Translations under genes and position numbers: made by a program
The notes under the pieces: model-generated
Database searches by the model: none
The model's input: only the letters and a program-made list of their open reading frames with translations
Told to the model about the DNA's origin: nothing
IMG/VR virus record: IMGVR_UViG_3300045988_060455
Coordinates: 1-44,307 of that record
Source: a virus
Reading direction: 5' to 3' (one strand)
Length of the DNA stretch: 44,307 bases
In this document: positions 1 through 44,307 of the stretch, one piece after another
Layout: the number at the start of each line of letters is the position of its first letter
Position numbering within the stretch: position 1 is the first letter of the stretch

Positions 1-55
1 ACTATGTGCACATCTGGCACCGCGTGGCCTGAGAAAGGAGGTTTTGACTTATGAA
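1..55 (+). repeat. Terminal overlap copy 1 (identical to 44253-44307)
   Basis: The string actatgtgcacatctggcaccgcgtggcctgagaaaggaggttttgacttatgaa occurs at both ends. Nt 1-32 duplicate the last codons of the tail fibre CDS (..YYVHIWHRVA*). Confidence 0.95.
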
Positions 56-443
56 GATCATCGACGAGACCGGTGTGGTCGTGGAAAACCCGGACCTGAC
101 CCTTGGTTACCTGACAGCTGACACCGAAGAGATCACCCACCCCGCCATAGATGGCGTGGAGGAGCAGTGGCACTGGGAGACCGTGACCGAGTATCCGAAC
201 GGCGGCAAGGACGTGCAGAAGGTCGTTGACCGCCCCGGCGTACAGACGCAGGAGGAATGGGTGGAGAAAGTGCCCATCCAGAAATACATCCGCTACACCG
301 CCGAAGAGCTGGCCGCGCAGGAAGAAGCACGCAAAAAGGCCGAAGCCCGGGAGAAGCTGCCGGAGACGGTGGCGGCACTGCAAAAAGAAAACGAGATGCT
401 CAAGCAATGCTTGCTTGAAATGAGCGAGATTGTGTATGCATAA
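51..443 (+). CDS. Hypothetical protein following tail fibre 1 (acidic N-half, coiled-coil C-terminus)
   Basis: ATG 51 lies behind GAAAGGAGG (33-41). The product is 130 aa with a C-terminal AAQEEARKKAEAREKL..LQKENEML heptad-like segment. No family recognised. Confidence 0.7.
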   Translation: MKIIDETGVVVENPDLTLGYLTADTEEITHPAIDGVEEQWHWETVTEYPNGGKDVQKVVDRPGVQTQEEWVEKVPIQKYIRYTAEELAAQEEARKKAEAREKLPETVAALQKENEMLKQCLLEMSEIVYA

Positions 444-474
444 AATCACACAAAAAATCGAAAGGATGGTATTT

Positions 475-621
475 ATGATGGCAATGTTGTGGGCACAGGA
501 GATTATGTCTGCTGAGACTATGGAGGATGCAAAGGCTCTGTACGAGCGCTGCCCCCGCCTGCTGAAGGAGAAGGTGAAGTCGATTCTTATCAAGAGCGGC
601 TTTGAGGAAATCACGCAGTAA
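475..621 (+). CDS. Small XkdX-like protein (weak call)
   Basis: The track ORF is 430-621. ATG 475 behind AAAGGA (461-466) is the preferred start. It ends ..GFEEITQ. Its size and position after a tail fibre match XkdX-type small proteins of Firmicute phages. Confidence 0.5.
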   Translation: MMAMLWAQEIMSAETMEDAKALYERCPRLLKEKVKSILIKSGFEEITQ

Positions 622-631
622 GGAGGACGCT

Positions 632-1306
632 ATGGCTGAAATCATGGATGTATCCCGGCATCAGGGCACGATCAACTGGGACAAGGTCAAGGCAAGCGGC
701 AAGGTGGACGGCGTGATGATTCGCGCCATGGGCAACAGCGCAGATGGCAGGCCCAGTGCACCCTACACTGACCCGCAGTTTGCCCGCAGCTACGCAGAAT
801 GCAAGCGGCTGGGCATCCCCTGCGGCGTGTATGGCTACTTTAAAGCGGTCAACCGGGAGCAGGCCGACAAGGAGCTGGCCTACTTCAAGAAGCTGCTCAC
901 CGGTCGGAGCTTCGAGCTGCCTGTGGCCGTGGACATCGAGGACGAGGTGCAGAAGCCGCTTGGCAAGGCCGCGCTGACCGACCTGACAGCTTACATGCTG
1001 AGCACGGTGGAAAGCTGGGGCGTGTACGCTCTGCTCTACACCGGTTTGTGGTTCGGCAACACCTTCCTCTACATGGGCGGCGCGGCGCTGAAACCCTACG
1101 ACGTGTGGCTGGCCGCATACCGCACGAAGAAGCCCGCTCCCAGCTGGCCCTTTGGCATGTGGCAGTATACCAGCACGGCGCATATCCCGGGCGTTGTGGA
1201 TGCCATTCCGGGCAAAGTCACCAACGTGGACATGTCCCACGCATACAAGGACTATGCGGGTATCATCAGCAAGAAGGGCCTGACCCGTCTCCGGGAGGGC
1301 AGATGA
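632..1306 (+). CDS. Endolysin, GH25 muramidase catalytic domain
   Basis: The track ORF is 602-1306; the start is moved to ATG 632 behind AGGAGG (621-626). The pattern DVSRHQGTINWDKVK..VDGVMIRA..VAVDIEDE..WQYT is typical of GH25 lysozymes. No separate wall-binding domain is visible. Confidence 0.85.
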   Translation: MAEIMDVSRHQGTINWDKVKASGKVDGVMIRAMGNSADGRPSAPYTDPQFARSYAECKRLGIPCGVYGYFKAVNREQADKELAYFKKLLTGRSFELPVAVDIEDEVQKPLGKAALTDLTAYMLSTVESWGVYALLYTGLWFGNTFLYMGGAALKPYDVWLAAYRTKKPAPSWPFGMWQYTSTAHIPGVVDAIPGKVTNVDMSHAYKDYAGIISKKGLTRLREGR

Positions 1307-1692
1307 CCGAAAAAGAAGCTTTACTGTGGGTGCTGGGCATCCTGGGCAGCCTGTGCGCTGCGGCCATTACCATCGACAAGGTGCTGGACATCATCCACAA
1401 GTACATCAAAAAGGCACAGGCCCCCGACGATGCGCAGAACAAGCGGCTTGACGAGATGGACAAACGCTTGCAAACGCTGGAAACGGGCTATGCGCAACAT
1501 TCTTTGGCGCTTGGGCGCGATTTGTCCCGCTTCGGGGAAATCGACGAAGTAAACCGTCTGACGCTTGAAGCCGTTCGTGCCCTGCTGGAAGCACAGCTGA
1601 CCGGAAACAACGTGCCTGCTATGCAGGCCAGCAAGGAAAAAATCGATAATTACCTCATGGAAGGAGTAACAAAACATGGAAGTAATGTTTAA
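1303..1692 (+). CDS. Membrane-anchored coiled-coil protein (putative holin or lysis accessory)
   Basis: The start overlaps the endolysin stop (ATGA) and follows a GGGAGGG RBS. There is one N-terminal TM helix (ALLWVLGILGSLCAAAITI) followed by a long helical region. Confidence 0.6.
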   Translation: MTEKEALLWVLGILGSLCAAAITIDKVLDIIHKYIKKAQAPDDAQNKRLDEMDKRLQTLETGYAQHSLALGRDLSRFGEIDEVNRLTLEAVRALLEAQLTGNNVPAMQASKEKIDNYLMEGVTKHGSNV

Positions 1693-2011
1693 CTTTATCC
1701 CCGCACCCATCGCACTGGTACTGATGTTTATTGGCTTTGCCGCGCTGGCCGTTGGTGCCATCCGGCTTGGCTACAAGCAGTACGTCAAGGACTGGGCGCT
1801 GGAGCTTGTCACTATCGCCGAGGACAGCATCATGGGCAGCGGTCAGGGCGCAAAGAAAAAGGCGCAGGTTTTTGCTGCGCTGCGCGGCGCACTGCCGGAC
1901 TGGCTGAAGCCTTTCATTACCGATGAAGTGCTGGACAGTGTGATTGAAAAGGCCGTCAGCATGATGAAAAAGGCACTGGAAAGCAAGAAGCCTACCATCA
2001 ACAAGGAGTAA
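1676..2011 (+). CDS. Holin, LL-H-family-like
   Basis: AAGGAG RBS at 1661-1666. The N-terminal TM helix (FIPAPIALVLMFIGFAALAVGAI) plus a soluble helical domain (..GSGQGAKKKAQVFAAL..) resembles LL-H holins as I recall them. Confidence 0.6.
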   Translation: MEVMFNFIPAPIALVLMFIGFAALAVGAIRLGYKQYVKDWALELVTIAEDSIMGSGQGAKKKAQVFAALRGALPDWLKPFITDEVLDSVIEKAVSMMKKALESKKPTINKE

Positions 2012-2014
2012 AGC

Positions 2015-4210
2015 ATGATCGAGCAAAGCGTATCTCTCGCATCCAATGGCGTCGTCAAAGTGCCGGGCTATGAGCAGCTGGTGCGCTTTGGCTACACCAA
2101 GAACCGGGGCGTGTACCGCTTGCACGTCGATGCAACCGGCGAGTGGGAAAGGCTGGCTATCCGCTGCTTCTGGCACGTGCCGGACGGCAAAGACCCGGCA
2201 TCCTCGCTGGTGGTTGACGGCTATGTGGACGTGCCCGCCAGTGTCACCGCACAGCCCGGGAGCGGGTGCGTCACCTTTGAGGGCAGCGACGGCACCAAGA
2301 CAGTCACCAGCGCAGACCTGCGGTATCGCGTGAGTGCCAACTCCGGCACGGAGGACGGCACCGAGCCGGAGCCGGGCACCCCTGCATGGCAGCAGCTGGT
2401 GGATGCCGTCCACGCCGATGCCACCGCCGCAGAGCAGGCCAAGACCGACGCACAGACGGCAGCACAGCAGGCTGGGGCATCTGCCAAAAAGGCCGGACAG
2501 GCCCTCTCTGACACCACCACCGCCAAAGAGGACGCGCTGAAAGCCATCGGTGACAAGCAGACCTCTGCCACGCAGGCTGTGGACACGGCCCGGGACAAGG
2601 CCCTCAAGCAGGTGAAAGCCTCTACAGAAGCCGCACAGACCGCCGCCAGCGAAGCCGCCACCAGTGCAGGCAGTGCCAGCCAGAGCGCTCAGGAAGCCGC
2701 TGACAGCCTGCAGGAGCTGAAGGACGGCATTGCCGCTGGTGATTTCAAAGGCGAGAAAGGTGATAAGGGCGACACTGGCCCCATCGGCCCGGTCGGCCCG
2801 CAAGGTGAGCAAGGCCCTCAAGGCCCCACAGGCGCTACGGGTGCCACTGGCCAGCAGGGCGAAAAGGGTGATACCGGCCCGCAAGGCCCTAAAGGAGAGA
2901 CCGGCCCTGCCGTAGCACTGGACACCACCCTCACCCACGAGGGCGAAGCCGCTGACGCAAAAGCCACAGGTGACGCTATCAGCGTAGTAAAGGTGAGGCA
3001 GAACATTCTTATCGGCACTGAGACAGGCAACCCGCTCTGCGTTGACGATGCTTTCTCTGCGCCCCTGTGCGGCCTGACCGTGTACGGTCGGAGCACGCAG
3101 GACGGCGCACCCACGCCGGATGCACCTGTGCCTATCGTGAGCGCAGGTGACAGCGGGAGCGTGGCGGTGAAGGTGACGGGGAAGAATCTGATTCGGCCCT
3201 ATGAGAAGGACACGCAAATTGCTAAAAACGGTGTTACGATGGACTACAACGTGGCATCTCAGTTAGTGCACGTTTACGGTACAGCCACAGGGATAGCAGA
3301 TATTTTTGATGCAAGACAAGAAATACCTCTATCTGTGAAGTCGAACGTAACAATGTCAATAACTGTAAGAGCTGGCAAAATCCCGGACGGTGTTATTATA
3401 CAGTACAGCGATTTTGTGACGCTGGGACTGAGTTGTACTGGCTCAAAGCCGTACTATACTGGCGCTTTTAACAGACCTGATTCCCCCGGTTCTGTGCGCT
3501 TTGCAATAAATACCCCTAAAGGGACAACCGTTGATTTTACGATTGCAGTTCAGCTCGAACTCGGCACAACTGCCACCGCCTACTCCCCCTACCGTGAACA
3601 GCTCCTCACCCTGCCCACTCCCACTGGTCTCCCCGGCATCCCTGTCACCTCTGGCGGCAACTACACTGATAGCACGGGCCAGCAGTGGGTTTGCGACGAG
3701 GTGGACTTGGAGAGAGGAATACGGGTGCAGAGAGTGAACACCTATAAGTTGACAGAAGTAAACTCGTTACAATCCATCAACAGATATGGAATTGCCAACT
3801 TCACTGCTTCACGCACTTTTACCGACGCATTGCCGCGGAACTTGTCGAAAATTTTTTTATGCAATCGTTTTGCAACTCAGGCCTCTCTAATTGCCGATAC
3901 TCAGGCAGAGGGTGTCCTTATAAATGCAGAAGGGACGTGTTTTTGTCGTATCAAGCAAGAGACTGCTAATACAGTTGACGGTATGAACGCATGGCTTTCA
4001 CGCAACGACGTGTTTATTTATTACGCTCCCGTTACCCCCATCGAAACCCCGCTCACCCCTGACGAAATCGCCGCCTACAAAGCCCTCACAGCGTACGGCC
4101 CTGACACGGTGGTGCAGGCGAGTGACGGCGCGGGGGTAAGACTGGAGTATCAGAGGGATGTGAACATCGTCGTCAAAAATCTTGAGGACGCCATTGCGTC
4201 CATGACCTAA
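2015..4210 (+). CDS. Tail fibre / receptor-binding protein 2 with collagen-like repeat
   Basis: 731 aa. It has a BppU-like N-terminus, an Ala/Gln-rich coiled coil, 18 Gly-X-Y triplets, an [13 protein letters not shown] motif also present in fibre 1, and then a C-terminal region of mosaic GC content. Confidence 0.8.
2750..2911 (+). repeat. Collagen-like Gly-X-Y coding repeat (18 triplets)
   Basis: [53 protein letters not shown] at aa 246-299 of the 2015 CDS. Confidence 0.9.
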
Positions 4211-4220
4211 GGAGGTACAT

Positions 4221-4445
4221 ATGGCTATCAAAAGTAAAGCCCGGCACGACCTGACATTGCGCAGCATCAAGCGCGAGATTTCCGCAGGGCGCGACGTGGC
4301 ATACTGGCTGGACAGGACGTATGCCCATCTGGACAGCGGCATGCTGACGGAGGACGACATCGCAGAGGTCGAGGCTTTGGCACAGGCGTACTACGATGCG
4401 CTGGATGCGAAGGACAAGGCGAACGCTGAGGAAATCACACAATAA
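4221..4445 (+). CDS. Small XkdX-like protein following fibre 2
   Basis: GGAGG RBS. 74 aa containing ..LDSGMLTEDDIAEVEAL.. and ending EEITQ. Its 3' end plus RBS (4428-4450) matches 604-626 at 21 of 23 nt. Confidence 0.6.
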   Translation: MAIKSKARHDLTLRSIKREISAGRDVAYWLDRTYAHLDSGMLTEDDIAEVEALAQAYYDALDAKDKANAEEITQ

Positions 4446-4458
4446 GGAGGCATAACAC

Positions 4459-4713
4459 ATGGATTTGAGGAACACTACCGAAATGATGCTCAGCAGCGAT
4501 TACAAGGAGCGTTTTCGCGCGGAGTATTACCAGACAAAAATCCGCTATGAAAAGCTGCACCGCATGACTATCCAGTACGAGGCCGGAACTTTGAGCTTTA
4601 CGCCGTCCTGCTCTTTGGCTCTTTTGAAAGAGCAAAAAGCGGCTATGGGGAATTATCTCCATGCGCTCGAAGTCCGTGCAGAAATCGAAAACGTTGATTT
4701 AAGCATGAGTTGA
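4459..4713 (+). CDS. Hypothetical helical protein
   Basis: AAGGAGG RBS. 84 aa beginning SSDYKERFRAEYYQTKIRYEKLHRM..; it looks like a conserved small prophage protein of unknown function. Confidence 0.65.
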   Translation: MDLRNTTEMMLSSDYKERFRAEYYQTKIRYEKLHRMTIQYEAGTLSFTPSCSLALLKEQKAAMGNYLHALEVRAEIENVDLSMS

Positions 4714-4725
4714 TGGGAGGATATC

Positions 4726-5004
4726 ATGGCAAGCACTACATACCGCCATCTCGGTGACGTCATCGGGATGTACGCCGCACAAGAGCAATTTCGGCACATC
4801 ACGAAAATGGTCTGCGCACGTCTTCGTGGCCTCACGAAAACATCCCATCTCGGCAATGCCAACAAACTGGTGACGTTTTGTCACCGTTTCGCCAGCATTG
4901 GAACTATGGTGCGCAACGCCGGACAGCTGCCGCAGCCTTTCTGGCTCGGTGCTGCCTGTGGCGGCGGCTCGCATAGTCTTTCCGCCAGCGTTGCAAGGGC
5001 TTAA
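4726..5004 (+). CDS. Hypothetical; probably the N-terminal part of a frameshifted sigma-r4-like regulator
   Basis: ATG 4726 lies behind GGGAGGA. Only the first ~60 aa look protein-like. It overlaps the ATG-less ORF at 4898-5182 in another frame. Confidence 0.35.
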   Translation: MASTTYRHLGDVIGMYAAQEQFRHITKMVCARLRGLTKTSHLGNANKLVTFCHRFASIGTMVRNAGQLPQPFWLGAACGGGSHSLSASVARA

Positions 5005-5182
5005 TGCAGAACAGATAAAAGCTGTGATAAAACGTGCGCCGCTTGGGAGGTATGACCGGAAAATCGCCCGGTTGCGGTACGTTGACCAGCTATGCCAAGT
5101 TGATATTGCAGCGCGTGTGCCGTATTGTCGGACATCAATCGGCAATAGGCTGAAAATTATTGATAAAAAGCTGGATATGTGA
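4898..5182 (+). CDS. Sigma-70 region-4-like HTH protein (C-terminal part)
   Basis: ..YDRKIARLRYVDQLCQVDIAARVPYCRTSIGNRLKIIDKKL resembles a region-4/LuxR-type HTH. This frame is open from 4874 but has no ATG; TTG 4898 is the track start. Confidence 0.5.
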   Translation: MELWCATPDSCRSLSGSVLPVAAARIVFPPALQGLNAEQIKAVIKRAPLGRYDRKIARLRYVDQLCQVDIAARVPYCRTSIGNRLKIIDKKLDM

Positions 5183-5232
5183 TATACTAACTTTGTCTAG
5201 GGATTAGTTTTGAGCTTTTGCTCTGGCGATTC

Positions 5233-5272
5233 AAAAAAGCGGCAGGCTTTCGGGTCTGCCGCTTTTCTTTTT
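5233..5272. terminator. Bidirectional rho-independent terminator ending the late operon
   Basis: Stem gcggcag / ctgccgc (5239-5245 / 5256-5262), flanked by an A-run on one side and ttttcttttt on the other. Confidence 0.8.
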
Positions 5273-5405
5273 GCACGATTTGTGGTAAAATAACATCAAC
5301 AAATCCTCCCGGCCTCTCGAAGAAGCGCATTAGGGTGGATATTTGAAAGGCTACGGCCTTTGTAGAGAGCGGCATTGCCTGTGGTCAGTTCCGCTCTTGA
5401 TTTTA

Positions 5406-5478
5406 CAAAAAATCCCCTGCTTTGTCGAAGCCCTGCGTTCCACGCGGGGTACTTTGTAGGCAAAGCGGGGGAGTTTTT
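5406..5478. terminator. Long bidirectional hairpin terminator (serves the minus-strand cassette)
   Basis: tcccctgctttg (5413-5424) pairs with caaagcggggga (5461-5472), with an inner hairpin ccctgcg/cgcgggg. It is flanked by an A-run and a T-run. Confidence 0.75.
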
Positions 5479-5481
5479 GTT

Positions 5482-5805
5482 TTACAGAATATTATAATGC
5501 TCCGCCAGCAAAAAGCGGATGTATACAGGGCACTCTCTTGTCTCACCGCACCAGCCTTGCAGTGTACGATAAGGAACCCCGGCCATCTTGGCAAAGGCCG
5601 TCTGCGTGAGGCCTGTCTCTTCCACCATCTCTTTAAAAGACATGTGGGCGATCTCCCAAATTTTTTCAAGCTTAGTCTTTTGGGCATCCAGATCAACGCA
5701 CCCAGAGGCATCGTCCTCCACGCTGAGGGTGACGTTATTCAAAAAGATTTCTTTAACGGCCTTTGGGTCAGATGCTATGACGAAAAGTTCAGCTGCATTA
5801 TACAT
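5482..5805 (-). CDS. HTH DNA-binding protein (XRE/Cro-like C-terminal domain)
   Basis: AAGGAG RBS. 107 aa with C-terminal GLTQTAFAKMAGVPYRTLQGWCGETRECPVYIRFLL, a helix-turn-helix pattern. Confidence 0.7.
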   Translation of the reverse strand: MYNAAELFVIASDPKAVKEIFLNNVTLSVEDDASGCVDLDAQKTKLEKIWEIAHMSFKEMVEETGLTQTAFAKMAGVPYRTLQGWCGETRECPVYIRFLLAEHYNIL

Positions 5806-5876
5806 TGCAATTCTCCTTTTTTTTGATTAATAAATTCCCTGGGTGGTGTTCGCACATCACTCGGGGATTTTTTATT

Positions 5877-6065
5877 TTATACGTTAATCCAAGCGGTATC
5901 AACCAGCTCACCGTACTGATATTTTGCCACCAGCATCTTTTTGCTGGATTCGTCCCACTTGGTAGCCTTGTATGCATACTGCTTACCAGTAACCCAACCG
6001 TCCATGCCGCAGATCACATCGCGGGCATTCCAAATCTTCTCGATCATGCTCTTAGAAAGTTTCAT
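5877..6065 (-). CDS. Small hypothetical protein (62 aa), first gene of the minus-strand cassette
   Basis: The track ORF is 5877-6104. ATG 6065 behind GAGGT is preferred (MKLSKSMIEKIWNARD..). No family recognised. Confidence 0.55.
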   Translation of the reverse strand: MKLSKSMIEKIWNARDVICGMDGWVTGKQYAYKATKWDESSKKMLVAKYQYGELVDTAWINV

Positions 6066-6111
6066 TTTAGTTACCTCAAGTTGATTGTGTGTGGTGTCTT
6101 TCACTGTCTAT

Positions 6112-6140
6112 AGTATACGCTCATTGAGCGTATTTGTCAA
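6112..6140 (-). promoter_or_regulatory. Near-consensus sigma-70-type promoter with a palindromic operator in the spacer
   Basis: The minus strand reads TTGACA (6140-6135), a 17-nt spacer, then TATACT (6117-6112). The 17-bp palindrome tacgctcattgagcgta (6116-6132) fills the spacer. Confidence 0.7.
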
Positions 6141-6296
6141 GGCTTTTTGCAAAATTTTATGCTCATTGAACACTTTTTTTGCGCCTGCGCAGCCCCGCTG
6201 CCGTGTGGGCGCTTTTCTTTTTTGTCCTTCGTTGTGCGTTCGTTGTCTCTCACGGCGGTTTAAAAAAGTACACTGGGCGCAAAGGGAGGGGGTGCC

Positions 6297-6674
6297 ATGT
6301 GGCACAGGTTTAACCCAAACCCGCGCGGGAGCAGCGTCGGGGACTGCGTAGTGCGGGCGGTAGCTGCGGCCACCGGCCGGAGCTGGGAGCAGGCGTATAT
6401 CAGCCTTGCACTCACTGGCTACGCCCTCGGCGATATGCCCAGCGCCAACCGCACATGGGGCGCATACCTCCAAAAGCAGGGTTACAAGCGCCGTTTGGTG
6501 GAGGCAGACTGCACCACCTGTTACACCGTGGCAGATTTTGCCCGGGAGTACCCGCACGGCGTGTATGTACTAGGCTGCTCCGGCCACGTCCTGACCGTCA
6601 TCAACGGTGAGTGGTGGGACAGTTGGGACAGTGGCGCAGAATGCCCGATTTACTACTGGTATAAGGAGGAGTAA
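6297..6674 (+). CDS. Putative papain-like (C39/BtrH-like) cysteine peptidase or acyltransferase
   Basis: GGGAGGGGG RBS. The candidate Cys/His/Asp arrangement is NPNPRGSSVGDCVVRA..DMPSAN..WGAYL..SGHVLTVINGEWWDSWDSG. Family membership is not verified. Confidence 0.5.
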   Translation: MWHRFNPNPRGSSVGDCVVRAVAAATGRSWEQAYISLALTGYALGDMPSANRTWGAYLQKQGYKRRLVEADCTTCYTVADFAREYPHGVYVLGCSGHVLTVINGEWWDSWDSGAECPIYYWYKEE

Positions 6675-6677
6675 ACG

Positions 6678-7121
6678 ATGCCGATTTATAACGGATACCC
6701 GCAAGTGTTTTACCCGCAACAGCCGCAGGGGCAGCTTGAAACGCTTCGAGCTGCACAATTTCAACCTCAGCCCGTCATGATGCCGACAATGCAGGGACAG
6801 GTTGCACCGACGGACAGCGGCTTTATCTGGGTACAGGGTGAAGCAGCAGCCCGGGGCTATCTGGTAGCCAACGGGAGCCGGGTGCTTTTACTGGATGCCG
6901 ATTCCGATACCTTTTACATCAAAGAAGTTGGGCAGGACGGCAGACCGTTCCCGCTCCGCATCTACGACTACAAGGAACGCACCAGCGGCCCCAAAGCGTC
7001 GATTTCGGCAACACAAGCCGCAGGCGGGGAGTATGTCACCCGCAAGGAGTTTGACGAGTTGGCGGCAAAGCTGGCGGCGTTAGAAAAGCAGGAAGCACCA
7101 GAGCCGGAAAAGGAGGGCTAA
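6678..7121 (+). CDS. P/Q-rich N-terminus plus small beta domain protein
   Basis: Translationally coupled via the GGAGGAGTAAACGATG junction. It has a QPQ-rich N-terminus, then GFIWVQGEAAARGYLVANGSRVLLLDADSDTFYIKEVGQDGRPFPLRIYDY and a helical tail. Confidence 0.7.
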   Translation: MPIYNGYPQVFYPQQPQGQLETLRAAQFQPQPVMMPTMQGQVAPTDSGFIWVQGEAAARGYLVANGSRVLLLDADSDTFYIKEVGQDGRPFPLRIYDYKERTSGPKASISATQAAGGEYVTRKEFDELAAKLAALEKQEAPEPEKEG

Positions 7122-7124
7122 ACG

Positions 7125-7349
7125 ATGGGCAGCAGCTTGTTTAATTCGATGGGCCGACAGACCCAGAACCCCATTGGCGGGCAGTTCCAGCAGTTTATGG
7201 GCCAGATGCAGGGAAAGAACCCGCAGGAGATGATAAACCAGATGCTCACCTCCGGCCAGCTTTCACAGCAGCAGCTCAACGCCATTCAGCAGCGGGCGCA
7301 GCAGATTGCGCCGATGCTCAACGGCATGAAAAACATGTTTGGATTCTGA
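7125..7349 (+). CDS. Small Q-rich protein
   Basis: The junction motif is the same type, GGAGGGCTAAACGATG. 74 aa, Gln-rich, including QFQQFMGQMQGKNPQEMINQMLTSGQLSQQQLNAIQQRAQQ. Confidence 0.65.
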   Translation: MGSSLFNSMGRQTQNPIGGQFQQFMGQMQGKNPQEMINQMLTSGQLSQQQLNAIQQRAQQIAPMLNGMKNMFGF

Positions 7350-7402
7350 AATGCGGCCGCATTTAGAATAAATTTCAAAATCTAACGTAAAGGAGTAAAA
7401 CT

Positions 7403-8242
7403 ATGTCTCTTTCTTCTGATAGCACGGTTCTGACTATGCCGGTACAGCCCGCCAACGGCTACAGCAACGGCCTCAACGGCTGGGGCGGCGACTGGATGGG
7501 CTGGATCGTCCTCTTTCTGATCTTCGGCATGTTCGGCTGGGGCGGCATGGGCGGCTTTGGCTGGGGCGGCGGCATGGGCGGCGCTTCGCCTTATATGACC
7601 AGCGCAGTCACACAGGCAGACCTGCAGCGCGGCTTCGACAACCAGAGCGTCATGAACAAGCTGAACGGGCTGGAAAGCGGCCTGTGTGATGGCTTCTATG
7701 CCATGAACACCGGGATGCTTCAGGGCTTCAACGGCGTGCAGCAGGGCCTGAACGGCGTCACCAATGCCATGCAGCAGGGCTTCAACAGCACCAATGTCGC
7801 GCTGATGCAGGGGCAGAATGCTCTGGCTACACAGCTGGCAGACTGCTGCTGCAAGACCCAGACCGCGATCCAGGGAGTCAACTACAATTTGGCCACTCAG
7901 GAGTGCGACACCCGGAACCAGATGCAGCAGGGCTTCTGCGCAACGCAGAACGCCATGAACAACAACACCCGGGACATCATCGAGAATCAGAACAGCAACA
8001 CCCGCGCGGTGCTCGACTTCCTGACCAACGATAAGATCGCCACTCTGCAGAGCGAGAACAACGAGCTGCGCCGGGCTGCTTCTCAGGATCGCCAGAGCGC
8101 GTTCCTGACCACCGCGATGAACGCGCAGACCAACCAGATCATCGGGACTCTGCAGCAGAAAGCTCCCGTGCCTGCCTATCAGGTGCCCAACCCCAACGCC
8201 ATTTACTATGGCTGTGGAACCGGCTGCGGCAACTGCGCATAA
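7403..8242 (+). CDS. Gly/Trp-rich membrane-anchored protein with Q/N-rich helical repeats and a Cys-rich C-terminus
   Basis: AAGGAG RBS. The N-terminal GWGGDWMGWIVLFLIFGMFGWGGMGGFGWGGGMGG is YjcZ-like in composition. Repeats include QGFNGVQQGLNGVTNAMQQGFN.., there is a CCC, and it ends YYGCGTGCGNCA. Confidence 0.7.
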   Translation: MSLSSDSTVLTMPVQPANGYSNGLNGWGGDWMGWIVLFLIFGMFGWGGMGGFGWGGGMGGASPYMTSAVTQADLQRGFDNQSVMNKLNGLESGLCDGFYAMNTGMLQGFNGVQQGLNGVTNAMQQGFNSTNVALMQGQNALATQLADCCCKTQTAIQGVNYNLATQECDTRNQMQQGFCATQNAMNNNTRDIIENQNSNTRAVLDFLTNDKIATLQSENNELRRAASQDRQSAFLTTAMNAQTNQIIGTLQQKAPVPAYQVPNPNAIYYGCGTGCGNCA

Positions 8243-8309
8243 CCGAATCACGGCAACTTTTTCCAAAATGGAAAATGTTCAGCCCCTGAGCTGATTTTGC
8301 AAACCAGAG

Positions 8310-8336
8310 CGCCGGGGCAAAAGTCCCGGCGTTTTT
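8310..8336 (+). terminator. Internal terminator or attenuator of the cargo operon
   Basis: Stem cgccggg (8310-8316) / cccggcg (8325-8331) followed by ttttt. Only about 20 nt separate it from the next RBS. Confidence 0.6.
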
Positions 8337-8357
8337 ATTATGAAAGGAGCCGATAAA

Positions 8358-8783
8358 ATGGCTGAGTTTAGCAATTCTAACACCGTCAGCGTGGCAGCGG
8401 GTGAAAACCTTCCCCTGACCGAGACCGCGGTGAAAGCGCCTGCGTTCATTGTGCACCGTGAGGGAAGCGGCCTTGTGACCTTGCGCGGTCTGACCAGCGG
8501 GCAGTGCCGGGCCCGTTTCAAGGTAAGCTTTGGCGGCAATATCGCCATTCCCACCGGCGGCACTGTGGGACCCATTTCCGTGGCGCTGGCTGTCGGCGGT
8601 GAGTCGCTGACCAGCGCGACCGCCATTGTCACCCCGGCGGCAGTCGAAAATTATTTCAACGTTTTTGTGGCTGCGTTTATCGAGGTGCCGCGTGGCTGCT
8701 GCGTGACCGTGGCGGTTAAAAACACCAGTACGCAGGCAGTCAGCATTGCAAACAGCAATCTGATTGTTGAGCGGGTAGCATAA
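8358..8783 (+). CDS. BclA C-terminal-domain-like (C1q/TNF-like jelly-roll) protein
   Basis: The track ORF starts at 8340; ATG 8358 behind AAAGGAG is preferred. It has beta-strand-rich periodicity and ends ..SIANSNLIVERVA. As I recall, B. anthracis BclA ends ..SASIIIEKVA. No collagen region and no signal peptide. Confidence 0.55.
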   Translation: MAEFSNSNTVSVAAGENLPLTETAVKAPAFIVHREGSGLVTLRGLTSGQCRARFKVSFGGNIAIPTGGTVGPISVALAVGGESLTSATAIVTPAAVENYFNVFVAAFIEVPRGCCVTVAVKNTSTQAVSIANSNLIVERVA

Positions 8784-8799
8784 GAAAGGAGATAAAGTC

Positions 8800-9201
8800 A
8801 TGCTGGATAAACTGAATCATCTGAAGGATGAGATGTGCGACGAGCTCATGGAGCTGACCGACAAAAAGAACCGTTCCCCGGGTGATGTTGAGATGATTGG
8901 TGAGATCGTGGACATCATTCTGGACATTCACCGCATTGAGGATTACTGCGAGGGCGGCGAGTACAGCCGTACAGGCGAGTGGGAAGCCGATATGCGCGGG
9001 ACCTTCGGCCGTGATGCCGGAAACGGTTACAACCGGGGCAACAGCTATGCCAACCGCGGCCGTCACTATGTTCGTGGGCATTACTCCCGCACGGATGGCC
9101 GTGAGCGCATGATCTCTGACATCGAGGACATGATGCAGGAAGCCACCGGTGCAGAGCGTGACGCCTACAAACGCGCGGCGGACATTCTGCGCAACGCATA
9201 A
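8800..9201 (+). CDS. Hypothetical protein with helical ends and a central R/G/Y-rich region
   Basis: AAAGGAG RBS. 133 aa containing ..GNGYNRGNSYANRGRHYVRGHYSRTDGRE... Confidence 0.65.
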   Translation: MLDKLNHLKDEMCDELMELTDKKNRSPGDVEMIGEIVDIILDIHRIEDYCEGGEYSRTGEWEADMRGTFGRDAGNGYNRGNSYANRGRHYVRGHYSRTDGRERMISDIEDMMQEATGAERDAYKRAADILRNA

Positions 9202-9219
9202 GGGAGGAGGGCGGCAAGT

Positions 9220-9558
9220 ATGGACATCGACGAGATCAACACCCATATCCACAAGCTGAAATGCGGTTCAACGGACTGGCAGAGTGTGGAAAAGCTTGCC
9301 GCCCTCTGCACTGTGCGGGACGAGCTGGAAGAAAAGCAGGCACCGGCAGAAATGCAGACTCAAGCACTGCCTCCCACGTCGTACCCGGTGGCATACTCCA
9401 CAAAAGCAAATCCACAAAGCGAGTTCGTGGAAGCAGCCAGCGCCGCGCCCTTTGGCGGCTTGATGGATGTGCTCGATGAGCACATGAAGGCAATAAAACT
9501 GGTGTACCCGAAAGAGTATGAGTTAGTAATGCGGAAGATCGCCTCTTTGTCTGAGTGA
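9220..9558 (+). CDS. Hypothetical protein
   Basis: GGGAGGAGG RBS. 112 aa with a C-terminal ..LMDVLDEHMKAIKLVYPKEYELVMRKIASL. Confidence 0.65.
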   Translation: MDIDEINTHIHKLKCGSTDWQSVEKLAALCTVRDELEEKQAPAEMQTQALPPTSYPVAYSTKANPQSEFVEAASAAPFGGLMDVLDEHMKAIKLVYPKEYELVMRKIASLSE

Positions 9559-9572
9559 AGATGCCCAAGCAG

Positions 9573-9611
9573 CAGCCTCGGGGAGCCTGATGGTTCCTCG
9601 GGGCTGTTTTT
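9573..9611 (+). terminator. Rho-independent terminator of the cargo operon
   Basis: A 12-bp stem, cagcctcgggga / tcctcggggctg (two G-U pairs), followed by tttt. Confidence 0.75.
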
Positions 9612-9638
9612 GCGTTTATGAAGCTGTTTTTTAGCGGT

Positions 9639-9659
9639 GTGTTACCAAAAACGTTACCA
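9639..9659 (+). repeat. Putative integrase arm-type site pair (2x GTTACCA)
   Basis: gtgttaccaaaaacgttacca; a near-identical unit recurs at 9848-9868. Confidence 0.55.
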
Positions 9660-9670
9660 TGATAAAGAAA

Positions 9671-9705
9671 GGAACGTCAATTCTCAACGAAATGACGTTC
9701 CTTTT
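9671..9705. terminator. Hairpin next to the attP core (would terminate the reconstituted tRNA)
   Basis: Stem ggaacgtca / tgacgttcc (9 bp), T-rich on both sides. Confidence 0.5.
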
Positions 9706-9708
9706 GCA

Positions 9709-9732
9709 TGGTGGAGGCGATGGGAGTCGAAC
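9709..9732 (-). other. attP core: 3'-terminal fragment of a tRNA gene
   Basis: The minus strand reads gTTCGACTcccatcgcctccACCA: half a T-loop, the T-stem 3' strand, the 7-nt acceptor 3' strand, discriminator A and CCA. No 5' half is present. Confidence 0.6.
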
Positions 9733-9847
9733 AATTAAAAATGATGGATTGTCGTCAAAAATGCATCTTGGATGCACGAAATAGCGCAGGAATAATGCGG
9801 CTTTGTTGGGTTATGCCCAATTCGTTTTTTGACATTTAGAAAAAAGA

Positions 9848-9868
9848 GTGTTACCAAATGTGTTACCA
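9848..9868 (+). repeat. Putative integrase arm-type site pair (2x GTTACCA)
   Basis: gtgttaccaaatgtgttacca, a direct repeat of 9639-9659 that abuts the int stop codon. Confidence 0.55.
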
Positions 9869-9871
9869 GAA

Positions 9872-11008
9872 TCACCCTTGAGCTTTCCTGAATGCAGCGG
9901 TCGTTGCAGCCGCCAAATCTTCACGCTGGCCGTCCAGCTCGTGGCGGTAAACCCCTGCGGTATCCATATTCTTGCTGTGGCCTACCAGCATTTTTAGCTG
10001 GCTGTCAGTCAAGACGCTGGATTCAACGCTGACAAATGTGTGCCGCAGCTCGTAAAGTGAGACTTTCGGCTCAAGCCCGTTTGCTTCCTGATACGATTCC
10101 CAGCGGCGATAGAGCGCGTGCTCTGAGGGAATCTGAAACAGCGGGGTATTGTAGTTTAGCAGTATGCCTTGAGCCTTTAAGAGCTGTACCTGCGCCTCAT
10201 AGGCATCCCGTGCTTCCTTGCCCATGTCAAAAGAGCGGATGGCGTTTTCATTCTTTCCGGTGGTCTGCTCCCGGTGCACGTTGATGCTGCGCCGAAGGTT
10301 GACCGTGTTCCCCTTGATGTCACCATACCAGAGACCAATCAGCTCCCCGGGGCGTAGGCCGGTCGCAACTGCAAAGCGGTAGGCGTAGATATACTCGTCA
10401 AATACCGGCTTTCCATAGTAGGTTCGGGTGTCTACGCTGAACAGGGTCTTCAAGGCGGTGGGCTGCAAGATCGTGCGTTTCCCCATTCTGGCATTCTTCG
10501 GGATAGACAGGTCGGGATGCAGCGTCGTGTACTTGTTCCTTCGGCACCACTTGACAAAGGCGGTTTCCGCAGCCCGGATCGTCATAAGCGTCTTTCGGCT
10601 CAACGGCTGGTTTGAGATGGGCTTGCGCTGGTTCTTTTTCTGTGAGCGCTTCCGGAACGAAACGTCAATGGCCTTTTGAAGATCGCCCTCGGTTAACTCG
10701 TCAATGCGGATATTCCCACAGGTCGGCAGAATATAGCAGTCCCCGTAACGCTGGCATTGTGTCACATAGGACGTCCCGCAAGTCAGCTTCAGCTCTTCCA
10801 CCCACTCTGAATAAAGAACGCTGACCTTCTTTTTTCCGTCTCTGATGCTGTCATCAAGCCATGCATCCGCTTTTGCGTTTGCTTCCCGTTGTCCTGTTCG
10901 GCCCGGCGTGCTGCTGTAAAACCGCTTGCGGGTGCCGTTCTTCTGAACCGCGATGCACCATCGCTTTTCCTTTTCCACCCAAAATGCCGTGTTGACCCGT
11001 TTTTTCAT
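9872..11008 (-). CDS. int: Tyrosine recombinase / phage integrase
   Basis: The track ORF is 9872-11167; ATG 11008 behind GGAGGTGG is preferred. Catalytic pattern: ..ATGLRPGEL.., ..LYELRHTFVS.., ..LVGHS.., ..GVYRH. Confidence 0.9.
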   Translation of the reverse strand: MKKRVNTAFWVEKEKRWCIAVQKNGTRKRFYSSTPGRTGQREANAKADAWLDDSIRDGKKKVSVLYSEWVEELKLTCGTSYVTQCQRYGDCYILPTCGNIRIDELTEGDLQKAIDVSFRKRSQKKNQRKPISNQPLSRKTLMTIRAAETAFVKWCRRNKYTTLHPDLSIPKNARMGKRTILQPTALKTLFSVDTRTYYGKPVFDEYIYAYRFAVATGLRPGELIGLWYGDIKGNTVNLRRSINVHREQTTGKNENAIRSFDMGKEARDAYEAQVQLLKAQGILLNYNTPLFQIPSEHALYRRWESYQEANGLEPKVSLYELRHTFVSVESSVLTDSQLKMLVGHSKNMDTAGVYRHELDGQREDLAAATTAAFRKAQG

Positions 11009-11175
11009 AAAATCCACCTCCATACACAGGGGTACACTGTGCCGCTTCCCTTTGGACGGCGGCGCTTTTTTCTTTGCTGCGGGGCGGCTTCCGGCTGCTT
11101 CTTCCCGCACCACGGACAAAAAGAAGCACCATCCGGGATCTCCTTCCGGCAGCATGGCCTTACGCATTTCATGGC

Positions 11176-11763
11176 TTACTCCTTTTTCTGCCCGATATAT
11201 CCGAATGCACCATTTTCGGCAGCGGCCCTTCCGGCCTTGTAGTTGATCTTCAGGTCGTCAATGGGAGGGTGCGGAGCGTCCGGGCATGGGTCTAGGCCCA
11301 TGCTCTGGGCAAAGTTGTATTGGTCGATGATGGTTCCGCACACGCTGACCCGGTTATTGAGCGGGCAGTGCAAGTTCGCTGCCACCTCGGAGATCACCGC
11401 GGGCGGGCTGCTGCCGTGACTGCCTTTCAGTATGAAGAGAAGCAGCCTTTTCGTCAGCGGCGGCAGTTTTACCACGATACGGCGCAGCTCCGCGTTTAGC
11501 TTCTCGTCTGCCTTGTCGTCATCCGGCACTTTGTACAGATCCGGGTGGGTCATCTCCATGAACACTGTGATGGGCGACACCCCGCACGCCGTGCACCAGT
11601 CCATGATCTCGTCACTGTCCGGGCTGGTGCATCCTTTTTCCCAGCTCTGCACGGTGCGCTCTCCTTTTTCGATGCGCCTTGCGATCTCCGCTTGGCTCAG
11701 GCCAGCAGACACCCGCGCTTTTGCAAGTGCCTTTCCGATTTGGATCGCCGTAAAATAACTCAT
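11176..11763 (-). CDS. CI-like repressor (XRE HTH N-terminus plus unknown C-terminal domain)
   Basis: The track ORF is 11176-12009; the start is moved to ATG 11763 (MSYFTAIQIGKALAKARVSAGLSQAEIARRIEKGERTVQSWEKG). It is adjacent to int and on the same strand. Confidence 0.75.
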   Translation of the reverse strand: MSYFTAIQIGKALAKARVSAGLSQAEIARRIEKGERTVQSWEKGCTSPDSDEIMDWCTACGVSPITVFMEMTHPDLYKVPDDDKADEKLNAELRRIVVKLPPLTKRLLLFILKGSHGSSPPAVISEVAANLHCPLNNRVSVCGTIIDQYNFAQSMGLDPCPDAPHPPIDDLKINYKAGRAAAENGAFGYIGQKKE

Positions 11764-11795
11764 ACTTTCGCCCCCATAATTCCGGTGTATTTTTA

Positions 11796-11828
11796 ACAAA
11801 AAATGGCGCAGAAAAAATCCGCGCCATT
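11796..11828 (-). terminator. Hairpin plus U-tract just upstream of the repressor CDS (insulator or attenuator)
   Basis: Stem aatggcgc / gcgccatt (11802-11809 / 11821-11828). The minus strand continues with TTTTTTG. Confidence 0.5.
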
Positions 11829-11866
11829 CGACAAATTTTATCCGTATTTTATTTTCCAACGGCGCA

Positions 11867-11875
11867 TGGTAGAAT
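11867..11875 (+). promoter_or_regulatory. Extended -10 element (TGgTAGAAT) for the rightward small genes
   Basis: tggtagaat lies 48 nt upstream of ATG 11923. No good -35 element is seen. Confidence 0.4.
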
Positions 11876-11922
11876 TTGGTACATAAGTTGACACAATTAC
11901 CAAAAATCAGGAGGAAAACAAA

Positions 11923-12033
11923 ATGAAAAACGGTCAAACAAGCAACCAAGACCCGGAAATGACCATCATTGATGGAATGCCCGCCAGCATCCTGACCGGC
12001 ACCGACCACACCCCTGCACCCTGGGAGGAATGA
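11923..12033 (+). CDS. Small ORF (36 aa) divergent from the repressor
   Basis: Not in the track (under 60 aa). AGGAGGA RBS at 11909-11915. MKNGQTSNQDPEMTIIDGMPASILTGTDHTPAPWEE. Confidence 0.4.
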   Translation: MKNGQTSNQDPEMTIIDGMPASILTGTDHTPAPWEE

Positions 12034-12036
12034 GTT

Positions 12037-12249
12037 ATGAAAAAGCTGTCACACTTTCGCACCCATGCCCGTGCCCTGCTGGCCTGCTATTTGGATATGA
12101 CCCCGGAGCAGCAGCGCCTTGCTCGCGCTTACATTCAAGATAAGGCCCTGCCGGAGGTGCAAGCCCTGCGTAACGCAGCCGGTACGCCCGGCGGGGCGCT
12201 GGCTGCTGATCTGTTGCAAAATTTGCAACAGCCTTGCAACCGCGAATAG
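12037..12249 (+). CDS. Hypothetical protein (70 aa)
   Basis: GGGAGGA RBS at 12023-12029. Helical; no HTH recognised. Confidence 0.5.
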   Translation: MKKLSHFRTHARALLACYLDMTPEQQRLARAYIQDKALPEVQALRNAAGTPGGALAADLLQNLQQPCNRE

Positions 12250-12372
12250 CAACGTGCATTTTTTGCACATTGCTCGTGCAAAACGCGCGTTTTCCGCGAA
12301 TAAGCTGAAATGTCAGCGCAAATCCACATTTTTCAGCGTATTTTTCTGCTGAAAGAAGGGAACGAATGGGGA

Positions 12373-12401
12373 TTGACGTCAACAACCAGCGGTTTTATAA
12401 T
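12373..12401 (+). promoter_or_regulatory. Consensus-like promoter reading antisense into the 3' end of the Ltp-like gene
   Basis: TTGACG (12373-12378), a 17-nt spacer, then TATAAT (12396-12401), followed by the palindrome gtgaacaagttcac. Confidence 0.45.
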
Positions 12402-12424
12402 ATGGTTGTGAACAAGTTCACACA

Positions 12425-12994
12425 TCAATATCCCACAGCAGTGGCGCCGTATTCCGCCTGGCTTTGGCTAAATCCCTCAAACTCCAGCTGTTCAATCAGA
12501 CCGGAGCGAGAGAAAGACATGGAATTGATATAATTTTTTGCTCTTATCGCAGCCTGTTCGTCCCAGTCAGCACCACAATGATCTACGGCATAAGTAGCAT
12601 CTTCCGTGGAATATCCTTCATACTCAAGCTGACCTTCAAGGCTGCTGTAAGAGAATCCCATACCAGCACTCAGGTAGTTTTCGGCAGACCGCAAAGCGTT
12701 TCTCTGCCCCATTGTAAGGCTATCCTCGGCAGAAATTGACGATTTTATGGACGTGCTGCTCTTTGTTCCGGACGTTGAACTTGTCGTGCTGGAAGAAGGG
12801 GTAATCATCATAACGAACACGATCAGCGCAACACTAACAGCGACCGCGCATCCGCATCCATGACCTTTTTTCTTCTTTTCAGGCTTTTTGTCTGATTCGA
12901 TAGCTTCTGTCACGGAACCCGAAGCAACAGGTGCTCCACATTCAGGGCAGAATTTCACGTTCTCAATTTCAGCTCCGCATTTTGGACATTTCAT
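12425..12994 (-). CDS. ltp: Ltp-like superinfection-exclusion protein (zinc ribbon, TM helix, two Ltp repeats)
   Basis: Start at ATG 12994 behind GAGGTG. It has MKCPKCGAEI..CPECG, a TM helix (AVAVSVALIVFVMMI) and an S/T linker. Two repeats follow: QRNALRSAENYLS..FSYSSLEGQLEYEGYSTEDATYAVDH and ..AAIRAKNYINSMSFSRSGLIEQLEFEGFSQSQAEYG. Confidence 0.75.
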   Translation of the reverse strand: MKCPKCGAEIENVKFCPECGAPVASGSVTEAIESDKKPEKKKKGHGCGCAVAVSVALIVFVMMITPSSSTTSSTSGTKSSTSIKSSISAEDSLTMGQRNALRSAENYLSAGMGFSYSSLEGQLEYEGYSTEDATYAVDHCGADWDEQAAIRAKNYINSMSFSRSGLIEQLEFEGFSQSQAEYGATAVGY

Positions 12995-13204
12995 AAAACG
13001 CACCTCACATATACAAAAATAGGCAGCCAACCAGCTGCCGAAAAACTAAATTATCAAGGAAAATGCCAAAGGGGGAAAATAAAGTGCAGGAAAATAGCAC
13101 AAAATTGATGAAAGAAACCACAGAATGTGTTATACTTGAGAAAATCAAGCTTGCACTTTCCCTTGGTATCGACGTGGATAAACTCTTAAAGGAGGCAATG
13201 CAAA

Positions 13205-13582
13205 ATGTCGAATAATACGCTTCTTTTTATCATCGCCGTGTTTGTTATCGCAATGTTTGCGATTCTCGCTTACGAGTTCCTTAATCTCAATGACTTTGCG
13301 CTTTTTCAGCCTAAGCCCAAACAGGAGCCGGATCAAAAGTGCGTCGGCATCCCTTTAGAGTACCTTAAAACAGAAGTTACTTATAAAGGCGTTACCCTTG
13401 CAGACCTTATGGAGCTGTGCCCTGATACGCATTTCCATATCAAAGACGGTCTTGGCGGATACTTGTCAATAACCCTTGGCGGAGATGAAGCAAAAGCACC
13501 GCGCAAATACAGATCTGTATACGTTACCAGCCTCGACCCTTGCTCCTATGAGCTGGAAGTTTCAGACTCTTCGCTCCTTTGA
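13205..13582 (+). CDS. N-terminally membrane-anchored hypothetical protein
   Basis: AAGGAGG RBS, with an extended -10 (TGtTATACT) at 13128-13136. TM helix LLFIIAVFVIAMFAILAY. AT-rich gene. Confidence 0.65.
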   Translation: MSNNTLLFIIAVFVIAMFAILAYEFLNLNDFALFQPKPKQEPDQKCVGIPLEYLKTEVTYKGVTLADLMELCPDTHFHIKDGLGGYLSITLGGDEAKAPRKYRSVYVTSLDPCSYELEVSDSSLL

Positions 13583-13923
13583 GAGAGAAGAAGGGTCAAC
13601 AGAGCGGAGATGACCGCGATCGAAGCACTTTGAAAGAACTGCTTCCGCGAGATTCTCCGCTCTCTTTGTTGTTTAAGGAAGTACGTCCGTCCCTTGGCGG
13701 TCAGAATCATGCACGGCACTACGACGGCGCCGTTTTCTTTCTGTTGGACTTTGCGTTGCATCTCGACAAGGCCATCCGAAACCAGCAGGTCTGCAAGTAC
13801 CGGGGCGTCCGCTTTGAATTTTTCCGCAAAGACGGGAGTCGGCGTGTCCGGCGCTGTCGGGCACTTCTCGTAAATCTCAAGAAGAAAATCAAGCGCTTCC
13901 TCTTCCCTCTTCAAATCAACCAT
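13546..13923 (-). CDS. C-terminally membrane-anchored protein, possible winged-helix N-domain
   Basis: Start moved to ATG 13923 (MVDLKREEEALDFLLEIYEK..). C-terminal TM helix ASIAVISALLTLLL. It overlaps the upstream XRE gene by 8 nt and the convergent 13205 gene by 37 nt. Confidence 0.6.
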   Translation of the reverse strand: MVDLKREEEALDFLLEIYEKCPTAPDTPTPVFAEKFKADAPVLADLLVSDGLVEMQRKVQQKENGAVVVPCMILTAKGRTYFLKQQRERRISRKQFFQSASIAVISALLTLLLSQRSEESETSSS

Positions 13924-14263
13924 TTTTCTCCAGCTTCTCAGCAATTGCGGCATCCAGCATCCTATTAAATAGTGCACGCGTAGATTCATCTAGCTGCATA
14001 AACTTCTCCGCAAAAGCCTTTGCTTCCACGTCCAGCCCATCACCCTCCGGGGTGTTGGGCTTTTCTTTTTGCTCTTCGCCGGTCAACTCTTCGACCGTGA
14101 CACCGAAGTAAGATGCAACCTTTAATGCTGTGGCATCAGTTGCTCCGCCGCCCTTTTTCCAGCGATTTACTGTCGGCTTTGAAAGCCCCATTTCAAGAGC
14201 TGCCGCAGATGGTGTTTTTCCGGCCTTTTCGCACAGCTTCAAATAGTTTTCGTAAAATGCCAT
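13916..14263 (-). CDS. XRE-family HTH regulator (second repressor-like gene)
   Basis: Start ATG 14263 behind AAGGTGG. MAFYENYLKLCEKAGKTPSAAALEMGLSKPTVNRWKKGG.. Confidence 0.8.
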   Translation of the reverse strand: MAFYENYLKLCEKAGKTPSAAALEMGLSKPTVNRWKKGGGATDATALKVASYFGVTVEELTGEEQKEKPNTPEGDGLDVEAKAFAEKFMQLDESTRALFNRMLDAAIAEKLEKNG

Positions 14264-14320
14264 AAAATACACCACCTTTTTGTGCAGTATGCCGAAGTTC
14301 ACAAAGTTTACAGAAAACTA

Positions 14321-14349
14321 TTGAAAGTTGCTTTAGTTACTGCTATAAT
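14321..14349 (+). promoter_or_regulatory. Strong early rightward promoter
   Basis: TTGAAA (14321-14326), a 17-nt spacer, then TATAAT (14344-14349). Confidence 0.65.
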
Positions 14350-14862
14350 GGCGTTGTCAGTTAAAAACGTTAACAAAACACAAAACCCAAGCGGGTCGCA
14401 CCTCCTAAGTTTTTTTACTATGTGTCTGCAACTACATAGTAACACACTTTGTAAACTTTTTCAACTGGTATTTGACACGGCGATAAGAAAAAATCTGCCT
14501 GCGGTTGTTTCACAGACAGACTTTTCACCGATTTGTCACCAGAACGCACTTGCACCCCGGCGGTAATGCAAACATGCGCGTTTGCACGTCTTTCGCGCCA
14601 TGCGCGGCGCAAAAGTAACGCCCGGGCTGCAAAAACAACTTGCAGGGCTATGGGTACGCCGCTTCCTTTGGCGGGTCGGCACCGCCTTGTAAGCCCTAGC
14701 GCTTCACGCACTTGCTCGTGTCTGGAACTGGCTGGCTCAAAAGTTGGGTCAATGAAATCACCTTCCTTTTGAATCAGTTTAACTAGGAGCCTTGAACAGT
14801 ATAGCAAATCGGTGCGCCGCTGTCAATTATGTTTCAACTTACGTTTTAAAGGAGGTGTGAAA

Positions 14863-15066
14863 GTGCCTGAAAAATGGACAGGCCGTTTAGTAGGCCGGAT
14901 GCACAACAATCAGATTACAGTAGACGACGTAGCAAAGCATCTTGGATTTTCGAGAAGCTACTGTTCACTGATTTTGAACAGCAAGCGCAACCCTCCCGGC
15001 ATTCGGGAAAAGATGGAAGCTGCCGTCAGCGAGATCATCAAGGAAAAGGAGGACAAAACGGCATGA
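14863..15066 (+). CDS. Cro-like small HTH protein
   Basis: GTG 14863 behind AAAGGAGG (14848-14855). ..ITVDDVAKHLGFSRSYCSLILNSKRNPP.. Confidence 0.65.
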   Translation: MPEKWTGRLVGRMHNNQITVDDVAKHLGFSRSYCSLILNSKRNPPGIREKMEAAVSEIIKEKEDKTA

Positions 15067-15863
15067 GCGAATTAAGCAATCTCATCCCCATTAGCTACGA
15101 CAACCCGGAGCGCCCCACGGTGAGCGGCCGGGAGCTGCACGAGTTTTTGCAGGTTGGCGCAGATTACCGGCATTGGTTCCCTCGTATGTGTGAGTACGGC
15201 TTTACCGAGGGCGAGGATTTCAACCCGGTCAAAATTGACCGAGTTCAAAATGAGGGCGGGCGCAAGGTCACGCGCACGGTGGACGACCACCAGCTCACCA
15301 TCCCGATGGCGAAGGAGCTGTGCATGATCCAGCGCAACGAGCGTGGCAAGCAGGCCCGGCAATATTTTCTGGCCATTGAAGCCCAGTGGAACAGCCCGGA
15401 GGCGGTCATGCGCCGGGCGGTGCTTATTGCCCAGAGGCAGAACGACCAGCTCAAGGCCGCAAACCGCCAGCTTCTGGCAGAGAACAGCGACCTGAAGCCG
15501 GATGCAGAGTATGCCCGGGCGGTGTGCGTGGGCAAGAACTGCCGGACGGCTACCAGCATTGCAAAGGATTACGGCATGAGCGGCGAGAAGCTGAACAGCA
15601 TTCTGCACGGGCTGAAAATCCAGTGGAAGAACAGCGACGGGCAGTGGGTGTTATACGCAAAGTATAGCGGAAAAGGTTACACCAAAAACCGCAAAGGCCG
15701 TCCGTTTGAGCACAACAGTGGCAATATCACCACGCCAAACACCACCGTTTGGACGGAAGCGGGCCAGCGGTTCATTTATGAGCAGCTCAAGGCCATTGGC
15801 CTGACGCCCAGCATCGACCACAAAGAGAATGTGGAACAGACCACGTTTGAAAGGGGTGCGTAA
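15063..15863 (+). CDS. Antirepressor (AntA/AntB N-domain plus KilA-C domain)
   Basis: ATGA overlap with the preceding stop. ..VSGRELHEFLQVGADYRHWFPRMCEYGFTEGEDF.. and ..TSIAKDYGMSGEKLNSILHGLKIQWK.. Confidence 0.8.
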   Translation: MSELSNLIPISYDNPERPTVSGRELHEFLQVGADYRHWFPRMCEYGFTEGEDFNPVKIDRVQNEGGRKVTRTVDDHQLTIPMAKELCMIQRNERGKQARQYFLAIEAQWNSPEAVMRRAVLIAQRQNDQLKAANRQLLAENSDLKPDAEYARAVCVGKNCRTATSIAKDYGMSGEKLNSILHGLKIQWKNSDGQWVLYAKYSGKGYTKNRKGRPFEHNSGNITTPNTTVWTEAGQRFIYEQLKAIGLTPSIDHKENVEQTTFERGA

Positions 15864-15864
15864 C

Positions 15865-16092
15865 ATGAAGCTGAACCGTCTCGTGTGCGCCTGCCACAAC
15901 GTGTTTATGTACGAAACGAAAATCAAGGTCGTGGACAGCCACGGCAAGGAGCTGCATTTCGGGCTCTTGAACGATTGCTTTATCAAAGATTTTGGTGGTC
16001 TGACCGTTCTGGATTTCGAGATCGATGAGATCAAGAAAAACGGCGTCGCAAAGACGCTGACCGCATGGACCGTAAAGGAGGAGCAAGCATGA
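15865..16092 (+). CDS. Hypothetical protein
   Basis: ATG 15865 lies 2 nt after the previous stop. 75 aa. Confidence 0.6.
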   Translation: MKLNRLVCACHNVFMYETKIKVVDSHGKELHFGLLNDCFIKDFGGLTVLDFEIDEIKKNGVAKTLTAWTVKEEQA

Positions 16093-16304
16093 AAACCACG
16101 ATGCGCGATAAGGTTTGCCAGCTGATTGGCAAGTATCAGTTCTTGGAAGAGGACTTCCGTTCAAAGTCGTTTTTCAAGACCGGGCCGTTTTGCGGCCCGT
16201 ATGGCCAGTCGGAGGAAGCTATAAAAGCGAAGATGTGCGGCCAGTTCTTGGACGATTTGAAAAAGCTGCTGGAAGAGGACGAGGTGAACGGCCATGACGC
16301 TTGA
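16089..16304 (+). CDS. Hypothetical protein
   Basis: ATGA overlap and a GGAGGAG RBS. 71 aa. Confidence 0.6.
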   Translation: MKTTMRDKVCQLIGKYQFLEEDFRSKSFFKTGPFCGPYGQSEEAIKAKMCGQFLDDLKKLLEEDEVNGHDA

Positions 16305-16581
16305 AGACCATATCAGGGCGCTGATCACCCAGTACCAGAAGCTCCAGCAACGCCATCAGTTCCACGCACAGAACGCCTATTACAAGTTCCAGAGCGATAT
16401 GTGGCAGGCTATGGCCGATGATTTTGGCATCATCGTGGAAGACCTGCAGCAGGCGCTCTATTGTGCAGATGATGTGAAGCCACCGGAACGGCCGGAGCCA
16501 AAGAATCCGGAAACCTGGCACAAGCTGAACACCGCCACCGCCAGAAAACTTGTTGGCAAGGAGGTGGCGCACCGTGGCTAA
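16294..16581 (+). CDS. Hypothetical protein
   Basis: 95 aa, overlapping start. Confidence 0.6.
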   Translation: MTLEDHIRALITQYQKLQQRHQFHAQNAYYKFQSDMWQAMADDFGIIVEDLQQALYCADDVKPPERPEPKNPETWHKLNTATARKLVGKEVAHRG

Positions 16582-16903
16582 GGCATTGATGATCGTTGCA
16601 ATCCTCGCTGTGCTGCTGGGCATTTCATGGGGCGTCACATGCGCCGCCGTGTGGGCCATTTGCACGCTGATGGGACGTTCACCTGGGCCACCGGAACGGC
16701 GGCGTGGATTGCGCTTTGTCTCATTGGCAGCTTTGGCAGCTCTAAGAAGTGAGGCGCTGACCATGCCTGCACGGCTGGCACACATCAAAGAAAAGAGGTC
16801 GAAGCATGATGAAGGTCATACAGGGCACTTTCCGGCAGATTCCGTACTGGAAGCTTCGGGGCCGGTTCCACAGCTGCGGCTACCGCGATCAGGAAGTCGC
16901 TAA
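16574..16903 (+). CDS. Small membrane protein; the 3' part of the annotated frame is doubtful
   Basis: GTG 16574 behind AAGGAGG (16558-16564). The TM helix MIVAILAVLLGISWGVTCAAVWAICTL is followed by junk-like sequence. The -1 frame continues ..TFTWATGTAAWIALCLIGSFGSSKK* and ends at 16752. Confidence 0.4.
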   Translation: MAKALMIVAILAVLLGISWGVTCAAVWAICTLMGRSPGPPERRRGLRFVSLAALAALRSEALTMPARLAHIKEKRSKHDEGHTGHFPADSVLEASGPVPQLRLPRSGSR

Positions 16904-17063
16904 GTATATCGGCATTGGCCGGGACACCATGAGCGGCAGGATGCAGGGGCACAACCCGTGGACAAGCACGGAGATCACTGCAATGTGTGAGCTGCTGGGT
17001 ATCCGGCAGAATGAAATCGGGGAGCTGTTCTTCCCTACTGTTGAGAAAGGAGAATCCGCATGA
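16806..17063 (+). CDS. DUF739-like phage HTH protein
   Basis: ..YWKLRGRFHSCGYRDQEVAKYIGIGRDTMSGRMQGHNPWTSTEITAMCELLGIRQNEIGELFFP matches the DUF739 pattern as I recall it. Confidence 0.6.
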   Translation: MMKVIQGTFRQIPYWKLRGRFHSCGYRDQEVAKYIGIGRDTMSGRMQGHNPWTSTEITAMCELLGIRQNEIGELFFPTVEKGESA

Positions 17064-17284
17064 ACGCAAAACTTTACATCGACAGCGAAGCATCTACCAT
17101 CCGAGGCGAAGGCAACTTCACGGAATTGCTTGACTTGCTGGCCTCTGCAACCGCTCAGATTCTGAACGCATATTTCCCCACTAGGGACAACATGCGCCTG
17201 GCATGTGTCGCAGCGCTTACCTACAAGACAATTGATGTCCTTGCTTATACGGAACTTGAAAAGGAGGACACCGATGAAGATTAA
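17060..17284 (+). CDS. Hypothetical protein
   Basis: ATGA-type overlap. 74 aa. Confidence 0.55.
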   Translation: MNAKLYIDSEASTIRGEGNFTELLDLLASATAQILNAYFPTRDNMRLACVAALTYKTIDVLAYTELEKEDTDED

Positions 17285-17534
17285 ATCTGGAGTTTGGTAT
17301 TGGCTGGCAATGGGGAGCTTTGCGACGGGCCTGCTGTACAGCATGGGCCTTGAGGGCACCTGTCAGACCGGCGGCACCGTCTCGGACGGCGCGTTTATTA
17401 CGGCTATAGTGCTGATCCTGCTTGCAATCTTCTTCATGCGGCTGGGCTTTGCAGCCGAAGCACGCGAGAAGCGCTGCCTCAAGATTCACAAGCCGCAGGC
17501 CAATACCGTGAAGAGCGGCAGGAAGGTTGGCTGA
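17274..17534 (+). CDS. Small two-TM membrane protein
   Basis: ATG 17274 behind AAGGAGG. TM helices WYWLAMGSFATGLLYSMGL and AFITAIVLILLAIFFMRLGF. Confidence 0.6.
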   Translation: MKIKSGVWYWLAMGSFATGLLYSMGLEGTCQTGGTVSDGAFITAIVLILLAIFFMRLGFAAEAREKRCLKIHKPQANTVKSGRKVG

Positions 17535-17536
17535 GC

Positions 17537-17872
17537 ATGGCTTCCAGTAACAATATGATCTACACCCGCGTCTGTGTTGACTGCGGAAAGGTGATGCACA
17601 ATGTGGGCCGCCGCGCTGAGCGGTGTCCCGAATGCAAAGCCGTACATTCAAGGGTTAAATCCCTTGAAGCTCACTACCGGGAACGGACGGAACAGCTTCT
17701 TCGTCAGCAGGAAGAGCGGGCCAATGCAATCCATCAGGGTCTTGTGGACGACAACGAGCGCTTTACTGCAAGCGCAGGCACCTATGGTAAAGGCCGCATC
17801 AAAGAGATTATGACCGCACAAAAGAAAAAGCAGCCCGCTGGTGTTGGCGCACCGACAGGCTGCAAGGGTTGA
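17537..17872 (+). CDS. Zinc-ribbon protein
   Basis: CVDCG..17 residues..CPEC, followed by a basic helical tail. Confidence 0.6.
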   Translation: MASSNNMIYTRVCVDCGKVMHNVGRRAERCPECKAVHSRVKSLEAHYRERTEQLLRQQEERANAIHQGLVDDNERFTASAGTYGKGRIKEIMTAQKKKQPAGVGAPTGCKG

Positions 17873-17928
17873 TGGAATTTGAAAGCCCCATCACCCCGAT
17901 GATATCACAAAATCGGAGGTTTTTACAG

Positions 17929-18240
17929 ATGGAAAAAAATTATGTTGAGATTCAGGGCCGCTTTTCGAGCGACGGCAAGTTTATGGACGGCAAGTACGTC
18001 CCCGGCATCGTTGACGAGCTGCTTGACAGCGTTTCGGGTGCATTCAAGGACCCTACCGGTCTGCACCGCCTGCGCGTCACGGTCGAGGTTGAAGATCTGG
18101 GCGCGGATGTCAAGTTCGGAAAGCCTGCAAGCGAAACGCAGCACTCCCCTGCTCCGCAGCATTTGACCGCTGGAAAGCTGATTCCCGCACCGGACGTCTC
18201 CCCTGCCGCTATTGACCCGGCACCGGAGGTGGTAGCGTGA
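17929..18240 (+). CDS. Hypothetical protein
   Basis: The track ORF starts at 17869. ATG 17929 behind GGAGG (17915-17919) is preferred. Confidence 0.55.
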   Translation: MEKNYVEIQGRFSSDGKFMDGKYVPGIVDELLDSVSGAFKDPTGLHRLRVTVEVEDLGADVKFGKPASETQHSPAPQHLTAGKLIPAPDVSPAAIDPAPEVVA

Positions 18241-18245
18241 ACCCG

Positions 18246-18356
18246 ATGTATGATCTCTCCCTTGACGGCTACTGCCCGGCGCTTGAGCCGCCGGACGACT
18301 ACTATTTCCTGCCGCGAGGGGCAGAACAGACCGAAGATCAGGAGGATGAAGAGTAA
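18246..18356 (+). CDS. Small acidic ORF (36 aa)
   Basis: Fills the gap between neighbouring genes. Its stop overlaps the next start (TAATG). MYDLSLDGYCPALEPPDDYYFLPRGAEQTEDQEDEE. Confidence 0.3.
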   Translation: MYDLSLDGYCPALEPPDDYYFLPRGAEQTEDQEDEE

Positions 18357-19006
18357 TGGCTATTTTGGTTATGATCTACGGGCAATCTGGTTCCGGCAAG
18401 TCCACCAGCCTGCGCAATTTTAAGCCAGAACAGGTGAGCGTGGTCAACGTGCTGGGCAAGCCGTTCCCGTTTCGTTTTAACGGTCTCAAGGGTGCCGTTT
18501 CGGATGATTACGGCGCGATCGCAAACCTGCTGTGCAAGACCCCAAAGCAGAGCGTCGTGATTGATGATGCAACCTACCTTATGTCCAATGAGTTTGTTAG
18601 GACGGCAAAGCAGATTGGCTACCAGAAGTTCACCGACATGGCGGCAAACTTCAAGGGCCTTCTCGATCTTGCAAAGAGTCTTCCCAGCAACAAGATCATC
18701 TACATTATGGGCCACATGGAGAGGGACAACGACGGCAACGAGAAGTTCAAGACAATTGGCAAGATGCTGGACGAGAAGATTTGTGTCGAAGGGCTTTTTA
18801 CCATCGTCCTGAAAACGGTAGTGCAGGACGGCAAGTATTATTTTAGCACCCAGAACACCGGCAGCGATGTGAGCAAATCTCCCATTGGGATGTTTGATGC
18901 TCAGCTGATTGACAACGACCTTGCAATGGTTGATAAGACCATTCGCGAATATTACGGCCTGCCTGCAAACGATGCAGCACCCGCCAAGAACAACGAAAAG
19001 GAGTAA
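18356..19006 (+). CDS. P-loop ATPase, Sak4/AAA_24-like recombination protein
   Basis: Walker A motif IYGQSGSGKS and Walker B-like VVIDDATY. It is followed by a DUF669-type SSB, a common pairing. Confidence 0.6.
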   Translation: MAILVMIYGQSGSGKSTSLRNFKPEQVSVVNVLGKPFPFRFNGLKGAVSDDYGAIANLLCKTPKQSVVIDDATYLMSNEFVRTAKQIGYQKFTDMAANFKGLLDLAKSLPSNKIIYIMGHMERDNDGNEKFKTIGKMLDEKICVEGLFTIVLKTVVQDGKYYFSTQNTGSDVSKSPIGMFDAQLIDNDLAMVDKTIREYYGLPANDAAPAKNNEKE

Positions 19007-19012
19007 AAAATC

Positions 19013-19564
19013 ATGAAGAATATCAATTGGAGCGAAGTTCAGGAAGCAACTGATTTCAAGACCCTGCCCGTAGGCGCTTATGTTGCCGGTATCGTAGCCG
19101 CACAGGACGTGCCTGAGAAGGAATACCTCAACATCTACTGGGATATTGCGGAGGGCGAGTTCCGAGGCTATTTCCATGGAATGACAAAGGCTATTCAGGA
19201 ACGTGGCAAGCTGGAATCCGGCCAGTGGGCATGGGGCGGCACCACCAAGAAGTCCTACAAGGAGACCGCTCTGCCGTTCTTCAAGGCATTCCTGACCAGC
19301 GTGGAGCAGTCCAACCCGGGCTACAAGTTCAACAACGATGAAAGGACCCTGCGCGGCAAGCTGGTGGGCATCATCCTCGGGGAGGAAGAGTATCAGGCCA
19401 ATGATGGCAGCATCAAAACCAAATTGGTGGTCAGCAAGTTCACCAGCATTGACAAAATCCGGGATGGCGATTTTGAAATTCCGCCCAAGAAGATGCTGAA
19501 CAGCTCTGCAATTCCGGCGGCATATACTGCGCCCATCAACGACAATGAAGACCTGCTTTTCTGA
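19013..19564 (+). CDS. DUF669-like single-strand DNA-binding protein
   Basis: 183 aa with an acidic C-terminal tail (..INDNEDLLF) typical of SSB partner-binding tips. Confidence 0.55.
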   Translation: MKNINWSEVQEATDFKTLPVGAYVAGIVAAQDVPEKEYLNIYWDIAEGEFRGYFHGMTKAIQERGKLESGQWAWGGTTKKSYKETALPFFKAFLTSVEQSNPGYKFNNDERTLRGKLVGIILGEEEYQANDGSIKTKLVVSKFTSIDKIRDGDFEIPPKKMLNSSAIPAAYTAPINDNEDLLF

Positions 19565-19588
19565 GCGGCAGTAGAAGGAGAGAGAAAA

Positions 19589-20242
19589 ATGCCAGCAACA
19601 AGAAATATTATGCCAGAAGAGGTGCGCAATGCAAAGCTTCTTCTCAGTAAGGGCCTGTCAGATGCAGAGGTCGCAGCTATTATCGGTCGTTCCGTGACAG
19701 CAGTTATCCGTATCAGAAACGGTACATACGACTTCATGCTTGCGGATGTACCGAATGATACCCAGGATGATAGCCGGGTGTGTATCCTGCTGAAATCTAT
19801 CGACAGCCGCCTGTACCAGCAGAACGAGGACATGAAGAAGGCCATTGACCAGCTGGTGGGCCTGAACAGTGCCCTTGTTGAGCTTCAGAACGAGATCAAG
19901 GTGTGCAGCTCCTGCATGACGGCAATGCTGGATGCCCTGAACGACCTCAAGAGCCAGAACAGTCCGCAGGCTGAACCGGAAGCCCCTGCGAACAAGTATC
20001 CGGGCAAGGATTTTGCGAACTGGGGAGAGGTTATTCGCCGTGTTGAGGTCTACGGTGACAAGTTTATTGCGGACAACCTGCGCGGAAACAAGGCCAGTCT
20101 GGACGGCGTTACGCTGTATCTGGCCTGCCACCCCAGCACGAAGAAGTTCCTCAAAAGCAGCGCTGTTGCAATCCCCAGCATTAAACAGCAGTGCCGGAAC
20201 GTTCTCGGCTACGGCGTCGAGGTTAAGATCATTGATCTGTAA
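19589..20242 (+). CDS. HTH-containing replication-module protein
   Basis: N-terminal ..LLSKGLSDAEVAAIIGRSVTAVIRIRNG. The C-terminal domain is unknown. Confidence 0.55.
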   Translation: MPATRNIMPEEVRNAKLLLSKGLSDAEVAAIIGRSVTAVIRIRNGTYDFMLADVPNDTQDDSRVCILLKSIDSRLYQQNEDMKKAIDQLVGLNSALVELQNEIKVCSSCMTAMLDALNDLKSQNSPQAEPEAPANKYPGKDFANWGEVIRRVEVYGDKFIADNLRGNKASLDGVTLYLACHPSTKKFLKSSAVAIPSIKQQCRNVLGYGVEVKIIDL

Positions 20243-20250
20243 AAACCCAA

Positions 20251-20288
20251 GAAAACCCATCGGTTTTTTTAAAAACCATTGGGTTTTC
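20251..20288. repeat. Inverted-repeat pair related to the iterons (putative ori element)
   Basis: gaaaacccatcggttttt and aaaaaccattgggttttc, each a palindrome around AAACC-n-GGTTT. Confidence 0.6.
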
Positions 20289-20313
20289 AAAAGCGGGAAG
20301 GAGGTGGTTTGTA

Positions 20314-21015
20314 GTGGACAACATCGAAATGGCTCGCCCGAAAGGCTTGTTGATACCCTTTGACAAGTTCGTAATCTTGGACATCCTTCCACCTGATAAG
20401 TATAAGTATGTAATCTCAACGCTTATGCGGAAGTATGTAGAGCACGGCGACGAACCCGAGGAGCTTGAAGACCTTGAGAAGATGGCATTTGAGTCTTTAA
20501 GAAGTTCAATGGATACAAACATTGAAACGTACAGACGTTCTATTTTGGCAAACAGGAAAAACGGACGAAAAGGCGGCAGGCCCAGAAAAGCCACTGAAAC
20601 CGACGGGATTGCAGAAGAACCCACAGAAACCCATGGGTTTTCCGAGAAACCCACCAAAACCGATGGGGGGTTAAAGTACAAAGTACAAAGTACAACAGAT
20701 ACTAAAGTATCTGATAGTAGTAGCGCTGAAGCGCTGCCCCCTACAACCAAGAACAGGTTTTCACCGCCGGATGTTGAAACGGTGAAAAGTTACTTTGCGG
20801 AGAAGGGCGGAACGGAAGGGCAGGCTATTCGGTTCTATGCCTATTACGAATCCAACGGCTGGAAGGTGGGCCGGAATCCTATGAAGAACTGGAAGGCAGC
20901 AGCATCCGGGTGGATATCCCGTGACAGTGAGCAGCAACCAAACAAGCCTGCACCGGGCAATACATCCAGATCTGCAGCGGATGTCTATGCAGACATCTTC
21001 AAGGGGGTGATTTGA
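20314..21015 (+). CDS. Replisome organizer / DnaD-like initiator
   Basis: GTG 20314 behind GGAAGGAGG. The N-terminal domain is followed by a central repeat (E/K)PT(E/K)T(D/H)G. The C-terminal ..YFAEKGGTEGQAIRFYAYYESNGWKVGRNPMKNWKAAASGWISR is a DnaD-like motif. Confidence 0.6.
   Translation: MDNIEMARPKGLLIPFDKFVILDILPPDKYKYVISTLMRKYVEHGDEPEELEDLEKMAFESLRSSMDTNIETYRRSILANRKNGRKGGRPRKATETDGIAEEPTETHGFSEKPTKTDGGLKYKVQSTTDTKVSDSSSAEALPPTTKNRFSPPDVETVKSYFAEKGGTEGQAIRFYAYYESNGWKVGRNPMKNWKAAASGWISRDSEQQPNKPAPGNTSRSAADVYADIFKGVI
20595..20694 (+). repeat. Iterons inside the initiator gene plus a 3x AAGTACA tandem
   Basis: The units are tgaaaccgacggg, gaagaacccaca, gaaacccatgggttttc, gagaaacccacc and aaaaccgatgggg, followed by aagtacaaagtacaaagtaca. 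Confidence 0.6.
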
Positions 21016-21336
21016 TTGACGATGGAGAAGATCATCGAACTGCTGGCCGTGGCAGATGGCTATTTCAGCAAGCCCCAAACAGACGAGAGCCGGAAGGCGA
21101 TTTCCAAGGTCTGGGCAAAGTCAGACCTTCGGACGGCCCCGGATGATATCGCAGAACAGGCGTTTTACGATGTCATACAGCACTGCAAGTGGCAGGAAAA
21201 GCTGCTTCCTGAATGGCTGGAGCGGATTCAGAAGATTCAGGGAGAGCGGCTCATGACAGAGCGTTGCCTGCATTCACACCGTAAGTTGCAGAAGATGCTG
21301 AAAGCCCGCGCAGAGCGGAAGCTTTTGAAAGAATAG
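21016..21336 (+). CDS. Hypothetical protein
   Basis: Starts at TTG 21016 or ATG 21022. 106 aa. Confidence 0.55.
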   Translation: MTMEKIIELLAVADGYFSKPQTDESRKAISKVWAKSDLRTAPDDIAEQAFYDVIQHCKWQEKLLPEWLERIQKIQGERLMTERCLHSHRKLQKMLKARAERKLLKE

Positions 21337-21346
21337 CCCGCATATG

Positions 21347-21456
21347 GCGTTCAGAGCGTCCTGCGCGGCTCCCTGAACGCGGTTTTAGGGCAAACCGGCA
21401 AGTTATACTACAAAGCGCAAAACGCCGTTCAGGGCCATTTCTCGCGTTCTGAACGC
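21347..21456. repeat. Two hairpins built from GCGTTCAG / CTGAACGC arms
   Basis: gcgttcag (21347-21354) pairs with ctgaacgc (21373-21380). ccgttcag (21425-21432) pairs with ctgaacg (21449-21455). The palindrome gcgttctgaacgc is at 21444-21456. Confidence 0.55.
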
Positions 21457-21474
21457 ATGGAGGTAAAAAGTACT

Positions 21475-21939
21475 ATGAACCTGTATGAGATCAACTCGCA
21501 GATTTTGGACTGCATCGATCAGGAGACCGGCGAAGTTATGGACATCGACCGGCTGGAAGAGCTGAACATGGCAAAGGCCGAGAAGGTGGACAACATCGCC
21601 TGTTGGGTAAAGAACCTCGAAGCTGATGTTGTGGCCTTTGAAGCACAGGAAAAGGCTTTTGCTGACCGCAAGGCAGCCGCAAAGCGCAAGATCGACAGTC
21701 TCAAGCACTATCTGACCGATGCTCTGGGCGGGCAGAACTTCAGCAGCGACCGGTGCGCGGTGAGCTTTCGCCGCAGCAAGGCGGTCAGCGTGCTGGATGA
21801 AGCCGCTGTCCCTGCCGAGTACATGACCGAGAAGACCACCCGCACACCCAACAAGACGGCCATTGCGGCCCTGCTCAAGACCGGCACGGCAGTGCCCGGC
21901 TGTGAGCTGGTGGAACGTGTAAACCCGTCTGTGAAGTGA
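21475..21939 (+). CDS. Siphovirus Gp157-family protein
   Basis: MNLYEINSQILDCIDQETGEV..AKAEKVDNIACWVKNLEADVVAFEAQEKAFADRKAAAKRKIDSLKHYL follows the typical Gp157 pattern. Confidence 0.65.
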   Translation: MNLYEINSQILDCIDQETGEVMDIDRLEELNMAKAEKVDNIACWVKNLEADVVAFEAQEKAFADRKAAAKRKIDSLKHYLTDALGGQNFSSDRCAVSFRRSKAVSVLDEAAVPAEYMTEKTTRTPNKTAIAALLKTGTAVPGCELVERVNPSVK

Positions 21940-21953
21940 GGGAGGATGGGACG

Positions 21954-22424
21954 ATGGATGAAGTTAGACTGATTGACGCGAACGCTTTGCACAAGCGCAT
22001 CGAAATGAACCTTCGTGCAAGCAATCCGTTCACTATTGAAGAATGCTGCTATAAGGATGCCCTGAACAGCGTGGACGACGCTCCCACCATTGACCCGGAA
22101 ACACTGCAGCCGACATGGCGAAACCCTGAAACGGACCCGCCCAAGGTCGAAACCGAAGTGCTGATTTTGTACCGCAACAATATTGACGGATACAGTATTA
22201 CGACAGCGCACTATGAAGACGGGAGCGTTTTTTCACAAGATAGCGTATGGTATTGGGAATATCTTTCCGATTGGGGGACATACGACGAGGAGCGGGACGA
22301 CTACAAAATCCCGAAAGGCTGGTGGGAATACCGCCATTTCAACCAGGACGACGTTTACAACAACAAGATAGACCGCCCCGTGGTAGGCTGGATGCCGCTG
22401 CCGCCGGAGGAGATTACAAAATGA
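21954..22424 (+). CDS. DUF551-domain protein
   Basis: ATG 21954 behind GGGAGGA. The C-terminus ..RPVVGWMPLPPEE is the DUF551 hallmark. Confidence 0.65.
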   Translation: MDEVRLIDANALHKRIEMNLRASNPFTIEECCYKDALNSVDDAPTIDPETLQPTWRNPETDPPKVETEVLILYRNNIDGYSITTAHYEDGSVFSQDSVWYWEYLSDWGTYDEERDDYKIPKGWWEYRHFNQDDVYNNKIDRPVVGWMPLPPEEITK

Positions 22425-22705
22425 GCGAAAAACGTATGGTCTACGCGGAGGACGTGATCCAGAGAATCCGCGACCTAGCCCCGGAAATCCTGGGCGGCTG
22501 GTATAACCCAGACATGGAGAACGAGTTGGAACAGCTTGTTTGCATTGTTGAAAGCACTCCGACGGCAGCAGATACGGATGTCCAGCGCTGGCGCAAAACG
22601 GCAGAATGTCCGCCGACAGAGGCTGATGCAAACGATTATGGAATGGTGCTGGCCGTTGCAGCCGGATATATTGGAACTCGGTATCATAAAAGTGTGGAAA
22701 CATGA
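22421..22705 (+). CDS. DUF551-like paralog terminated by an in-frame TGA
   Basis: 94 aa up to TGA 22703. The same frame continues PFDTVALLPREFPIWMPLPKLPEEKRS* to 22789, which contains the DUF551 C-terminal motif. Confidence 0.6.
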   Translation: MSEKRMVYAEDVIQRIRDLAPEILGGWYNPDMENELEQLVCIVESTPTAADTDVQRWRKTAECPPTEADANDYGMVLAVAAGYIGTRYHKSVET

Positions 22706-22785
22706 CCTTTTGATACTGTTGCACTACTTCCGAGAGAATTCCCCATTTGGATGCCGCTGCCTAAACTTCCGGAGGAAAAACGCTC

Positions 22786-22977
22786 ATGACATTAGGATTT
22801 GCGATGTTCGCCGCAACGTTTATGGTTGCTGTTGTTGCAGCTATTATTGCAGTCTGCTATGCGCTTGTCTGGCTGCTGTACGATCACCCCATAGCTCTTG
22901 CAGCAACTACCGCTTTTATGATTTGGATGCTTGCTGTGGCTCTGATCTACAAAGCAGGTAATGGCACAGCATTATAA
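22786..22977 (+). CDS. Small two-TM membrane protein
   Basis: GGAGGA RBS. 63 aa, almost entirely hydrophobic. Confidence 0.6.
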   Translation: MTLGFAMFAATFMVAVVAAIIAVCYALVWLLYDHPIALAATTAFMIWMLAVALIYKAGNGTAL

Positions 22978-23140
22978 AATCGACTGCGGCAAGGCGGACG
23001 ACCGGAAGGAACTGGCCGTTATTCTGGTGATGAATGGCTACACCGTCCGCATGGGCAAGGAAAAGCGCAGTAACAAATCTACTTTGACCTATTTTGTGGA
23101 GTATTGGAGGCCCGAAGATGAGCGAGAAAATGAGCACTGA
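22961..23140 (+). CDS. Small hypothetical protein (59 aa, below the track cutoff)
   Basis: MAQHYKIDCGKADDRKELAVILVMNGYTVRMGKEKRSNKSTLTYFVEYW.. looks like a compact alpha/beta protein. Confidence 0.45.
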   Translation: MAQHYKIDCGKADDRKELAVILVMNGYTVRMGKEKRSNKSTLTYFVEYWRPEDERENEH

Positions 23141-23396
23141 ACGCGCGGCAGAGATCCTCAACCCGGCGCACCGCGGGAGTTACGAGAGTATGGAGCCAGT
23201 GAACGAGGCTTGCAGGATGGGCCGGGCTGCTCTCCTGCTGAAGATTCCTCGCAGCCCCTTCCCGGATGGCGACAAGAGTATTCTGGCTTGCCCCAACTGC
23301 GGCAGCGGTGAATACCTGCACAACATCGACACGGCCCGGAACGTGTTCTGCGGCCAGTGTGGACAGGCTATCAAGTGGGAGGACGACGATGAATGA
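23118..23396 (+). CDS. Zinc-ribbon protein
   Basis: ATG 23118 behind GGAGG. CPNCG..CGQCG. Confidence 0.6.
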   Translation: MSEKMSTERAAEILNPAHRGSYESMEPVNEACRMGRAALLLKIPRSPFPDGDKSILACPNCGSGEYLHNIDTARNVFCGQCGQAIKWEDDDE

Positions 23397-23583
23397 TCAA
23401 GCGAAATCCAACCCTGAAACCGACACTATGAGTCCGGAGGAAATGGCCCGTTATTTGATGGGGTTTTGCCGTTGCTATTTGGCGACAGGAAATGGTTGCC
23501 CAGGTTGCCCGTTCGATAAGCCGACCAGTAACGATGGCGATGGAGAATGCCGTCTCGGTGTTCCTTCCGACTGGGACTTTTGA
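23389..23583 (+). CDS. Small Cys-rich protein
   Basis: MNDQAK..FCRCYLATGNGCPGCPF..GECRLG. 64 aa. Confidence 0.5.
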   Translation: MNDQAKSNPETDTMSPEEMARYLMGFCRCYLATGNGCPGCPFDKPTSNDGDGECRLGVPSDWDF

Positions 23584-23599
23584 GGAGGAGAAGTGAAGC

Positions 23600-23932
23600 A
23601 TGAAAACCGAAAAGAGAATGATCTGCTTTATCGTGTCAGCAGCATTGCTGATTGTGACGCTGTGGTTTACATCCTGCGGTGCGGCCACTGCCGAGGCAGG
23701 AGCTGAAAGAAAGCCATGCTACCATGTCACGGTCTATTCTCCTGGCATTGTAGATGGATCATACGCAGCCCGGCGGTATCCGAAGTATACCATCACCGTG
23801 GACACTTTTGAAGATCTGGTTCCCACAGATATTTATAGCCGTGAAAGAGATTACCAACTTCTTCAAATCCCTCTTGGAGATGGCCGCTTTGAGTTGGTGT
23901 CCACCTCGCTGGTGGAAATCGAGTATTACTGA
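23600..23932 (+). CDS. Secreted protein or possible lipoprotein
   Basis: Signal-like MICFIVSAALLIVTLWFTSCG, with an imperfect lipobox. Confidence 0.6.
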   Translation: MKTEKRMICFIVSAALLIVTLWFTSCGAATAEAGAERKPCYHVTVYSPGIVDGSYAARRYPKYTITVDTFEDLVPTDIYSRERDYQLLQIPLGDGRFELVSTSLVEIEYY

Positions 23933-23948
23933 AGGGAGAGACGTGAGC

Positions 23949-24533
23949 ATGAAAGCTGTTTTGCTGAGCATTCGGCCCAACTGGTGCAAGAAAATCGCAA
24001 ACCTGCGGAAGACGGTTGAAATTCGCAAAACTGCGCCAAACCTTGAAGTGCCGTTCAAATGCTACATCTACTGCACAAAAGCTCCAAAGAAACTCATTAC
24101 GATTTTCAGAGATGGCGAAGAATCGTATGATGGAGAAATCTATCACGGAAAGACCAAGTTTATCACATGGGATGGCATTGGTGTGCCAGATGATATAGAC
24201 AGCGCCATGCAGATGGTTATTGGCGAGTTCGTCTGCGATAACATCCGACGCATTGGACCTGAATACTGTGTCGTCAAAGAAGATATCGAATCTGCAATTT
24301 CTGGAAGCTGTCTCACAGTACCGCAAGTCAAAGACTATGCCGGATGGAAGTCCGGGATGAGTTATGCAGATTTGAAAGACTTGTATGGCTGGCACATTTC
24401 CGACCTGAAAATTTACGACCGCCCACGACCGTTAAGTGATTTCACAAGACTGCGGGCAACAAAATTTGGCTATGAGTCTGTAGAGATTCAGCGTCCGCCT
24501 CAAAGCTGGTACTACGTGGAGGACGGCAGATGA
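23949..24533 (+). CDS. ASCH (PUA-like) domain protein
   Basis: MKAVLLSIRPNWCKKIANLRKTVEIRK.. is a typical ASCH N-terminus. Confidence 0.65.
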   Translation: MKAVLLSIRPNWCKKIANLRKTVEIRKTAPNLEVPFKCYIYCTKAPKKLITIFRDGEESYDGEIYHGKTKFITWDGIGVPDDIDSAMQMVIGEFVCDNIRRIGPEYCVVKEDIESAISGSCLTVPQVKDYAGWKSGMSYADLKDLYGWHISDLKIYDRPRPLSDFTRLRATKFGYESVEIQRPPQSWYYVEDGR

Positions 24534-24907
24534 AATTAACCCTCTACGGCGATCCGCACACCAAGAAAAACTCTGCCCGCATTCTCCGCACGCGCTCTGG
24601 CACCCCATTTGTGGCCCCCAGCAAGGCATACGTGGATTATGAGACGGACTGCCTGCGGCAAATCAAAAGGCCGCGCAGCCCCATCTCTGCCCGCGTGAAC
24701 GTGAGGTGCGTGTACTACATGAAGACCGCCCGCCGGGTCGATCTGGCAAACCTCATCGAGGCTACAACGGACATTCTGGTAAAAGCCCGCGTGCTGGAAG
24801 ACGACAACAGCAAGATCGTCGTCGCCCACGATGGCAGCAGGGTGAAGCTTGACCGGAAGAACCCCCGGGCGGAAATTGAGATTGAAGAAATGGAGGTATA
24901 TACATGA
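24530..24907 (+). CDS. rusA: RusA-family Holliday junction resolvase
   Basis: ..YGDPHTKKNS..DLANLIEATTDILVKARVLEDDNSKIV.. follows the RusA pattern. 125 aa. Confidence 0.8.
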   Translation: MKLTLYGDPHTKKNSARILRTRSGTPFVAPSKAYVDYETDCLRQIKRPRSPISARVNVRCVYYMKTARRVDLANLIEATTDILVKARVLEDDNSKIVVAHDGSRVKLDRKNPRAEIEIEEMEVYT

Positions 24908-25077
24908 TTGGAGAAATTTGGATTCAAGCAAATATGACTGAGAATGGAACTGTTCATCTTTTGGTTGCGCCTGGTATTGCCGATAGAATCAAGGACGTTG
25001 TCGTTTACGAAATCGGTAGCCCTGACGTAAAGGGCAAGTTTGAGGAGGAAAACAATGACCCGCACATGGATACCTGA
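24904..25077 (+). CDS. Small hypothetical protein (57 aa)
   Basis: ATGA overlap with the rusA stop. Below the track cutoff. Confidence 0.4.
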   Translation: MIGEIWIQANMTENGTVHLLVAPGIADRIKDVVVYEIGSPDVKGKFEEENNDPHMDT

Positions 25078-25510
25078 CACCGACACGCCGAGGCCGGACG
25101 GAAACGATTACCTCACCGTTAAGGCGTGGCTGAACCGCTACCGCGAAGCAGAGAAAAGATACTACTTGCTGTCTGACCGTCTGGCCGAAGCACAGGAGGC
25201 CACCCGGCACATCACCCAGAGCCTCAGCGCGGCCCCCGGCGGCAGCAAAGATGGCCAGAGCCTTGCCCGGGCGGTGGAACGCGAGGAGGAAGCGGAGCGC
25301 CGCGCTTATGAGCAAAGAGCGGTCTGCGACAGGCTGTTCCTCGAGATCAGAAACGCGCTCTCCCAGATCCAGAACGAGAAAGCATACACGGTGCTGTACA
25401 AGTACTATCTTGATTGCCTCACGTGGGACAGGGTCGCAAAAGATATGAATTACTCTCTGCGCATGGTCTATGTCTTGCGGCGCAAAGCAATGGAGGAACT
25501 GAGCCTTTAA
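25055..25510 (+). CDS. Late-gene transcriptional activator (sigma-70 region-4-like, RinA/ArpU class)
   Basis: ATG 25055 behind GAGGAGG. C-terminal ..AYTVLYKYYLDCLTWDRVAKDMNYSLRMVYVLRRKAMEEL. It is the last gene before the packaging module. Confidence 0.65.
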   Translation: MTRTWIPDTDTPRPDGNDYLTVKAWLNRYREAEKRYYLLSDRLAEAQEATRHITQSLSAAPGGSKDGQSLARAVEREEEAERRAYEQRAVCDRLFLEIRNALSQIQNEKAYTVLYKYYLDCLTWDRVAKDMNYSLRMVYVLRRKAMEELSL

Positions 25511-25694
25511 AAAAATTGCACTGTCATTACATTGCGGTTTCACTATCGCATGGTGTAAAATTGTATCATCGGAAAAGCCAAAAGGCAAACCGATGCACGC
25601 AGCCTCCGAAACGTGTCCCTTCTTAGCATTTTCCTCCTTTTCTGTTTGCAGGTACTGGGCTTTGCTCTCTTTTCGCGTTTCGCGCTGCTTCTAT

Positions 25695-25768
25695 GCGATA
25701 CACTGACATAAAGGCAGCCTGCCGCTCATGAGAGGAAGGAGACGGTTCGATTCCGCCGTATCGCACCA
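25695..25768 (+). ncRNA. tRNA-shaped module A (non-canonical)
   Basis: A perfect 7-bp acceptor (gcgatac/gtatcgc), T arm gacgg-TTCGATT-ccgcc and an encoded ACCA. The D arm lacks GG. No 5-bp anticodon stem can be drawn around ..gCTCATGa.. Confidence 0.5.
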
Positions 25769-25770
25769 TA

Positions 25771-25882
25771 TGGCGCATGGACCAGACAACCCGAAAGGCC
25801 GCACGTGCAACCTCCCGTGCCAAGAAAAGGCCTTAGAATCCTTGCCAAGGTGTAGCTTTCCTGACAGGATGTGCGCCAACCA
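25771..25882 (+). ncRNA. Structured module B closed by an acceptor-like helix plus ACCA
   Basis: tggcgca (25771-25777) pairs with tgcgcca (25872-25878), followed by A and CCA. The interior has nested helices: aaggcc/ggcctt enclosing gcacg/cgtgc, plus atcct/aggat. Confidence 0.4.
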
Positions 25883-25883
25883 A

Positions 25884-25913
25884 CAGCCCCGGCGGCGAAC
25901 CGGAGCTGTTTTT
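25884..25913 (+). terminator. Hairpin plus T-run inside the RNA locus
   Basis: cagccccgg / ccggagctg (8 of 9 bp) followed by ttttt, immediately before module C. Confidence 0.45.
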
Positions 25914-25917
25914 ATAT

Positions 25918-25988
25918 GGCCGCCTGAGCGCAGTTTGGAGCGCGGCGCGTGTGTGTAGACATGGCTGGTTCGATTCCAAGGGCGGCTC
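25918..25988 (+). ncRNA. tRNA-shaped module C (non-canonical)
   Basis: Acceptor ggccgcc/ggcggct (one G-U pair), D arm gcgc-AGTTTGGA-gcgc and a TTCGATT loop with only a 3-bp stem. The anticodon region gcgcgtgtgtgtagaca does not pair. Confidence 0.4.
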
Positions 25989-25992
25989 TTAT

Positions 25993-26065
25993 ACTCCAGT
26001 AGCTCAAGTGGTAGAGCAGCGGTCTCCAAAACCGCATGTTGCAGGTTCGAGTCCTGCCGGGAGTG
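25993..26065 (+). tRNA. tRNA-Trp (anticodon CCA)
   Basis: A 73-nt cloverleaf: acceptor actccag/cgggagt (one A-G mismatch), D arm gctc-AAGTGGTA-gagc, anticodon arm gcggt-CTCCAAA-accgc, T arm gcagg-TTCGAGT-cctgc. Confidence 0.8.
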
Positions 26066-26187
26066 CTTGCGTGCCCTATGAGGGAGCGGCGCAATAGCGG
26101 GGCATCCGGCCGCGAAAGTTCCGGGTGCAGCAGCGCCCACCGTTTGACGCCTGTCCAACGAACTGAATGCACGGGCGCTGCTTATAT

Positions 26188-26323
26188 GCCGTCATAGCTC
26201 AACTGGAAGAGCGCCGCCCATTTAAGGCGGGACAACGTTGGTGACACCACGGGAACATCACTGCACAGCCAACCACTGCGCACATCCATTCCGTGGGTGC
26301 CGGTTCGAATCCGGTTGGCGGCT
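26188..26323 (+). tRNA. tRNA-Lys(UUU)-like with A33 and a 68-nt variable-region insertion
   Basis: Acceptor gccgtca/tggcggc, D arm gctc-AACTGGAA-gagc, anticodon arm ccgcc-CATTTAA-ggcgg, a 68-nt insert (26231-26298) with the ccacgg/ccgtgg helix, then T arm gccgg-TTCGAAT-ccggt. Confidence 0.55.
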
Positions 26324-26336
26324 AGCGTGATTTTAG

Positions 26337-26358
26337 AGTGTCCACAGTGGACACTTTT
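26337..26358 (+). promoter_or_regulatory. Perfect inverted repeat plus T-run
   Basis: agtgtccac-a-gtggacact followed by ttt. It is either a terminator of the RNA array or a protein-binding site. Confidence 0.45.
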
Positions 26359-26375
26359 GGAGAGGAGGCATACAA

Positions 26376-26603
26376 ATGTTTGAGCGCTTGAAAGAACTGA
26401 TTTGCGACATGGCAAAGTTTTTGACGCGTCTCGGCGCTGGCCTTATCCTCTCAGCCTTACCGATCAGCAACAAAGAAAGCCACTTTGTGCGCTATGCACG
26501 GAGTTTCGGTTTCCGTGCAGACCACACAAAACGCGAGCCTCGGGCAGAGATCGGAGGCCGTGGCTGTATCCAAGGAGCACGGCCTGCTATCCGTGCGGAT
26601 TAA
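26376..26603 (+). CDS. Doubtful small ORF inside the RNA-rich region
   Basis: Strong RBS (GGAGAGGAGG) and ATG. Only the first ~30 aa look protein-like, and the DNA is full of hairpins: gcacgga/tccgtgc, ggccgtg/cacggcc, atccg/cggat. Confidence 0.3.
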   Translation: MFERLKELICDMAKFLTRLGAGLILSALPISNKESHFVRYARSFGFRADHTKREPRAEIGGRGCIQGARPAIRAD

Positions 26604-26625
26604 CCGCTGCTGATACAATACAATT

Positions 26626-26677
26626 AAAAACCAGCTTTTTGCATGATGAGCTCCATGCAGCAAAGCTGGTTTTTCTT
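26626..26677 (+). terminator. Long hairpin terminator preceding tRNA-CAT
   Basis: accagcttt/aaagctggt and tgcatg/catgca stack into one stem, followed by ttttt. Confidence 0.7.
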
Positions 26678-26679
26678 AT

Positions 26680-26753
26680 GCCGCTTTAGCTCAGTCGGCC
26701 AGAGCATCCGGCTCATAACCGGACGTGTGCAGGTTCGAGCCCTGCAAGCGGCA
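26680..26753 (+). tRNA. tRNA with CAT anticodon (Met elongator or Ile2-lysidine type)
   Basis: A 74-nt canonical cloverleaf: gccgctt / D arm gctc-AGTCGGCCA-gagc / tccgg-CTCATAA-ccgga / gcagg-TTCGAGC-cctgc / aagcggc-a. The G1-C72 pair argues against an initiator. Confidence 0.85.
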
Positions 26754-26823
26754 CATTCGATATTTTGACCGTTCGGATTTCCGGGCGGTTTTTCTTTTGC
26801 GTGAGTTTAGAGAGGTGGTGGCG

Positions 26824-27291
26824 GTGAGCGCGAAGCGGCTGACAGACAGACAAAAAAAGAAGATCATTGCTGACTATGTGCAGCTGCAGAGCTACGCCAG
26901 AACCGCAAAGCTGAACGACGTGGCAGAAAGCACCGTGCGGAAAATCGTGAAAGATAATCCCAAGTGCGCGGATTTGTGCGCCTTAAAAAAAGAGCAGAAC
27001 ACGCAGGACATGCTTTCCTACTTAGGAAGCAAGCGCGGGGAAGCACAGGATCTTCTCGGGCTGTACCTTCAGGCGATGGCAGACCCTGACAAGATCGCAG
27101 AGGCAACGCTGCCACAGCTGTCTACGGCGTTCGGCACCATCGTGGATAAGTTTGTTATGCTGGGAGACCAGAGCGGCATAGAAGCCCCGGACGATGGCCT
27201 GCTTGAGGCTCTGAGCGCTGCCGCAGACATCAGCCCGCCGGATGACGTGGAGATGCTGCCGGAGGAAGAGGACGACCATGCGGAAAAGTAA
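26824..27291 (+). CDS. terS: Terminase small subunit
   Basis: GTG 26824 behind GAGAGGTGG; the upstream part of the track ORF overlaps the tRNA. N-terminal HTH-like ..RQKKKIIADYVQLQSYARTAKLNDVAESTVRKIV and an acidic C-terminus. It overlaps terL. Confidence 0.7.
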   Translation: MSAKRLTDRQKKKIIADYVQLQSYARTAKLNDVAESTVRKIVKDNPKCADLCALKKEQNTQDMLSYLGSKRGEAQDLLGLYLQAMADPDKIAEATLPQLSTAFGTIVDKFVMLGDQSGIEAPDDGLLEALSAAADISPPDDVEMLPEEEDDHAEK

Positions 27292-28525
27292 CGGTTTTCG
27301 CTGGAAAGCCCTCAGCCAGCGGCAAAAGATGGTTCTTTGCTGGTGGACACCGCAGAGCACATACAGCGGCTACAACGGAATCATTGCAGATGGCGCTATT
27401 CGCTCGGGCAAGACCTTTGCCATGAGCTTCTCTTTCGTCCAGTGGGCTATGACCTGCTACAGCGGCCAGCAGTTTGCCATGTGCGGCAAGACCATTGCCA
27501 GCTTCCGGCGCAACGTTCTGGGCACACTCAAGCAGCAACTTGCAGCCCGTGGCTACAACGTCAAGGAGCACCGCGCCGAAAACTGCATGACCGTCAGCAA
27601 GGGCGGCAGGGCCAACGAGTTTTACTTTTTCGGCGGCAAGGACGAGAGCAGTCAGGACCTGATCCAGGGCATCACCCTTGCCGGAGCATTCTTCGACGAG
27701 GTGGCCCTGATGCCGCAGAGCTTCGTCAATCAGGCCACGGCCCGCTGCTCTGTCACCGGGTCAAAGTTCTGGTTCAACTGCAACCCGGGCAGCCCACAGC
27801 ACTGGTTTTATCTCGAGTGGGTGCGCAAGTGCCGTTCCCGCAAGATGATGTATCTCCATTTCACGATGGACGACAACCTGTCACTTTCCGAGGACATCAA
27901 GGCCAGATACCGCAGCCAGTACAGCGGCGTTTTCTATCAGCGCTATATTCTGGGCCTGTGGACCGTGGCCGAGGGCCTTGTATATGACATGTTCGACCGC
28001 AAGAAGCACGTTGTTGATGTGCTGCCGCAGCTTTCGCCAAAGAGCGCCTATGTGGCGTGCGACTTTGGCACCCAGAACGCAACGGTTTTTTTGCTGTTCC
28101 AGAAGCGGGCAGATGCAGACTGCTGGATCGTCACCCGGGAGTACTACTACAGCGGCCGGGAACAGAAGCGGCAAAAGACCGTGGGCGAGTACGTCACAGA
28201 CCTCAAGGCGTGGCTGAACGGCATCAAGCCGGAGAGGATCATCGTTGACCCCTCTGCCCTGCCCCTGATTACAGAGCTGCGCAAGAACGGCTTTACCCAG
28301 ACGCCCGCAAACAACGACGTCCTGAGCGGCATTCTGGACGTGCAGACCATGCTGCAGACCGGGCGGTTGAAGATCTACAAAGACTGCAAGCACACGCTGG
28401 AAGAGTTTGGCGTGTACGCTTGGGATCCAGATAAAGACGACACCGTGCTGAAGGTCAACGACCACTGCATGGACGCTATCCGCTACTTCGTGCGCACAAA
28501 GCGCCTTGTGAAACTGAGGGATTGA
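27278..28525 (+). CDS. terL: Terminase large subunit (PBSX/Terminase_3 type)
   Basis: Walker A-like ADGAIRSGKT, ..FFDEVALM.., and the C-terminal nuclease motif ..NDHCMDAIRY. Confidence 0.9.
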   Translation: MRKSNGFRWKALSQRQKMVLCWWTPQSTYSGYNGIIADGAIRSGKTFAMSFSFVQWAMTCYSGQQFAMCGKTIASFRRNVLGTLKQQLAARGYNVKEHRAENCMTVSKGGRANEFYFFGGKDESSQDLIQGITLAGAFFDEVALMPQSFVNQATARCSVTGSKFWFNCNPGSPQHWFYLEWVRKCRSRKMMYLHFTMDDNLSLSEDIKARYRSQYSGVFYQRYILGLWTVAEGLVYDMFDRKKHVVDVLPQLSPKSAYVACDFGTQNATVFLLFQKRADADCWIVTREYYYSGREQKRQKTVGEYVTDLKAWLNGIKPERIIVDPSALPLITELRKNGFTQTPANNDVLSGILDVQTMLQTGRLKIYKDCKHTLEEFGVYAWDPDKDDTVLKVNDHCMDAIRYFVRTKRLVKLRD

Positions 28526-29907
28526 TTTTGAGCACTGTATACACATTCCAGACCTTCCAGCAGGCGCAAGCCGCCGGGGAACAGCCTGATTTCATCCGGC
28601 GGTTCGTGCAGCAGCACTGCGCTTCCGGATTGTACAAGATGGCGCTGGACGCCGACCTGTACGATGCCCAGAAAAACCCGGGGGCTGAACGCTTCGCGCA
28701 GGCTTACGCTTTGATGCTGAAACGCCTGTCCAAAAACACAAAGCAGGATGTTCTGCACCCCGATATGGTCAAGAGCAATCTTTTCCGGCGGCTCAACAAA
28801 CAGCGGGCGACCTACTCCCTCGGCAACGGTGTGGTCTTTGCGGACGAGGGCGTGGACAAGGACAGGCTGGGGCAGAACTTTGATGAACAGATCCAGAAGG
28901 CCGGATATTTCGCCCTGATCCACGGCGAGAGCTTTGGATTCTGGAACAACGACCACTTGGTAGTTTTCAAGCTGACAGAGTTCGCTCCCCTGTACGATGA
29001 AAAAACAGGCCTTTTGCAGGCGGGTGTGCGCTTCTGGCGGCTGAACCCGGACACGGATATGCACTACATCCTGTACGAGCTGGACGGCTTTACCGAGTAC
29101 ACAGAAAGCAAAATCGGCAATGTGATGCAGGAGACCGTAAAAAAGCAGGCATACAAGAGCGTGACCGTCACCACACCCGGCGGCGGGCTGGAAAGCGTAG
29201 AGGGCGAAAACTACAGCGCTCTTCCCATTGTGCCGTTGTGGGGCTCCGACCTGCACCAGAGCACCCTTGTGGGGCTGAAAGCCTACATTGACAACACCGA
29301 TCTGGTGATGTCCGGCTTCTGCAATGACTTGCAGGACTTTTCGCAGATCTACTGGCTGTGCGAGAACTTCAACGGCATGACCGATGACGAGTTGCAGGAG
29401 TTCCTCGTCAAGCTGAATTTGTACCACATTGCAGGTGCAGACACCAGCGAGGGCGGCAAGATCACCCCCTACACCAACGAGATCCCCGTGACGGCCCGGC
29501 AGGCGCTGTTGGAGCTGCTCCACACCCGGGTCTATGAGGACTTCGGCGGTCTGGATGTGCATTGCGTCAGCGCGGACAGCACCAACGACCATCTGGATGC
29601 AGCCTATGAACCGCTGAACCAGAACGCAGACGACTTCGAGGCGCAGGTCAAGCCGTTTATCCGGCAGATCTGCGCACTGGCTGGCTTTGAAAACGCTATG
29701 CCGGCATTCAACCGCAGCAAGATCACCAACACGGCCGAGCAGGTTAGCATGGTGATTTCTGAGGCACCGATCATCGGGCAGGACATGGCCATTGACCTGC
29801 TGCCCAACCTGACCCCGGAACAAAAGGAGCAGGCCAAGGCCGCGCTGATGGCCGAGAGCGCAACACGGGAGACCGTGGAGGAGGACGCAGACGATGGCGA
29901 ATCTTAA
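28522..29907 (+). CDS. Portal protein (SPP1 gp6-like)
   Basis: 461 aa, immediately after terL. TTG start overlaps the terL stop. Acidic C-terminus. Confidence 0.8.
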   Translation: MILSTVYTFQTFQQAQAAGEQPDFIRRFVQQHCASGLYKMALDADLYDAQKNPGAERFAQAYALMLKRLSKNTKQDVLHPDMVKSNLFRRLNKQRATYSLGNGVVFADEGVDKDRLGQNFDEQIQKAGYFALIHGESFGFWNNDHLVVFKLTEFAPLYDEKTGLLQAGVRFWRLNPDTDMHYILYELDGFTEYTESKIGNVMQETVKKQAYKSVTVTTPGGGLESVEGENYSALPIVPLWGSDLHQSTLVGLKAYIDNTDLVMSGFCNDLQDFSQIYWLCENFNGMTDDELQEFLVKLNLYHIAGADTSEGGKITPYTNEIPVTARQALLELLHTRVYEDFGGLDVHCVSADSTNDHLDAAYEPLNQNADDFEAQVKPFIRQICALAGFENAMPAFNRSKITNTAEQVSMVISEAPIIGQDMAIDLLPNLTPEQKEQAKAALMAESATRETVEEDADDGES

Positions 29908-30112
29908 AATCCCGATGGAGGGGAAAATCGAAATCGAGCTTTCAGAAGAAGCAGAAAATGTTATGCAACGGTTCATTTCCGCTGTTGAGCTGCTGCAGGG
30001 AACAACTATTGATATCACAAGGCCAAACGTGCGGATGGTCGGCATTGATGCGTTTGGACGACCGCAGTTTGAAAAAGAGGAGGAGGACGAAGATGGAACA
30101 GATGAAGCGTGA
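29894..30112 (+). CDS. Small acidic hypothetical protein
   Basis: 72 aa, overlapping the portal gene end. Confidence 0.5.
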   Translation: MANLKIPMEGKIEIELSEEAENVMQRFISAVELLQGTTIDITRPNVRMVGIDAFGRPQFEKEEEDEDGTDEA

Positions 30113-30200
30113 TATTTGCGCCGCAGTTTTTGGCTTTTTCTTTGGCTGCGGGGTAAGCTCGTTTATCATTAACGTTGCAAAGCTTGTGATGCACTTATGA
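30093..30200 (+). CDS. Small single-TM peptide (35 aa)
   Basis: GAGGAGGAGGA RBS. MEQMKRDICAAVFGFFFGCGVSSFIINVAKLVMHL. Its stop overlaps the next start (ATGA). Confidence 0.4.
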   Translation: MEQMKRDICAAVFGFFFGCGVSSFIINVAKLVMHL

Positions 30201-31180
30201 CTGACCGTGACCGTATCTCTACTCGCCAGCTGAACCGCCTGCGCCGCCGTATCCTCCGGGTGTACGGCACTGCCCGCCGGGAGATGCAGGAGCAGCTTAC
30301 CGAGTTTCTGGCAAAGTACAAAGCGCTGGACGAGCGCAAACGGGCGCAGCTGGCCGCAGGCGAGATCACCGAAGAGGACTACCGCATCTGGCTGCAAAAT
30401 CAGGTCTTTCAGTCCGATTTGATGCACGCAAAGCTGGACGGCATCACCCAGACCTGCACCACAGCCCAAGAGACTGCCTACAAGCTGGCCCGGGACGAGC
30501 AATACAACATCTTTTCCTTCGGCGCAAACTGGGCTTTCTACGAGCTGGAACGGGCCGCAGGAGTGACGTTCGGGCTGACCCTGTACAACACCGAAGCGGT
30601 CAAACTCCTGCTGAAGGAGAACCCCCGCATGGTACCCAACAAGCGTATCAAAAGCGAGAGCAACAAAACCTATGATGCAAAGGTATTCAACCGCTACGTC
30701 ATGCAGGGCATCGTGCAAGGCAAGAGCGTCCACGACATCGCCGTGCAGGCCGTGAATGGCATGGCTGACACGGAAATACACTGGGCCATGAACAACGCCA
30801 TCACAGCCCTTACCAGCGCCCAGAATGCCGGGGCTTTGCAGCAGATGCGAAACGCCCAGGCTTTGGGCATCGAGGTCAAAAAGCGGTGGAACTCCACCCA
30901 CGACTACCGCACCCGTGAAATGCACCGCCTGCTTGACCAGCAGACAGCAGAGCTTGACGAGCCGTTCAAGGTCATGGGATACGAGATTCAGCGCCCCGGC
31001 GACCCCAACGCAGCCCCGGAGATGGTTTACCACTGCCGCTGTGTGCTGTCCTCTGCTCTGGGCAGGTATCCCCGGCAGAACGCCATGCAGCGAGACAATG
31101 TGACCAAAGAGACAACGCCCGTCATGGACTACAACGAGTGGTATAAATCCAAGGGCGGAAAGGAAAAAGAGCAAATGTAG
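30197..31180 (+). CDS. Head morphogenesis protein (SPP1 gp7 / Mu F-like)
   Basis: ..WNSTHDYRTREMHRLLDQQ..PGDPNAAPEMVYHCRCVL is the typical gp7/MuF C-terminal motif. Confidence 0.8.
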   Translation: MTDRDRISTRQLNRLRRRILRVYGTARREMQEQLTEFLAKYKALDERKRAQLAAGEITEEDYRIWLQNQVFQSDLMHAKLDGITQTCTTAQETAYKLARDEQYNIFSFGANWAFYELERAAGVTFGLTLYNTEAVKLLLKENPRMVPNKRIKSESNKTYDAKVFNRYVMQGIVQGKSVHDIAVQAVNGMADTEIHWAMNNAITALTSAQNAGALQQMRNAQALGIEVKKRWNSTHDYRTREMHRLLDQQTAELDEPFKVMGYEIQRPGDPNAAPEMVYHCRCVLSSALGRYPRQNAMQRDNVTKETTPVMDYNEWYKSKGGKEKEQM

Positions 31181-31220
31181 TGGGCAGAAGAGAGAAAACG
31201 GAGAAAGGAGAGCGCAAAGC

Positions 31221-31406
31221 ATGAAAAATAAGAAGTTTGGGATTGTCGTAATCAACGATGACTTTTTCTTGAACTTTTGCCGTGATTTTAAGCCCCCGTG
31301 TGGTTACATTAAGCCAAAACACGCGCGGCCTTCCTACGGAAATGGCGCAAAGCCGCATGGAGCACACAAACGCCTTATTAGGACAATGGAAGGATTCAGA
31401 AAATGA
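31221..31406 (+). CDS. Doubtful small basic ORF
   Basis: An RBS is present but the composition is poor. AT-rich. Confidence 0.3.
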   Translation: MKNKKFGIVVINDDFFLNFCRDFKPPCGYIKPKHARPSYGNGAKPHGAHKRLIRTMEGFRK

Positions 31407-31456
31407 ATGTCTTGACGTTGGGCAGAGCAGGAGGAAGAAGGAACGAGAATGAAGCA

Positions 31457-31488
31457 TAAAAATAAGGCCCTGCCACCCGGCAGAGCCT
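31457..31488 (-). terminator. Terminator of the island's XRE gene
   Basis: aggccctgcc-accc-ggcagagcct. The minus strand continues with a T-rich tract. Confidence 0.7.
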
Positions 31489-31493
31489 AAAGG

Positions 31494-31775
31494 TCACAGA
31501 CCTTTGATTTGGTTGAGCAGAGCCGCACGCAGGGCATCGGTTTCAGCGTCCGCTTGTGGCTTGTTCGGGTCATCCGGGATATATTCCAGTATATCGCCGG
31601 GCTGACAATGAAGCACCTCACAAATTTTGTCAAGCGCCCCAACGGGAAACTGCTTGATAGTGCCAAGACAGATTGCTGATATGGTAGGCGGTCTAATCCC
31701 AGTAGCTTCAGCGAGTTCCTTTTGGGTCATGTTTGCGTCTGCGAGCAAGGCCTTTAAGTGATAGCTTATCGACAT
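31494..31775 (-). CDS. XRE-family repressor of the moron island
   Basis: Start ATG 31775 behind AAGAGG. MSISYHLKALLADANMTQKELAEATGIRPPTISAICLG.. Confidence 0.8.
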   Translation of the reverse strand: MSISYHLKALLADANMTQKELAEATGIRPPTISAICLGTIKQFPVGALDKICEVLHCQPGDILEYIPDDPNKPQADAETDALRAALLNQIKGL

Positions 31776-31800
31776 TTCTAACACCTCTTTTCCTACATCT

Positions 31801-31829
31801 ATAATACTACGCCATCCGTTAATAGTCAA
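31801..31829 (-). promoter_or_regulatory. Promoter of the island repressor
   Basis: The minus strand reads TTGACT (31829-31824), a 17-nt spacer, then TATTAT (31806-31801). Confidence 0.6.
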
Positions 31830-31895
31830 TACGCAAAACGTAAAAAATATTTTTGAAAATTACGGAAAACGTATTGACGAATTACGCAATTCGTA
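31830..31895. promoter_or_regulatory. Three palindromic operators TACGnAAnnCGTA
   Basis: O1 tacgcaaaacgta (31830-31842), O2 tacggaaaacgta (31861-31873), O3 tacgcaattcgta (31883-31895). O1 and O2 abut the two -35 boxes; O3 sits in the spacer of the rightward promoter. Confidence 0.7.
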
Positions 31896-31902
31896 GTATA
31901 AT
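31874..31902 (+). promoter_or_regulatory. Consensus-like rightward promoter of the island
   Basis: TTGACG (31874-31879), a 17-nt spacer, then TATAAT (31897-31902). Confidence 0.7.
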
Positions 31903-31923
31903 AGATGCATGGAAAGGAGGTCA

Positions 31924-32113
31924 GAGGTGCAAGGGAGCAAATACCGGGAGGTGATGCTCCGTGACTAGCAAGGAGTTTGCAAAGCTCACCAGAGCCGAGC
32001 AGTTGGCACGGTTTGACGCATATAAAAAAGCGGCCAGCGCTGGAACGCTGAACCGCTAAGACACAAGAAAGCAACCAGTCAAGAAGCCCCTTGCACCTCC
32101 ATTTTATTTTTTT
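31924..32113 (+). promoter_or_regulatory. Attenuator-like leader: long-range stem plus U-tract
   Basis: gaggtgcaaggg (31924-31935) is perfectly complementary to cccttgcacctc (32088-32099), followed by ttttattttttt (32102-32113). Confidence 0.5.
31961..32059 (+). CDS. Possible 32-codon leader ORF enclosed by the long-range stem
   Basis: GTG 31961 behind GGGAGG (31945-31950). (M)TSKEFAKLTRAEQLARFDAYKKAASAGTLNR. Confidence 0.3.
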   Translation: MTSKEFAKLTRAEQLARFDAYKKAASAGTLNR

Positions 32114-32150
32114 ATAAGCGATTTGTCAAGTAAAATGTGAGGTTTTAGCA

Positions 32151-32438
32151 ATGGAAACACCAAAAATCACGAAAGTGGAGCTTGAACTGGATGCTGTTTC
32201 TGGTGAACTCCGAGTAATGCACGACCTGTTGAACATCTTTGCCAACTGGTTTGAGGAAACGCACAAGACCGATATGATCAAGCGGGAGCGCACCAGCGAG
32301 CTTGTGAGCCAGATTTGGAGAGAAGCCCCGATGTACAACTCCATGCTGACGGCCCTGTTTGCATCCCTTACCGGTCTGGAAAAGGAAGTAGACGAAGTAC
32401 TTAACTATCAAATTGCAGAACAAGAGGTAAACGCATGA
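32151..32438 (+). CDS. Hypothetical helical protein
   Basis: 95 aa. Its stop overlaps the antirepressor start. Confidence 0.6.
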   Translation: METPKITKVELELDAVSGELRVMHDLLNIFANWFEETHKTDMIKRERTSELVSQIWREAPMYNSMLTALFASLTGLEKEVDEVLNYQIAEQEVNA

Positions 32439-33184
32439 GTAACATCCAGATTTTCAACTACCGGTCCAACGAAGTCCGCACCGTAGAGATGGGCGGCGAA
32501 CCGTGGTTTGTCCTCAAGGACGTGTGCACAGTGCTGGGCATTTCCCACATCACGGACACCGCCAAGCGCATGGATGAGGATGAGGTCGGTCAGACCGAGG
32601 TCATCGACAGCATGGGTCGCAAGCAGTCCACCTACATCATCAATGAGAGCGGCCTGTACAACGTCATTCTCCGCAGCGACAAGCCGGAAGCCAAACCGTT
32701 CCGCAAATGGGTCACGTCCGAGGTGCTGCCCTCCATCCGCAAGAATGGCGGTTACATCGCCGGACAGGAGCAGCTCACCCCGGAAGAGCTGATGGCAAAG
32801 GCGCTGCTTGTGGCAAACAAGACCCTTGCAGACCGGGAAGCCCGCATCTGTGAGCTGACCGCACAGAACAGTCAGCTCACCGTGGAGAAGCAGATCATGC
32901 AGCCCAAGGCCGAGTATTTTGACGAGCTGGTTGACCGCAATCTGCTGACCAACTTTCGGGAGACCGCCAAGGAGCTGGGCATCAAGCCCAAAGCCTTTGT
33001 GGCATGGCTGCTGGAAAAGAAATTCCTTTACCGTGACCAGAAAGGCAAGCTGCTGCCCCGAGAGGACAAGAACAGCGGCCTGTTCGAGGTCAAGGAAGCC
33101 AAGAACGACAAGACCCAGTGGAGTGGCGTACAGACGCTTATCACTCCCAAAGGCCGAGAGACGTTCCGGCTGCTGTACCTGTAA
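32435..33184 (+). CDS. BRO-N / KilA-C-type antirepressor
   Basis: MSNIQIFNYRSNEVRTVEMGGEPWFVLKDVCTVLGIS.. (BRO-N), a coiled coil, then ..FRETAKELGIKPKAFVAWLLEKKFLYRD.. Confidence 0.8.
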   Translation: MSNIQIFNYRSNEVRTVEMGGEPWFVLKDVCTVLGISHITDTAKRMDEDEVGQTEVIDSMGRKQSTYIINESGLYNVILRSDKPEAKPFRKWVTSEVLPSIRKNGGYIAGQEQLTPEELMAKALLVANKTLADREARICELTAQNSQLTVEKQIMQPKAEYFDELVDRNLLTNFRETAKELGIKPKAFVAWLLEKKFLYRDQKGKLLPREDKNSGLFEVKEAKNDKTQWSGVQTLITPKGRETFRLLYL

Positions 33185-33196
33185 CTGAATAACCGA

Positions 33197-33226
33197 CCCT
33201 GCCCCACACCGGGGCGGGGTTTTGTT
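33197..33226 (+). terminator. Terminator closing the moron island
   Basis: ccctgcccc-acacc-ggggcgggg followed by ttttgtt. Confidence 0.75.
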
Positions 33227-33242
33227 ATACATAGAGTAAACC

Positions 33243-33695
33243 ATGAACTTTAACTACGACATCAAATTCACGGACAACACCCCGCGGCTGCTTGAAGCTC
33301 TGGACTCTTGGGCAGAGCGGGTGCTGACCATCTGGGGCATGAAGGTGCAGGACTACGCCCAGCTTCTTGTGCCCACAGGCACGGCAGACAGCACGGGCAT
33401 TGAGGGCTATGTGGGCGGTGCGCTCAAGCAAAGCCTGACCTACGCCGTAGACCTTGCAAAAAAGACCGTGACCATCGGGTCAAATCTCTTTTACAGCGTG
33501 TATGTGGAGCTGGGCACGGGCGTACACGCAACAAACGGCAACGGTCGCAAAACGCCGTGGGTCTGGAAAGACTTCAACGGCAAGTGGCACTTTACCCGGG
33601 GCATGGCTCCCCGTCCGTTCCTCCGCCCTGCGGTGGAAGAACACATTGACGAGCTGCGAGAAATCGCGGTGGAAGAAGGAAACAAGAAGGCATAA
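33243..33695 (+). CDS. HK97 gp10-family protein (head-tail joining), in a non-canonical position
   Basis: ..SNLFYSVYVELGTG..RGMAPRPFLRPAVEEH.. follows the gp10-family pattern. Confidence 0.65.
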   Translation: MNFNYDIKFTDNTPRLLEALDSWAERVLTIWGMKVQDYAQLLVPTGTADSTGIEGYVGGALKQSLTYAVDLAKKTVTIGSNLFYSVYVELGTGVHATNGNGRKTPWVWKDFNGKWHFTRGMAPRPFLRPAVEEHIDELREIAVEEGNKKA

Positions 33696-33696
33696 C

Positions 33697-34074
33697 ATGA
33701 AGAAAATTTTCGCATCTATCGTGCTGCTTGCGGCGCTGTTGCTGTGCGGCTGCTCGGAGGCTGCCAAGGCCAATGCCAACATCTCCAAGCAGGCCGATTA
33801 CTTTGAGAGCGAGCGCAAGATCACCGTCTACAACGCCCGAACCGACAAGGTGATCATGGAAGCCGAGGGCTACATGTCCATCTCCAACAACTCGGACAAC
33901 GAGCTGGTCTGCACTGTAAAAATCGGCCCAGACACCTACCGCAAGAATTACATCTACCTGAACGACTACACCATGTATGTGGTGGAGGACATCACCGGCA
34001 CCCATACCGACCCCTACCACTACAAGCTCTATTTCCACACTGACATCCTGCCCAGCGTGGAAACAAGACCGTAA
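33697..34074 (+). CDS. Beta-sandwich-type lipoprotein
   Basis: Signal MKKIFASIVLLAALLLCGC with an L-C-G-C lipobox. ..ISKQADYFESERKITVYNARTDKVIMEAEGYMSIS.. Confidence 0.7.
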   Translation: MKKIFASIVLLAALLLCGCSEAAKANANISKQADYFESERKITVYNARTDKVIMEAEGYMSISNNSDNELVCTVKIGPDTYRKNYIYLNDYTMYVVEDITGTHTDPYHYKLYFHTDILPSVETRP

Positions 34075-34087
34075 AATTTAATACTCA

Positions 34088-34118
34088 GCGGTTGGCGCAC
34101 AGCGTCAGCCGCTTTTTT
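34088..34118 (+). terminator. Hairpin plus T-run directly preceding the second CAT tRNA
   Basis: gcggttg / cagccgc followed by tttttt. Confidence 0.65.
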
Positions 34119-34120
34119 AT

Positions 34121-34196
34121 GCCGCTTTCGCACAACTGGCAGTGCTCCCGGCTCATAACCGGGTAGTTGCAGGTTCGACCCCTGCAAGCGGCACCA
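34121..34196 (+). tRNA. Second tRNA with CAT anticodon (CCA encoded)
   Basis: gccgctt / D arm gcac-AACTGGCA-gtgc / cccgg-CTCATAA-ccggg / gcagg-TTCGACC-cctgc / aagcggc-a-cca. The acceptor stem and T stem match those of 26680-26753; the D arm and anticodon stem differ. Confidence 0.8.
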
Positions 34197-34272
34197 CACC
34201 GGCAGCACGTCCGGTAAATTAAACCTTATTGCCAAGCATGGCAGCCCGAGCAAGGGCGGAAAGGACTATCAC

Positions 34273-34860
34273 ATGGCACTCGAACGCAAGACTCTCCGGG
34301 CGATTCTGGAAGATGAAACGACCGACACCAGCGGCAAGCTCAAGAAAATTCTGGACGTGCTGCATGAGGAAACGGACACTTTGCAGAACCAGCTCGATGA
34401 GAAGAACGCAGCCCTCGCCAAAGCCGAAAAGGACCGCGATGCAGCCAACAGCGGCAAGGAAGCCGCTGAAAAGGCGCTGACCGACTACAAGGACCAGCAG
34501 ACCCAGAGGGACACCCGGGCCACGAAAGCAGCGGCATACAAGCAGCTGCTGAAGGACAATGGCGTGCTGGAAAAGCACTTTGACCGCGTTGTAAAAATGA
34601 CCGGCGCGGACATCGACGCTTTGGAGCTGGACGAGAACGGCAAGGTCAAGGACGCAAAGAAGTTCATGGACAGCCAGAAAGACGTGTGGGGCGACTTTGT
34701 GGCTACAACCACGACCACCGGCGCGAAGGTGGATACCCCGCCCACCAACACCGGCTCCAAAATGACCAAAGAGCAGATCATCAACATCAAAGACGCAAGC
34801 GAACGGCAGGCGGCCATTGCGGCCAACCCTGAAGCGTTCGGGCTTGCAGCAAAGGAGTAA
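34273..34860 (+). CDS. Scaffolding protein
   Basis: 195 aa, highly charged coiled coil, immediately upstream of the major capsid gene. Confidence 0.75.
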   Translation: MALERKTLRAILEDETTDTSGKLKKILDVLHEETDTLQNQLDEKNAALAKAEKDRDAANSGKEAAEKALTDYKDQQTQRDTRATKAAAYKQLLKDNGVLEKHFDRVVKMTGADIDALELDENGKVKDAKKFMDSQKDVWGDFVATTTTTGAKVDTPPTNTGSKMTKEQIINIKDASERQAAIAANPEAFGLAAKE

Positions 34861-34863
34861 CAC

Positions 34864-35802
34864 ATGGCAGCACCCGAAAATCTTACCACTGCTTCCCAGA
34901 TCACTACCTCTATTCGTGAGGTGGATTTTGTTACCCAGTTCCAGAAGAACTGGGACGCTCTGCGCACCATTCTGGGCATCATGCGCCCCATCCGCAAGGC
35001 ACCTGGCACCAAACTGGTCTCCTACAAGGCAACCGTTGACGGCGGCCTGCAGGGCGGCACTGCCGTCGGCGAGGGTGAAGACATTCCTCTGACCAAGACC
35101 AAGGTCGAGCCTGTGGCCTATGACGACATCGAGCTCGGCAAGTGGGCAAAGGCGGTTTCTATCGAAGCCGTCACCAAGTACGGCGCGACTGTGGCCGTGG
35201 AGCGCACCGATACTGCGTTCCGCAATGAGCTGCAGAAGAAAGTTCTGACCGACTTTTACACCTTCCTCAAGACCGGCAAGCTGGTGGGCACTCAGAAGAC
35301 CTGGCAGCGTGCTCTGGCTATCGCAAAGGGCGCAGTCCTGAAGCGCTTTGCCAACGACAATCTGGACGTGACCGAGGTCGTGGGCTTTGCCAATATCATG
35401 GACTTCTACGACTACCTGGGCGACAAGGAGATCACCGTTCAGACCGAGTTCGGACTGAACTACGTCAAGAACTTCCTCGGTTACAGCACCCTCTTCCTCC
35501 TGCCTGACGCTTACATCGAGCAGAAGAAGGTGATCGCAATTCCCGTGGAGAACATCGACCTGTACTACGTGGATCCCGCAGACCGCGACTATGCCACCAT
35601 GGGCGCAAACTACACCGTCTCCGGAGAGACCAACCTGCTGGGCTACCATACCGAGTACAACTACAAGAACGCCACCACTACCAACTATGCCATCATGGGC
35701 ATGAAGCTGTGGGCAGAGTATCTGGACGGCATCGCAGTCGTGACCGTCGGCACGTCCAACACCGAGCCCGCTGTGGCCGCCTCTGAATCCACCGGGCGCT
35801 AA
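34864..35802 (+). CDS. Major capsid protein (HK97 fold, SPP1 gp13-like)
   Basis: 312 aa. Assigned from position after the scaffold and from composition. Confidence 0.8.
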   Translation: MAAPENLTTASQITTSIREVDFVTQFQKNWDALRTILGIMRPIRKAPGTKLVSYKATVDGGLQGGTAVGEGEDIPLTKTKVEPVAYDDIELGKWAKAVSIEAVTKYGATVAVERTDTAFRNELQKKVLTDFYTFLKTGKLVGTQKTWQRALAIAKGAVLKRFANDNLDVTEVVGFANIMDFYDYLGDKEITVQTEFGLNYVKNFLGYSTLFLLPDAYIEQKKVIAIPVENIDLYYVDPADRDYATMGANYTVSGETNLLGYHTEYNYKNATTTNYAIMGMKLWAEYLDGIAVVTVGTSNTEPAVAASESTGR

Positions 35803-35818
35803 GAAGAGGTGACTTTGA

Positions 35819-36229
35819 ATGACCGTCCCTGAGCTGTGCGTTTACACGCACAATTTTTTTGACCGGGCAGACAACCCCGTTGCCGGGGAGTTCGCCTTTG
35901 AGCCGGACACCGTGCCCGCCGGGGTAGTGCCGGGGCAGTATTTCCTCGTGTGTGGATCCATTTTCAATGACGGCGTGCACAAGGCCGGGGACGGCGATCT
36001 GACCGCCGAGACCTTCACCGGGACGGTGCAGCCCATGCGCGTGCCGCCTGATTTTGTGGCGCTGGCTGAAAAAATCGACGCATACGACAAGGCGCTCCCG
36101 GCCGGCGGCATGTATGTGTCTCAGTCCTTTGCCGGCTGGTCCGGCACGATGGTTACAGGCGCGGACGGCCTGCCCGCAGACGGCAAGACCCGCTATAAAT
36201 CCGAGATCAATCAGTGGAGGAAGATGTGA
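35819..36229 (+). CDS. Putative head-tail connector / adaptor
   Basis: Call based on position only. 136 aa. Confidence 0.45.
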   Translation: MTVPELCVYTHNFFDRADNPVAGEFAFEPDTVPAGVVPGQYFLVCGSIFNDGVHKAGDGDLTAETFTGTVQPMRVPPDFVALAEKIDAYDKALPAGGMYVSQSFAGWSGTMVTGADGLPADGKTRYKSEINQWRKM

Positions 36230-36230
36230 C

Positions 36231-36599
36231 ATGGTCAACGCATTCACTGCATCCACCGCGATGCAGAGCTTTACCCAAAAATACCGTTTTCTGACCCGCA
36301 ACTATGAGCCGGACGGCGTGGGCGGCTTTGTGTCCGGCTGGCAGGACGGCCCCGAGTTTGAGGCCGTGGAGCGCCACGACACCACCGTGGAAGCTCAGGT
36401 GGCAGAGCAGGCCGACACGGCATCCACCTATACCCTGCTGGTCGGCACCGGCGTGCCGCTGGCCTTCCCGGACTACATCAAGCGGGTGAGCGACGGGCAG
36501 ACCTTCCAGATCACGAGCGCAGCAGATGAGGGCAAAGCCCCGCCGGAATCCGGCATGGGGCTGCGGGCCGTCAAGTGCAAAAAGGCGGTGCTGCCGTAA
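36231..36599 (+). CDS. Head-closure / head-tail joining protein
   Basis: ATG 36231. 122 aa. Call based on position and a gp16-like pattern. Confidence 0.5.
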   Translation: MVNAFTASTAMQSFTQKYRFLTRNYEPDGVGGFVSGWQDGPEFEAVERHDTTVEAQVAEQADTASTYTLLVGTGVPLAFPDYIKRVSDGQTFQITSAADEGKAPPESGMGLRAVKCKKAVLP

Positions 36600-36981
36600 T
36601 GGGACCGTCTGAGAGCATCAACCGGGCGCTGAACACGTTTTTTAACAGCTTTGGCACCCGGGCTATCTGGAGGATAACATTCCTCCTGCCGCTTCACTGC
36701 CCTATCTGACCTACAAGCCCACCATCCCCGGCGGGTGGAACGAGTCGTCATCCTTCCACGCCCGGCTGTGGTACCCCAGCAAGGGCGGCAGAGCCCCCAT
36801 CCTGCAAACCGAGGATACGATCAGCGCGGCTATCCCAAGAGGCGGCTTAAAAATCGAGTGCGAGGGCGGCGCTATTCTTTTGGACAAAGACGATAAAGAT
36901 TGGGCACAGCCACTCAACAACACGCCTGAAGGATATCTGTGCGAATACCTTATTTTTGAACTTACACGGCTTATACCGTGA
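36599..36981 (+). pseudogene. Tail-completion/terminator-like gene split by a -1 frame change near 36656-36660
   Basis: The first frame reads MGPSESINRALNTFFNSFG.. and stops at 36709. The -1 frame is open from 36646 and reads PGYLEDNIPPAASLPYLTYKP..LWYPSKGG..EYLIFELTRLIP* to 36981, with no start codon of its own. Confidence 0.6.
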
Positions 36982-36994
36982 GTAAAGGAGCAAT

Positions 36995-37585
36995 ATGGCT
37001 GAAACTTTAGCAAAGAAGTTTAACGTCAACGTTTTGACAGCGGAGGCTTTCAAGAGCATCCCCAAGGGCTCGGGCAACATTTTGTCCGATTTCTCGCTTG
37101 AGACCCCGAAAATCGATGAAACAAACGTCATTCACGCCACACAGGGCGGCGTGACTATCACCTATCAGAACTCCACCGAGGATACTCTTTCCGAAATCGA
37201 CAACGCCCCCACCAATACAAAGCAGGGCGTGGAAGTCACCGGAACCACCGCAACCATCTCTTACACGACCCCCAACGCAGACCCTAAGAGCATCCAGCTC
37301 TCTATTGGCACTGCGGACATCGACCCGGAAGACCCCACCCACGTGGTTGCACGCCTGAAAACCGCTTTGACGGATTTCAAGCCCATTTGGTGGGTCGGCC
37401 CTATGATCGGCGGCGGCTTTATCGCGGTTAAGCTCTATAATGCCATGTCCACCGGTGGCCTGAGCCTGAAATCTGAGCATCGCGGCGGCGGCTCGATGCA
37501 GATCACGCTGACCGCTTTTGCAGACCTCGAGAACCCCGAACAGGCCCCGATGGAGTTCTACTCTATCACAAAGGCCGCGTCCTGA
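36995..37585 (+). CDS. Major tail protein
   Basis: AAAGGAG RBS. 196 aa. It lies upstream of the G/G-T chaperone pair. Confidence 0.75.
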   Translation: MAETLAKKFNVNVLTAEAFKSIPKGSGNILSDFSLETPKIDETNVIHATQGGVTITYQNSTEDTLSEIDNAPTNTKQGVEVTGTTATISYTTPNADPKSIQLSIGTADIDPEDPTHVVARLKTALTDFKPIWWVGPMIGGGFIAVKLYNAMSTGGLSLKSEHRGGGSMQITLTAFADLENPEQAPMEFYSITKAAS

Positions 37586-37601
37586 TGTAAGGAGGAAAGA
37601 C

Positions 37602-37967
37602 ATGAAGGAAATCATTGATCTGGAAGGCAAGGAGTACCTTGCAAAAACTTATAAGCTGGCAAAGGCATACAAGCAGTGCATCGTTGACACGGGCGCAGTG
37701 GCGGCGGCAACTCAGCCCGCGCCGCTGACTGGCAACGAAACCCCGGAGGAGAAGGCCAAAAAGATTGCAGAACAGGGCGCGAAAAATGCGGAAGAAATGA
37801 TGCGCATGATCTACGAAGAGCACGCAGACATGACCGAAAAGGTCTTGCCGCTCTTTGTGGCGCTGGATGAGGGCGAAGAGCTTCCGCCCACCAGAAAGCT
37901 GGCCGCAGCAATGTCCCGCGCACTGTCTGATGACGATTTCATGGATTTTTTGAGATCCTTGATGTGA
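37602..37967 (+). CDS. Tail assembly chaperone (gpG-like)
   Basis: AAGGAGGA RBS. 121 aa. The slippery heptamer lies 5 codons before its stop. Confidence 0.75.
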   Translation: MKEIIDLEGKEYLAKTYKLAKAYKQCIVDTGAVAAATQPAPLTGNETPEEKAKKIAEQGAKNAEEMMRMIYEEHADMTEKVLPLFVALDEGEELPPTRKLAAAMSRALSDDDFMDFLRSLM

Positions 37968-38266
37968 TCGGCGTGGAAGGATATAAACGGATGGTCTCGA
38001 CCATTCGTCTGGATTTGCTGGAACTTTTCGGCAAGTCCTATATCCTCGACCACATCAAAAAAGAAATCAGAAACCACGATGAAGTTCAATTCTACCGCGA
38101 TTGCGTAGCAGATGCCGTTGGCGGCCTTGCGGGAGCTGACGCTCTTTATTCCTACGTTGCTTCGTATACATTCCCGCTTTATGTAAAGCAGATCGACAAG
38201 CGGTCTGCGGCGGAGATCACGGAAGAAAACAGCAAGGCTCTTGAAGAGCTGTGCGGAGGGGGGTGA
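37602..38266 (+). CDS. Tail assembly chaperone frameshift product (gpGT-like)
   Basis: Fusion of the 0 frame up to 37952 with the -1 frame ORF (track 37964-38266: ..EILDVIGVEGYKRMVSTIRLD..). Confidence 0.65.
37946..37952 (+). promoter_or_regulatory. -1 programmed frameshift slippery site T_TTT_TTG
   Basis: In the 0 frame it reads gaT TTT TTG. The -1 frame continues for about 105 codons to 38266. Confidence 0.75.
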
Positions 38267-38287
38267 TGGAACCTGAAACTTTTTGAA

Positions 38288-41020
38288 TTGAGCGCCACCC
38301 TCGGGCTGGACGACAGCGCCTACCGCCAGGGCATCCAGAATGTGCAATCCGAGACGAAAAAAACCGTTTCGTCGCTGTCAGGAGAGTACAGCAAGGCCGC
38401 AAAGGCCGTAGTGGAGCTGACCAGACGCTACAACGAGTCGGTGGGCAAGACCGGCAAAGCGTCCTCTGAGACCAAAAATCTCAAGACCATGTTGTCGCAG
38501 GCAGAAGCGCAGCTCAGGGCAACCACGACCGCGCTGAAAGCTGCAAACAACGGAATGGATGGCTTTGCCAGCTCCACGGAGAAAGCGTCCGGCAAATCTC
38601 TGGCCAACGCCATTACACAGGGCACGGTGATGGCGAACGTTTTCTCGAAGCTCGGCTCCGTTGCGCTCAGCGCCGCAGAGGGGTTCATCTCTTCCGGCAT
38701 CGAGTACAACGCCCAGATCGAGAAATACACCACCGGCTTTACCAATATGCTGGGCAGCGCGGAAGCCGCCCAGCAGGTCATGAGCCAGATCCAGGAAGAC
38801 GCGGCAAAAACCCCGTTTGATGTCGAGTCCCTGACAAAGGCGAACCAGTTCCTGATCTCTGCAGGCGAGAACGCTTCCTATGCCCGCAGTACCATCATGG
38901 CACTGGGCGACGCGGTCTCTGCGACCGGCGGCGGCAACGACGAGCTGAACCGCATGTCCCAGAACCTGCAGCAGATCGCCAACACCGGCAAGGCTACAAC
39001 GGCCGATATCAAGCAGTTTGCTTATGCCGGCATCGACGTGTACGGCATTCTGGCCGACTACACAGGCAAGTCCACCGCCGAAGTGCAGAACATGACCATC
39101 AGTTATGATCTGCTGACGCAGGCTTTGCAAGCCGCATCCGAAGAGGGCGGACGTTACTACAACAGCATGGACACCCAGAGCCAGACCATGAATGGCCGCG
39201 TGTCTACCCTGAAGGACAATGTGAAGCAGCTGGCAGGATTGCTGACCGGCGATTTATCCAGCGGCATCGGCGTTGCGATTGGCAAGCTGAATGACATGGT
39301 CGTCGTAGCACAGGAAGCTTATAAGCTTGACGGATGGAGTGGCCTTATCGGGAAAATAACAGGTCTTACCACCGTCATTGACAAGGCCAAATCTTCTGCT
39401 GTTGGCCTGAAAGCTGTCTTTGACGCGCTGAAAAGCGGAGAAATCGGCATTTTCCACGGTGACTGGGACGCTGTCTACCAGAAAGCTTTTAACAACGACT
39501 ACCAAAACAAAAAGGCCGGCAAAAAAGACACAAACTACTGGAAAGAATACGGCGAGCGTCTGAAAAAGCAGTACGGAGTAAAAGAAACCAACAGCAGCTC
39601 CATCGTCACCACAGGTGGTGGCAGCGGCTCTTCCGGCGGCAAAAGATCCGGCTCCTCCGGTTCCAAGTCCACCACCGAAACGGTCATTTCGTCCATCTCC
39701 AGCACGGCTACGACCACCGCACAGAACGCGCTGGGCGCTGTGACCACCAGCATCCAGACCCTCACCGAAAAGGTCAAGGACAGCTCCGGCAAGATCAAAG
39801 ACCGCATCACCGAGACCACCACCACGACCGGCAAGGAGATGGTGAACGGCGTTGCCACGACCTTTAAGCAGGTCGAGACCAAAGTCAACGGCACGGTCAC
39901 AAAGGTCACAAAGACCTATGACGACATGTCAAAAACGCTGCTGGGCACCTTTACCAACGTCTCGGAAACCACCTTTAACGGCATCACCACAAAGGTGCAG
40001 CAGGCAGTGGAAAAGTACGCGGACGGCAGCGAGCATATCAAGAAGACCGTCACAGAGACCGGCCAGCGCATCGGCGAGAACGGCGCGGAGACCTACGAGA
40101 AGATCATCACCTACATCGACGGAATCGAAGATAAGGTGAATGAGACCTCTACGCTCATCGACAAGAGCGTGAATGGCACCCAGAACCGCATTGATAAAAA
40201 TTTAAGCGGCATATCCGAAGAGCTGAATAAGGGAATTTTTGGTCTGGTAAAGAATTTCTTTAATGATGCCCAAAATGGAAACTGGGGAAATCTTGCGCTA
40301 GATTTTGTCAATCTGATCTGGGGCGAAGTGTCTCAGGATCAGCGGGATGCCCTTATGGACTGGGGACACAATGCGCTGAAAGCTATCAATGAGGGCTACT
40401 TCAGCGGCGGCATCGGCAAGGCGCTGGGGTCTATCCAGAGCATCTTCACAAACGGCATTACCGGCAGTGTGGATGGTGCCACTACGTCTGTAAAGGCGTT
40501 CTCTGAGATCGTCAGCGGTCTTGCAGGCTCCGGCGGCGTGGGCGGCACTCTGGGCAGCATTGTGCAGGGCTTTTCCGGCATGGCGGGGAGCATCACCTCT
40601 TCGCTGGGCAGTATCGTGTCTTTTATCATGTCGAACCCCGTCCTTGCCCTGATCCTGGGCGTGGGCGCGGTCGCTGGCGGCATCGGCCTTGCCATGTGGA
40701 TGAACAAAAAGAACGACCAGCAGGCCGTCAGCCACTACCAGAGCCCCTTTGACAAGACCGGCGTGTATGACAGTCTGGGCACCTTCTCCACCCGTGCGGC
40801 CCTGCAGTACCGCGTCACCGGCCAGCAGTCCATCGTTGACCGGCAGACCAGCATTCTGGAACGCATCGAAGGGATGCTGGACGAGCATCTGCCGGACATC
40901 GGCAAGGGTCAGGTGGTCATGGACTCCGGTGAGCTGGTGGGCGTGCTGTCGCCCCGCATGGCGACCAACGTGGATGCACGCATCGGCGTGACGGTGACAC
41001 GGAAAGCGAGGGGTGTGTAA
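38288..41020 (+). CDS. Tail tape measure protein
   Basis: 910 aa with a TP901-type core (..TPFDVESLTKANQFLISAGEN..ATTADIKQFAYAGIDVYGILAD..), an S/G/T linker and Gly-rich TM segments. The start is uncertain (see findings). Confidence 0.85.
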   Translation: MSATLGLDDSAYRQGIQNVQSETKKTVSSLSGEYSKAAKAVVELTRRYNESVGKTGKASSETKNLKTMLSQAEAQLRATTTALKAANNGMDGFASSTEKASGKSLANAITQGTVMANVFSKLGSVALSAAEGFISSGIEYNAQIEKYTTGFTNMLGSAEAAQQVMSQIQEDAAKTPFDVESLTKANQFLISAGENASYARSTIMALGDAVSATGGGNDELNRMSQNLQQIANTGKATTADIKQFAYAGIDVYGILADYTGKSTAEVQNMTISYDLLTQALQAASEEGGRYYNSMDTQSQTMNGRVSTLKDNVKQLAGLLTGDLSSGIGVAIGKLNDMVVVAQEAYKLDGWSGLIGKITGLTTVIDKAKSSAVGLKAVFDALKSGEIGIFHGDWDAVYQKAFNNDYQNKKAGKKDTNYWKEYGERLKKQYGVKETNSSSIVTTGGGSGSSGGKRSGSSGSKSTTETVISSISSTATTTAQNALGAVTTSIQTLTEKVKDSSGKIKDRITETTTTTGKEMVNGVATTFKQVETKVNGTVTKVTKTYDDMSKTLLGTFTNVSETTFNGITTKVQQAVEKYADGSEHIKKTVTETGQRIGENGAETYEKIITYIDGIEDKVNETSTLIDKSVNGTQNRIDKNLSGISEELNKGIFGLVKNFFNDAQNGNWGNLALDFVNLIWGEVSQDQRDALMDWGHNALKAINEGYFSGGIGKALGSIQSIFTNGITGSVDGATTSVKAFSEIVSGLAGSGGVGGTLGSIVQGFSGMAGSITSSLGSIVSFIMSNPVLALILGVGAVAGGIGLAMWMNKKNDQQAVSHYQSPFDKTGVYDSLGTFSTRAALQYRVTGQQSIVDRQTSILERIEGMLDEHLPDIGKGQVVMDSGELVGVLSPRMATNVDARIGVTVTRKARGV

Positions 41021-41760
41021 TGGCTAAGCTTCTGGGCGCAAAAATTGGGGACTATCACACCCTGAAAGACTGGGGGCTGTATCTCAAGGTGGGCAGTCCC
41101 AAGATCGGCGCTGCCGAGGTGGACGAGTACCTTGTACAGGTCACCGGGTCGGACACCCTGCTCAACCTCACCACATGGGACGATGGCAAGGTGCACTATA
41201 AAAAGCGCACCATCACCATGGAGCTGCTCTGCAATGCCCCGAAAAGCAAGTGGCCCAGCATCGAAAGCACCATCGCCAACGCCATCCACGGCAAGTGGCT
41301 GCAGTGTAAGTTCGACGAGGATCCCACGTGGTACTGGGAAGGGCTGTGGAAGGTATCGCCGTCCCGCGACCGGCTTTCCAGCACCTTTACCATCACCGGC
41401 ACCTGCAACCCCTTCAAGCGCAGCGTCTACGATGGCTCGAACGATTGGCTGTGGGATGACTTCAACTTTGAAACGGATATTGTGCGCAACTACACGGACA
41501 TCCCGCTCAAGGCGGGCGAGGATAAAGAGGTGTCCATCACCGGTGCACCGCGTGCGGCCGGCATCTACTTCCAACGCAGCGAGACCGCCGCCGACATCGC
41601 GGTGTCTCTCAATGGCTTTGAGGTAGGCATTCTGGCCAAGTCCACCGACTGGCAGTATATCGAGGGCCTTACCATGCCGGATGGCGTGGTGGGCACCCTC
41701 GTTTTCTCTGCGTCTGCGGACTGCAACATCAGCATCAAGTATCTGGGGGCAAGCCTATGA
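41020..41760 (+). CDS. Distal tail protein (Dit)
   Basis: 246 aa, directly after the tape measure gene, with an overlapping start (TAATG). Confidence 0.7.
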   Translation: MAKLLGAKIGDYHTLKDWGLYLKVGSPKIGAAEVDEYLVQVTGSDTLLNLTTWDDGKVHYKKRTITMELLCNAPKSKWPSIESTIANAIHGKWLQCKFDEDPTWYWEGLWKVSPSRDRLSSTFTITGTCNPFKRSVYDGSNDWLWDDFNFETDIVRNYTDIPLKAGEDKEVSITGAPRAAGIYFQRSETAADIAVSLNGFEVGILAKSTDWQYIEGLTMPDGVVGTLVFSASADCNISIKYLGASL

Positions 41761-43400
41761 GTTACAAGATCTATGCCGGCACACAATCCGGTGTTGACAC
41801 GTGGGTGACCAAAGCCTGCATCTACGACCCCGGGGACATCACCGACACCAAAAAGCTCATCAGCCCCACGCTGACCCGCGAGGTAGGCAAGGCCGGCTCT
41901 CTGGAATTCACCCTGCCGCTGGGCAATGTGGCGCACTCCGCGCTGCAAAAGCTCATGACGGTGGTGGAGGTGCAGCAGGACGATAAGCAGATCTGGCAAG
42001 GCCGCGTCATGAGCCACGAGCAGGATTTTCTGGTGCACCAGAAAGTCTACTGCGAAGGCGAAATAGCCTACCTCAACGACAGCGGCGCCGCGCCTTACAG
42101 AGCCGAAAACGTGAGTTTTTCCCAGTTTCTGGAGTGGGTCTGCGCCAACCACAATACGCAGGTGGACTCTTTCAAGGCTTTCACCCCCGGCAAAGTGCAG
42201 ATGGACACCCCTATGGTGGTGCCCTACATTGACGGGCTCAAGGTGGTGCAGGACGGCTATCACTATGACTCTGACGATGGCGATTATGTGTATCACTGGG
42301 CAATCAAAAATCCGTTGGGTGGAAACTCGCTTTTTTATGAAGAAACCGAGGACAGCACCGCTTCCTGCCTGAGCTGGGAGCTCAACACAGAACGTATGTC
42401 TGATGGCTATGTACTCTCCCGCATTGGTGACAACAATTTCCGTATGCGGCTGCCTGTGGCCTACGCAAACGGAAAGACGTGGAATGCAAGCGTCAGCGTT
42501 GCAAACGCATATGTTTCCTGTCCGATCTGTCCCAAGGACTTTGGCACATACTCCATCTACGACATCACAAAAGGCACTGAATCCAGCACCTACAAGATCA
42601 CCGAAAAAGGCGGCTCGTACAGTCTTGCGATCAACGGCAAGGCTGACAGCCGCTTTGCTTTTGACACCAAAGAACCCACTTACAGCTTTGGAGATGGCAA
42701 AAATTACGGAAAAACGCTGGACATCCTGCAAAGTGAACTCACGGACAAGTACGGCGGCTATTTTGTGATCCGCCATGGGTCGGTAAATCTCCCGTTTTTT
42801 GGGCAGCAGAAGTACCGCTACCTGGATTATCTGCAGAAGATCACGGACAAGAACCCACAGACCATTGCCTTTGGGGTCAACATGTTGGATCTGACCAGCT
42901 ACACCAAAGCTGAGGACATCTGCACACGAGTCATCGCCTTTGGCACAACAACTGAGAAAACGTGGCCTTTTGTGGATATCCAGAGCATCATCTCCCAGAC
43001 AGCCAATGACATCAAGGCGCAAAAGATCTACGGCATCATCACCAAGGTGATCCATGTCGAGGGCAATTACAACAGCAGCCAGTCTTTGCTGGATGCTGCA
43101 GAGGAAGAGCTGGCAAAAAATCTGCGGTACCTGAACGGCATGGCCGTGAAGGCTGTGGATCTGAAAGACGCGGGCATCGATATCGACCGCCTTGCCATCG
43201 GCAAGCAGACGCATATCTTTTCTGCGGCCCACGGCGTGGATACGTGGCTGCTGTGCTCCAAGCTGGTGGAACCGCTGGATGCACCGGATAAAAAGGAGTT
43301 TACCTTTGGCACCGAGTTTTCCAGTCTCAGCGATCTGCAGTCTCTGACTGCCCGCAAGGCGTCTGACGCTTACGACCTGAGCCGGGCGCTCAAGGGCTGA
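41757..43400 (+). CDS. Tail-associated protein (Tal / prophage tail endopeptidase family)
   Basis: 547 aa. N-terminal ..SLEFTLPLGNVAHSALQKLMTVVEVQQDDKQIWQGRV.. is typical of the Tal N-domain. Confidence 0.7.
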   Translation: MSYKIYAGTQSGVDTWVTKACIYDPGDITDTKKLISPTLTREVGKAGSLEFTLPLGNVAHSALQKLMTVVEVQQDDKQIWQGRVMSHEQDFLVHQKVYCEGEIAYLNDSGAAPYRAENVSFSQFLEWVCANHNTQVDSFKAFTPGKVQMDTPMVVPYIDGLKVVQDGYHYDSDDGDYVYHWAIKNPLGGNSLFYEETEDSTASCLSWELNTERMSDGYVLSRIGDNNFRMRLPVAYANGKTWNASVSVANAYVSCPICPKDFGTYSIYDITKGTESSTYKITEKGGSYSLAINGKADSRFAFDTKEPTYSFGDGKNYGKTLDILQSELTDKYGGYFVIRHGSVNLPFFGQQKYRYLDYLQKITDKNPQTIAFGVNMLDLTSYTKAEDICTRVIAFGTTTEKTWPFVDIQSIISQTANDIKAQKIYGIITKVIHVEGNYNSSQSLLDAAEEELAKNLRYLNGMAVKAVDLKDAGIDIDRLAIGKQTHIFSAAHGVDTWLLCSKLVEPLDAPDKKEFTFGTEFSSLSDLQSLTARKASDAYDLSRALKG

Positions 43401-43414
43401 GAAAGGAGAGATTT

Positions 43415-44284
43415 ATGGACAAGACCTTTGACGAAGCAATCGCGGGAGTTCGCACAGCAGAGCGCGGTGTGGAAGTCCGCGAGGACATCGCACAAGGCAT
43501 GGAGTACGTCAAGCAGTACGCCGAGGAAGTGACAGACCAGCAGCAGGCCGCCCTGCAGGCCGCTCAGACCGCCACCGGAGCAGCCAGCACCGCGACGGAA
43601 AAGGCTGCAGCGGCTGCAGAAAGCAAAAGCGTGGCCCAGACTGCCGCCGCCAGCGCGGCCAAAAGTGCACAGTCATCGTCCGCAGACGCAAAGAGTGCGG
43701 GAAACTCTGCCGCTTCCGCCGAAGAAAGTGCGAACAGGGCTGCGGCCATTGTAAGCACCGACAAGACGCTGAGCGTTGAGGGCGCCCCGGCTGACGCAAA
43801 GGCTGTTGGTGACGCGATGAAAGGCGTGATAAGCGCAGACGCTGTAAAGACCTTGATTGCGGACGCTCTGGCAGAAGACCACGCGAAAATCAAATTTTGG
43901 GTTTCGGTAGATTCCACCAGCCCCGCCGCACTGTTCGGCGGTACATGGCAGGAGATCGCGCAGAACCGGGTTCTGATGGGTGCGTCCTACGCCCACGCAG
44001 CGGGCACCACAGTGGAAGCCGGACTGCCCAACATCACAGGTAGCTTGAGCGAAACCACAAACAACGGTGACAACTCGCCGTTTCGCGGCGCTAATAATGC
44101 CATTTCATCGATAGGTGCTTTGTCAGTTACAGAAGTTAATTCTTCTTGGGTTAGTTACAATGAAAAGTCAGGTTCGGCGTACAATATTGATTTCGATGCT
44201 TCTCGCTCGAATTATATCTACGGCCGCAGCAGCACCGTGCAGCCCGCCGCCTACTATGTGCACATCTGGCACCGCGTGGCCTGA
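43415..44284 (+). CDS. Tail fibre / receptor-binding protein 1
   Basis: An Ala-rich coiled coil, an EGAPADAKAVGDA motif, and a C-terminal AT-richer domain (..GLPNITGS..FDASRSNYIYGRSSTVQPAAYY..). Confidence 0.75.
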   Translation: MDKTFDEAIAGVRTAERGVEVREDIAQGMEYVKQYAEEVTDQQQAALQAAQTATGAASTATEKAAAAAESKSVAQTAAASAAKSAQSSSADAKSAGNSAASAEESANRAAAIVSTDKTLSVEGAPADAKAVGDAMKGVISADAVKTLIADALAEDHAKIKFWVSVDSTSPAALFGGTWQEIAQNRVLMGASYAHAAGTTVEAGLPNITGSLSETTNNGDNSPFRGANNAISSIGALSVTEVNSSWVSYNEKSGSAYNIDFDASRSNYIYGRSSTVQPAAYYVHIWHRVA

Positions 44285-44307
44285 GAAAGGAGGTTTTGAC
44301 TTATGAA
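44253..44307 (+). repeat. Terminal overlap copy 2 (identical to 1-55)
   Basis: Exact 55/55 identity read directly. It contains the tail fibre stop (44282-44284), the RBS and the ATG of the gene that starts at 51. Confidence 0.95.

Follow-up and report, generated by a model that had tools for sequence, protein, structure and literature searches.

A widespread phage gene module beside attP of a Faecalibacterium prophage, possibly encoding a lysis-linked membrane complex

Seven plus-strand genes (g1 to g7, 6297-9558) in a viral DNA of 44,307 nt (IMG/VR record IMGVR_UViG_3300045988_060455, positions 1 to 44,307; hereafter the window) form a phage module that is widespread and uncharacterised and fits into no known family or system. 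The module is old and conserved, is linked with the lysis cassette and is not a one-off moron; it is unrelated to sporulation, the function that a preliminary description of the sequence had proposed. We tentatively suggest that its products form a new membrane-anchored complex linked to the lysis cassette and acting at or around lysis.

Results

Gene order and lysis neighbourhood

The module is strictly colinear, in the order 1-2-3-4-5-6(-7), in more than 40 independent phage and prophage loci, while 11 further loci hold a reduced form, g2-g4-g5. The core is g2, g4, g5 and a g6-type protein, the g6 slot of the reduced form being filled by an analogous protein of about 200 aa. The peptidase partner comes in two non-homologous types, the papain-like g1 in the full form and an HExxH protein in the reduced one. 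Each of g1-g5 matches a PHROG of unknown function (E 1e-19 to 1e-60); with the recurrent order and the size of the g4 family, these matches set the seven genes far from chance ORFs.

In these viruses of gut bacteria the module nearly always adjoins lysis genes: endolysins and holins make up the great majority of its neighbours, and it may lie on either side of them. Pfam families upstream are PG_binding_1, CHAP, GH25, Amidase_2/3, CW_7 and holins, and 22 of the top 25 upstream PHROG families are endolysins or amidases. In loci L085/L079 the module lies between a tail-fibre-size ORF of 975 aa and the endolysin, with a CHAP lysin overlapping the g6 stop, and in L066 two endolysins follow just 3' of it. 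Dulem virus 36 has it directly 3' of the receptor-binding protein gene, and Dulem virus 35 amid head genes. Ceridwen, a plaque-forming phage of the non-sporulating Butyrivibrio fibrisolvens for which only a lytic cycle has been observed (PMC7372960, PMC6249431), carries the module with no integrase nearby. In crAss-like phages a conserved block consists of a holin, a LysB/FtsL-like protein, a DUF7841 protein with a disordered region, a g4 homologue and a protein of about 140 aa; the DUF7841 protein is common to this block and the Faecalibacterium-type (Firmicute-phage) variant of the module. The g4-like genes of crAss-like phages contain in-frame TAG codons, and in these phages recoding of TAG is a mark of late genes for structure and lysis (PMC10136315).

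Proteins of the module

The signature protein is g4 (7403-8242; phrog_16490, E 2e-60), whose family comprises 775 clusters at 50% identity (E<=1e-10) with a single architecture throughout. A conserved N-terminal peptide and a Gly-rich segment are followed by a single Trp/Gly-flanked TM helix; then come variable 'GF' repeats rich in Q/N, a CCC motif that is invariant, a coiled-coil stretch, the motif P.PAY.V.NP and, at the end, a Cys/Gly tail. The number of stalk repeats varies across the family. As a module component g4 spans the membrane once and carries a long Q/N-rich stalk and some 10-16 cysteines; its charge distribution alone suggests that the N-terminus is out and the C-terminus in. The Gly/Trp-rich TM segment, Q/N repeats and C-terminal cysteines singled out in the preliminary description are family-wide features, and the window's copy is Cys-rich as claimed, with 9 Cys counted and CGTGCGNC as its C-terminal end.

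For g5 the ORF first listed (8340-8783) was corrected to a start at 8358, preceded by an AAAGGAG Shine-Dalgarno sequence, which gives a stand-alone protein of 141 aa (8358-8783; phrog_20016, E 7e-58). More than 8000 homologues, mostly of 139-141 aa, were found; a Cys and a Cys-Cys are conserved, and 22 positions are invariant among 133 sequences, with high conservation across host families. The AF2 model (pLDDT 94.4) and Foldseek turn the proposed BclA-C/C1q-like jelly-roll into a confident TNF/C1q fold: the best matches are ExsF/BxpB and BclA-C (9h3d, 7r1m, 8d02, 9h38, 1wck; TM 0.70-0.74), with further matches in PDB and BFVD. Among the TNF-fold matches are the spike knob of phage phi812, a fibre domain from a cyanophage and numerous viral proteins linked to collagen or fibres. 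There was no Pfam BclA_C match, nor membership of any Pfam or NCBIfam family.

A papain-like Cys/His enzyme had been proposed for the 125-aa g1 (6297-6674; phrog_3754, E 3e-30). C17, H97 and D108 are invariant in an alignment of 121 sequences, and the AF2 model (pLDDT 95.5) places the Cys at a helix N-terminus and the His and Asp on strands, in a papain-like topology, hence g1 is a putative minimal papain-like Cys-His-Asp peptidase or amidase. This arrangement is shared with papain-like peptidases and amidases such as the C39 ComA domain, AvrPphB, staphopain, Tae/Tse amidases and Josephin. The Foldseek matches were weak (best E 0.05, TM 0.34-0.46) and every one papain-like, but no structure or sequence match to the clan is significant and g1 is far below the size of most members. 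The g1 family is also found alone, without the module, in unrelated phages, namely Bacillus, Geobacillus and Lak phages.

The preliminary description of the single proteins was borne out, by fold or family data for g1, g4 and g5; its composition claims held as well, with 23% Gln in g3 and 10 Q and 8 P among residues 1-46 of g2. The core member g2 (6678-7121; phrog_21718, E 1e-24), present in full and reduced forms, has a Y/P/Q-rich N-terminus, a small conserved domain (WVQGE...LWDS...IYLKS) and a C-terminal YVTRxEF helix (58 homologues aligned). The small Gln-rich g3 (7125-7349, 74 aa; phrog_22984, E 1.5e-19) has the conserved motifs NPLF..LGG and SG..SQ.Q.NQLQ. In g6 (8800-9201) a disordered centre lies between two helices and is R/G/Y-rich as described (11 G, 8 R and 5 Y in residues 52-100); its 59 homologues conserve LKEKLC.ELDEI...KLTDTIKNIDKI and YSR/RG repeats. 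The small g7 (9220-9558) is missing in about half of the full modules, and its 31 homologues (jackhmmer) conserve YGDSDFL...W.VMDELM..L.V.NPR.Y..VMRKI in the C-terminal half. No signal peptide was recognised by eye in the seven proteins, and a TIGR03720 search found no exosporium leader in them.

The module in the Faecalibacterium prophage

The window is a prophage of Faecalibacterium with tmRNA as its integration site. Its attP core (about 9709-9732) matches the 3' end of the host's tmRNA gene (ssrA) exactly, which confirms the proposed attP-adjacent position, and in an aligned integrated copy on a 262-kb contig the identity ends at TGGTGGAGGCGATGGGAGTCGAAC, within the tmRNA gene beside smpB. 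The exact g6 sequence is present in Faecalibacterium sp. BIOML-A1, and the window's lysis genes match those of Faecalibacterium phages. A minus-strand ORF of 431 aa (9872-11167) is a putative tyrosine integrase by its size and its position by attP and the HTH gene described below; integrases lie at the corresponding site in L097 and L099, and Phage_integrase is the commonest family among the module's downstream neighbours at other loci.

All seven claimed plus-strand ORFs are present at the coordinates given for them, and each has an upstream Shine-Dalgarno sequence. The repeated junction motif, GGAGGnnTAAACGATG, was found twice, ahead of g2 and ahead of g3. Coupling is not tight throughout: g4 and g5 are spaced by a conserved, terminator-containing element of 115 nt (8243-8357, plus strand). 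This element runs from hairpin 1 through ATGTTC, hairpin 2, a spacer and a GC-rich terminator hairpin (8310-8331, T-run 8332-8339) to the g5 Shine-Dalgarno sequence. It was found in 28 aligned loci, where RNAalifold predicts 14 pairs, 11 of them with compensatory changes, and no Rfam family matched there.

A sigma-70-like promoter candidate, TTGTCA-18-TATGCT (6134-6163, plus strand), scored 9/12 in a consensus scan, and no CATA-type -10 of a sporulation-sigma promoter was seen by eye upstream of g1 in 6105-6296. Divergent to the module on the minus strand are an HTH_3-like gene (5482-5805) and a 75-aa gene (5877-6104), with a weak Pfam HTH_3 match, PHROG matches and a promoter-like site at 6140-6112. 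Equivalent small minus-strand genes stand ahead of the module in L097, L098 and L100, and the pair is possibly a set of local regulators of the module. The module ends in a strong intrinsic terminator (9571-9608, plus strand; 17-pair stem, then T-run), of which 43 nt recur at 97.7% identity at the right end of Faecalibacterium phage FP_Lugh, directly 3' of the holin.

Lying next to attP with a promoter-like site and a terminator of its own, and absent from the related FP_Lugh, which has the lysis genes and terminal terminator in common with the window phage, the module occupies the cargo position that had been proposed. A holin and a GH25 endolysin are present apart from it, beyond the holin there is a gene for a collagen-like fibre, and in the window and its closest relatives terminators and opposite-strand genes separate lysis genes and module. 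Related phages differ in whether they carry the module, alleles have been exchanged between phages with 90% identical flanks, and the same module is linked to differing lysogeny, integrase or other mobile-element neighbours. Its GC content equals that of the rest of the phage, and PADLOC gave no matches on it.

Discussion

The lysis-linked reading draws on the colinearity, the endolysin and holin neighbours, the late-operon loci, Ceridwen, the crAss-like block and the features of g4, along with the two peptidase types, the g5 fold and the non-sporulating host. We envisage the module as a horizontally exchanged phage unit of the tail-fibre/lysis end of the late region, which in the Faecalibacterium prophage would have turned into a self-contained unit beside attP. 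The g4 protein would insert into the cytoplasmic membrane, N-terminus out and C-terminus in, and oligomerise via its stalk, the Cys motifs locking the oligomer. It might then recruit a trimer of g5, with g2, g3, g6 and g7 as low-complexity adaptors that lack export signals, while the peptidase would mature one component. The complex may act on the membrane or envelope around lysis and release, conceivably assisting holin and endolysin in timing, in membrane disruption or in a fusion-type step, and the g4/g5 terminator element would fix or gate how much of g1-g4 is made relative to g5-g7. As FP_Lugh lyses its host without the module, lysis does not require it. Against the lysis-linked reading stand the head-gene site in Dulem virus 35, the holin and GH25 endolysin already in the phage, and the fact that virion fibre tips are where TNF-fold domains are found most often.

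The window's terminators, opposite-strand genes and promoter-like site form a pattern that also fits cargo expressed by the lysogen from its own promoter, giving a membrane-associated protective layer, e.g. superinfection exclusion at DNA entry or envelope modification. The extreme prophage end by attP/attR, the divergent HTH/antirepressor-type genes, the variable presence, the allele swaps and the changing mobile-element neighbours agree with this, and late regions can encode membrane-anchored exclusion proteins, e.g. HK97 gp15. We nevertheless regard such cargo as unlikely, if a serious candidate, given several loci that place the module inside the late operon, with translational coupling to the endolysin, the phage-like GC, the PADLOC result and a set of 5-7 conserved proteins, several with disordered regions, unlike known exclusion genes. 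The fallback of the preliminary description, another self-assembling matrix or exclusion layer, may apply. Improbable in our judgement is a virion-associated accessory fibre with g4 as trimeric coiled-coil shaft, g5 as TNF-like distal knob and the others as adaptors or chaperones and maturation peptidase. The viral TNF-fold matches, the variable stalk, several loci with the module right after receptor-binding or giant tail-fibre-size genes, Dulem virus 35 and the window's own collagen-like gene speak for it; but the TM segment of g4 is conserved and strongly hydrophobic, g5 is conserved across host families as receptor-binding tips are not, the window's module is a separate unit behind terminators, FP_Lugh-type relatives form virions without it, and a collagen-like partner is close to the module in only 6 of 41 loci. 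That the operon has no virion function, as the preliminary description states, is a presumption.

Prophage-borne remodelling of the host spore coat or exosporium, the first interpretation of these genes, we consider very improbable. It drew on partners that are Cys-rich, Tyr/Gly/Gln-rich and, by eye, without signal peptides, many Oscillospiraceae and Lachnospiraceae sporulate, and g5 is, like ExsF/BxpB (ExsFA) and BclA-C of the Bacillus cereus group exosporium, a stand-alone ten-strand jelly-roll of about 140 aa. ExsF is a separate small protein that anchors its partner via a Pro-rich peptide, the partner being proteolytically trimmed (PMC12357932), and the module also has a peptidase and, in g4, conserved Pro-containing peptides. 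However, identity to the exosporium proteins is merely 10-15%, the BclA_C, TIGR03720 and CATA-type promoter searches found nothing, and the collagen-like partner is mostly missing. Because Faecalibacterium does not form spores (PMC5690339), the seven genes are no spore-surface kit, and we reject this role for the window's host; nor is the module restricted to spore-forming hosts, as Ceridwen is a carrier too, and crAss-like phages have g4 homologues beside the holin.

Among known systems, spanins (Rz/Rz1, T1 gp11), T4 holin T with RI/RIII and PBSX XhlA/XepA are likewise sets of small proteins encoded next to holin and endolysin genes, and g4 has the outline of an i-spanin or holin T, in that a short N-terminal tail and one TM helix precede a large coiled-coil domain with functionally suggestive cysteines. 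We found no sequence or profile similarity to them and saw no lipoprotein partner; an outer-membrane step is not needed in most module hosts, which are monoderm, related phages can do without the module, and its TNF-fold and disordered proteins have no counterpart there. Morons and lysogenic-conversion cassettes resemble it in lying between lysis genes and attP, in promoter, terminator and variable presence, but differ from this phage-like-GC unit of 5-7 genes, conserved across phage orders, found also in non-temperate phages and inside late operons.

Against PDB profiles the top 16 matches of g4 were all influenza HA2, at E values of about 0.02-0.05 that are not significant, and the similarity may be compositional. 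Class I fusion proteins differ from g4, which has no C-terminal TM and whose hydrophobic segment is internal unless processed, but they share with it a hydrophobic segment rich in Gly, Trp and Phe and, after it, a long helical region rich in Q/N. Depositors have labelled the crAss-like g4 homologues 'spike protein/glycoprotein', and together with the HA2 matches this makes the fusion-protein-like signals weak but consistent.

Gene organisation and boundaries of the module

The seven plus-strand genes studied here, g1 to g7, span 6297-9558, and an ORF listing placed them exactly where the preliminary description had them (g1 6297-6674, g2 6678-7121, g3 7125-7349, g4 7403-8242, g6 8800-9201 and g7 9220-9558), with the exception of the start of g5. 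A start at 8358 instead of 8340 gives a g5 of 141 aa (8358-8783) behind an AAAGGAG Shine-Dalgarno sequence, as in most g5 homologues, and the supposedly tight g4-g5 junction is a structured spacer of 115 nt. A Shine-Dalgarno sequence is present at each of the seven genes, and the GGAGGnnTAAACGATG junction was found again before both g2 and g3. The reported compositions also hold: g3 is 23% Gln, the N-terminus of g2 is Q/P-rich, the centre of g6 is G/R/Y-rich, and g4 has 9 Cys and the C-terminal end CGTGCGNC. Each of g1 to g5 matches a PHROG of unknown function (E 1e-19 to 1e-60), g1 and g5 have thousands of metagenome relatives each, and the g4 family comprises 775 clusters at 50% identity (E<=1e-10), all of 200-340 aa and with no fusions; hence the seven genes are not chance ORFs.

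The window looks like a complete temperate siphophage genome of about 44.3 kb, and the same proteins are carried on contigs of 44.2-44.4 kb. Tail genes lie at 41757-44284, a GH25 endolysin at 602-1306 and a holin at 1676-2011, and some 4.3 kb with two terminators (5235-5266 and 5836-5867) separate the holin and lysis genes from the module. Two small minus-strand genes, one of them HTH-like (5482-6104), and a promoter-like site at 6134-6163 precede g1, and a 17-bp terminator at 9571-9608 follows g7; the promoter-like site and this last terminator are consensus matches only. An integrase-size minus-strand ORF is found at 9872-11167. The attP-proximal placement proposed earlier proved right, as the 3' end of the tmRNA gene adjoins the module. 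Alignment of the window to a copy integrated in a 262-kb contig showed identity up to TGGTGGAGGCGATGGGAGTCGAAC (window ~9709-9732), inside the tmRNA gene adjoining smpB, which makes the 3' end of ssrA the attP core. The GC content (0.556-0.571 over 6001-9000 and 0.522 over 9001-10000) is within the range of the remaining window.

A three-hairpin element between g4 and g5

The spacer between g4 and g5 (8243-8357) holds a three-hairpin element that recurs in 28 related loci of the Oscillospiraceae type, always in the order hairpin 1, ATGTTC, hairpin 2, GC-rich hairpin with T-run, and g5 Shine-Dalgarno sequence. The GC-rich hairpin, GCGGCGGGG...CCCGCCGC with its T-run, is terminator-like and lies at 8310-8339. 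The stem of hairpin 1 varies between loci and stays paired. Hairpin 2 is never broken in the 28 loci, its TCGGC...GCCGA changing in step to TCAGC...GCTGA and similar pairs, and RNAalifold gave 14 pairs in hairpins 2 and 3, 11 of them showing one or more compensatory double changes. Pairing is possible between the GCCCCG of hairpin 2 and CGGGGC in the 5' arm of the terminator, which suggests an antiterminator alternative. The element is a possible attenuator. Rfam has no family at this position, and the element is absent from the Lachnospiraceae-type modules; we regard it as a candidate new cis-regulatory RNA.

Distribution and genomic neighbours

Scanning one genome per species with a g5 profile gave 80 loci, almost all of them gut or rumen MAG contigs labelled as Oscillospiraceae, Clostridia, Lachnospiraceae, Acutalibacteraceae or Bacilli, with some phage contigs of ~40 kb mis-binned to other phyla. 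The host labels of the module are mostly monoderm Bacillota. Iterated HMM searches of all ORFs of 85 loci detected all seven genes in order (1-2-3-4-5-6-7) in 22 loci and the first six in order in 18. Another 11 loci have a reduced g2-g4-g5 form, where g5 is followed by a ~200-aa protein of g6-like architecture (a helix, an R/G/Y/M-rich centre and a helix) and then by an HExxH protein. In three MAG contigs labelled Bacilli/Anaeroplasmatales (L053, L051 and L039) g4 and g5 are hit in several short pieces, as if these prophages carried decaying copies of the reduced module.

Endolysin domains and holins dominate among the upstream neighbours (Pfam), where 22 of the 25 top PHROG families are endolysin or amidase; downstream we found integrases, HTH repressors, early recombination genes or host genes. 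The module sits at the junction of tail-fibre and lysis genes, on either side of the lysin, and its exact place varies between loci. In two loci (L085 and L079) it lies between a 975-aa ORF of tail-fibre size and an endolysin, a CHAP lysin overlapping the g6 stop, and in a third (L066) two endolysins are located just downstream. It directly follows the receptor-binding protein in Dulem virus 36 and lies between the minor and major capsid genes in Dulem virus 35. Butyrivibrio phage Ceridwen carries g1-g5 after its lysin, then a 264-aa gene, then g6 and g7, with no integrase in the stretch examined; this phage makes plaques, is known only from the lytic cycle and was judged probably virulent by the authors who described it (PMC7372960).

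Close relatives of the window differ in the module. Phage FP_Lugh has the lysis genes and the terminal terminator in common with the window, and there the terminator comes directly after the holin and the module is absent. MT836731 has flanks 90% identical to the window and a divergent module, with a g4 of 38% identity and a Cys-rich, non-homologous 123-aa protein in place of g5, followed by a DUF7841 protein; with flanks this similar, whole-module alleles are evidently exchanged between close relatives. Non-homologous proteins of ~125-140 aa with a Cys-rich N-terminus (MAC...C..C) were noted instead of g5 in three loci: MT836731 (L094, 4664-7732), L004 (7884-8303) and L089 (8738-9121). Identical g6 and module sequences adjoin different integrases, a Mob_Pre/primase element or other phage-like genes. 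Two loci with the identical module, L100 (a GCA_027494515.1 contig, 7654-11573) and L098 (6968-9321), were inspected; in one assembly the module borders on a Mob_Pre relaxase/primase element, in another on minus-strand capsid-/scaffold-like genes, so that tandem mobile elements or satellites may occupy one and the same tmRNA site.

Homologues in crAss-like phages

The g4-like gene of cr109_1 has matching DNA in at least seven crAss-like phages of the family Suoliviridae. The g4 HMM aligned to the cr109_1 protein (E 6e-31) over the Gly-rich segment, the WWWIWIILIFFCW TM segment, the Q/N coil, the CCC motif and a C-terminal NCGC; as a match of this E-value spans TM, CCC and the C-terminal Cys tail, low-complexity noise was rejected as its source. 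In three genomes (cr109_1, cr52_1 and cr1_1) the gene belongs to a conserved block at ~2500-6500 of each locus, with the order holin, LysB/FtsL-like protein, DUF7841 protein with a disordered region, g4, and proteins of ~140 and ~188 aa. The DUF7841 protein matches that of the MT836731 variant (E 4e-16), and hence two components, g4 and DUF7841, are common across phage orders; no paper on DUF7841 turned up in a literature search. The proteins of ~140 aa that take the place of g5 in the crAss-like and variant modules have no detectable sequence relation to it. In-frame TAG codons were found in the g4-like genes of cr109_1 and cr52_1. Several genes of the block carry in-frame recoded TAG codons; such recoding is, in crAss-like phages, a mark of the transcription unit for late structural and lysis genes (PMC10136315).

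The fold of g5 and the sporulation hypothesis

The AF2 model of g5, based on an alignment of 133 sequences, is all-beta (pLDDT 94.4). Together with Foldseek it confirms the BclA-C/C1q-like jelly-roll expected earlier, here a ten-strand TNF/C1q fold. The top Foldseek matches were ExsF/ExsFA/BxpB, the F-BclA C-terminal domain and BclA-C (probability 1.0, E ~1e-6), with TM scores of 0.70-0.74 at 10-15% identity against 9h3d, 7r1m, 8d02, 9h38 and 1wck. TNF ligands and phage fibre or spike knobs ranked lower, and the best matches in BFVD were stand-alone, uncharacterised phage proteins of ~135-145 aa (TM 0.8-0.87). Since the TNF fold is common to virion fibre tips, the fold alone is no pointer to spores. 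The 133 sequences have 22 invariant positions, a Cys-Cys pair included, and so strong a conservation favours a conserved partner over a variable receptor.

The preliminary description had proposed that the module remodels the spore coat or exosporium. The g5 fold is that of the exosporium proteins BclA-C and ExsF, but the sequence of g5, the lack of a partner with the leader peptide, the usual lack of a collagen partner and the biology of the host set it apart from them, and we consider the proposal very improbable. g5 had no Pfam (BclA_C or related) or NCBIfam match at E<=1, its profile matched no PDB sequence, and the exosporium leader TIGR03720 was absent from g1-g7 in the NCBIfam scan. A collagen-like ORF was found within 10 kb of the module in 6 of 41 loci, too few for g5 to be a dedicated collagen anchor, and we rejected that role. 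The host is Faecalibacterium: an identical g6 is annotated in Faecalibacterium sp. BIOML-A1 (WP_154259244.1), the lysis region has 80-91% nucleotide identity to Faecalibacterium phages FP_oengus and FP_Lugh, and F. prausnitzii is non-spore-forming (PMC5690339). Alistipes or Bacteroides, named in some record labels, were rejected as hosts: ~40-kb phage contigs have been mis-binned into MAGs, and the GGAGG-type Shine-Dalgarno sequences and the identical g6 in an isolate Faecalibacterium genome count against them. Nor is the module restricted to spore-forming hosts, as Ceridwen, which carries it, infects a non-spore-former (PMC6249431). A literature search on prophage-encoded BclA or exosporium genes returned no title or abstract addressing this module.

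The window also has a plus-strand gene for a 731-aa collagen-like, fibre-type protein (2015-4210), which follows the endolysin and is translationally coupled to the holin, an unusual site for a tail-fibre-like gene. This collagen-repeat gene is unrelated to g5 and missing in related prophages (L090). The idea that g5 is a free copy of its tip was rejected (hhalign probability 1.9%).

g4 and the remaining proteins

Members of the g4 family begin with a conserved peptide (MSL..MPVAP or ..DIAAVTGNN) and a Gly-rich segment ending in GG(D/N), followed by one short TM helix of the WWIIILFLF type with Trp and Gly on its flanks, a varying number of Q/N-rich 'GF' repeats, an invariant CCC motif, a helical region (TRDII.NQN..RAILD / LAASQ..QN) and a C-terminal part with a P.PAY.V.NP motif and a Cys/Gly tail. 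The N-terminal tail has acidic and no basic residues, which would favour an N-out, C-in orientation; the large domain would then lie in the cytoplasm beside the signal-less partners. The g4 profile gave weak matches to PDB sequences (E 0.016-0.05), and influenza HA2 accounted for all of the top 16, the aligned part being the fusion peptide and the beginning of the coiled coil. We treat this likeness as an architectural resemblance and not as homology. Independent annotators have named the crAss homologues of g4 'spike protein/glycoprotein' or 'viral fiber'.

In alignments g2, g3, g6 and g7 are conserved families, low-complexity or helical. Pfam and NCBIfam scans of all seven proteins gave nothing above threshold, PDB sequence searches gave nothing significant (g1 and g5 as single sequences; g1, g5, g2 and g4 as profiles), and PADLOC models gave no match to the seven proteins, g4 showing sub-threshold ZorA coiled-coil noise (E 0.036).

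g1 and a second peptidase

Residues C17, H97 and D108 of g1 are invariant in 121 sequences, and in the AF2 model (pLDDT 95.5) the Cys is at the N-terminus of a helix, with the His and the Asp on beta strands. The best Foldseek matches were weak and none was significant (E 0.05-0.3, TM 0.34-0.46), and the top ones were all papain-like: AvrPphB, Josephin-2, the ComA C39 domain, staphopain and Tae/Tse. No Pfam or PDB sequence match was found. The conserved Cys/His/Asp layout of the clan CA papain-like cysteine peptidases is also that of g1, which we name a putative peptidase/amidase. Reduced modules have instead the HExxH protein, of ~105 aa with a conserved VLCHEIxHAxMFSY and weak DUF6782/SprT-like matches, and the module is thus accompanied by one or other of two unrelated small peptidases.

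Solitary copies of g1 are found in Tsamsa-like Bacillus phages, Geobacillus GBK2 and Lak megaphages, hence it probably has a function of its own. The solitary genes sit among early or accessory genes of unrelated phages, as in Bacillus phage Izhevsk (L086, 4968-5363), where a Ser/Thr kinase and an Ocr-like anti-restriction gene are near, and in Geobacillus phage GBK2 (L087, 4980-5369). With its Cys-His-Asp triad and the Q-rich g2-g4, g1 would make an attractive transglutaminase cross-linking its Gln-rich partners. This idea is unsupported; g1 has no Transglut_core match, and its presence in phages without the partners and the use of an HExxH protein in reduced modules count against it. Also unsupported is a double-glycine leader on g4, cut by a C39-like g1 at the GG(D/N) before the TM segment: the consensus does not fit, and the motif is kept in modules without g1.

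Possible function of the module

Conserved gene order, the position at the lysis junction, the presence in lytic and crAss-like phages and the TAG recoding point to a lytic-cycle function at the membrane or envelope. From this comparative pattern, with the composition of the set, the fold of g5 and the genomic association as its firm ground, we tentatively propose, at rather less than an even chance, a membrane-anchored complex linked to the lysis cassette, with g4 as stalk, g5 as trimer, disordered g2, g3, g6 and g7 as adaptors and a peptidase that matures it. The membrane topology of g4, the oligomeric state, cross-linking by Cys and a proteolytic step would all be parts of such a complex, which may in turn affect lysis or release. 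Counting against a role in lysis, the Faecalibacterium-type module is autonomous behind terminators and divergent small regulators, and as it is dispensable in FP_Lugh, lysis does not universally depend on it.

This autonomy and dispensability keep alive another explanation, that the module is cargo expressed in lysogens for exclusion or as an envelope layer, which we hold to be unlikely. A promoter and terminator of its own at the prophage end, consensus matches only, and a patchy presence are indeed what a moron cassette would have, but the base composition is not foreign and the module is not confined to temperate phages, as it occurs in Ceridwen and crAss-like phages. It is quite unlikely that the genes encode a virion fibre; the TNF fold and the tail-fibre neighbours would suit such a structure, and the TM segment of g4 and the conservation of g5 speak against it. 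Returning to the lysis-linked complex, the module resembles spanins and other lysis membrane proteins in its adjacency to holin and endolysin (neighbour statistics, L085, L066 and crAss-like phages). In position and architecture alone is it comparable to spanins or holin-T. A lipobox is missing from all seven N-termini, and the module is neither an i-spanin with a lipoprotein o-spanin nor a u-spanin (lipobox plus C-terminal TM segment) in a diderm host.

Further, we speculate that the module represents a new functional class of late phage proteins, in which a membrane-anchored, fusion-protein-like g4 stalk, an ExsF/TNF-type g5 trimer cap, a low-complexity scaffold and maturation by a peptidase would perform an extra step of lysis or release, independent of envelope type and common to siphophages of monoderm Clostridia and to crAss-like phages. 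In this full form we would not expect the idea to hold. If true, the TNF-fold anchors ExsF/BxpB of spores and g5 would share ancestry and an assembly logic of peptide docking and proteolytic trimming. The ExsF-like fold in any case offers a testable structural hypothesis, namely peptide docking on the trimer.

As a system the module has no known counterpart, and no Pfam, NCBIfam, PADLOC or PDB sequence model fits any of its proteins. Faecalibacterium, other Oscillospiraceae, Lachnospiraceae and the bacteria infected by crAss-like phages are dominant in the human gut. A protein identical to the window's g6 is indexed in 1150 blocks of a public assembly collection, and at 50% identity the clusters of the g4 family alone number in the hundreds. 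For this reason a conserved, lysis-tied set of five to seven genes in phages of such hosts leaves a wide gap in the picture of how the most common phages of the gut complete their cycle or shield their lysogens. If the module modulates lysis or release, it would bear on phage-host dynamics, the outcome of prophage induction and the engineering of gut phages. Very widespread in phages of dominant gut bacteria and structurally distinctive, it is also experimentally tractable, with lysogens of the Faecalibacterium sp. BIOML-A1 type and Butyrivibrio phage Ceridwen as cultivable carriers.

Other features of the phage genome

The leader of g1 (6165-6300) was considered as a structured, riboswitch-like element and rejected, with a fold z-score of -0.54 and no Rfam match. 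Just upstream of the module, between a late-region terminator and the minus-strand HTH gene, is an Rfam DUF3800-VIII RNA motif (5411-5474, plus strand; 80 bits, gathering threshold 40). A crAss001_48-like gene of 84 aa (4459-4713, plus strand; Pfam 6e-19) is another gene family that this Faecalibacterium prophage has in common with crAss-like phages. The early/lysogeny region contains a minus-strand Rfam FuFi-1 RNA (14489-14711; 68 bits, gathering threshold 59.6). Four plus-strand tRNA matches lie at 25993-26753 and 34121-34193, and the one at 26188-26323, with its 136 nt, may contain an intron or insertion.

What the first reader, a model, noticed from the sequence alone, without database searches (positions are those of the whole stretch)
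25511..26823. 1.3-kb protein-poor, hairpin-dense RNA locus upstream of terminase: an array of tRNA-shaped modules, possibly a large ornate ncRNA
I find no ORF with convincing protein character between the late-regulator stop (25510) and the terS start (26824). The locus holds two canonical tRNAs: Trp at 25993-26065 and CAT at 26680-26753. It also holds four non-canonical modules, each starting right after a TAT/TTATAT motif and closed by a 7-bp acceptor-like helix. Module A (25695-25768) has a perfect acceptor, a GGTTCGATTCC T-loop and an encoded ACCA, but no foldable anticodon stem. Module B (25771-25882) has a closing helix plus A and CCA, and its interior is nested hairpins. Module C (25918-25988) has an acceptor, a textbook D arm and a TTCGATT loop, but no anticodon stem. 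Module E is at 26188-26323. The spacers and 26400-26620 are also GC-rich hairpins. Large phage-borne RNAs such as GOLLD and ROOL are known to sit in prophages next to or around tRNAs. The context here fits, but I cannot test their consensus by eye.
Basis: partly seen in the sequence, partly recalled or inferred. Interest (0 to 1): 0.8.

Follow-up and report, generated by a model that had tools for sequence, protein, structure and literature searches.

The report
Phage array of tRNAs and tRNA mimics
The gap before the terminase genes of this gut phage holds three real tRNA genes, several conserved tRNA-like and pseudoknotted small RNAs and one small protein gene, not one giant RNA, and the odd RNAs match no described family.

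Summary
The observation largely holds. 25511-26823 lies between a DUF1492 late-regulator gene and terS and is almost free of genes. The exception is a conserved 75-aa ORF (26376-26603), which explains the "hairpins" at 26400-26620.

The GOLLD/ROOL idea fails. No Rfam family other than tRNA matches, even at E<=10.

More than 180 related gut-phage contigs carry the same pieces in different combinations and orders. The locus is therefore a mosaic array of separate modules, several of them followed by terminator-like hairpins.
- **Canonical tRNAs:** Trp(CCA) and CAU.
- **Module E:** scores as a tRNA, but has an invariant A33, a UUU or GUU anticodon, a Thr-like body and a covariation-supported extra arm of 65-85 nt.
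- **Modules A and C:** keep acceptor, T-arm and D-arm features but have no 7-nt anticodon loop. They fail tRNA models, yet their T-arm motifs are exact in about 98% of independently found relatives.
- **Module B:** a three-way junction with an invariant AACCUCC loop.
- **"Spacer" D:** always follows tRNA-Trp. It is a well-supported H-type pseudoknot RNA (13 of 31 pairs show compensatory changes).

Function is inferred, not shown. The most likely reading is RNase P/Z-processed small RNAs that support or protect translation during infection. I file it as a new variant of phage tRNA clusters.

The parts
25531..25562 (+). Possible sigma-A-type promoter (TTGCGG, 18 nt, TAAAAT) at the start of the conserved 'lead' segment
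   Evidence: Read by eye. A -10-like TAAAAT is kept in two lead types and replaced by a similar A/T-rich hexamer in a third. The consensus scan did not call it, so this is inferred.
25599..25688 (+). Long leader hairpin (GCAGCCUCCGAAACGUG paired with CGCGUUUCGCGCUGC) enclosing a CU-rich stretch, UUUUCCUCCUUUU, at 25629-25641. It ends 6 nt before module A.
   Evidence: RNAalifold on 45 distinct lead sequences. One pair changes C-G to U-A and several change on one side only. The lead has low diversity (pi 0.039). Fold z-score is -2.3.
25695..25768 (+). Module A, a tRNA-like RNA: 7-bp acceptor, 3-bp D-like stem, 6-bp stem with a 10-nt loop (G-CUCAUGA-GA), canonical T arm. It is not a tRNA-model hit.
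   Evidence: 95.9% of cells paired, but the sequences are 97% identical, so covariation is inconclusive. The 21-nt T-arm motif is exact in 115 of 116 loci that were found through module C. pi is 0.033. No plus-strand tRNA hit at E<=10.
25771..25882 (+). Module B, a three-way-junction RNA closed by an 8-bp helix. Its hairpin loop carries an invariant AACCUCC (25809-25815), which resembles the anti-Shine-Dalgarno sequence.
   Evidence: Types B1 and B2 fold to the same architecture with compensatory differences: AAGGCC/GGCCUU versus AAAGCU/AGCUUU, and AUCCU/AGGAU versus AUCCC/GGGAU. No Rfam match.
25883..25917 (+). Terminator-like hairpin plus U tract between modules B and C
   Evidence: Terminator scan. 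Conserved, pi 0.049.
25918..25988 (+). Module C, a tRNA-like RNA: 7-bp acceptor, canonical D arm (GCGC/GCGC with a GG loop), T loop on a 3-bp stem. A short hairpin with a 4-9-nt loop replaces the anticodon arm.
   Evidence: 96.2% of cells paired, and changes in the acceptor and D stems almost all preserve pairing through G-U. Loop length varies and the hairpin is swapped for another in some relatives. The 23-nt motif is exact in 115 of 117 loci found through module A. The only Rfam hit is tRNA-Sec at 17.6 bits, E=2.8.
25993..26065 (+). tRNA-Trp (anticodon CCA), canonical
   Evidence: ARAGORN. Rfam tRNA, 63.4 bits.
26066..26187 (+). Module D, the trailer RNA of tRNA-Trp. Hairpin 1 is 26067-26094. 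The H-type pseudoknot pairs 26095-26100 with loop bases 26110-15 of hairpin 2 (26102-26109 paired with 26121-26128). Hairpin 3 is terminator-like (26129-26182, then UAUAU).
   Evidence: 87 distinct sequences: 31 pairs, 95.5% paired, 13 pairs with changes on both sides, 0 of 500 shuffles as good, and slid controls 31-51% paired. D always follows tRNA-Trp, and hairpin 3 comes in at least three forms. Model R1 finds one copy per related locus. No Rfam match.
26188..26323 (+). Module E, a tRNA with an extra arm of about 65 nt in the variable region (26231-26298). The anticodon loop CAUUUAA (26219-26225) has A33.
   Evidence: Rfam tRNA, 44.1 bits. Types E1, E2 and E3 all score 44-50 bits. In 35 sequences 98.8% of cells are paired and 6 pairs change on both sides, including pairs in the base of the extra arm. 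A33, U35, U36, A37 and A38 are invariant. The body is closest to phage tRNA-Thr genes.
26334..26362 (+). Hairpin (GUGUCCAC/GUGGACAC) followed by UUUU, just upstream of the ORF75 ribosome-binding site
   Evidence: Fold z-score -3.1. It travels with the ORF75 cassette in relatives.
26376..26603 (+). ORF75, a small protein gene of unknown function with a hydrophobic N-terminal half and ribosome-binding site GGAGAGGAGG at 26361-26370
   Evidence: No Pfam domain.
26626..26679 (+). Terminator-like hairpin with a U tract after ORF75
   Evidence: perfect 20-bp hairpin. It travels with the cassette.
26680..26753 (+). tRNA with anticodon CAU (Met or Ile2 type). G1-C72 is paired, so it is not an initiator.
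   Evidence: ARAGORN. Rfam, 70.1 bits.
26767..26800 (+). Intrinsic-terminator-like hairpin with a U tract, about 25 nt upstream of the terS start codon
   Evidence: Terminator scan. Present in 134 related loci as 'pre_terS'.

Best explanation
**What the locus is (shown).** It is a mosaic, phage-borne cluster of small-RNA genes built around tRNAs. It is not one large RNA.
- It holds two canonical tRNAs, Trp-CCA and CAU.
- It holds one non-canonical tRNA, E. E has a Thr-like body, a UUU or GUU anticodon, an invariant A33 and a structured extra arm of 65-85 nt.
- It holds two tRNA mimics, A and C, that keep the acceptor, T arm and elbow but have no 7-nt anticodon loop.
- It holds a three-way-junction RNA, B, with an exposed anti-Shine-Dalgarno-like loop.
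- It holds a pseudoknotted trailer RNA, D, always fused behind tRNA-Trp.
- It holds one small protein gene, ORF75.
- The RNA modules are non-coding, conserved and exchanged as cassettes in more than 180 related gut-phage contigs. The host is probably Faecalibacterium or a related member of the Oscillospiraceae.

**How it is made (inferred).**
- Transcription starts in the conserved 'lead' segment just after the late-regulator gene.
- It runs through leaky terminators.
- RNase P cuts after the UAU that precedes every module, and RNase Z or exonucleases trim the 3' ends. This releases a set of stable small RNAs.

**What it does (inferred, least certain).**
- The RNAs keep translation going in the infected or lysogenic cell.
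- The true tRNAs would replace host tRNAs that are depleted by tRNA-targeting defences.
- The altered tRNA and the mimics would escape, or act as decoys for, tRNA-binding nucleases and enzymes.
For: **Anatomy.** tRNA calls and Rfam scores. Folds.

**Independent modules.**
- 191 loci carry the pieces in dozens of different subsets and orders, for example with or without E, with or without ORF75-Met, and E-C-Trp-D.
- The base after the 3' acceptor strand of C and E changes with whatever lies downstream, so cassette junctions sit exactly at module ends.

**Structure under selection.**
- D: 13 of 31 pairs change on both sides, 95.5% paired, 0 of 500 shuffles as good.
- E: 6 pairs change on both sides, including extra-arm pairs; 98.8% paired.
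- B: the two sequence types share one architecture.
- C: almost only pair-preserving changes.

**Purifying selection.**
- Nucleotide diversity of the modules is 0.03-0.12. Third codon positions of the flanking genes are at 0.11-0.26.
- The T-arm motifs of A and C are exact in about 98% of loci ascertained through the other module.

**Not coding.** Region length varies by amounts that are not multiples of three, no frame is conserved, and gene callers leave the interval empty.

**Processing and transcription.** UAU precedes all six modules. Hairpin-plus-U-tract elements are present.

**Function.**
- Trp and Met are single-codon amino acids, so codon-usage compensation cannot explain those tRNAs.
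- UUU(Lys) and GUU(Asn) are among the tRNAs cleaved by the PARIS effector AriB, and phage T5 escapes through its own variant tRNAs (PMC12409363).
- Phage tRNAs with altered anticodon loops have been proposed to evade anticodon nucleases (PMC10264068, PMC11555353).
Against: - There are no expression or processing data. The promoter is read by eye and was not called by the consensus scan.
- A is 97% identical across relatives, so its fold has almost no covariation support.
- The swapped hairpin in C and the B1/B2 differences may each be a single replacement event.
- All relatives are closely related, so the shuffle statistics overstate independence.
- A33 would be expected to impair decoding, and the amino-acid identity of E is ambiguous, so E may not work as a tRNA at all.
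- Several strong terminator-like hairpins lie between the putative promoter and the distal modules.
- No tRNA-targeting defence is known for the presumed host, and no partner protein was found.
Confidence: 0.6

Rival explanations
1. The region is a cis-acting leader of the late operon. D and the lead hairpin would be regulatory RNA, for example a put-like processive antiterminator, an attenuator, or a 5' stabiliser left after tRNA processing. They would control read-through of the terminators into terS and terL, and the tRNAs would merely be lodged in the leader.
For: - A strong terminator-like hairpin sits about 25 nt before terS, with no room for a promoter after it.
- In most relatives D is the last or second-to-last module before that terminator, and D ends in a terminator-like hairpin.
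- Hairpin 1 of D starts 1-3 nt after the tRNA-Trp 3' end, the position expected for a 5' stabiliser.
- 'Lead' follows the late-regulator gene directly and is highly conserved.
Against: - In some relatives a methyltransferase gene, not terS, follows the terminator.
- D is tied to tRNA-Trp and not to the downstream gene.
- No alternative antiterminator pairing was found by eye.
- This idea does not explain A, B, C or E.
Confidence: 0.15
2. A, B, C and the odd features of E are decaying tRNA pseudogenes and junk spacers. They hitch-hike with the functional tRNA-Trp and tRNA-CAU genes and have no function of their own.
For: - A and C fail tRNA models.
- The window's copy of A has extra mismatches in the T stem and the anticodon-like stem.
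- The encoded CCA ends are not conserved.
- Modules are often lost.
- All relatives are recent, so conservation could partly reflect shared ancestry.
Against: - Module diversity is below the synonymous-site diversity of flanking genes.
- The T-arm motifs are about 98% exact under cross-ascertainment.
- Changes in the stems of C are nearly all pair-preserving.
- B, D and the extra arm of E show compensatory changes.
- Three different E extra arms keep the same base helix and an AACCA loop motif.
Confidence: 0.12
3. One reading: the whole 1.3 kb is one large ornate non-coding RNA of the GOLLD or ROOL kind that embeds tRNAs.
For: The location is in a phage next to tRNAs, the interval is long and protein-poor, and it holds many conserved helices.
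Against: - No GOLLD or ROOL hit, even at E<=10.
- The modules are gained, lost and reordered independently.
- There are internal terminators and a protein gene.
- No long-range helices join the modules.
Confidence: 0.03

Closest known systems
Phage tRNA gene clusters that also encode stable tRNA-like RNAs of unknown function (the phage T4 tRNA region with 'species 1 and 2' RNAs, rnaC and rnaD). Cited from my own knowledge, not checked here.
   Same: Tightly packed tRNA genes are co-transcribed with extra small RNAs that have acceptor-like closing helices and are presumably released by RNase P.
   Different: - A different phage and host group: a temperate gut phage of Clostridia.
- No sequence or Rfam relationship.
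- This array adds anticodon-less mimics, a tRNA with a 65-85-nt extra arm and a pseudoknotted trailer.
- It is shuffled as cassettes.
Counter-defence phage tRNAs: T5 tRNA-Lys, tRNA-Thr and tRNA-Asn against PARIS AriB, phage tRNA-Tyr against the retron effector PtuAB, and anticodon-loop variants (PMC12409363, PMC11555353, PMC10264068)
   Same: - Phage-encoded tRNAs that codon usage cannot explain.
- E carries a Lys(UUU) or Asn(GUU) anticodon on a Thr-like body. Those are the three AriB target identities.
- E has a changed anticodon loop.
   Different: - No experiment, and no known defence system in the presumed host.
- The change here is A33, plus a huge extra arm, which has not been described for those tRNAs.
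- A and C lack an anticodon altogether.
Non-canonical cloverleaf tRNAs (allo-tRNAs with 8/4 or 9/3 acceptor/T-stem arrangements, PMC5389517)
   Same: - They are found in metagenomes, including Clostridia.
- They depart from the 7/5 acceptor/T-stem rule. C is predicted with 7 bp plus 3 bp.
- They have long variable arms, as E does.
   Different: - Allo-tRNAs keep a normal 7-nt anticodon loop and a 12-bp acceptor branch. C has neither.
- The extra arm of E is several times longer than any class II variable arm.
GOLLD and ROOL large RNAs (Rfam)
   Same: Phage or prophage location, sometimes next to tRNAs.
   Different: No covariance-model match, and the locus is modular instead of a single large fold.
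tRNA-spacer-derived small RNAs (such as the 3'ETS-leuZ sponge in E. coli) and tRNA-mimicking Y RNA-like YrlA. Cited from my own knowledge. Only a sub-threshold YrlA hit was seen, on the tRNA-Trp T arm.
   Same: - D is a structured RNA directly behind a tRNA and ends in a terminator-like hairpin, as a trailer-derived small RNA would.
- A and C mimic the tRNA elbow, as YrlA does.
   Different: No sequence or model similarity, no Ro or Rsr gene seen, and the function is untested.

Membership tests
tRNA (Rfam RF00005) | Covariance-model score at or above the gathering score (29 bits) | tested here: met
   Trp 63.4 bits, CAU 70.1, E 44.1. E2 and E3 types score 44-50. This applies only to these three modules.
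tRNA (Rfam RF00005), modules A and C | Covariance-model score at or above the gathering score; a 7-nt anticodon loop on a 5-bp stem | tested here: not met
   A has no plus-strand tRNA hit at E<=10. C has only tRNA-Sec at 17.6 bits, E=2.8. The loop of A is 10 nt, and the loop of C is 4-9 nt and varies.
Canonical decoding tRNA, module E | U33 in the anticodon loop and a variable region of at most about 20 nt | tested here: not met
   A33 is invariant in 35 diverse sequences. The variable region is about 65-85 nt. No short-arm relative with this loop exists in IMG/VR.
GOLLD / ROOL | Match to the Rfam covariance model | tested here: not met
   No hit at the gathering threshold over the whole window, nor at E<=10 over 25400-26950.
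tmRNA | tRNA-like domain plus tag reading frame, as detected by ARAGORN or Rfam | tested here: not met
   ARAGORN finds no tmRNA. There is no Rfam hit.
Group I / group II introns, self-cleaving ribozymes, T-box | Match to the Rfam covariance models | tested here: not met
   No hit at E<=10.
allo-tRNA (8/4 or 9/3) | 12-bp acceptor branch, normal anticodon arm, long variable arm | tested here: not met
   C is predicted with 7 bp plus 3 bp and has no 7-nt anticodon loop or variable arm.
Intrinsic terminator | GC-rich hairpin followed by a U tract | tested here: met
   26767-26790 and 25891-25910 were called by the scan. 26626-26679, 26334-26362 and hairpin 3 of D were read from the sequence. Function was not tested.
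Counter-defence phage tRNA | Rescues phage growth when a host tRNA is cleaved, and resists the nuclease | not testable with these tools
   Only circumstantial: single-codon tRNAs, a Lys or Asn anticodon and an altered loop (PMC12409363).
Protein-coding gene (ORF75, 26376-26603) | Conserved frame, third-position bias, ribosome-binding site | tested here: met
   228 nt in all 27 loci. Variable columns by codon position are 6/9/19. It belongs to a 355-member cluster.

The most novel reading that the evidence does not exclude
The array is an RNA-based toolkit of tRNA mimics.
- A and C would be anticodon-less, L-shaped RNAs.
- E would be a Thr-bodied tRNA with a Lys or Asn anticodon, A33 and a large structured extra arm.
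- D would be a pseudoknotted trailer RNA.

These would act as decoys or inhibitors of tRNA-targeting immune nucleases, or of other tRNA-binding enzymes, and would not decode. That would be a new class of phage anti-defence RNA, exchanged as cassettes among gut phages.
Probability: 0.2. Interest if true: 0.85.

Novelty: new variant of a known kind. Interest (0 to 1): 0.62.

Why it matters
- Phage tRNAs have recently been recognised as weapons against tRNA-cleaving bacterial immunity. This locus goes beyond ordinary tRNAs. It holds conserved RNAs that keep only the parts of a tRNA that enzymes recognise, and a tRNA with a universal base changed (A33) and a very large extra arm.
- If these RNAs are made and stable, they would show that phages evolve tRNA-derived RNAs for purposes other than decoding.
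- At least two motifs, the Trp-trailer pseudoknot (D) and the extra-arm tRNA (E), have enough comparative support to be described as new RNA families.
Material for testing is therefore easy to obtain.

Tried and rejected
- **One large RNA (GOLLD, ROOL), tmRNA, introns, ribozymes, T-box.** No Rfam or ARAGORN support.
- **A conserved ORF across A to Trp on either strand.** Rejected. The 155-aa minus-strand ORF is open in only 10 of 23 distinct relatives, and region length varies by amounts that are not multiples of three.
- **Minus-strand 28-aa ORF (25543-25629) behind an AAGGAGG.** The shared bases are read in different frames in different lead types, so it was rejected (by eye).
- **E relatives with U33.** The pattern was too generic and returned unrelated tRNAs. 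E relatives with a short variable arm: none.
- **Exact C motif in GTDB species genomes.** None, so the host is inferred only from terL similarity to a Faecalibacterium MAG (67%).
- **Known isolate phages.** Only unannotated fecal contigs match.
- **Exact look-up of terL.** Not on record.
- **Official pair count for B.** MAFFT misplaces one strand by one column between the B1 and B2 types, so I compared separate consensus folds instead.
- **Targets complementary to the invariant AACUGAAUG of D, or to the loops of B and E, within the phage.** Nothing specific.
- **D in distant terL relatives.** None.
- **Catalogue of 10,006 viral structured-RNA candidates (PMC10690425).** It may already list some of these modules, but its supplementary tables are not held.
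- **Encoded CCA as a meaningful feature.** Not conserved.
Full report
**Setting**

The window is a temperate tailed-phage genome. Upstream of the finding lie an integrase, an antirepressor, RusA and a DUF1492 (ArpU-like) late regulator that ends at 25510. Downstream lie terS (26824), the large terminase and an SPP1-type portal. No isolate phage resembles it. The nearest large-terminase relatives in species genomes are in a Faecalibacterium MAG (67% identity), then Lachnospira and Oscillospiraceae. A Faecalibacterium-like host is therefore an inference.

**What the tools find in 25511-26823**

- ARAGORN and Rfam agree on tRNA-Trp(CCA) at 25993-26065 and tRNA(CAU) at 26680-26753.
- Rfam also scores 26188-26323 (module E) as a tRNA, at 44.1 bits against a gathering score of 29. 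About 65 nt are inserted in the variable region.
- A permissive scan of 25400-26950 (E<=10) gives nothing for GOLLD, ROOL, tmRNA, introns, ribozymes or T-box. Module C reaches only 17.6 bits on tRNA-Sec (E=2.8), and module A has no plus-strand hit.
- Folding energies are only modestly better than shuffles (z from -0.5 to -2.3). Thermodynamics alone would not carry the finding.

**One real gene**

26376-26603 is a 75-codon ORF behind GGAGAGGAGG.
- It is exactly 228 nt in all 27 relatives that carry it.
- Its variable columns fall 6/9/19 by codon position.
- Its product sits in a 355-member cluster of hypothetical Caudoviricetes proteins seen on hundreds of contigs.
- It is bracketed by hairpin-plus-U elements (26334-26362 and 26626-26679).

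The rest of the interval has no conserved frame, and gene callers leave it empty in related contigs.

**A large family, and a mosaic**

- Mapping the window's pieces onto 191 loci shows many architectures. Examples are lead-A-B-C-Trp-D-terS, the same with E, the same with E-ORF75-Met (the window's type, 6 loci), E-C-Trp-D, and C-ORF75-Met-Trp-D.
- A always travels with B. D always follows tRNA-Trp.
- The base after the 3' acceptor strand of C and E changes with the downstream neighbour. Cassette junctions therefore lie exactly at module ends.
- This modularity, the internal terminator-like hairpins and the lack of long-range pairings argue against a single large RNA.

**Module D (26066-26187)**

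This "spacer" is the best-supported structure in the locus.
- Across 87 distinct sequences, four helices (31 pairs) are 95.5% paired.
- 13 pairs show changes on both sides (146 cells). No shuffle out of 500 does as well, and partners slid by 1-3 columns pair only 31-51%.
- One helix is an H-type pseudoknot. UAGCGG (26095-26100) pairs with CCGCGA in the loop of hairpin 2, with U-A to A-U changes (11 sequences) and G-C to C-G changes (10 sequences).
- Hairpin 3 occurs in at least three unrelated forms. All start right after hairpin 2 and end in UUAUUUUGA or UUAUAU, so they look like terminators.
- A covariance model of D finds one copy per related locus and none in more distant terminase relatives.

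**Module E**

- It has a standard acceptor, D arm, anticodon stem and T arm. Compensatory changes occur in the acceptor stem (C-G to U-A) and the T stem (U-A to C-G, 12 of 35 sequences).
- The extra arm comes in three versions: E1 in the window, E2, and a longer E3 in the Faecalibacterium MAG. They share a base helix (CAC, a bulged G, then a stem) that covaries (C-G to A-U and A-U to U-A). They also share a distal hairpin whose loop always contains AACCA. All three versions pass the tRNA threshold.
- The anticodon loop is CAUUUAA, or GAGUUAA in some E2 copies. That is a Lys-type UUU or an Asn-type GUU anticodon. A33, U35, U36, A37 and A38 are invariant, where almost all tRNAs have U33 (my knowledge).
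- With the extra arm removed, the body is most similar to annotated phage tRNA-Thr genes (76-78%).
- No short-arm relative with this loop exists in IMG/VR.

**Modules A and C**

- C has a 7-bp acceptor, a textbook D arm and a TΨC-type loop on a 3-bp stem. The anticodon arm is replaced by a small hairpin whose loop is 4, 5, 6 or 9 nt, and the hairpin is swapped wholesale in one subgroup. Changes in its acceptor and D stems are almost all G-C to G-U or C-G to U-G.
- A has a 7-bp acceptor, a 3-bp D-like stem, a 6-bp stem (one C-G to U-A covariation) with a 10-nt loop containing CUCAUGA, CUCACGA or CUCAUAA, and a perfect T arm in most relatives. The window's copy has two extra mismatches.
- A is 97% identical across relatives, so covariation is uninformative for it.
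- Conservation is the stronger argument. In loci found through A's motif, C's 23-mer is exact in 115 of 117. In loci found through C's motif, A's 21-mer is exact in 115 of 116. Third codon positions of the flanking regulator, terS and terL have diversities of 0.11, 0.26 and 0.19.

**Module B and the lead**

- B exists as two sequence types that fold to the same three-way junction. Compensatory differences lie in P2 (two pairs) and P3 (two pairs), and the closing helix varies among G-C, G-U and A-U. The hairpin loop always reads ..AACCUCC.
- The 184-nt lead is the second most conserved piece (pi 0.039). It has a promoter-like TTGCGG-18-TAAAAT and a long hairpin that encloses UUUUCCUCCUUUU (by eye).
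- Both CU-rich motifs resemble the anti-Shine-Dalgarno sequence. Whether they bind ribosome-binding sites is untested, and I found no specific target.

**How it probably works**

- *Shown:* a conserved, non-coding, modular set of structured RNAs built around tRNAs.
- *Inferred:*
  - Transcription starts from the lead.
  - RNase P cleaves after the UAU that precedes every module. A U at -1 is the preferred context (my knowledge).
  - The 3' ends are trimmed.
  - D is released as a trailer-derived RNA that begins with a hairpin and ends with a terminator.
- *Function* is the weakest link.
  - Trp and Met have one codon each, so codon-usage compensation does not apply.
  - Lys(UUU), Asn(GUU) and Thr(UGU) tRNAs are the targets of the PARIS nuclease AriB, and phage T5 escapes with variant tRNAs (PMC12409363).
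  - Anticodon-loop variants have been proposed as a general escape route (PMC10264068, PMC11555353).
  - I therefore favour a translation-protecting, counter-defence role, with A, C and perhaps E acting as escape variants or decoys.
  - I put about 0.85 on the structural description and about 0.3 on this function.
- *The main rival* is that D, the lead and the terminators regulate read-through into the late operon. The terminator 25 nt before terS leaves no room for a promoter, which keeps that rival alive.

**Comparison with what is known, and novelty**

The closest known arrangement is a phage tRNA cluster that also encodes stable tRNA-like RNAs, as in phage T4 (my knowledge). These items match nothing in Rfam 15:
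- the anticodon-less mimics A and C;
- the A33 tRNA with its extra arm (E);
- the Trp-trailer pseudoknot (D);
- the three-way junction with an anti-SD-like loop (B).

A 2023 catalogue of viral structured-RNA candidates might list some of them, but I could not check it. I file the locus as a new variant of a known kind.

**Limits**

- All relatives are closely related, so counts of cells are not counts of events.
- A and C were ascertained by exact motifs. Cross-ascertainment mitigates this.
- Promoter, processing, stability, charging and function are all untested.

Noticed in passing
window 5411-5474 (+): Strong Rfam hit to DUF3800-VIII RNA (80.3 bits against a gathering score of 40.2), a candidate structured RNA of unknown function.
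   Followed up: no
window 14489-14711 (-): Rfam hit to FuFi-1 RNA (68.3 bits against a gathering score of 59.6), just upstream of the antirepressor gene region.
   Followed up: no
window 34121-34196 (+): A third tRNA (anticodon CAU) sits alone among the structural genes. It is a paralogue of the 26680 tRNA, with the same acceptor and anticodon arm but a different D arm.
   Followed up: partly
window 26376-26603 (+): A small conserved protein gene (75 aa, hydrophobic N-terminal half, no Pfam domain). It moves as a cassette together with the CAU tRNA and its own flanking terminator-like hairpins.
   Followed up: yes
window 25629-25641 and 25809-25815 (+): Two invariant CU-rich motifs that resemble the anti-Shine-Dalgarno sequence: UUUUCCUCCUUUU inside the leader hairpin, and AACCUCC in the loop of module B. 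No specific target was found.
   Followed up: partly
window 26239-26242 and 26273-26276 (+); also L191 2082-2234: A UGGU in the linker 5' of E's extra arm is complementary to the ACCA kept in the distal loop of all three extra-arm types. This could be a tertiary or pseudoknot contact, but both sides are invariant, so covariation cannot test it.
   Followed up: partly
L191 and L192 (contig CAKTGQ010000006.1, ranges 15326-24603 and 54046-63323): The same prophage-like segment, with C-Trp-D-E3, appears twice about 39 kb apart on one Faecalibacterium MAG contig. This is either a tandem prophage or an assembly repeat.
   Followed up: no
L191 2295-3509; L332 5894-7075: In some relatives a DNA methyltransferase gene is inserted between the RNA array's final terminator and terS.
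   Followed up: no
window 2015-4210 (+): A 731-aa protein with collagen triple-helix repeats.
   Followed up: no
window 25993-26065, and one search hits: The phage tRNA-Trp is 81-87% identical to the single tRNA-Trp genes of many cluster-A-type mycobacteriophages. This probably reflects general tRNA-Trp conservation.
   Followed up: no

What the first reader, a model, noticed from the sequence alone, without database searches (positions are those of the whole stretch)
26188..26323. Lys(UUU)-like tRNA with A33 and a 68-nt insertion in the variable region
The acceptor, D arm (with GG), a perfect 5-bp anticodon stem and the T arm are all canonical. Two features are not. The anticodon loop is CATTTAA, so the near-universal U33 is replaced by A. 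In addition, 68 nt (26231-26298) sit where a 4-5-nt variable loop is expected. The insert forms a ccacgg(g)aa / ttccgtgg helix capped by a C/A-rich 33-nt loop with the direct repeat cactgc(g)caca. Established work shows that phages carry tRNAs with altered anticodon loops that escape host anticodon nucleases, and tRNA-Lys is a classic target (PrrC, PARIS). This could be such a decoy or rescue tRNA, or a scaffold for something else.
Basis: partly seen in the sequence, partly recalled or inferred. Interest (0 to 1): 0.65.

Follow-up and report, generated by a model that had tools for sequence, protein, structure and literature searches.

The report
Phage tRNA with giant variable domain
A gut-phage gene encodes a tRNA-shaped RNA that carries an extra, folded 68-base domain and lacks the near-universal U33; it is conserved in hundreds of phage genomes, so it is not a broken gene, and it is more likely a tRNA mimic or nuclease-proof tRNA than an ordinary one.

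Summary
Window 26188-26323 (+) scores 44.1 bits on the Rfam tRNA model, with 68 nt (26231-26298) between the anticodon and T stems and the loop CAUUUAA (A33). ARAGORN calls tRNA-Lys(UUU) only after the insert is deleted.

It is not a pseudogene. I found 257 copies (151 distinct) in gut phage contigs and metagenomes. All carry a 53-87-nt insert at the same site. The cloverleaf stems show compensatory changes.

The insert is an organised domain:
- a conserved 15-nt linker (G-N-CA(A)C-R-Y-UG-R-Y-GA-Y);
- a closing helix that starts at U48;
- an apical hairpin whose loop pairs with the linker. This 4-bp pseudoknot covaries as UGGU/ACCA, UGAU/AUCA and UGAC/GUCA.

The anticodon loop is non-canonical in 256 of 257 copies: either A33 with UUU, GUU or GCU, or a 6- or 8-nt loop. 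CAUUUAA survives complete replacement of its stem. N73 varies, about half the copies lack G18G19, and one phage carries a normal tRNA-Lys next to it.

The gene lies in tRNA clusters, usually between a late-activator gene and the terminase genes.

Function is unproven. My best guess (0.35) is a non-decoding tRNA mimic or decoy for a host factor that targets tRNA. The main rival (0.22) is an "armoured" decoding tRNA.

The parts
26188..26323 (+). Whole tRNA-derived RNA gene (136 nt, positions 1-73 in tRNA numbering plus the insert). No CCA is encoded; N73 = U.
   Evidence: Rfam tRNA model 44.1 bits, model positions 1-71. 257 homologous copies.
26188..26194 (+). Acceptor stem, 5' strand (GCCGUCA). 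It pairs with 26316-26322.
   Evidence: Pairs 5:68, 6:67 and 7:66 covary (UA/UG/CG; CG/UA; AU/GC).
26197..26212 (+). D arm: GCUC-AACUGGAA-GAGC, with G18G19. U8 and A14 are present.
   Evidence: 124 of 257 relatives have a 5-7-nt D loop without GG.
26214..26230 (+). Anticodon arm: CCGCC-CAUUUAA-GGCGG. A33 is at 26220; UUU is at 26221-26223.
   Evidence: The loop is invariant in 185 copies, and also where the stem is GCGGG/CCCGC or GUGGG/CCCAC.
26231..26245 (+). Conserved single-stranded linker GACAACGUUGGUGAC (RNA positions 44-58). Family consensus: G-N-CA(A)C-R-Y-UG-R-Y-GA-Y.
   Evidence: Invariant or near-invariant columns G44, C46, A48, C49, U52, G53, G56, A57 in alignment A1.
26239..26242 (+). 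Pseudoknot, 5' strand (UGGU, positions 52-55).
   Evidence: Pairs with 26272-26275. Covariation GC/AU at 54:86 and UA/CG at 55:85.
26246..26255 (+). Closing helix of the variable domain, 5' strand (ACCACGGGAA).
   Evidence: A59-U48 and C60-G47 are invariant family-wide. The rest of the helix has an entirely different sequence in each insert type but stays paired.
26262..26282 (+). Apical hairpin: UGCaCAG - CCAACCA - CUGcGCA.
   Evidence: The stem sequence differs between types (UGCGCA/UGCGCA, GGCA/UGCC, CUGCG/CGCAG, GUCCGG/CCGGAC, CUCGG/CCGAG), while the loop motif is kept.
26272..26275 (+). Pseudoknot, 3' strand (ACCA in the apical loop, positions 85-88).
26289..26298 (+). Closing helix, 3' strand (UUCCGUGGGU). 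It ends at U48, with a bulged G that may stand in for G46.
26299..26315 (+). T arm: GCCGG-UUCGAAU-CCGGU.
   Evidence: Pair 51:63 covaries CG/UA.
26316..26323 (+). Acceptor stem, 3' strand (UGGCGGC), plus position 73 (U).
   Evidence: N73 is U in 119, A in 62, G in 3 and C in 1 of the copies with the CAUUUAA loop.
26338..26361 (+). Hairpin GUGUCCACAGUGGACAC followed by UUUU: a terminator-like element 15 nt after the gene.
   Evidence: By a simple criterion, 128 of 252 copies with enough flank have a hairpin plus T-run directly downstream. The consensus terminator scan did not flag this one, which has only 4 U.
25040..25510 (+). Context: DUF1492 / phrog_36 late-transcription activator (Ltr family). 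It is the conserved upstream neighbour.
   Evidence: Pfam DUF1492 at 5.4e-06; phrog_36 at 1.7e-18. Present upstream in 121 of 142 loci of both subfamilies.
25993..26066 (+). Context: canonical tRNA-Trp(CCA) in the same cluster.
   Evidence: ARAGORN and Rfam, 63.4 bits.
26680..26754 (+). Context: canonical tRNA-Met(CAU) downstream, followed by an intrinsic terminator at 26767-26790.

Best explanation
**Shown**
- The locus encodes a member of a conserved family of phage RNAs.
- Each is a complete L-shape-compatible tRNA body. Its variable region has been expanded into a 53-87-nt domain: a conserved linker, a closing helix and an apical hairpin whose loop pairs back to the linker.
- The anticodon loop is almost always non-canonical.

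**Inferred**
- The RNA is made and processed like a tRNA. It shares a UAU leader with its neighbours, sits in tRNA clusters, and has a terminator just downstream.
- It does not work as an ordinary decoder. It acts as a tRNA mimic that presents an ANN-type anticodon stem-loop (Lys-, Asn- or Ser-like) to a host protein that normally engages that loop.
- The most likely partner is a tRNA-targeting defence nuclease or toxin.
- A33, or a shortened loop, would make the mimic uncleavable and undecodable.
- The bulky variable domain would add affinity or stability, or keep the RNA off the ribosome.
- The mimic would therefore soak up or block the host factor while canonical tRNAs keep translation going. 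These could be host tRNAs or the phage's own Trp, Met and sometimes Lys tRNAs.
For: **1. The tRNA fold is under selection.**
- 98.7% of cells are paired, and 11 pairs have changes on both sides. No shuffle out of 500 reaches these values.
- The result is the same on 150 distinct sequences.

**2. The loop is constrained but not canonical.**
- 256 of 257 copies have A33 or a 6/8-nt loop.
- CAUUUAA is unchanged in 185 copies. These include lineages whose anticodon stem was fully replaced, from CCGCC/GGCGG to GCGGG/CCCGC.
- Among the 7-nt loops that carry A33, changes are confined to positions 32, 34 and 35.

**3. Features expected of a charged decoder are relaxed.**
- N73 is U, A, G or C within one anticodon class, and no CCA is encoded.
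- G18G19 is missing in 124 of 257 copies.
- One clade keeps a U5·U68 mismatch.

**4. A33 and the insert are coupled.** IMG/VR holds no copy of this A33 arm without the insert, and no U33 version with it.

**5. Redundancy.** Phage contig L209 encodes a canonical, CCA-ending tRNA-Lys(UUU) about 80 nt after the mimic.

**6. Company.**
- Two further non-canonical tRNA-like elements are conserved in the same leader: X in at least 132 loci and Y in at least 32.
- In other phages the gene sits inside ordinary tRNA arrays.

**7. Established knowledge.**
- tRNA-Lys(UUU) and tRNA-Met are cleaved by PrrC, PARIS AriB and bacterial Schlafen.
- Phages counter this with variant tRNAs (PMC11464382, PMC13056530, PMC10264068).
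Against: - No partner protein was found in the window or in related loci.
- The seven literature searches I ran turned up no RNA decoy of a tRNA nuclease (for example).
- The 7-nt loops keep exactly what real ANN decoders have (U36, A37, A38), and one relative (L251) has a fully canonical UUGCUAA loop. A decoding role is therefore not excluded.
- No known anticodon nuclease targets several of the loop types (GCU, UGC-like, GCG-like).
- The ribosome tolerates long engineered variable arms (abstract of PMC7590224), so size alone does not prove exclusion.
- Nothing here shows that the RNA is expressed or stable.
Confidence: 0.35

Rival explanations
1. Armoured decoding tRNA. The RNA is aminoacylated and reads AAA/AAG (in relatives AAY or AGY). 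A33 and the bulky variable domain make it resistant to host nucleases that cut the anticodon loop or arm, so late phage proteins can still be made.
For: - All nucleotides needed for the tRNA core are kept: U8, A14, A21, the A15-U48 pair, G53-C61, UUCRANY.
- The 7-nt loops are those of ANN decoders apart from position 33. Changes are limited to positions 34, 35 and 32, as in anticodon switching.
- One relative has a canonical U33 loop (L251).
- The gene lies among canonical tRNAs and, in the temperate phages, in the late-gene leader.
- With the insert removed, ARAGORN calls tRNA-Lys.
- Engineered tRNAs with aptamer hairpins remain active in translation (abstract of PMC7590224).
- There is precedent in the T5 tRNA-Lys variant that escapes PARIS (PMC11464382).
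Against: - U33 is nearly universal in elongator tRNAs, and A33 is fixed here.
- 42 copies in several lineages have 6- or 8-nt loops yet keep the rest of the structure.
- N73 is not conserved and is mostly U, not the A73 (Lys) or G73 (Asn, Ser) of bacterial identity sets. That identity rule is from my own knowledge.
- G18G19 is lost in about half the copies.
- A canonical tRNA-Lys is co-encoded in L209.
Confidence: 0.22
2. Cis-acting or processing element of the late transcript. tRNA-like structures in the leader between the Ltr activator gene and the terminase genes serve as RNase P/RNase Z cleavage marks, stabilisers or read-through elements for the late operon.
For: - The position is conserved: 350-700 nt downstream of the Ltr gene in 121 of 142 loci, although the terminase modules differ.
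- Acceptor/T-arm-only elements X and Y lie in the same leader.
- A terminator-like hairpin follows the gene in about half the copies.
- A Faecalibacterium prophage has the same leader.
Against: - That prophage (L183) has the leader but lacks the element, so it is dispensable for late transcription.
- In L177/L258 and L265 the RNA sits in ordinary tRNA arrays with no Ltr gene nearby.
- A processing mark would not need an invariant anticodon loop or a pseudoknotted domain.
Confidence: 0.1
3. Ribosome-excluded aminoacyl donor. The RNA is charged through its anticodon but kept out of translation, and it feeds an aminoacyl-tRNA-dependent transferase. Precedents are Fem-type cell-wall enzymes, MprF and phage Mu Mom.
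For: - The anticodon nucleotides are conserved, while features needed for decoding (U33, G18G19) are relaxed.
- A phage enzyme that uses charged tRNA exists: Mom with Gly-tRNA (PMC13219725).
- Non-proteinogenic tRNA-Gly species of staphylococci also lack GG (from my own knowledge).
Against: - No candidate transferase was found in the window. The ORFs scanned are ordinary temperate-siphovirus genes or have no family match.
- N73 is variable.
- The 6-nt loops would probably not be recognised by anticodon-reading synthetases.
Confidence: 0.07
4. Self-assembling RNA. The 4-bp linker/apical-loop pairing forms between molecules rather than within one, giving rings or chains of tRNA-shaped units. Precedents are phi29 pRNA and the multimeric phage-associated ROOL/GOLLD RNAs; this comparison is from my own knowledge.
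For: - Covariation proves the pairing but cannot tell cis from trans.
- In cis, the apical hairpin must fold back about 180 degrees onto the base of its own closing helix.
- The gene lies next to the packaging genes.
Against: - There is no similarity to pRNA, ROOL or GOLLD (no Rfam hit at E up to 10).
- Terminase-type phages need no packaging RNA.
- The pairing is only 4 bp.
Confidence: 0.05
5. Intron-containing pre-tRNA. The insert is excised to give a 73-nt tRNA.
For: - The position of the insert is constant and its ends are conserved.
- Deleting it yields a sequence that ARAGORN accepts.
Against: - It is too short for a group I or group II intron, and it matches no Rfam intron or ribozyme family.
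- The junctions lie in a single-stranded linker and inside a continuous helix, not in a bulge-helix-bulge motif.
- I know of no bacterial machinery for variable-loop introns.
- A33 and the 6-nt loops would remain after splicing.
- No insert-less copy exists in IMG/VR.
Confidence: 0.04
6. Decaying tRNA pseudogene carrying a chance insertion.
For: - ARAGORN does not call it.
- Degenerate tRNA-like sequences lie nearby.
Against: - There are 257 copies in phages whose adjacent Ltr proteins share only 17-53% identity.
- Compensatory changes occur in all stems and in the pseudoknot.
- The loop is invariant.
Confidence: 0.02

Closest known systems
Class II tRNAs (Ser, Leu, bacterial Tyr, Sec) and allo-tRNAs with long variable arms
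   Same: An extra helix emerges from the variable region of an otherwise normal cloverleaf, next to the T stem. Allo-tRNAs likewise combine a long arm with unexpected anticodons (PMC5389517, PMC7609411).
   Different: - Natural arms are a simple hairpin of up to roughly 20-25 nt that starts 1-2 nt after position 45 (from my own knowledge).
- Here there is a 15-nt conserved linker, a 10-bp closing helix, internal loops, a second hairpin and a pseudoknot, 53-87 nt in all.
- The D arm is class I-like (4-bp stem).
- N73 is mostly U, not G.
- The acceptor/T branch is 7/5, not 8/4 or 9/3.
Phage tRNAs with anticodon-loop or stem substitutions that escape host tRNA nucleases (T5 tRNA-Lys versus PARIS; van den Berg et al. 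2023)
   Same: It is phage-encoded, it is Lys(UUU)-type, the anticodon stem-loop is altered, and it is clustered with other tRNAs (PMC11464382, PMC10264068).
   Different: - Those tRNAs are canonical in size and, to my knowledge, keep U33 and a 7-nt loop and are used in translation.
- None has an expanded variable domain.
- Here the loop is A33 or 6/8 nt, and decoding is doubtful.
Engineered aptamer-tagged tRNAs (Mukai 2020, PMC7590224)
   Same: An added structured hairpin on a tRNA body that has a long variable arm.
   Different: - Those are synthetic, built on allo-tRNA chassis with small hairpin aptamers, and keep a canonical anticodon loop.
- This one is natural, much larger and pseudoknotted.
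tRNA-like domains of tmRNA, bacterial Y RNA (YrlA) and viral tRNA-like structures
   Same: They are tRNA mimicry used for something other than plain decoding. YrlA-type RNAs also occur in phages (from my own knowledge).
   Different: - Those lack a true anticodon arm or D arm.
- In them the tRNA-like part is one module of a larger RNA.
- Here the full cloverleaf is intact and the addition sits inside it.
- There is no significant Rfam match to tmRNA or YrlA. The only YrlA match is 18.1 bits against a gathering score of 69, and it lies elsewhere, at 26033-26088.
phi29 pRNA
   Same: A phage RNA of about 120-170 nt with a covarying 4-bp loop interaction, encoded near packaging functions (from my own knowledge).
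   Different: It has no tRNA fold and no sequence or model similarity. It belongs to protein-primed podoviruses, whereas these phages have TerS/TerL.

Membership tests
Canonical elongator tRNA (Rfam RF00005) | Cloverleaf with 7-bp acceptor, 4-bp D stem, 5-bp anticodon stem and 5-bp T stem, scoring above the gathering threshold | tested here: met
   44.1 bits against 29, model positions 1-71. All stems covary.
Canonical elongator tRNA (Rfam RF00005) | 7-nt anticodon loop with U33 | tested here: not met
   A33 in the window. 256 of 257 relatives have A33 or a 6/8-nt loop.
Canonical elongator tRNA (Rfam RF00005) | Variable region of 4-5 nt (class I) or a simple arm of up to about 25 nt (class II) | tested here: not met
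   68 nt in the window; 53-87 nt in the family.
Canonical elongator tRNA (Rfam RF00005) | G18G19 / T-loop elbow nucleotides | tested here: inconclusive
   Present in the window (AACUGGAA) but absent in 124 of 257 relatives. The T loop is always canonical.
Canonical elongator tRNA (Rfam RF00005) | Aminoacylation and use on the ribosome | not testable with these tools
   Indirect evidence only: N73 is variable (U119/A62/G3/C1) and no CCA is encoded.
Class II tRNA (Ser/Leu/Tyr/Sec) | Variable arm is a plain stem-loop starting directly after positions 44-45; G73 for Ser | tested here: not met
   A 15-nt linker precedes the helix, there is a pseudoknot, and N73 = U.
Intron-containing tRNA (bacterial group I; archaeal bulge-helix-bulge) | A group I catalytic core, or a bulge-helix-bulge motif at the exon-intron junctions; in bacteria the intron lies in the anticodon loop | tested here: not met
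   No Rfam intron or ribozyme hit at E up to 10. The insert is in the variable region, and its junctions lie in a linker and in a continuous helix.
Nuclease-evading phage tRNAs (T5 tRNA-Lys type) | Phage-encoded tRNA of a targeted isoacceptor with substitutions in the anticodon stem-loop | tested here: met
   The window is a temperate siphovirus-like phage genome with terminase, portal, integrase and Ltr genes. The loop is UUU with A33.
Nuclease-evading phage tRNAs (T5 tRNA-Lys type) | Remains a functional decoder and resists cleavage by a defined host nuclease | not testable with these tools
   The host nuclease is unknown. The 6/8-nt loops and the co-encoded canonical tRNA-Lys argue against simple substitution.
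tmRNA / YrlA / viral tRNA-like structures | tRNA-like acceptor/T module without a genuine anticodon arm, joined to family-specific modules | tested here: not met
   A full anticodon arm is present. No tmRNA was found, and there is no Rfam match over the locus.
phi29-type packaging RNA | pRNA secondary structure with intermolecular R/L loop pairing; phi29-like phage | tested here: not met
   No Rfam hit. The phage has TerL and portal genes of Firmicutes siphovirus type. Whether the 4-bp pairing acts in cis or in trans cannot be tested here.

The most novel reading that the evidence does not exclude
These phages deploy a previously unrecognised class of RNA: a complete tRNA body deliberately disabled for decoding (A33 or a shortened loop) and fitted with a pseudoknotted variable domain. 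It would act as a pseudosubstrate decoy or inhibitor of host tRNA-targeting immunity, or of another enzyme that binds the anticodon loop. Its loop sequence would switch (Lys-, Asn-, Ser-, Ala- or Arg-like) as the targets change. It would form part of a small 'tRNA-mimic island' together with the elements X and Y.
Probability: 0.35. Interest if true: 0.9.

Novelty: new variant of a known kind. Interest (0 to 1): 0.78.

Why it matters
tRNA architecture is among the most conserved in biology. A natural, widespread family (at least 257 copies in human-gut phage sequence) that doubles the size of a tRNA through a structured variable domain, and almost always alters the anticodon loop, extends what a tRNA scaffold is known to tolerate or be used for.

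If it is a decoy or an armoured tRNA, it adds a new RNA-based tactic to the phage-host conflict over tRNAs (PrrC, RloC, PARIS, retron/PtuAB, Septu, Schlafen, Cas13a). It also points to undiscovered tRNA-targeting defences in Faecalibacterium-like gut Firmicutes.

If it decodes, it is the largest natural variable arm I am aware of. It would be a natural precedent for tagging tRNAs with functional RNA modules.

Standard tRNA finders miss it, so phage tRNA censuses undercount such genes.

Tried and rejected
1. **Known ribozyme, riboswitch or intron in the insert.** An Rfam search at E up to 10 over 25700-26900 gave nothing over the insert. The CUGAUGA/UGAUGA in some linkers looked like a hammerhead core or a C box. 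However, there is no GAAA or helix III in the right place, no second GA strand for a k-turn, and the motif is UGGUGA in the window.

2. **Helper tRNA for the tail-chaperone -1 frameshift.** The window's slippery site is U UUU UUG at 37946 (Phe/Leu), not a Lys or Asn codon.

3. **Antisense 'kissing' regulator.** The complement of the loop (TTAAATG) occurs nowhere else in the window, although 4.2 copies are expected by chance. It is also absent within 2.5 kb in 130 loci.

4. **Pairing between the anticodon loop and the insert.** UUGAA in type C inserts and UUAAC in types B and E could pair with the loop, but type A (the window) has no such sequence.

5. **T-box-like capture of a CCA end by linker UGGU.** The covariation to UGAU/AUCA and UGAC/GUCA shows that the partner is the apical loop, not a CCA end.

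6. **Local mini-hairpins in the linker.** CAAC/GUUG, A48-U55/C49-G54, and UGGU-GAC-ACCA are not conserved in subfamily 2.

7. **Nonsense-suppressor reading of the loop** (UUA or CUA at positions 35-37). All 7- and 8-nt loops end in YUAA. The reading would need a 3+3+1 loop geometry, though, and the window's genes show no in-frame stops.

8. **A phage-encoded partner** (nuclease, ligase, synthetase or transferase). PHROGs and Pfam scans of 35 ORFs found only ordinary temperate-phage functions.

9. **Prophage copies in 185,579 representative genomes.** The linker pattern gave 0 hits. A search with an Ltr protein gave four loci, including a Faecalibacterium MAG. That locus has the leader but not the RNA, and none of the four has any tRNA hit.

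10. **A profile search with the Ltr alignment** failed, because it has no conserved stretch to search with.

11. **Literature.** Seven full-text searches were run; one further attempt failed on a syntax error. None found a description of such tRNAs.
Full report
**1. The observation**

The window looks like a complete temperate siphovirus-type genome of a Firmicutes host, 54% G+C.
- It has an integrase at 9872-11167 (-), an anti-repressor, Sak4, Gam, RusA, TerL at 27242-28525, a portal gene and tail genes.
- Its TerL is closest to those of Streptococcus and Clostridium phages, at 53-57% identity.

At 26188-26323 (+) the Rfam tRNA model matches end to end at 44.1 bits, against a gathering score of 29. 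One insertion lies between the anticodon stem and the T stem. Reading the sequence gives:
- acceptor GCCGUCA/UGGCGGC;
- D arm GCUC-AACUGGAA-GAGC;
- anticodon arm CCGCC-CAUUUAA-GGCGG, with A33 at 26220;
- 68 nt at 26231-26298;
- T arm GCCGG-UUCGAAU-CCGGU;
- N73 = U, with no CCA.

ARAGORN misses the gene. It calls tRNA-Lys(ttt) when nt 46-108 are removed. Thermodynamic stability is not exceptional: z = -2.1 for the whole RNA and +0.4 for the insert alone. The case therefore rests on comparative evidence.

**2. A large, conserved family**

Pattern scans returned 257 loci that carry a homologue, with 151 distinct sequences. The sources are:
- 174 IMG/VR contigs;
- 81 metagenome contigs, those named by origin coming from human gut;
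- GenBank MT839005.1;
- the window itself.

Every copy has an insert at the same place. Inserts are 53-87 nt long, most often 68 nt.

There are two main subfamilies:
- SF1 (the window's): acceptor GCCGUCA, a D loop with GG, and linker GACAACGYUGGUGAC.
- SF2: acceptor GCCGUUG, a 5-7-nt D loop without GG, and linker GUCAACAYUGAUGAU or GUCACAUUGACGAU.

At least eight insert types differ completely in the sequence of their internal helices.

A few members have quite different tRNA bodies but the same linker (L177/L258, L251, L265).

The adjacent Ltr proteins of these phages share only 17-53% identity. The RNA is thus far better conserved than its genomic surroundings.

The counts are biased by the patterns I used and by one very large sample (3300045988). 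Cross-type comparisons carry the weight of the argument.

**3. Structure**

On a 38-sequence MAFFT alignment (A1) I scored the cloverleaf, two closing pairs and a 4-bp pseudoknot together.
- 98.7% of cells are paired, and 11 pairs have changes on both sides.
- No shuffle out of 500 reaches the observed values.
- All slid controls collapse to 21-49% paired.

The result holds on 150 distinct sequences. For example:
- 6:67 is CG in 87, UA in 48 and UG in 14;
- 7:66 is AU in 97, GC in 42 and GU in 11;
- 51:63 is UA in 74, CG in 61 and UG in 11;
- the anticodon stem is CCGCC/GGCGG, GCGGG/CCCGC, CUAGA/UCUAG, GCCUC/GGGGU or GUGUC/GGCAC.

The variable domain has a common plan:
- G44.
- A conserved linker (N45, C46, A47, A48, C49, R, Y, U52, G53, R54, Y55, G56, A57, Y58).
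- A closing helix that begins with the invariant pairs A59-U48 and C60-G47 and a bulged G.
- Internal loops or a junction.
- An apical hairpin.

The apical loop always contains a tetranucleotide complementary to linker positions 52-55:
- UGGU/ACCA in SF1;
- UGAU/AUCA in SF2 types D and F;
- UGAC/GUCA in L177, L187 and L209;
- GAC/GUC (or GACG/UGUC) in type C.

The pair counts are:
- 53:87, GC in 146;
- 54:86, GC in 96 and AU in 51;
- 55:85, UA in 112 and CG in 32;
- 52:88, UA in 119 and U·C in 26.

This is good evidence for a pseudoknot, or for the same pairing between molecules.

Two natural variants show how the repeat behaves. L059 has a slippage deletion of the hairpin. L054 has the 3' internal loop converted into a perfect extension of the hairpin.

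**4. The anticodon loop**

Loop types among the 257 copies are:

| Loop | Copies |
|---|---|
| CAUUUAA | 185 |
| GUUGCA | 26 |
| UUUGCA | 13 |
| CAGUUAA | 13 |
| UAGCUAA | 8 |
| GAGUUAA | 6 |
| UGGUCUAA | 2 |
| CAGCGA | 1 |
| UUGCUAA | 1 |

L248 has an aberrant arm. One further copy parsed as CAUUUAAG.

Only UUGCUAA (L251) is a canonical loop.
- The other 7-nt loops are exactly those of ANN decoders (Lys UUU, Asn GUU, Ser GCU, each with U36, A37 and A38), but with A33.
- The 6-nt loops look like Ala-UGC or Arg-type loops that lack position 38.

CAUUUAA never varies. Point mutations do occur in its stem (12 copies), and the stem has been completely replaced in one clade. The loop, including A33, is therefore under strong constraint.

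IMG/VR holds no copy of this A33 arm without the insert, and no U33 version with it.

N73 is U in 119, A in 62, G in 3 and C in 1 of the CAUUUAA class, and it changes together with the downstream flank.

**5. Context**

In the temperate phages the gene lies 350-700 nt downstream of a DUF1492/phrog_36 late activator. This activator belongs to the Ltr superfamily of Quiles-Puchalt et al. 2013 (PMC3753634). It is present in 121 of 142 loci, while the downstream terminase modules differ.

The gene shares a UAU leader with its neighbours in 244 of 257 copies. In about half the copies it is followed within about 15 nt by a hairpin plus U-run.

The window's cluster reads, in order:
- Ltr gene;
- tRNA-like Y (25694-25767);
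- tRNA-like X (25917-25988);
- tRNA-Trp;
- a structured 121-nt spacer;
- this RNA;
- a hairpin;
- a 75-codon ORF;
- tRNA-Met;
- a terminator;
- the putative TerS gene and TerL.

Other relevant contexts:
- A Faecalibacterium MAG prophage has a 78%-identical Ltr protein and the same leader, but no tRNA-like gene. This points to the host clade and shows that the element is accessory.
- In L177/L258 (a 70-91-kb phage with 17 tRNAs, including a CUA suppressor) and in L265, the RNA sits inside ordinary tRNA arrays.
- In L209 a canonical, CCA-ending tRNA-Lys(UUU) follows it and X.

**6. Interpretation**

*Shown:* this is a selected, structured, tRNA-derived RNA with an organised variable domain and a constrained but non-canonical anticodon loop, encoded in phage tRNA clusters.

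*Inferred:* it is processed like a tRNA.

The balance of evidence argues against plain decoding:
- the loop is non-canonical in 256 of 257 copies;
- lineages with 6/8-nt loops persist and diversify;
- N73 is unconstrained;
- G18G19 is often absent;
- one clade keeps a U5·U68 mismatch;
- a normal tRNA-Lys is co-encoded in L209.

Several observations point to a protein that reads anticodon stem-loops:
- the loop is strongly conserved within clades;
- between clades it switches at positions 32, 34 and 35;
- the gene sits with tRNA-Trp, tRNA-Met and tRNA-Lys, tRNAs of the kinds that defence nucleases deplete (PMC11464382, PMC13056530, PMC10264068).

I therefore favour a non-decoding mimic or decoy (0.35) over an armoured decoder (0.22). 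The other readings follow:
- late-leader processing element, 0.10;
- ribosome-excluded aminoacyl donor, 0.07;
- self-assembling RNA, 0.05;
- intron, 0.04;
- pseudogene, 0.02.

The remainder is unknown. None of these is demonstrated.

**7. Comparison and novelty**

It passes the Rfam tRNA threshold but fails two defining features of elongator tRNAs: U33 in a 7-nt loop, and the size of the variable region. It is not a class II tRNA, an intron-bearing tRNA, or a tmRNA-, YrlA- or pRNA-like RNA (see the membership table).

The closest functional analogy is the nuclease-evading phage tRNAs. To my knowledge, however, those are canonical in architecture.

The seven full-text literature searches I ran found no description of such an RNA (for example). 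Only one unannotated GenBank contig carries it.

I rate it a new variant of a known kind (tRNA), with a substantial chance that it represents a new functional class.

Noticed in passing
window 25917-25988 (+); homologues in at least 132 related loci (e.g. L148, L188, L209): tRNA-like element X. It has a 7-bp acceptor (G1·U72), a D arm GCGC-AGUUUGGA-GCGC, a 5-bp anticodon-like stem that covaries (CGUGU/ACACG, CAUGU/ACAUG, CGUGG/CCACG), a conserved 6-nt loop GUGUAG/GAGUAG, a weak T stem and a canonical T loop. It lies either about 270 nt upstream or 135-370 nt downstream of the insert-tRNA. Its only match is a weak Rfam tRNA-Sec hit (17.6 bits).
   Followed up: partly
window 25694-25767 (+); related elements in at least 32 loci (e.g. 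L188, L196, L046): tRNA-like element Y. It has a perfect 7-bp acceptor (GCGAUAC/GUAUCGC), a T arm, and an encoded ACCA 3' end, but no recognisable D or anticodon arms. Some relatives (L188, L256) have G3·U70 with A73, the alanine identity pair. The same 15-nt leader GCGCUGCUU(C/A)UAUGC precedes both Y and the insert-tRNA (repeat D5).
   Followed up: partly
window 26067-26187 (+): The 121-nt spacer between tRNA-Trp and the insert-tRNA folds into three hairpins (-52 kcal/mol, z = -1.8). It is conserved at the DNA level in most SF1 loci, where it produced spurious conserved ORF clusters. It may be another structured RNA.
   Followed up: no
window 5411-5474 (+): DUF3800-VIII RNA motif (Rfam RF03075, 80.3 bits), in the region between the tail-fibre gene and the lysogeny genes.
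   Followed up: no
window 14489-14711 (-): FuFi-1 RNA (Rfam RF02986, 68.3 bits), just upstream of and antisense to the anti-repressor (Ant) gene at 14874-15863.
   Followed up: no
window 37946-37952 (+): Slippery heptamer U UUU UUG at the end of the tail-assembly-chaperone ORF. An in-phase -1 extension runs up to the tape-measure gene (38288-41020). This is the classic G/GT programmed frameshift.
   Followed up: partly
window 34121-34196 (+): A second tRNA-Met(CAU) gene sits alone among the structural genes. It has the same acceptor stem (GCCGCUU/AAGCGGC) and the same T arm as the copy at 26680-26754.
   Followed up: no
L002 9160-9075 (- strand) and L183 3425-3510: Directly after the Ltr stop codon there are three to four direct repeats of CGCACUGUUU(U/C)GCACUGUUU, which are probably Ltr-binding boxes. 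A terminator-like hairpin follows, then a leader of about 250 nt that is conserved between a phage contig and a Faecalibacterium MAG prophage.
   Followed up: partly
L258 3899-3991 (same phage as L177): This 70-91-kb phage encodes 17 tRNAs, including a 93-nt CUA (amber-suppressor) tRNA that ARAGORN labels tRNA-Pyl, so its TAG codon may be recoded. The 8-nt loop of its insert-tRNA (UGGUCUAA) shares UCUAA with the suppressor's loop.
   Followed up: no
L209 4114-4189: A canonical tRNA-Lys(UUU) with encoded CCA lies immediately after the insert-tRNA and element X, where other phages have tRNA-Trp.
   Followed up: yes
window 26767-26790 and many loci (e.g. L015, L032): In the window, the terminator GACCGUUCGGAUUUCCGGGCGGUUUUUCUUUU follows tRNA-Met. 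In many relatives the same terminator follows the insert-tRNA directly. The window therefore appears to have gained the 75-codon ORF (26376-26603) and tRNA-Met as an insertion.
   Followed up: partly
window 12425-13030 (-): An Ltp-type surface lipoprotein (Pfam PF07553, two repeats) lies next to the repressor-like HTH gene. Proteins of this kind mediate superinfection exclusion in Firmicutes phages.
   Followed up: no
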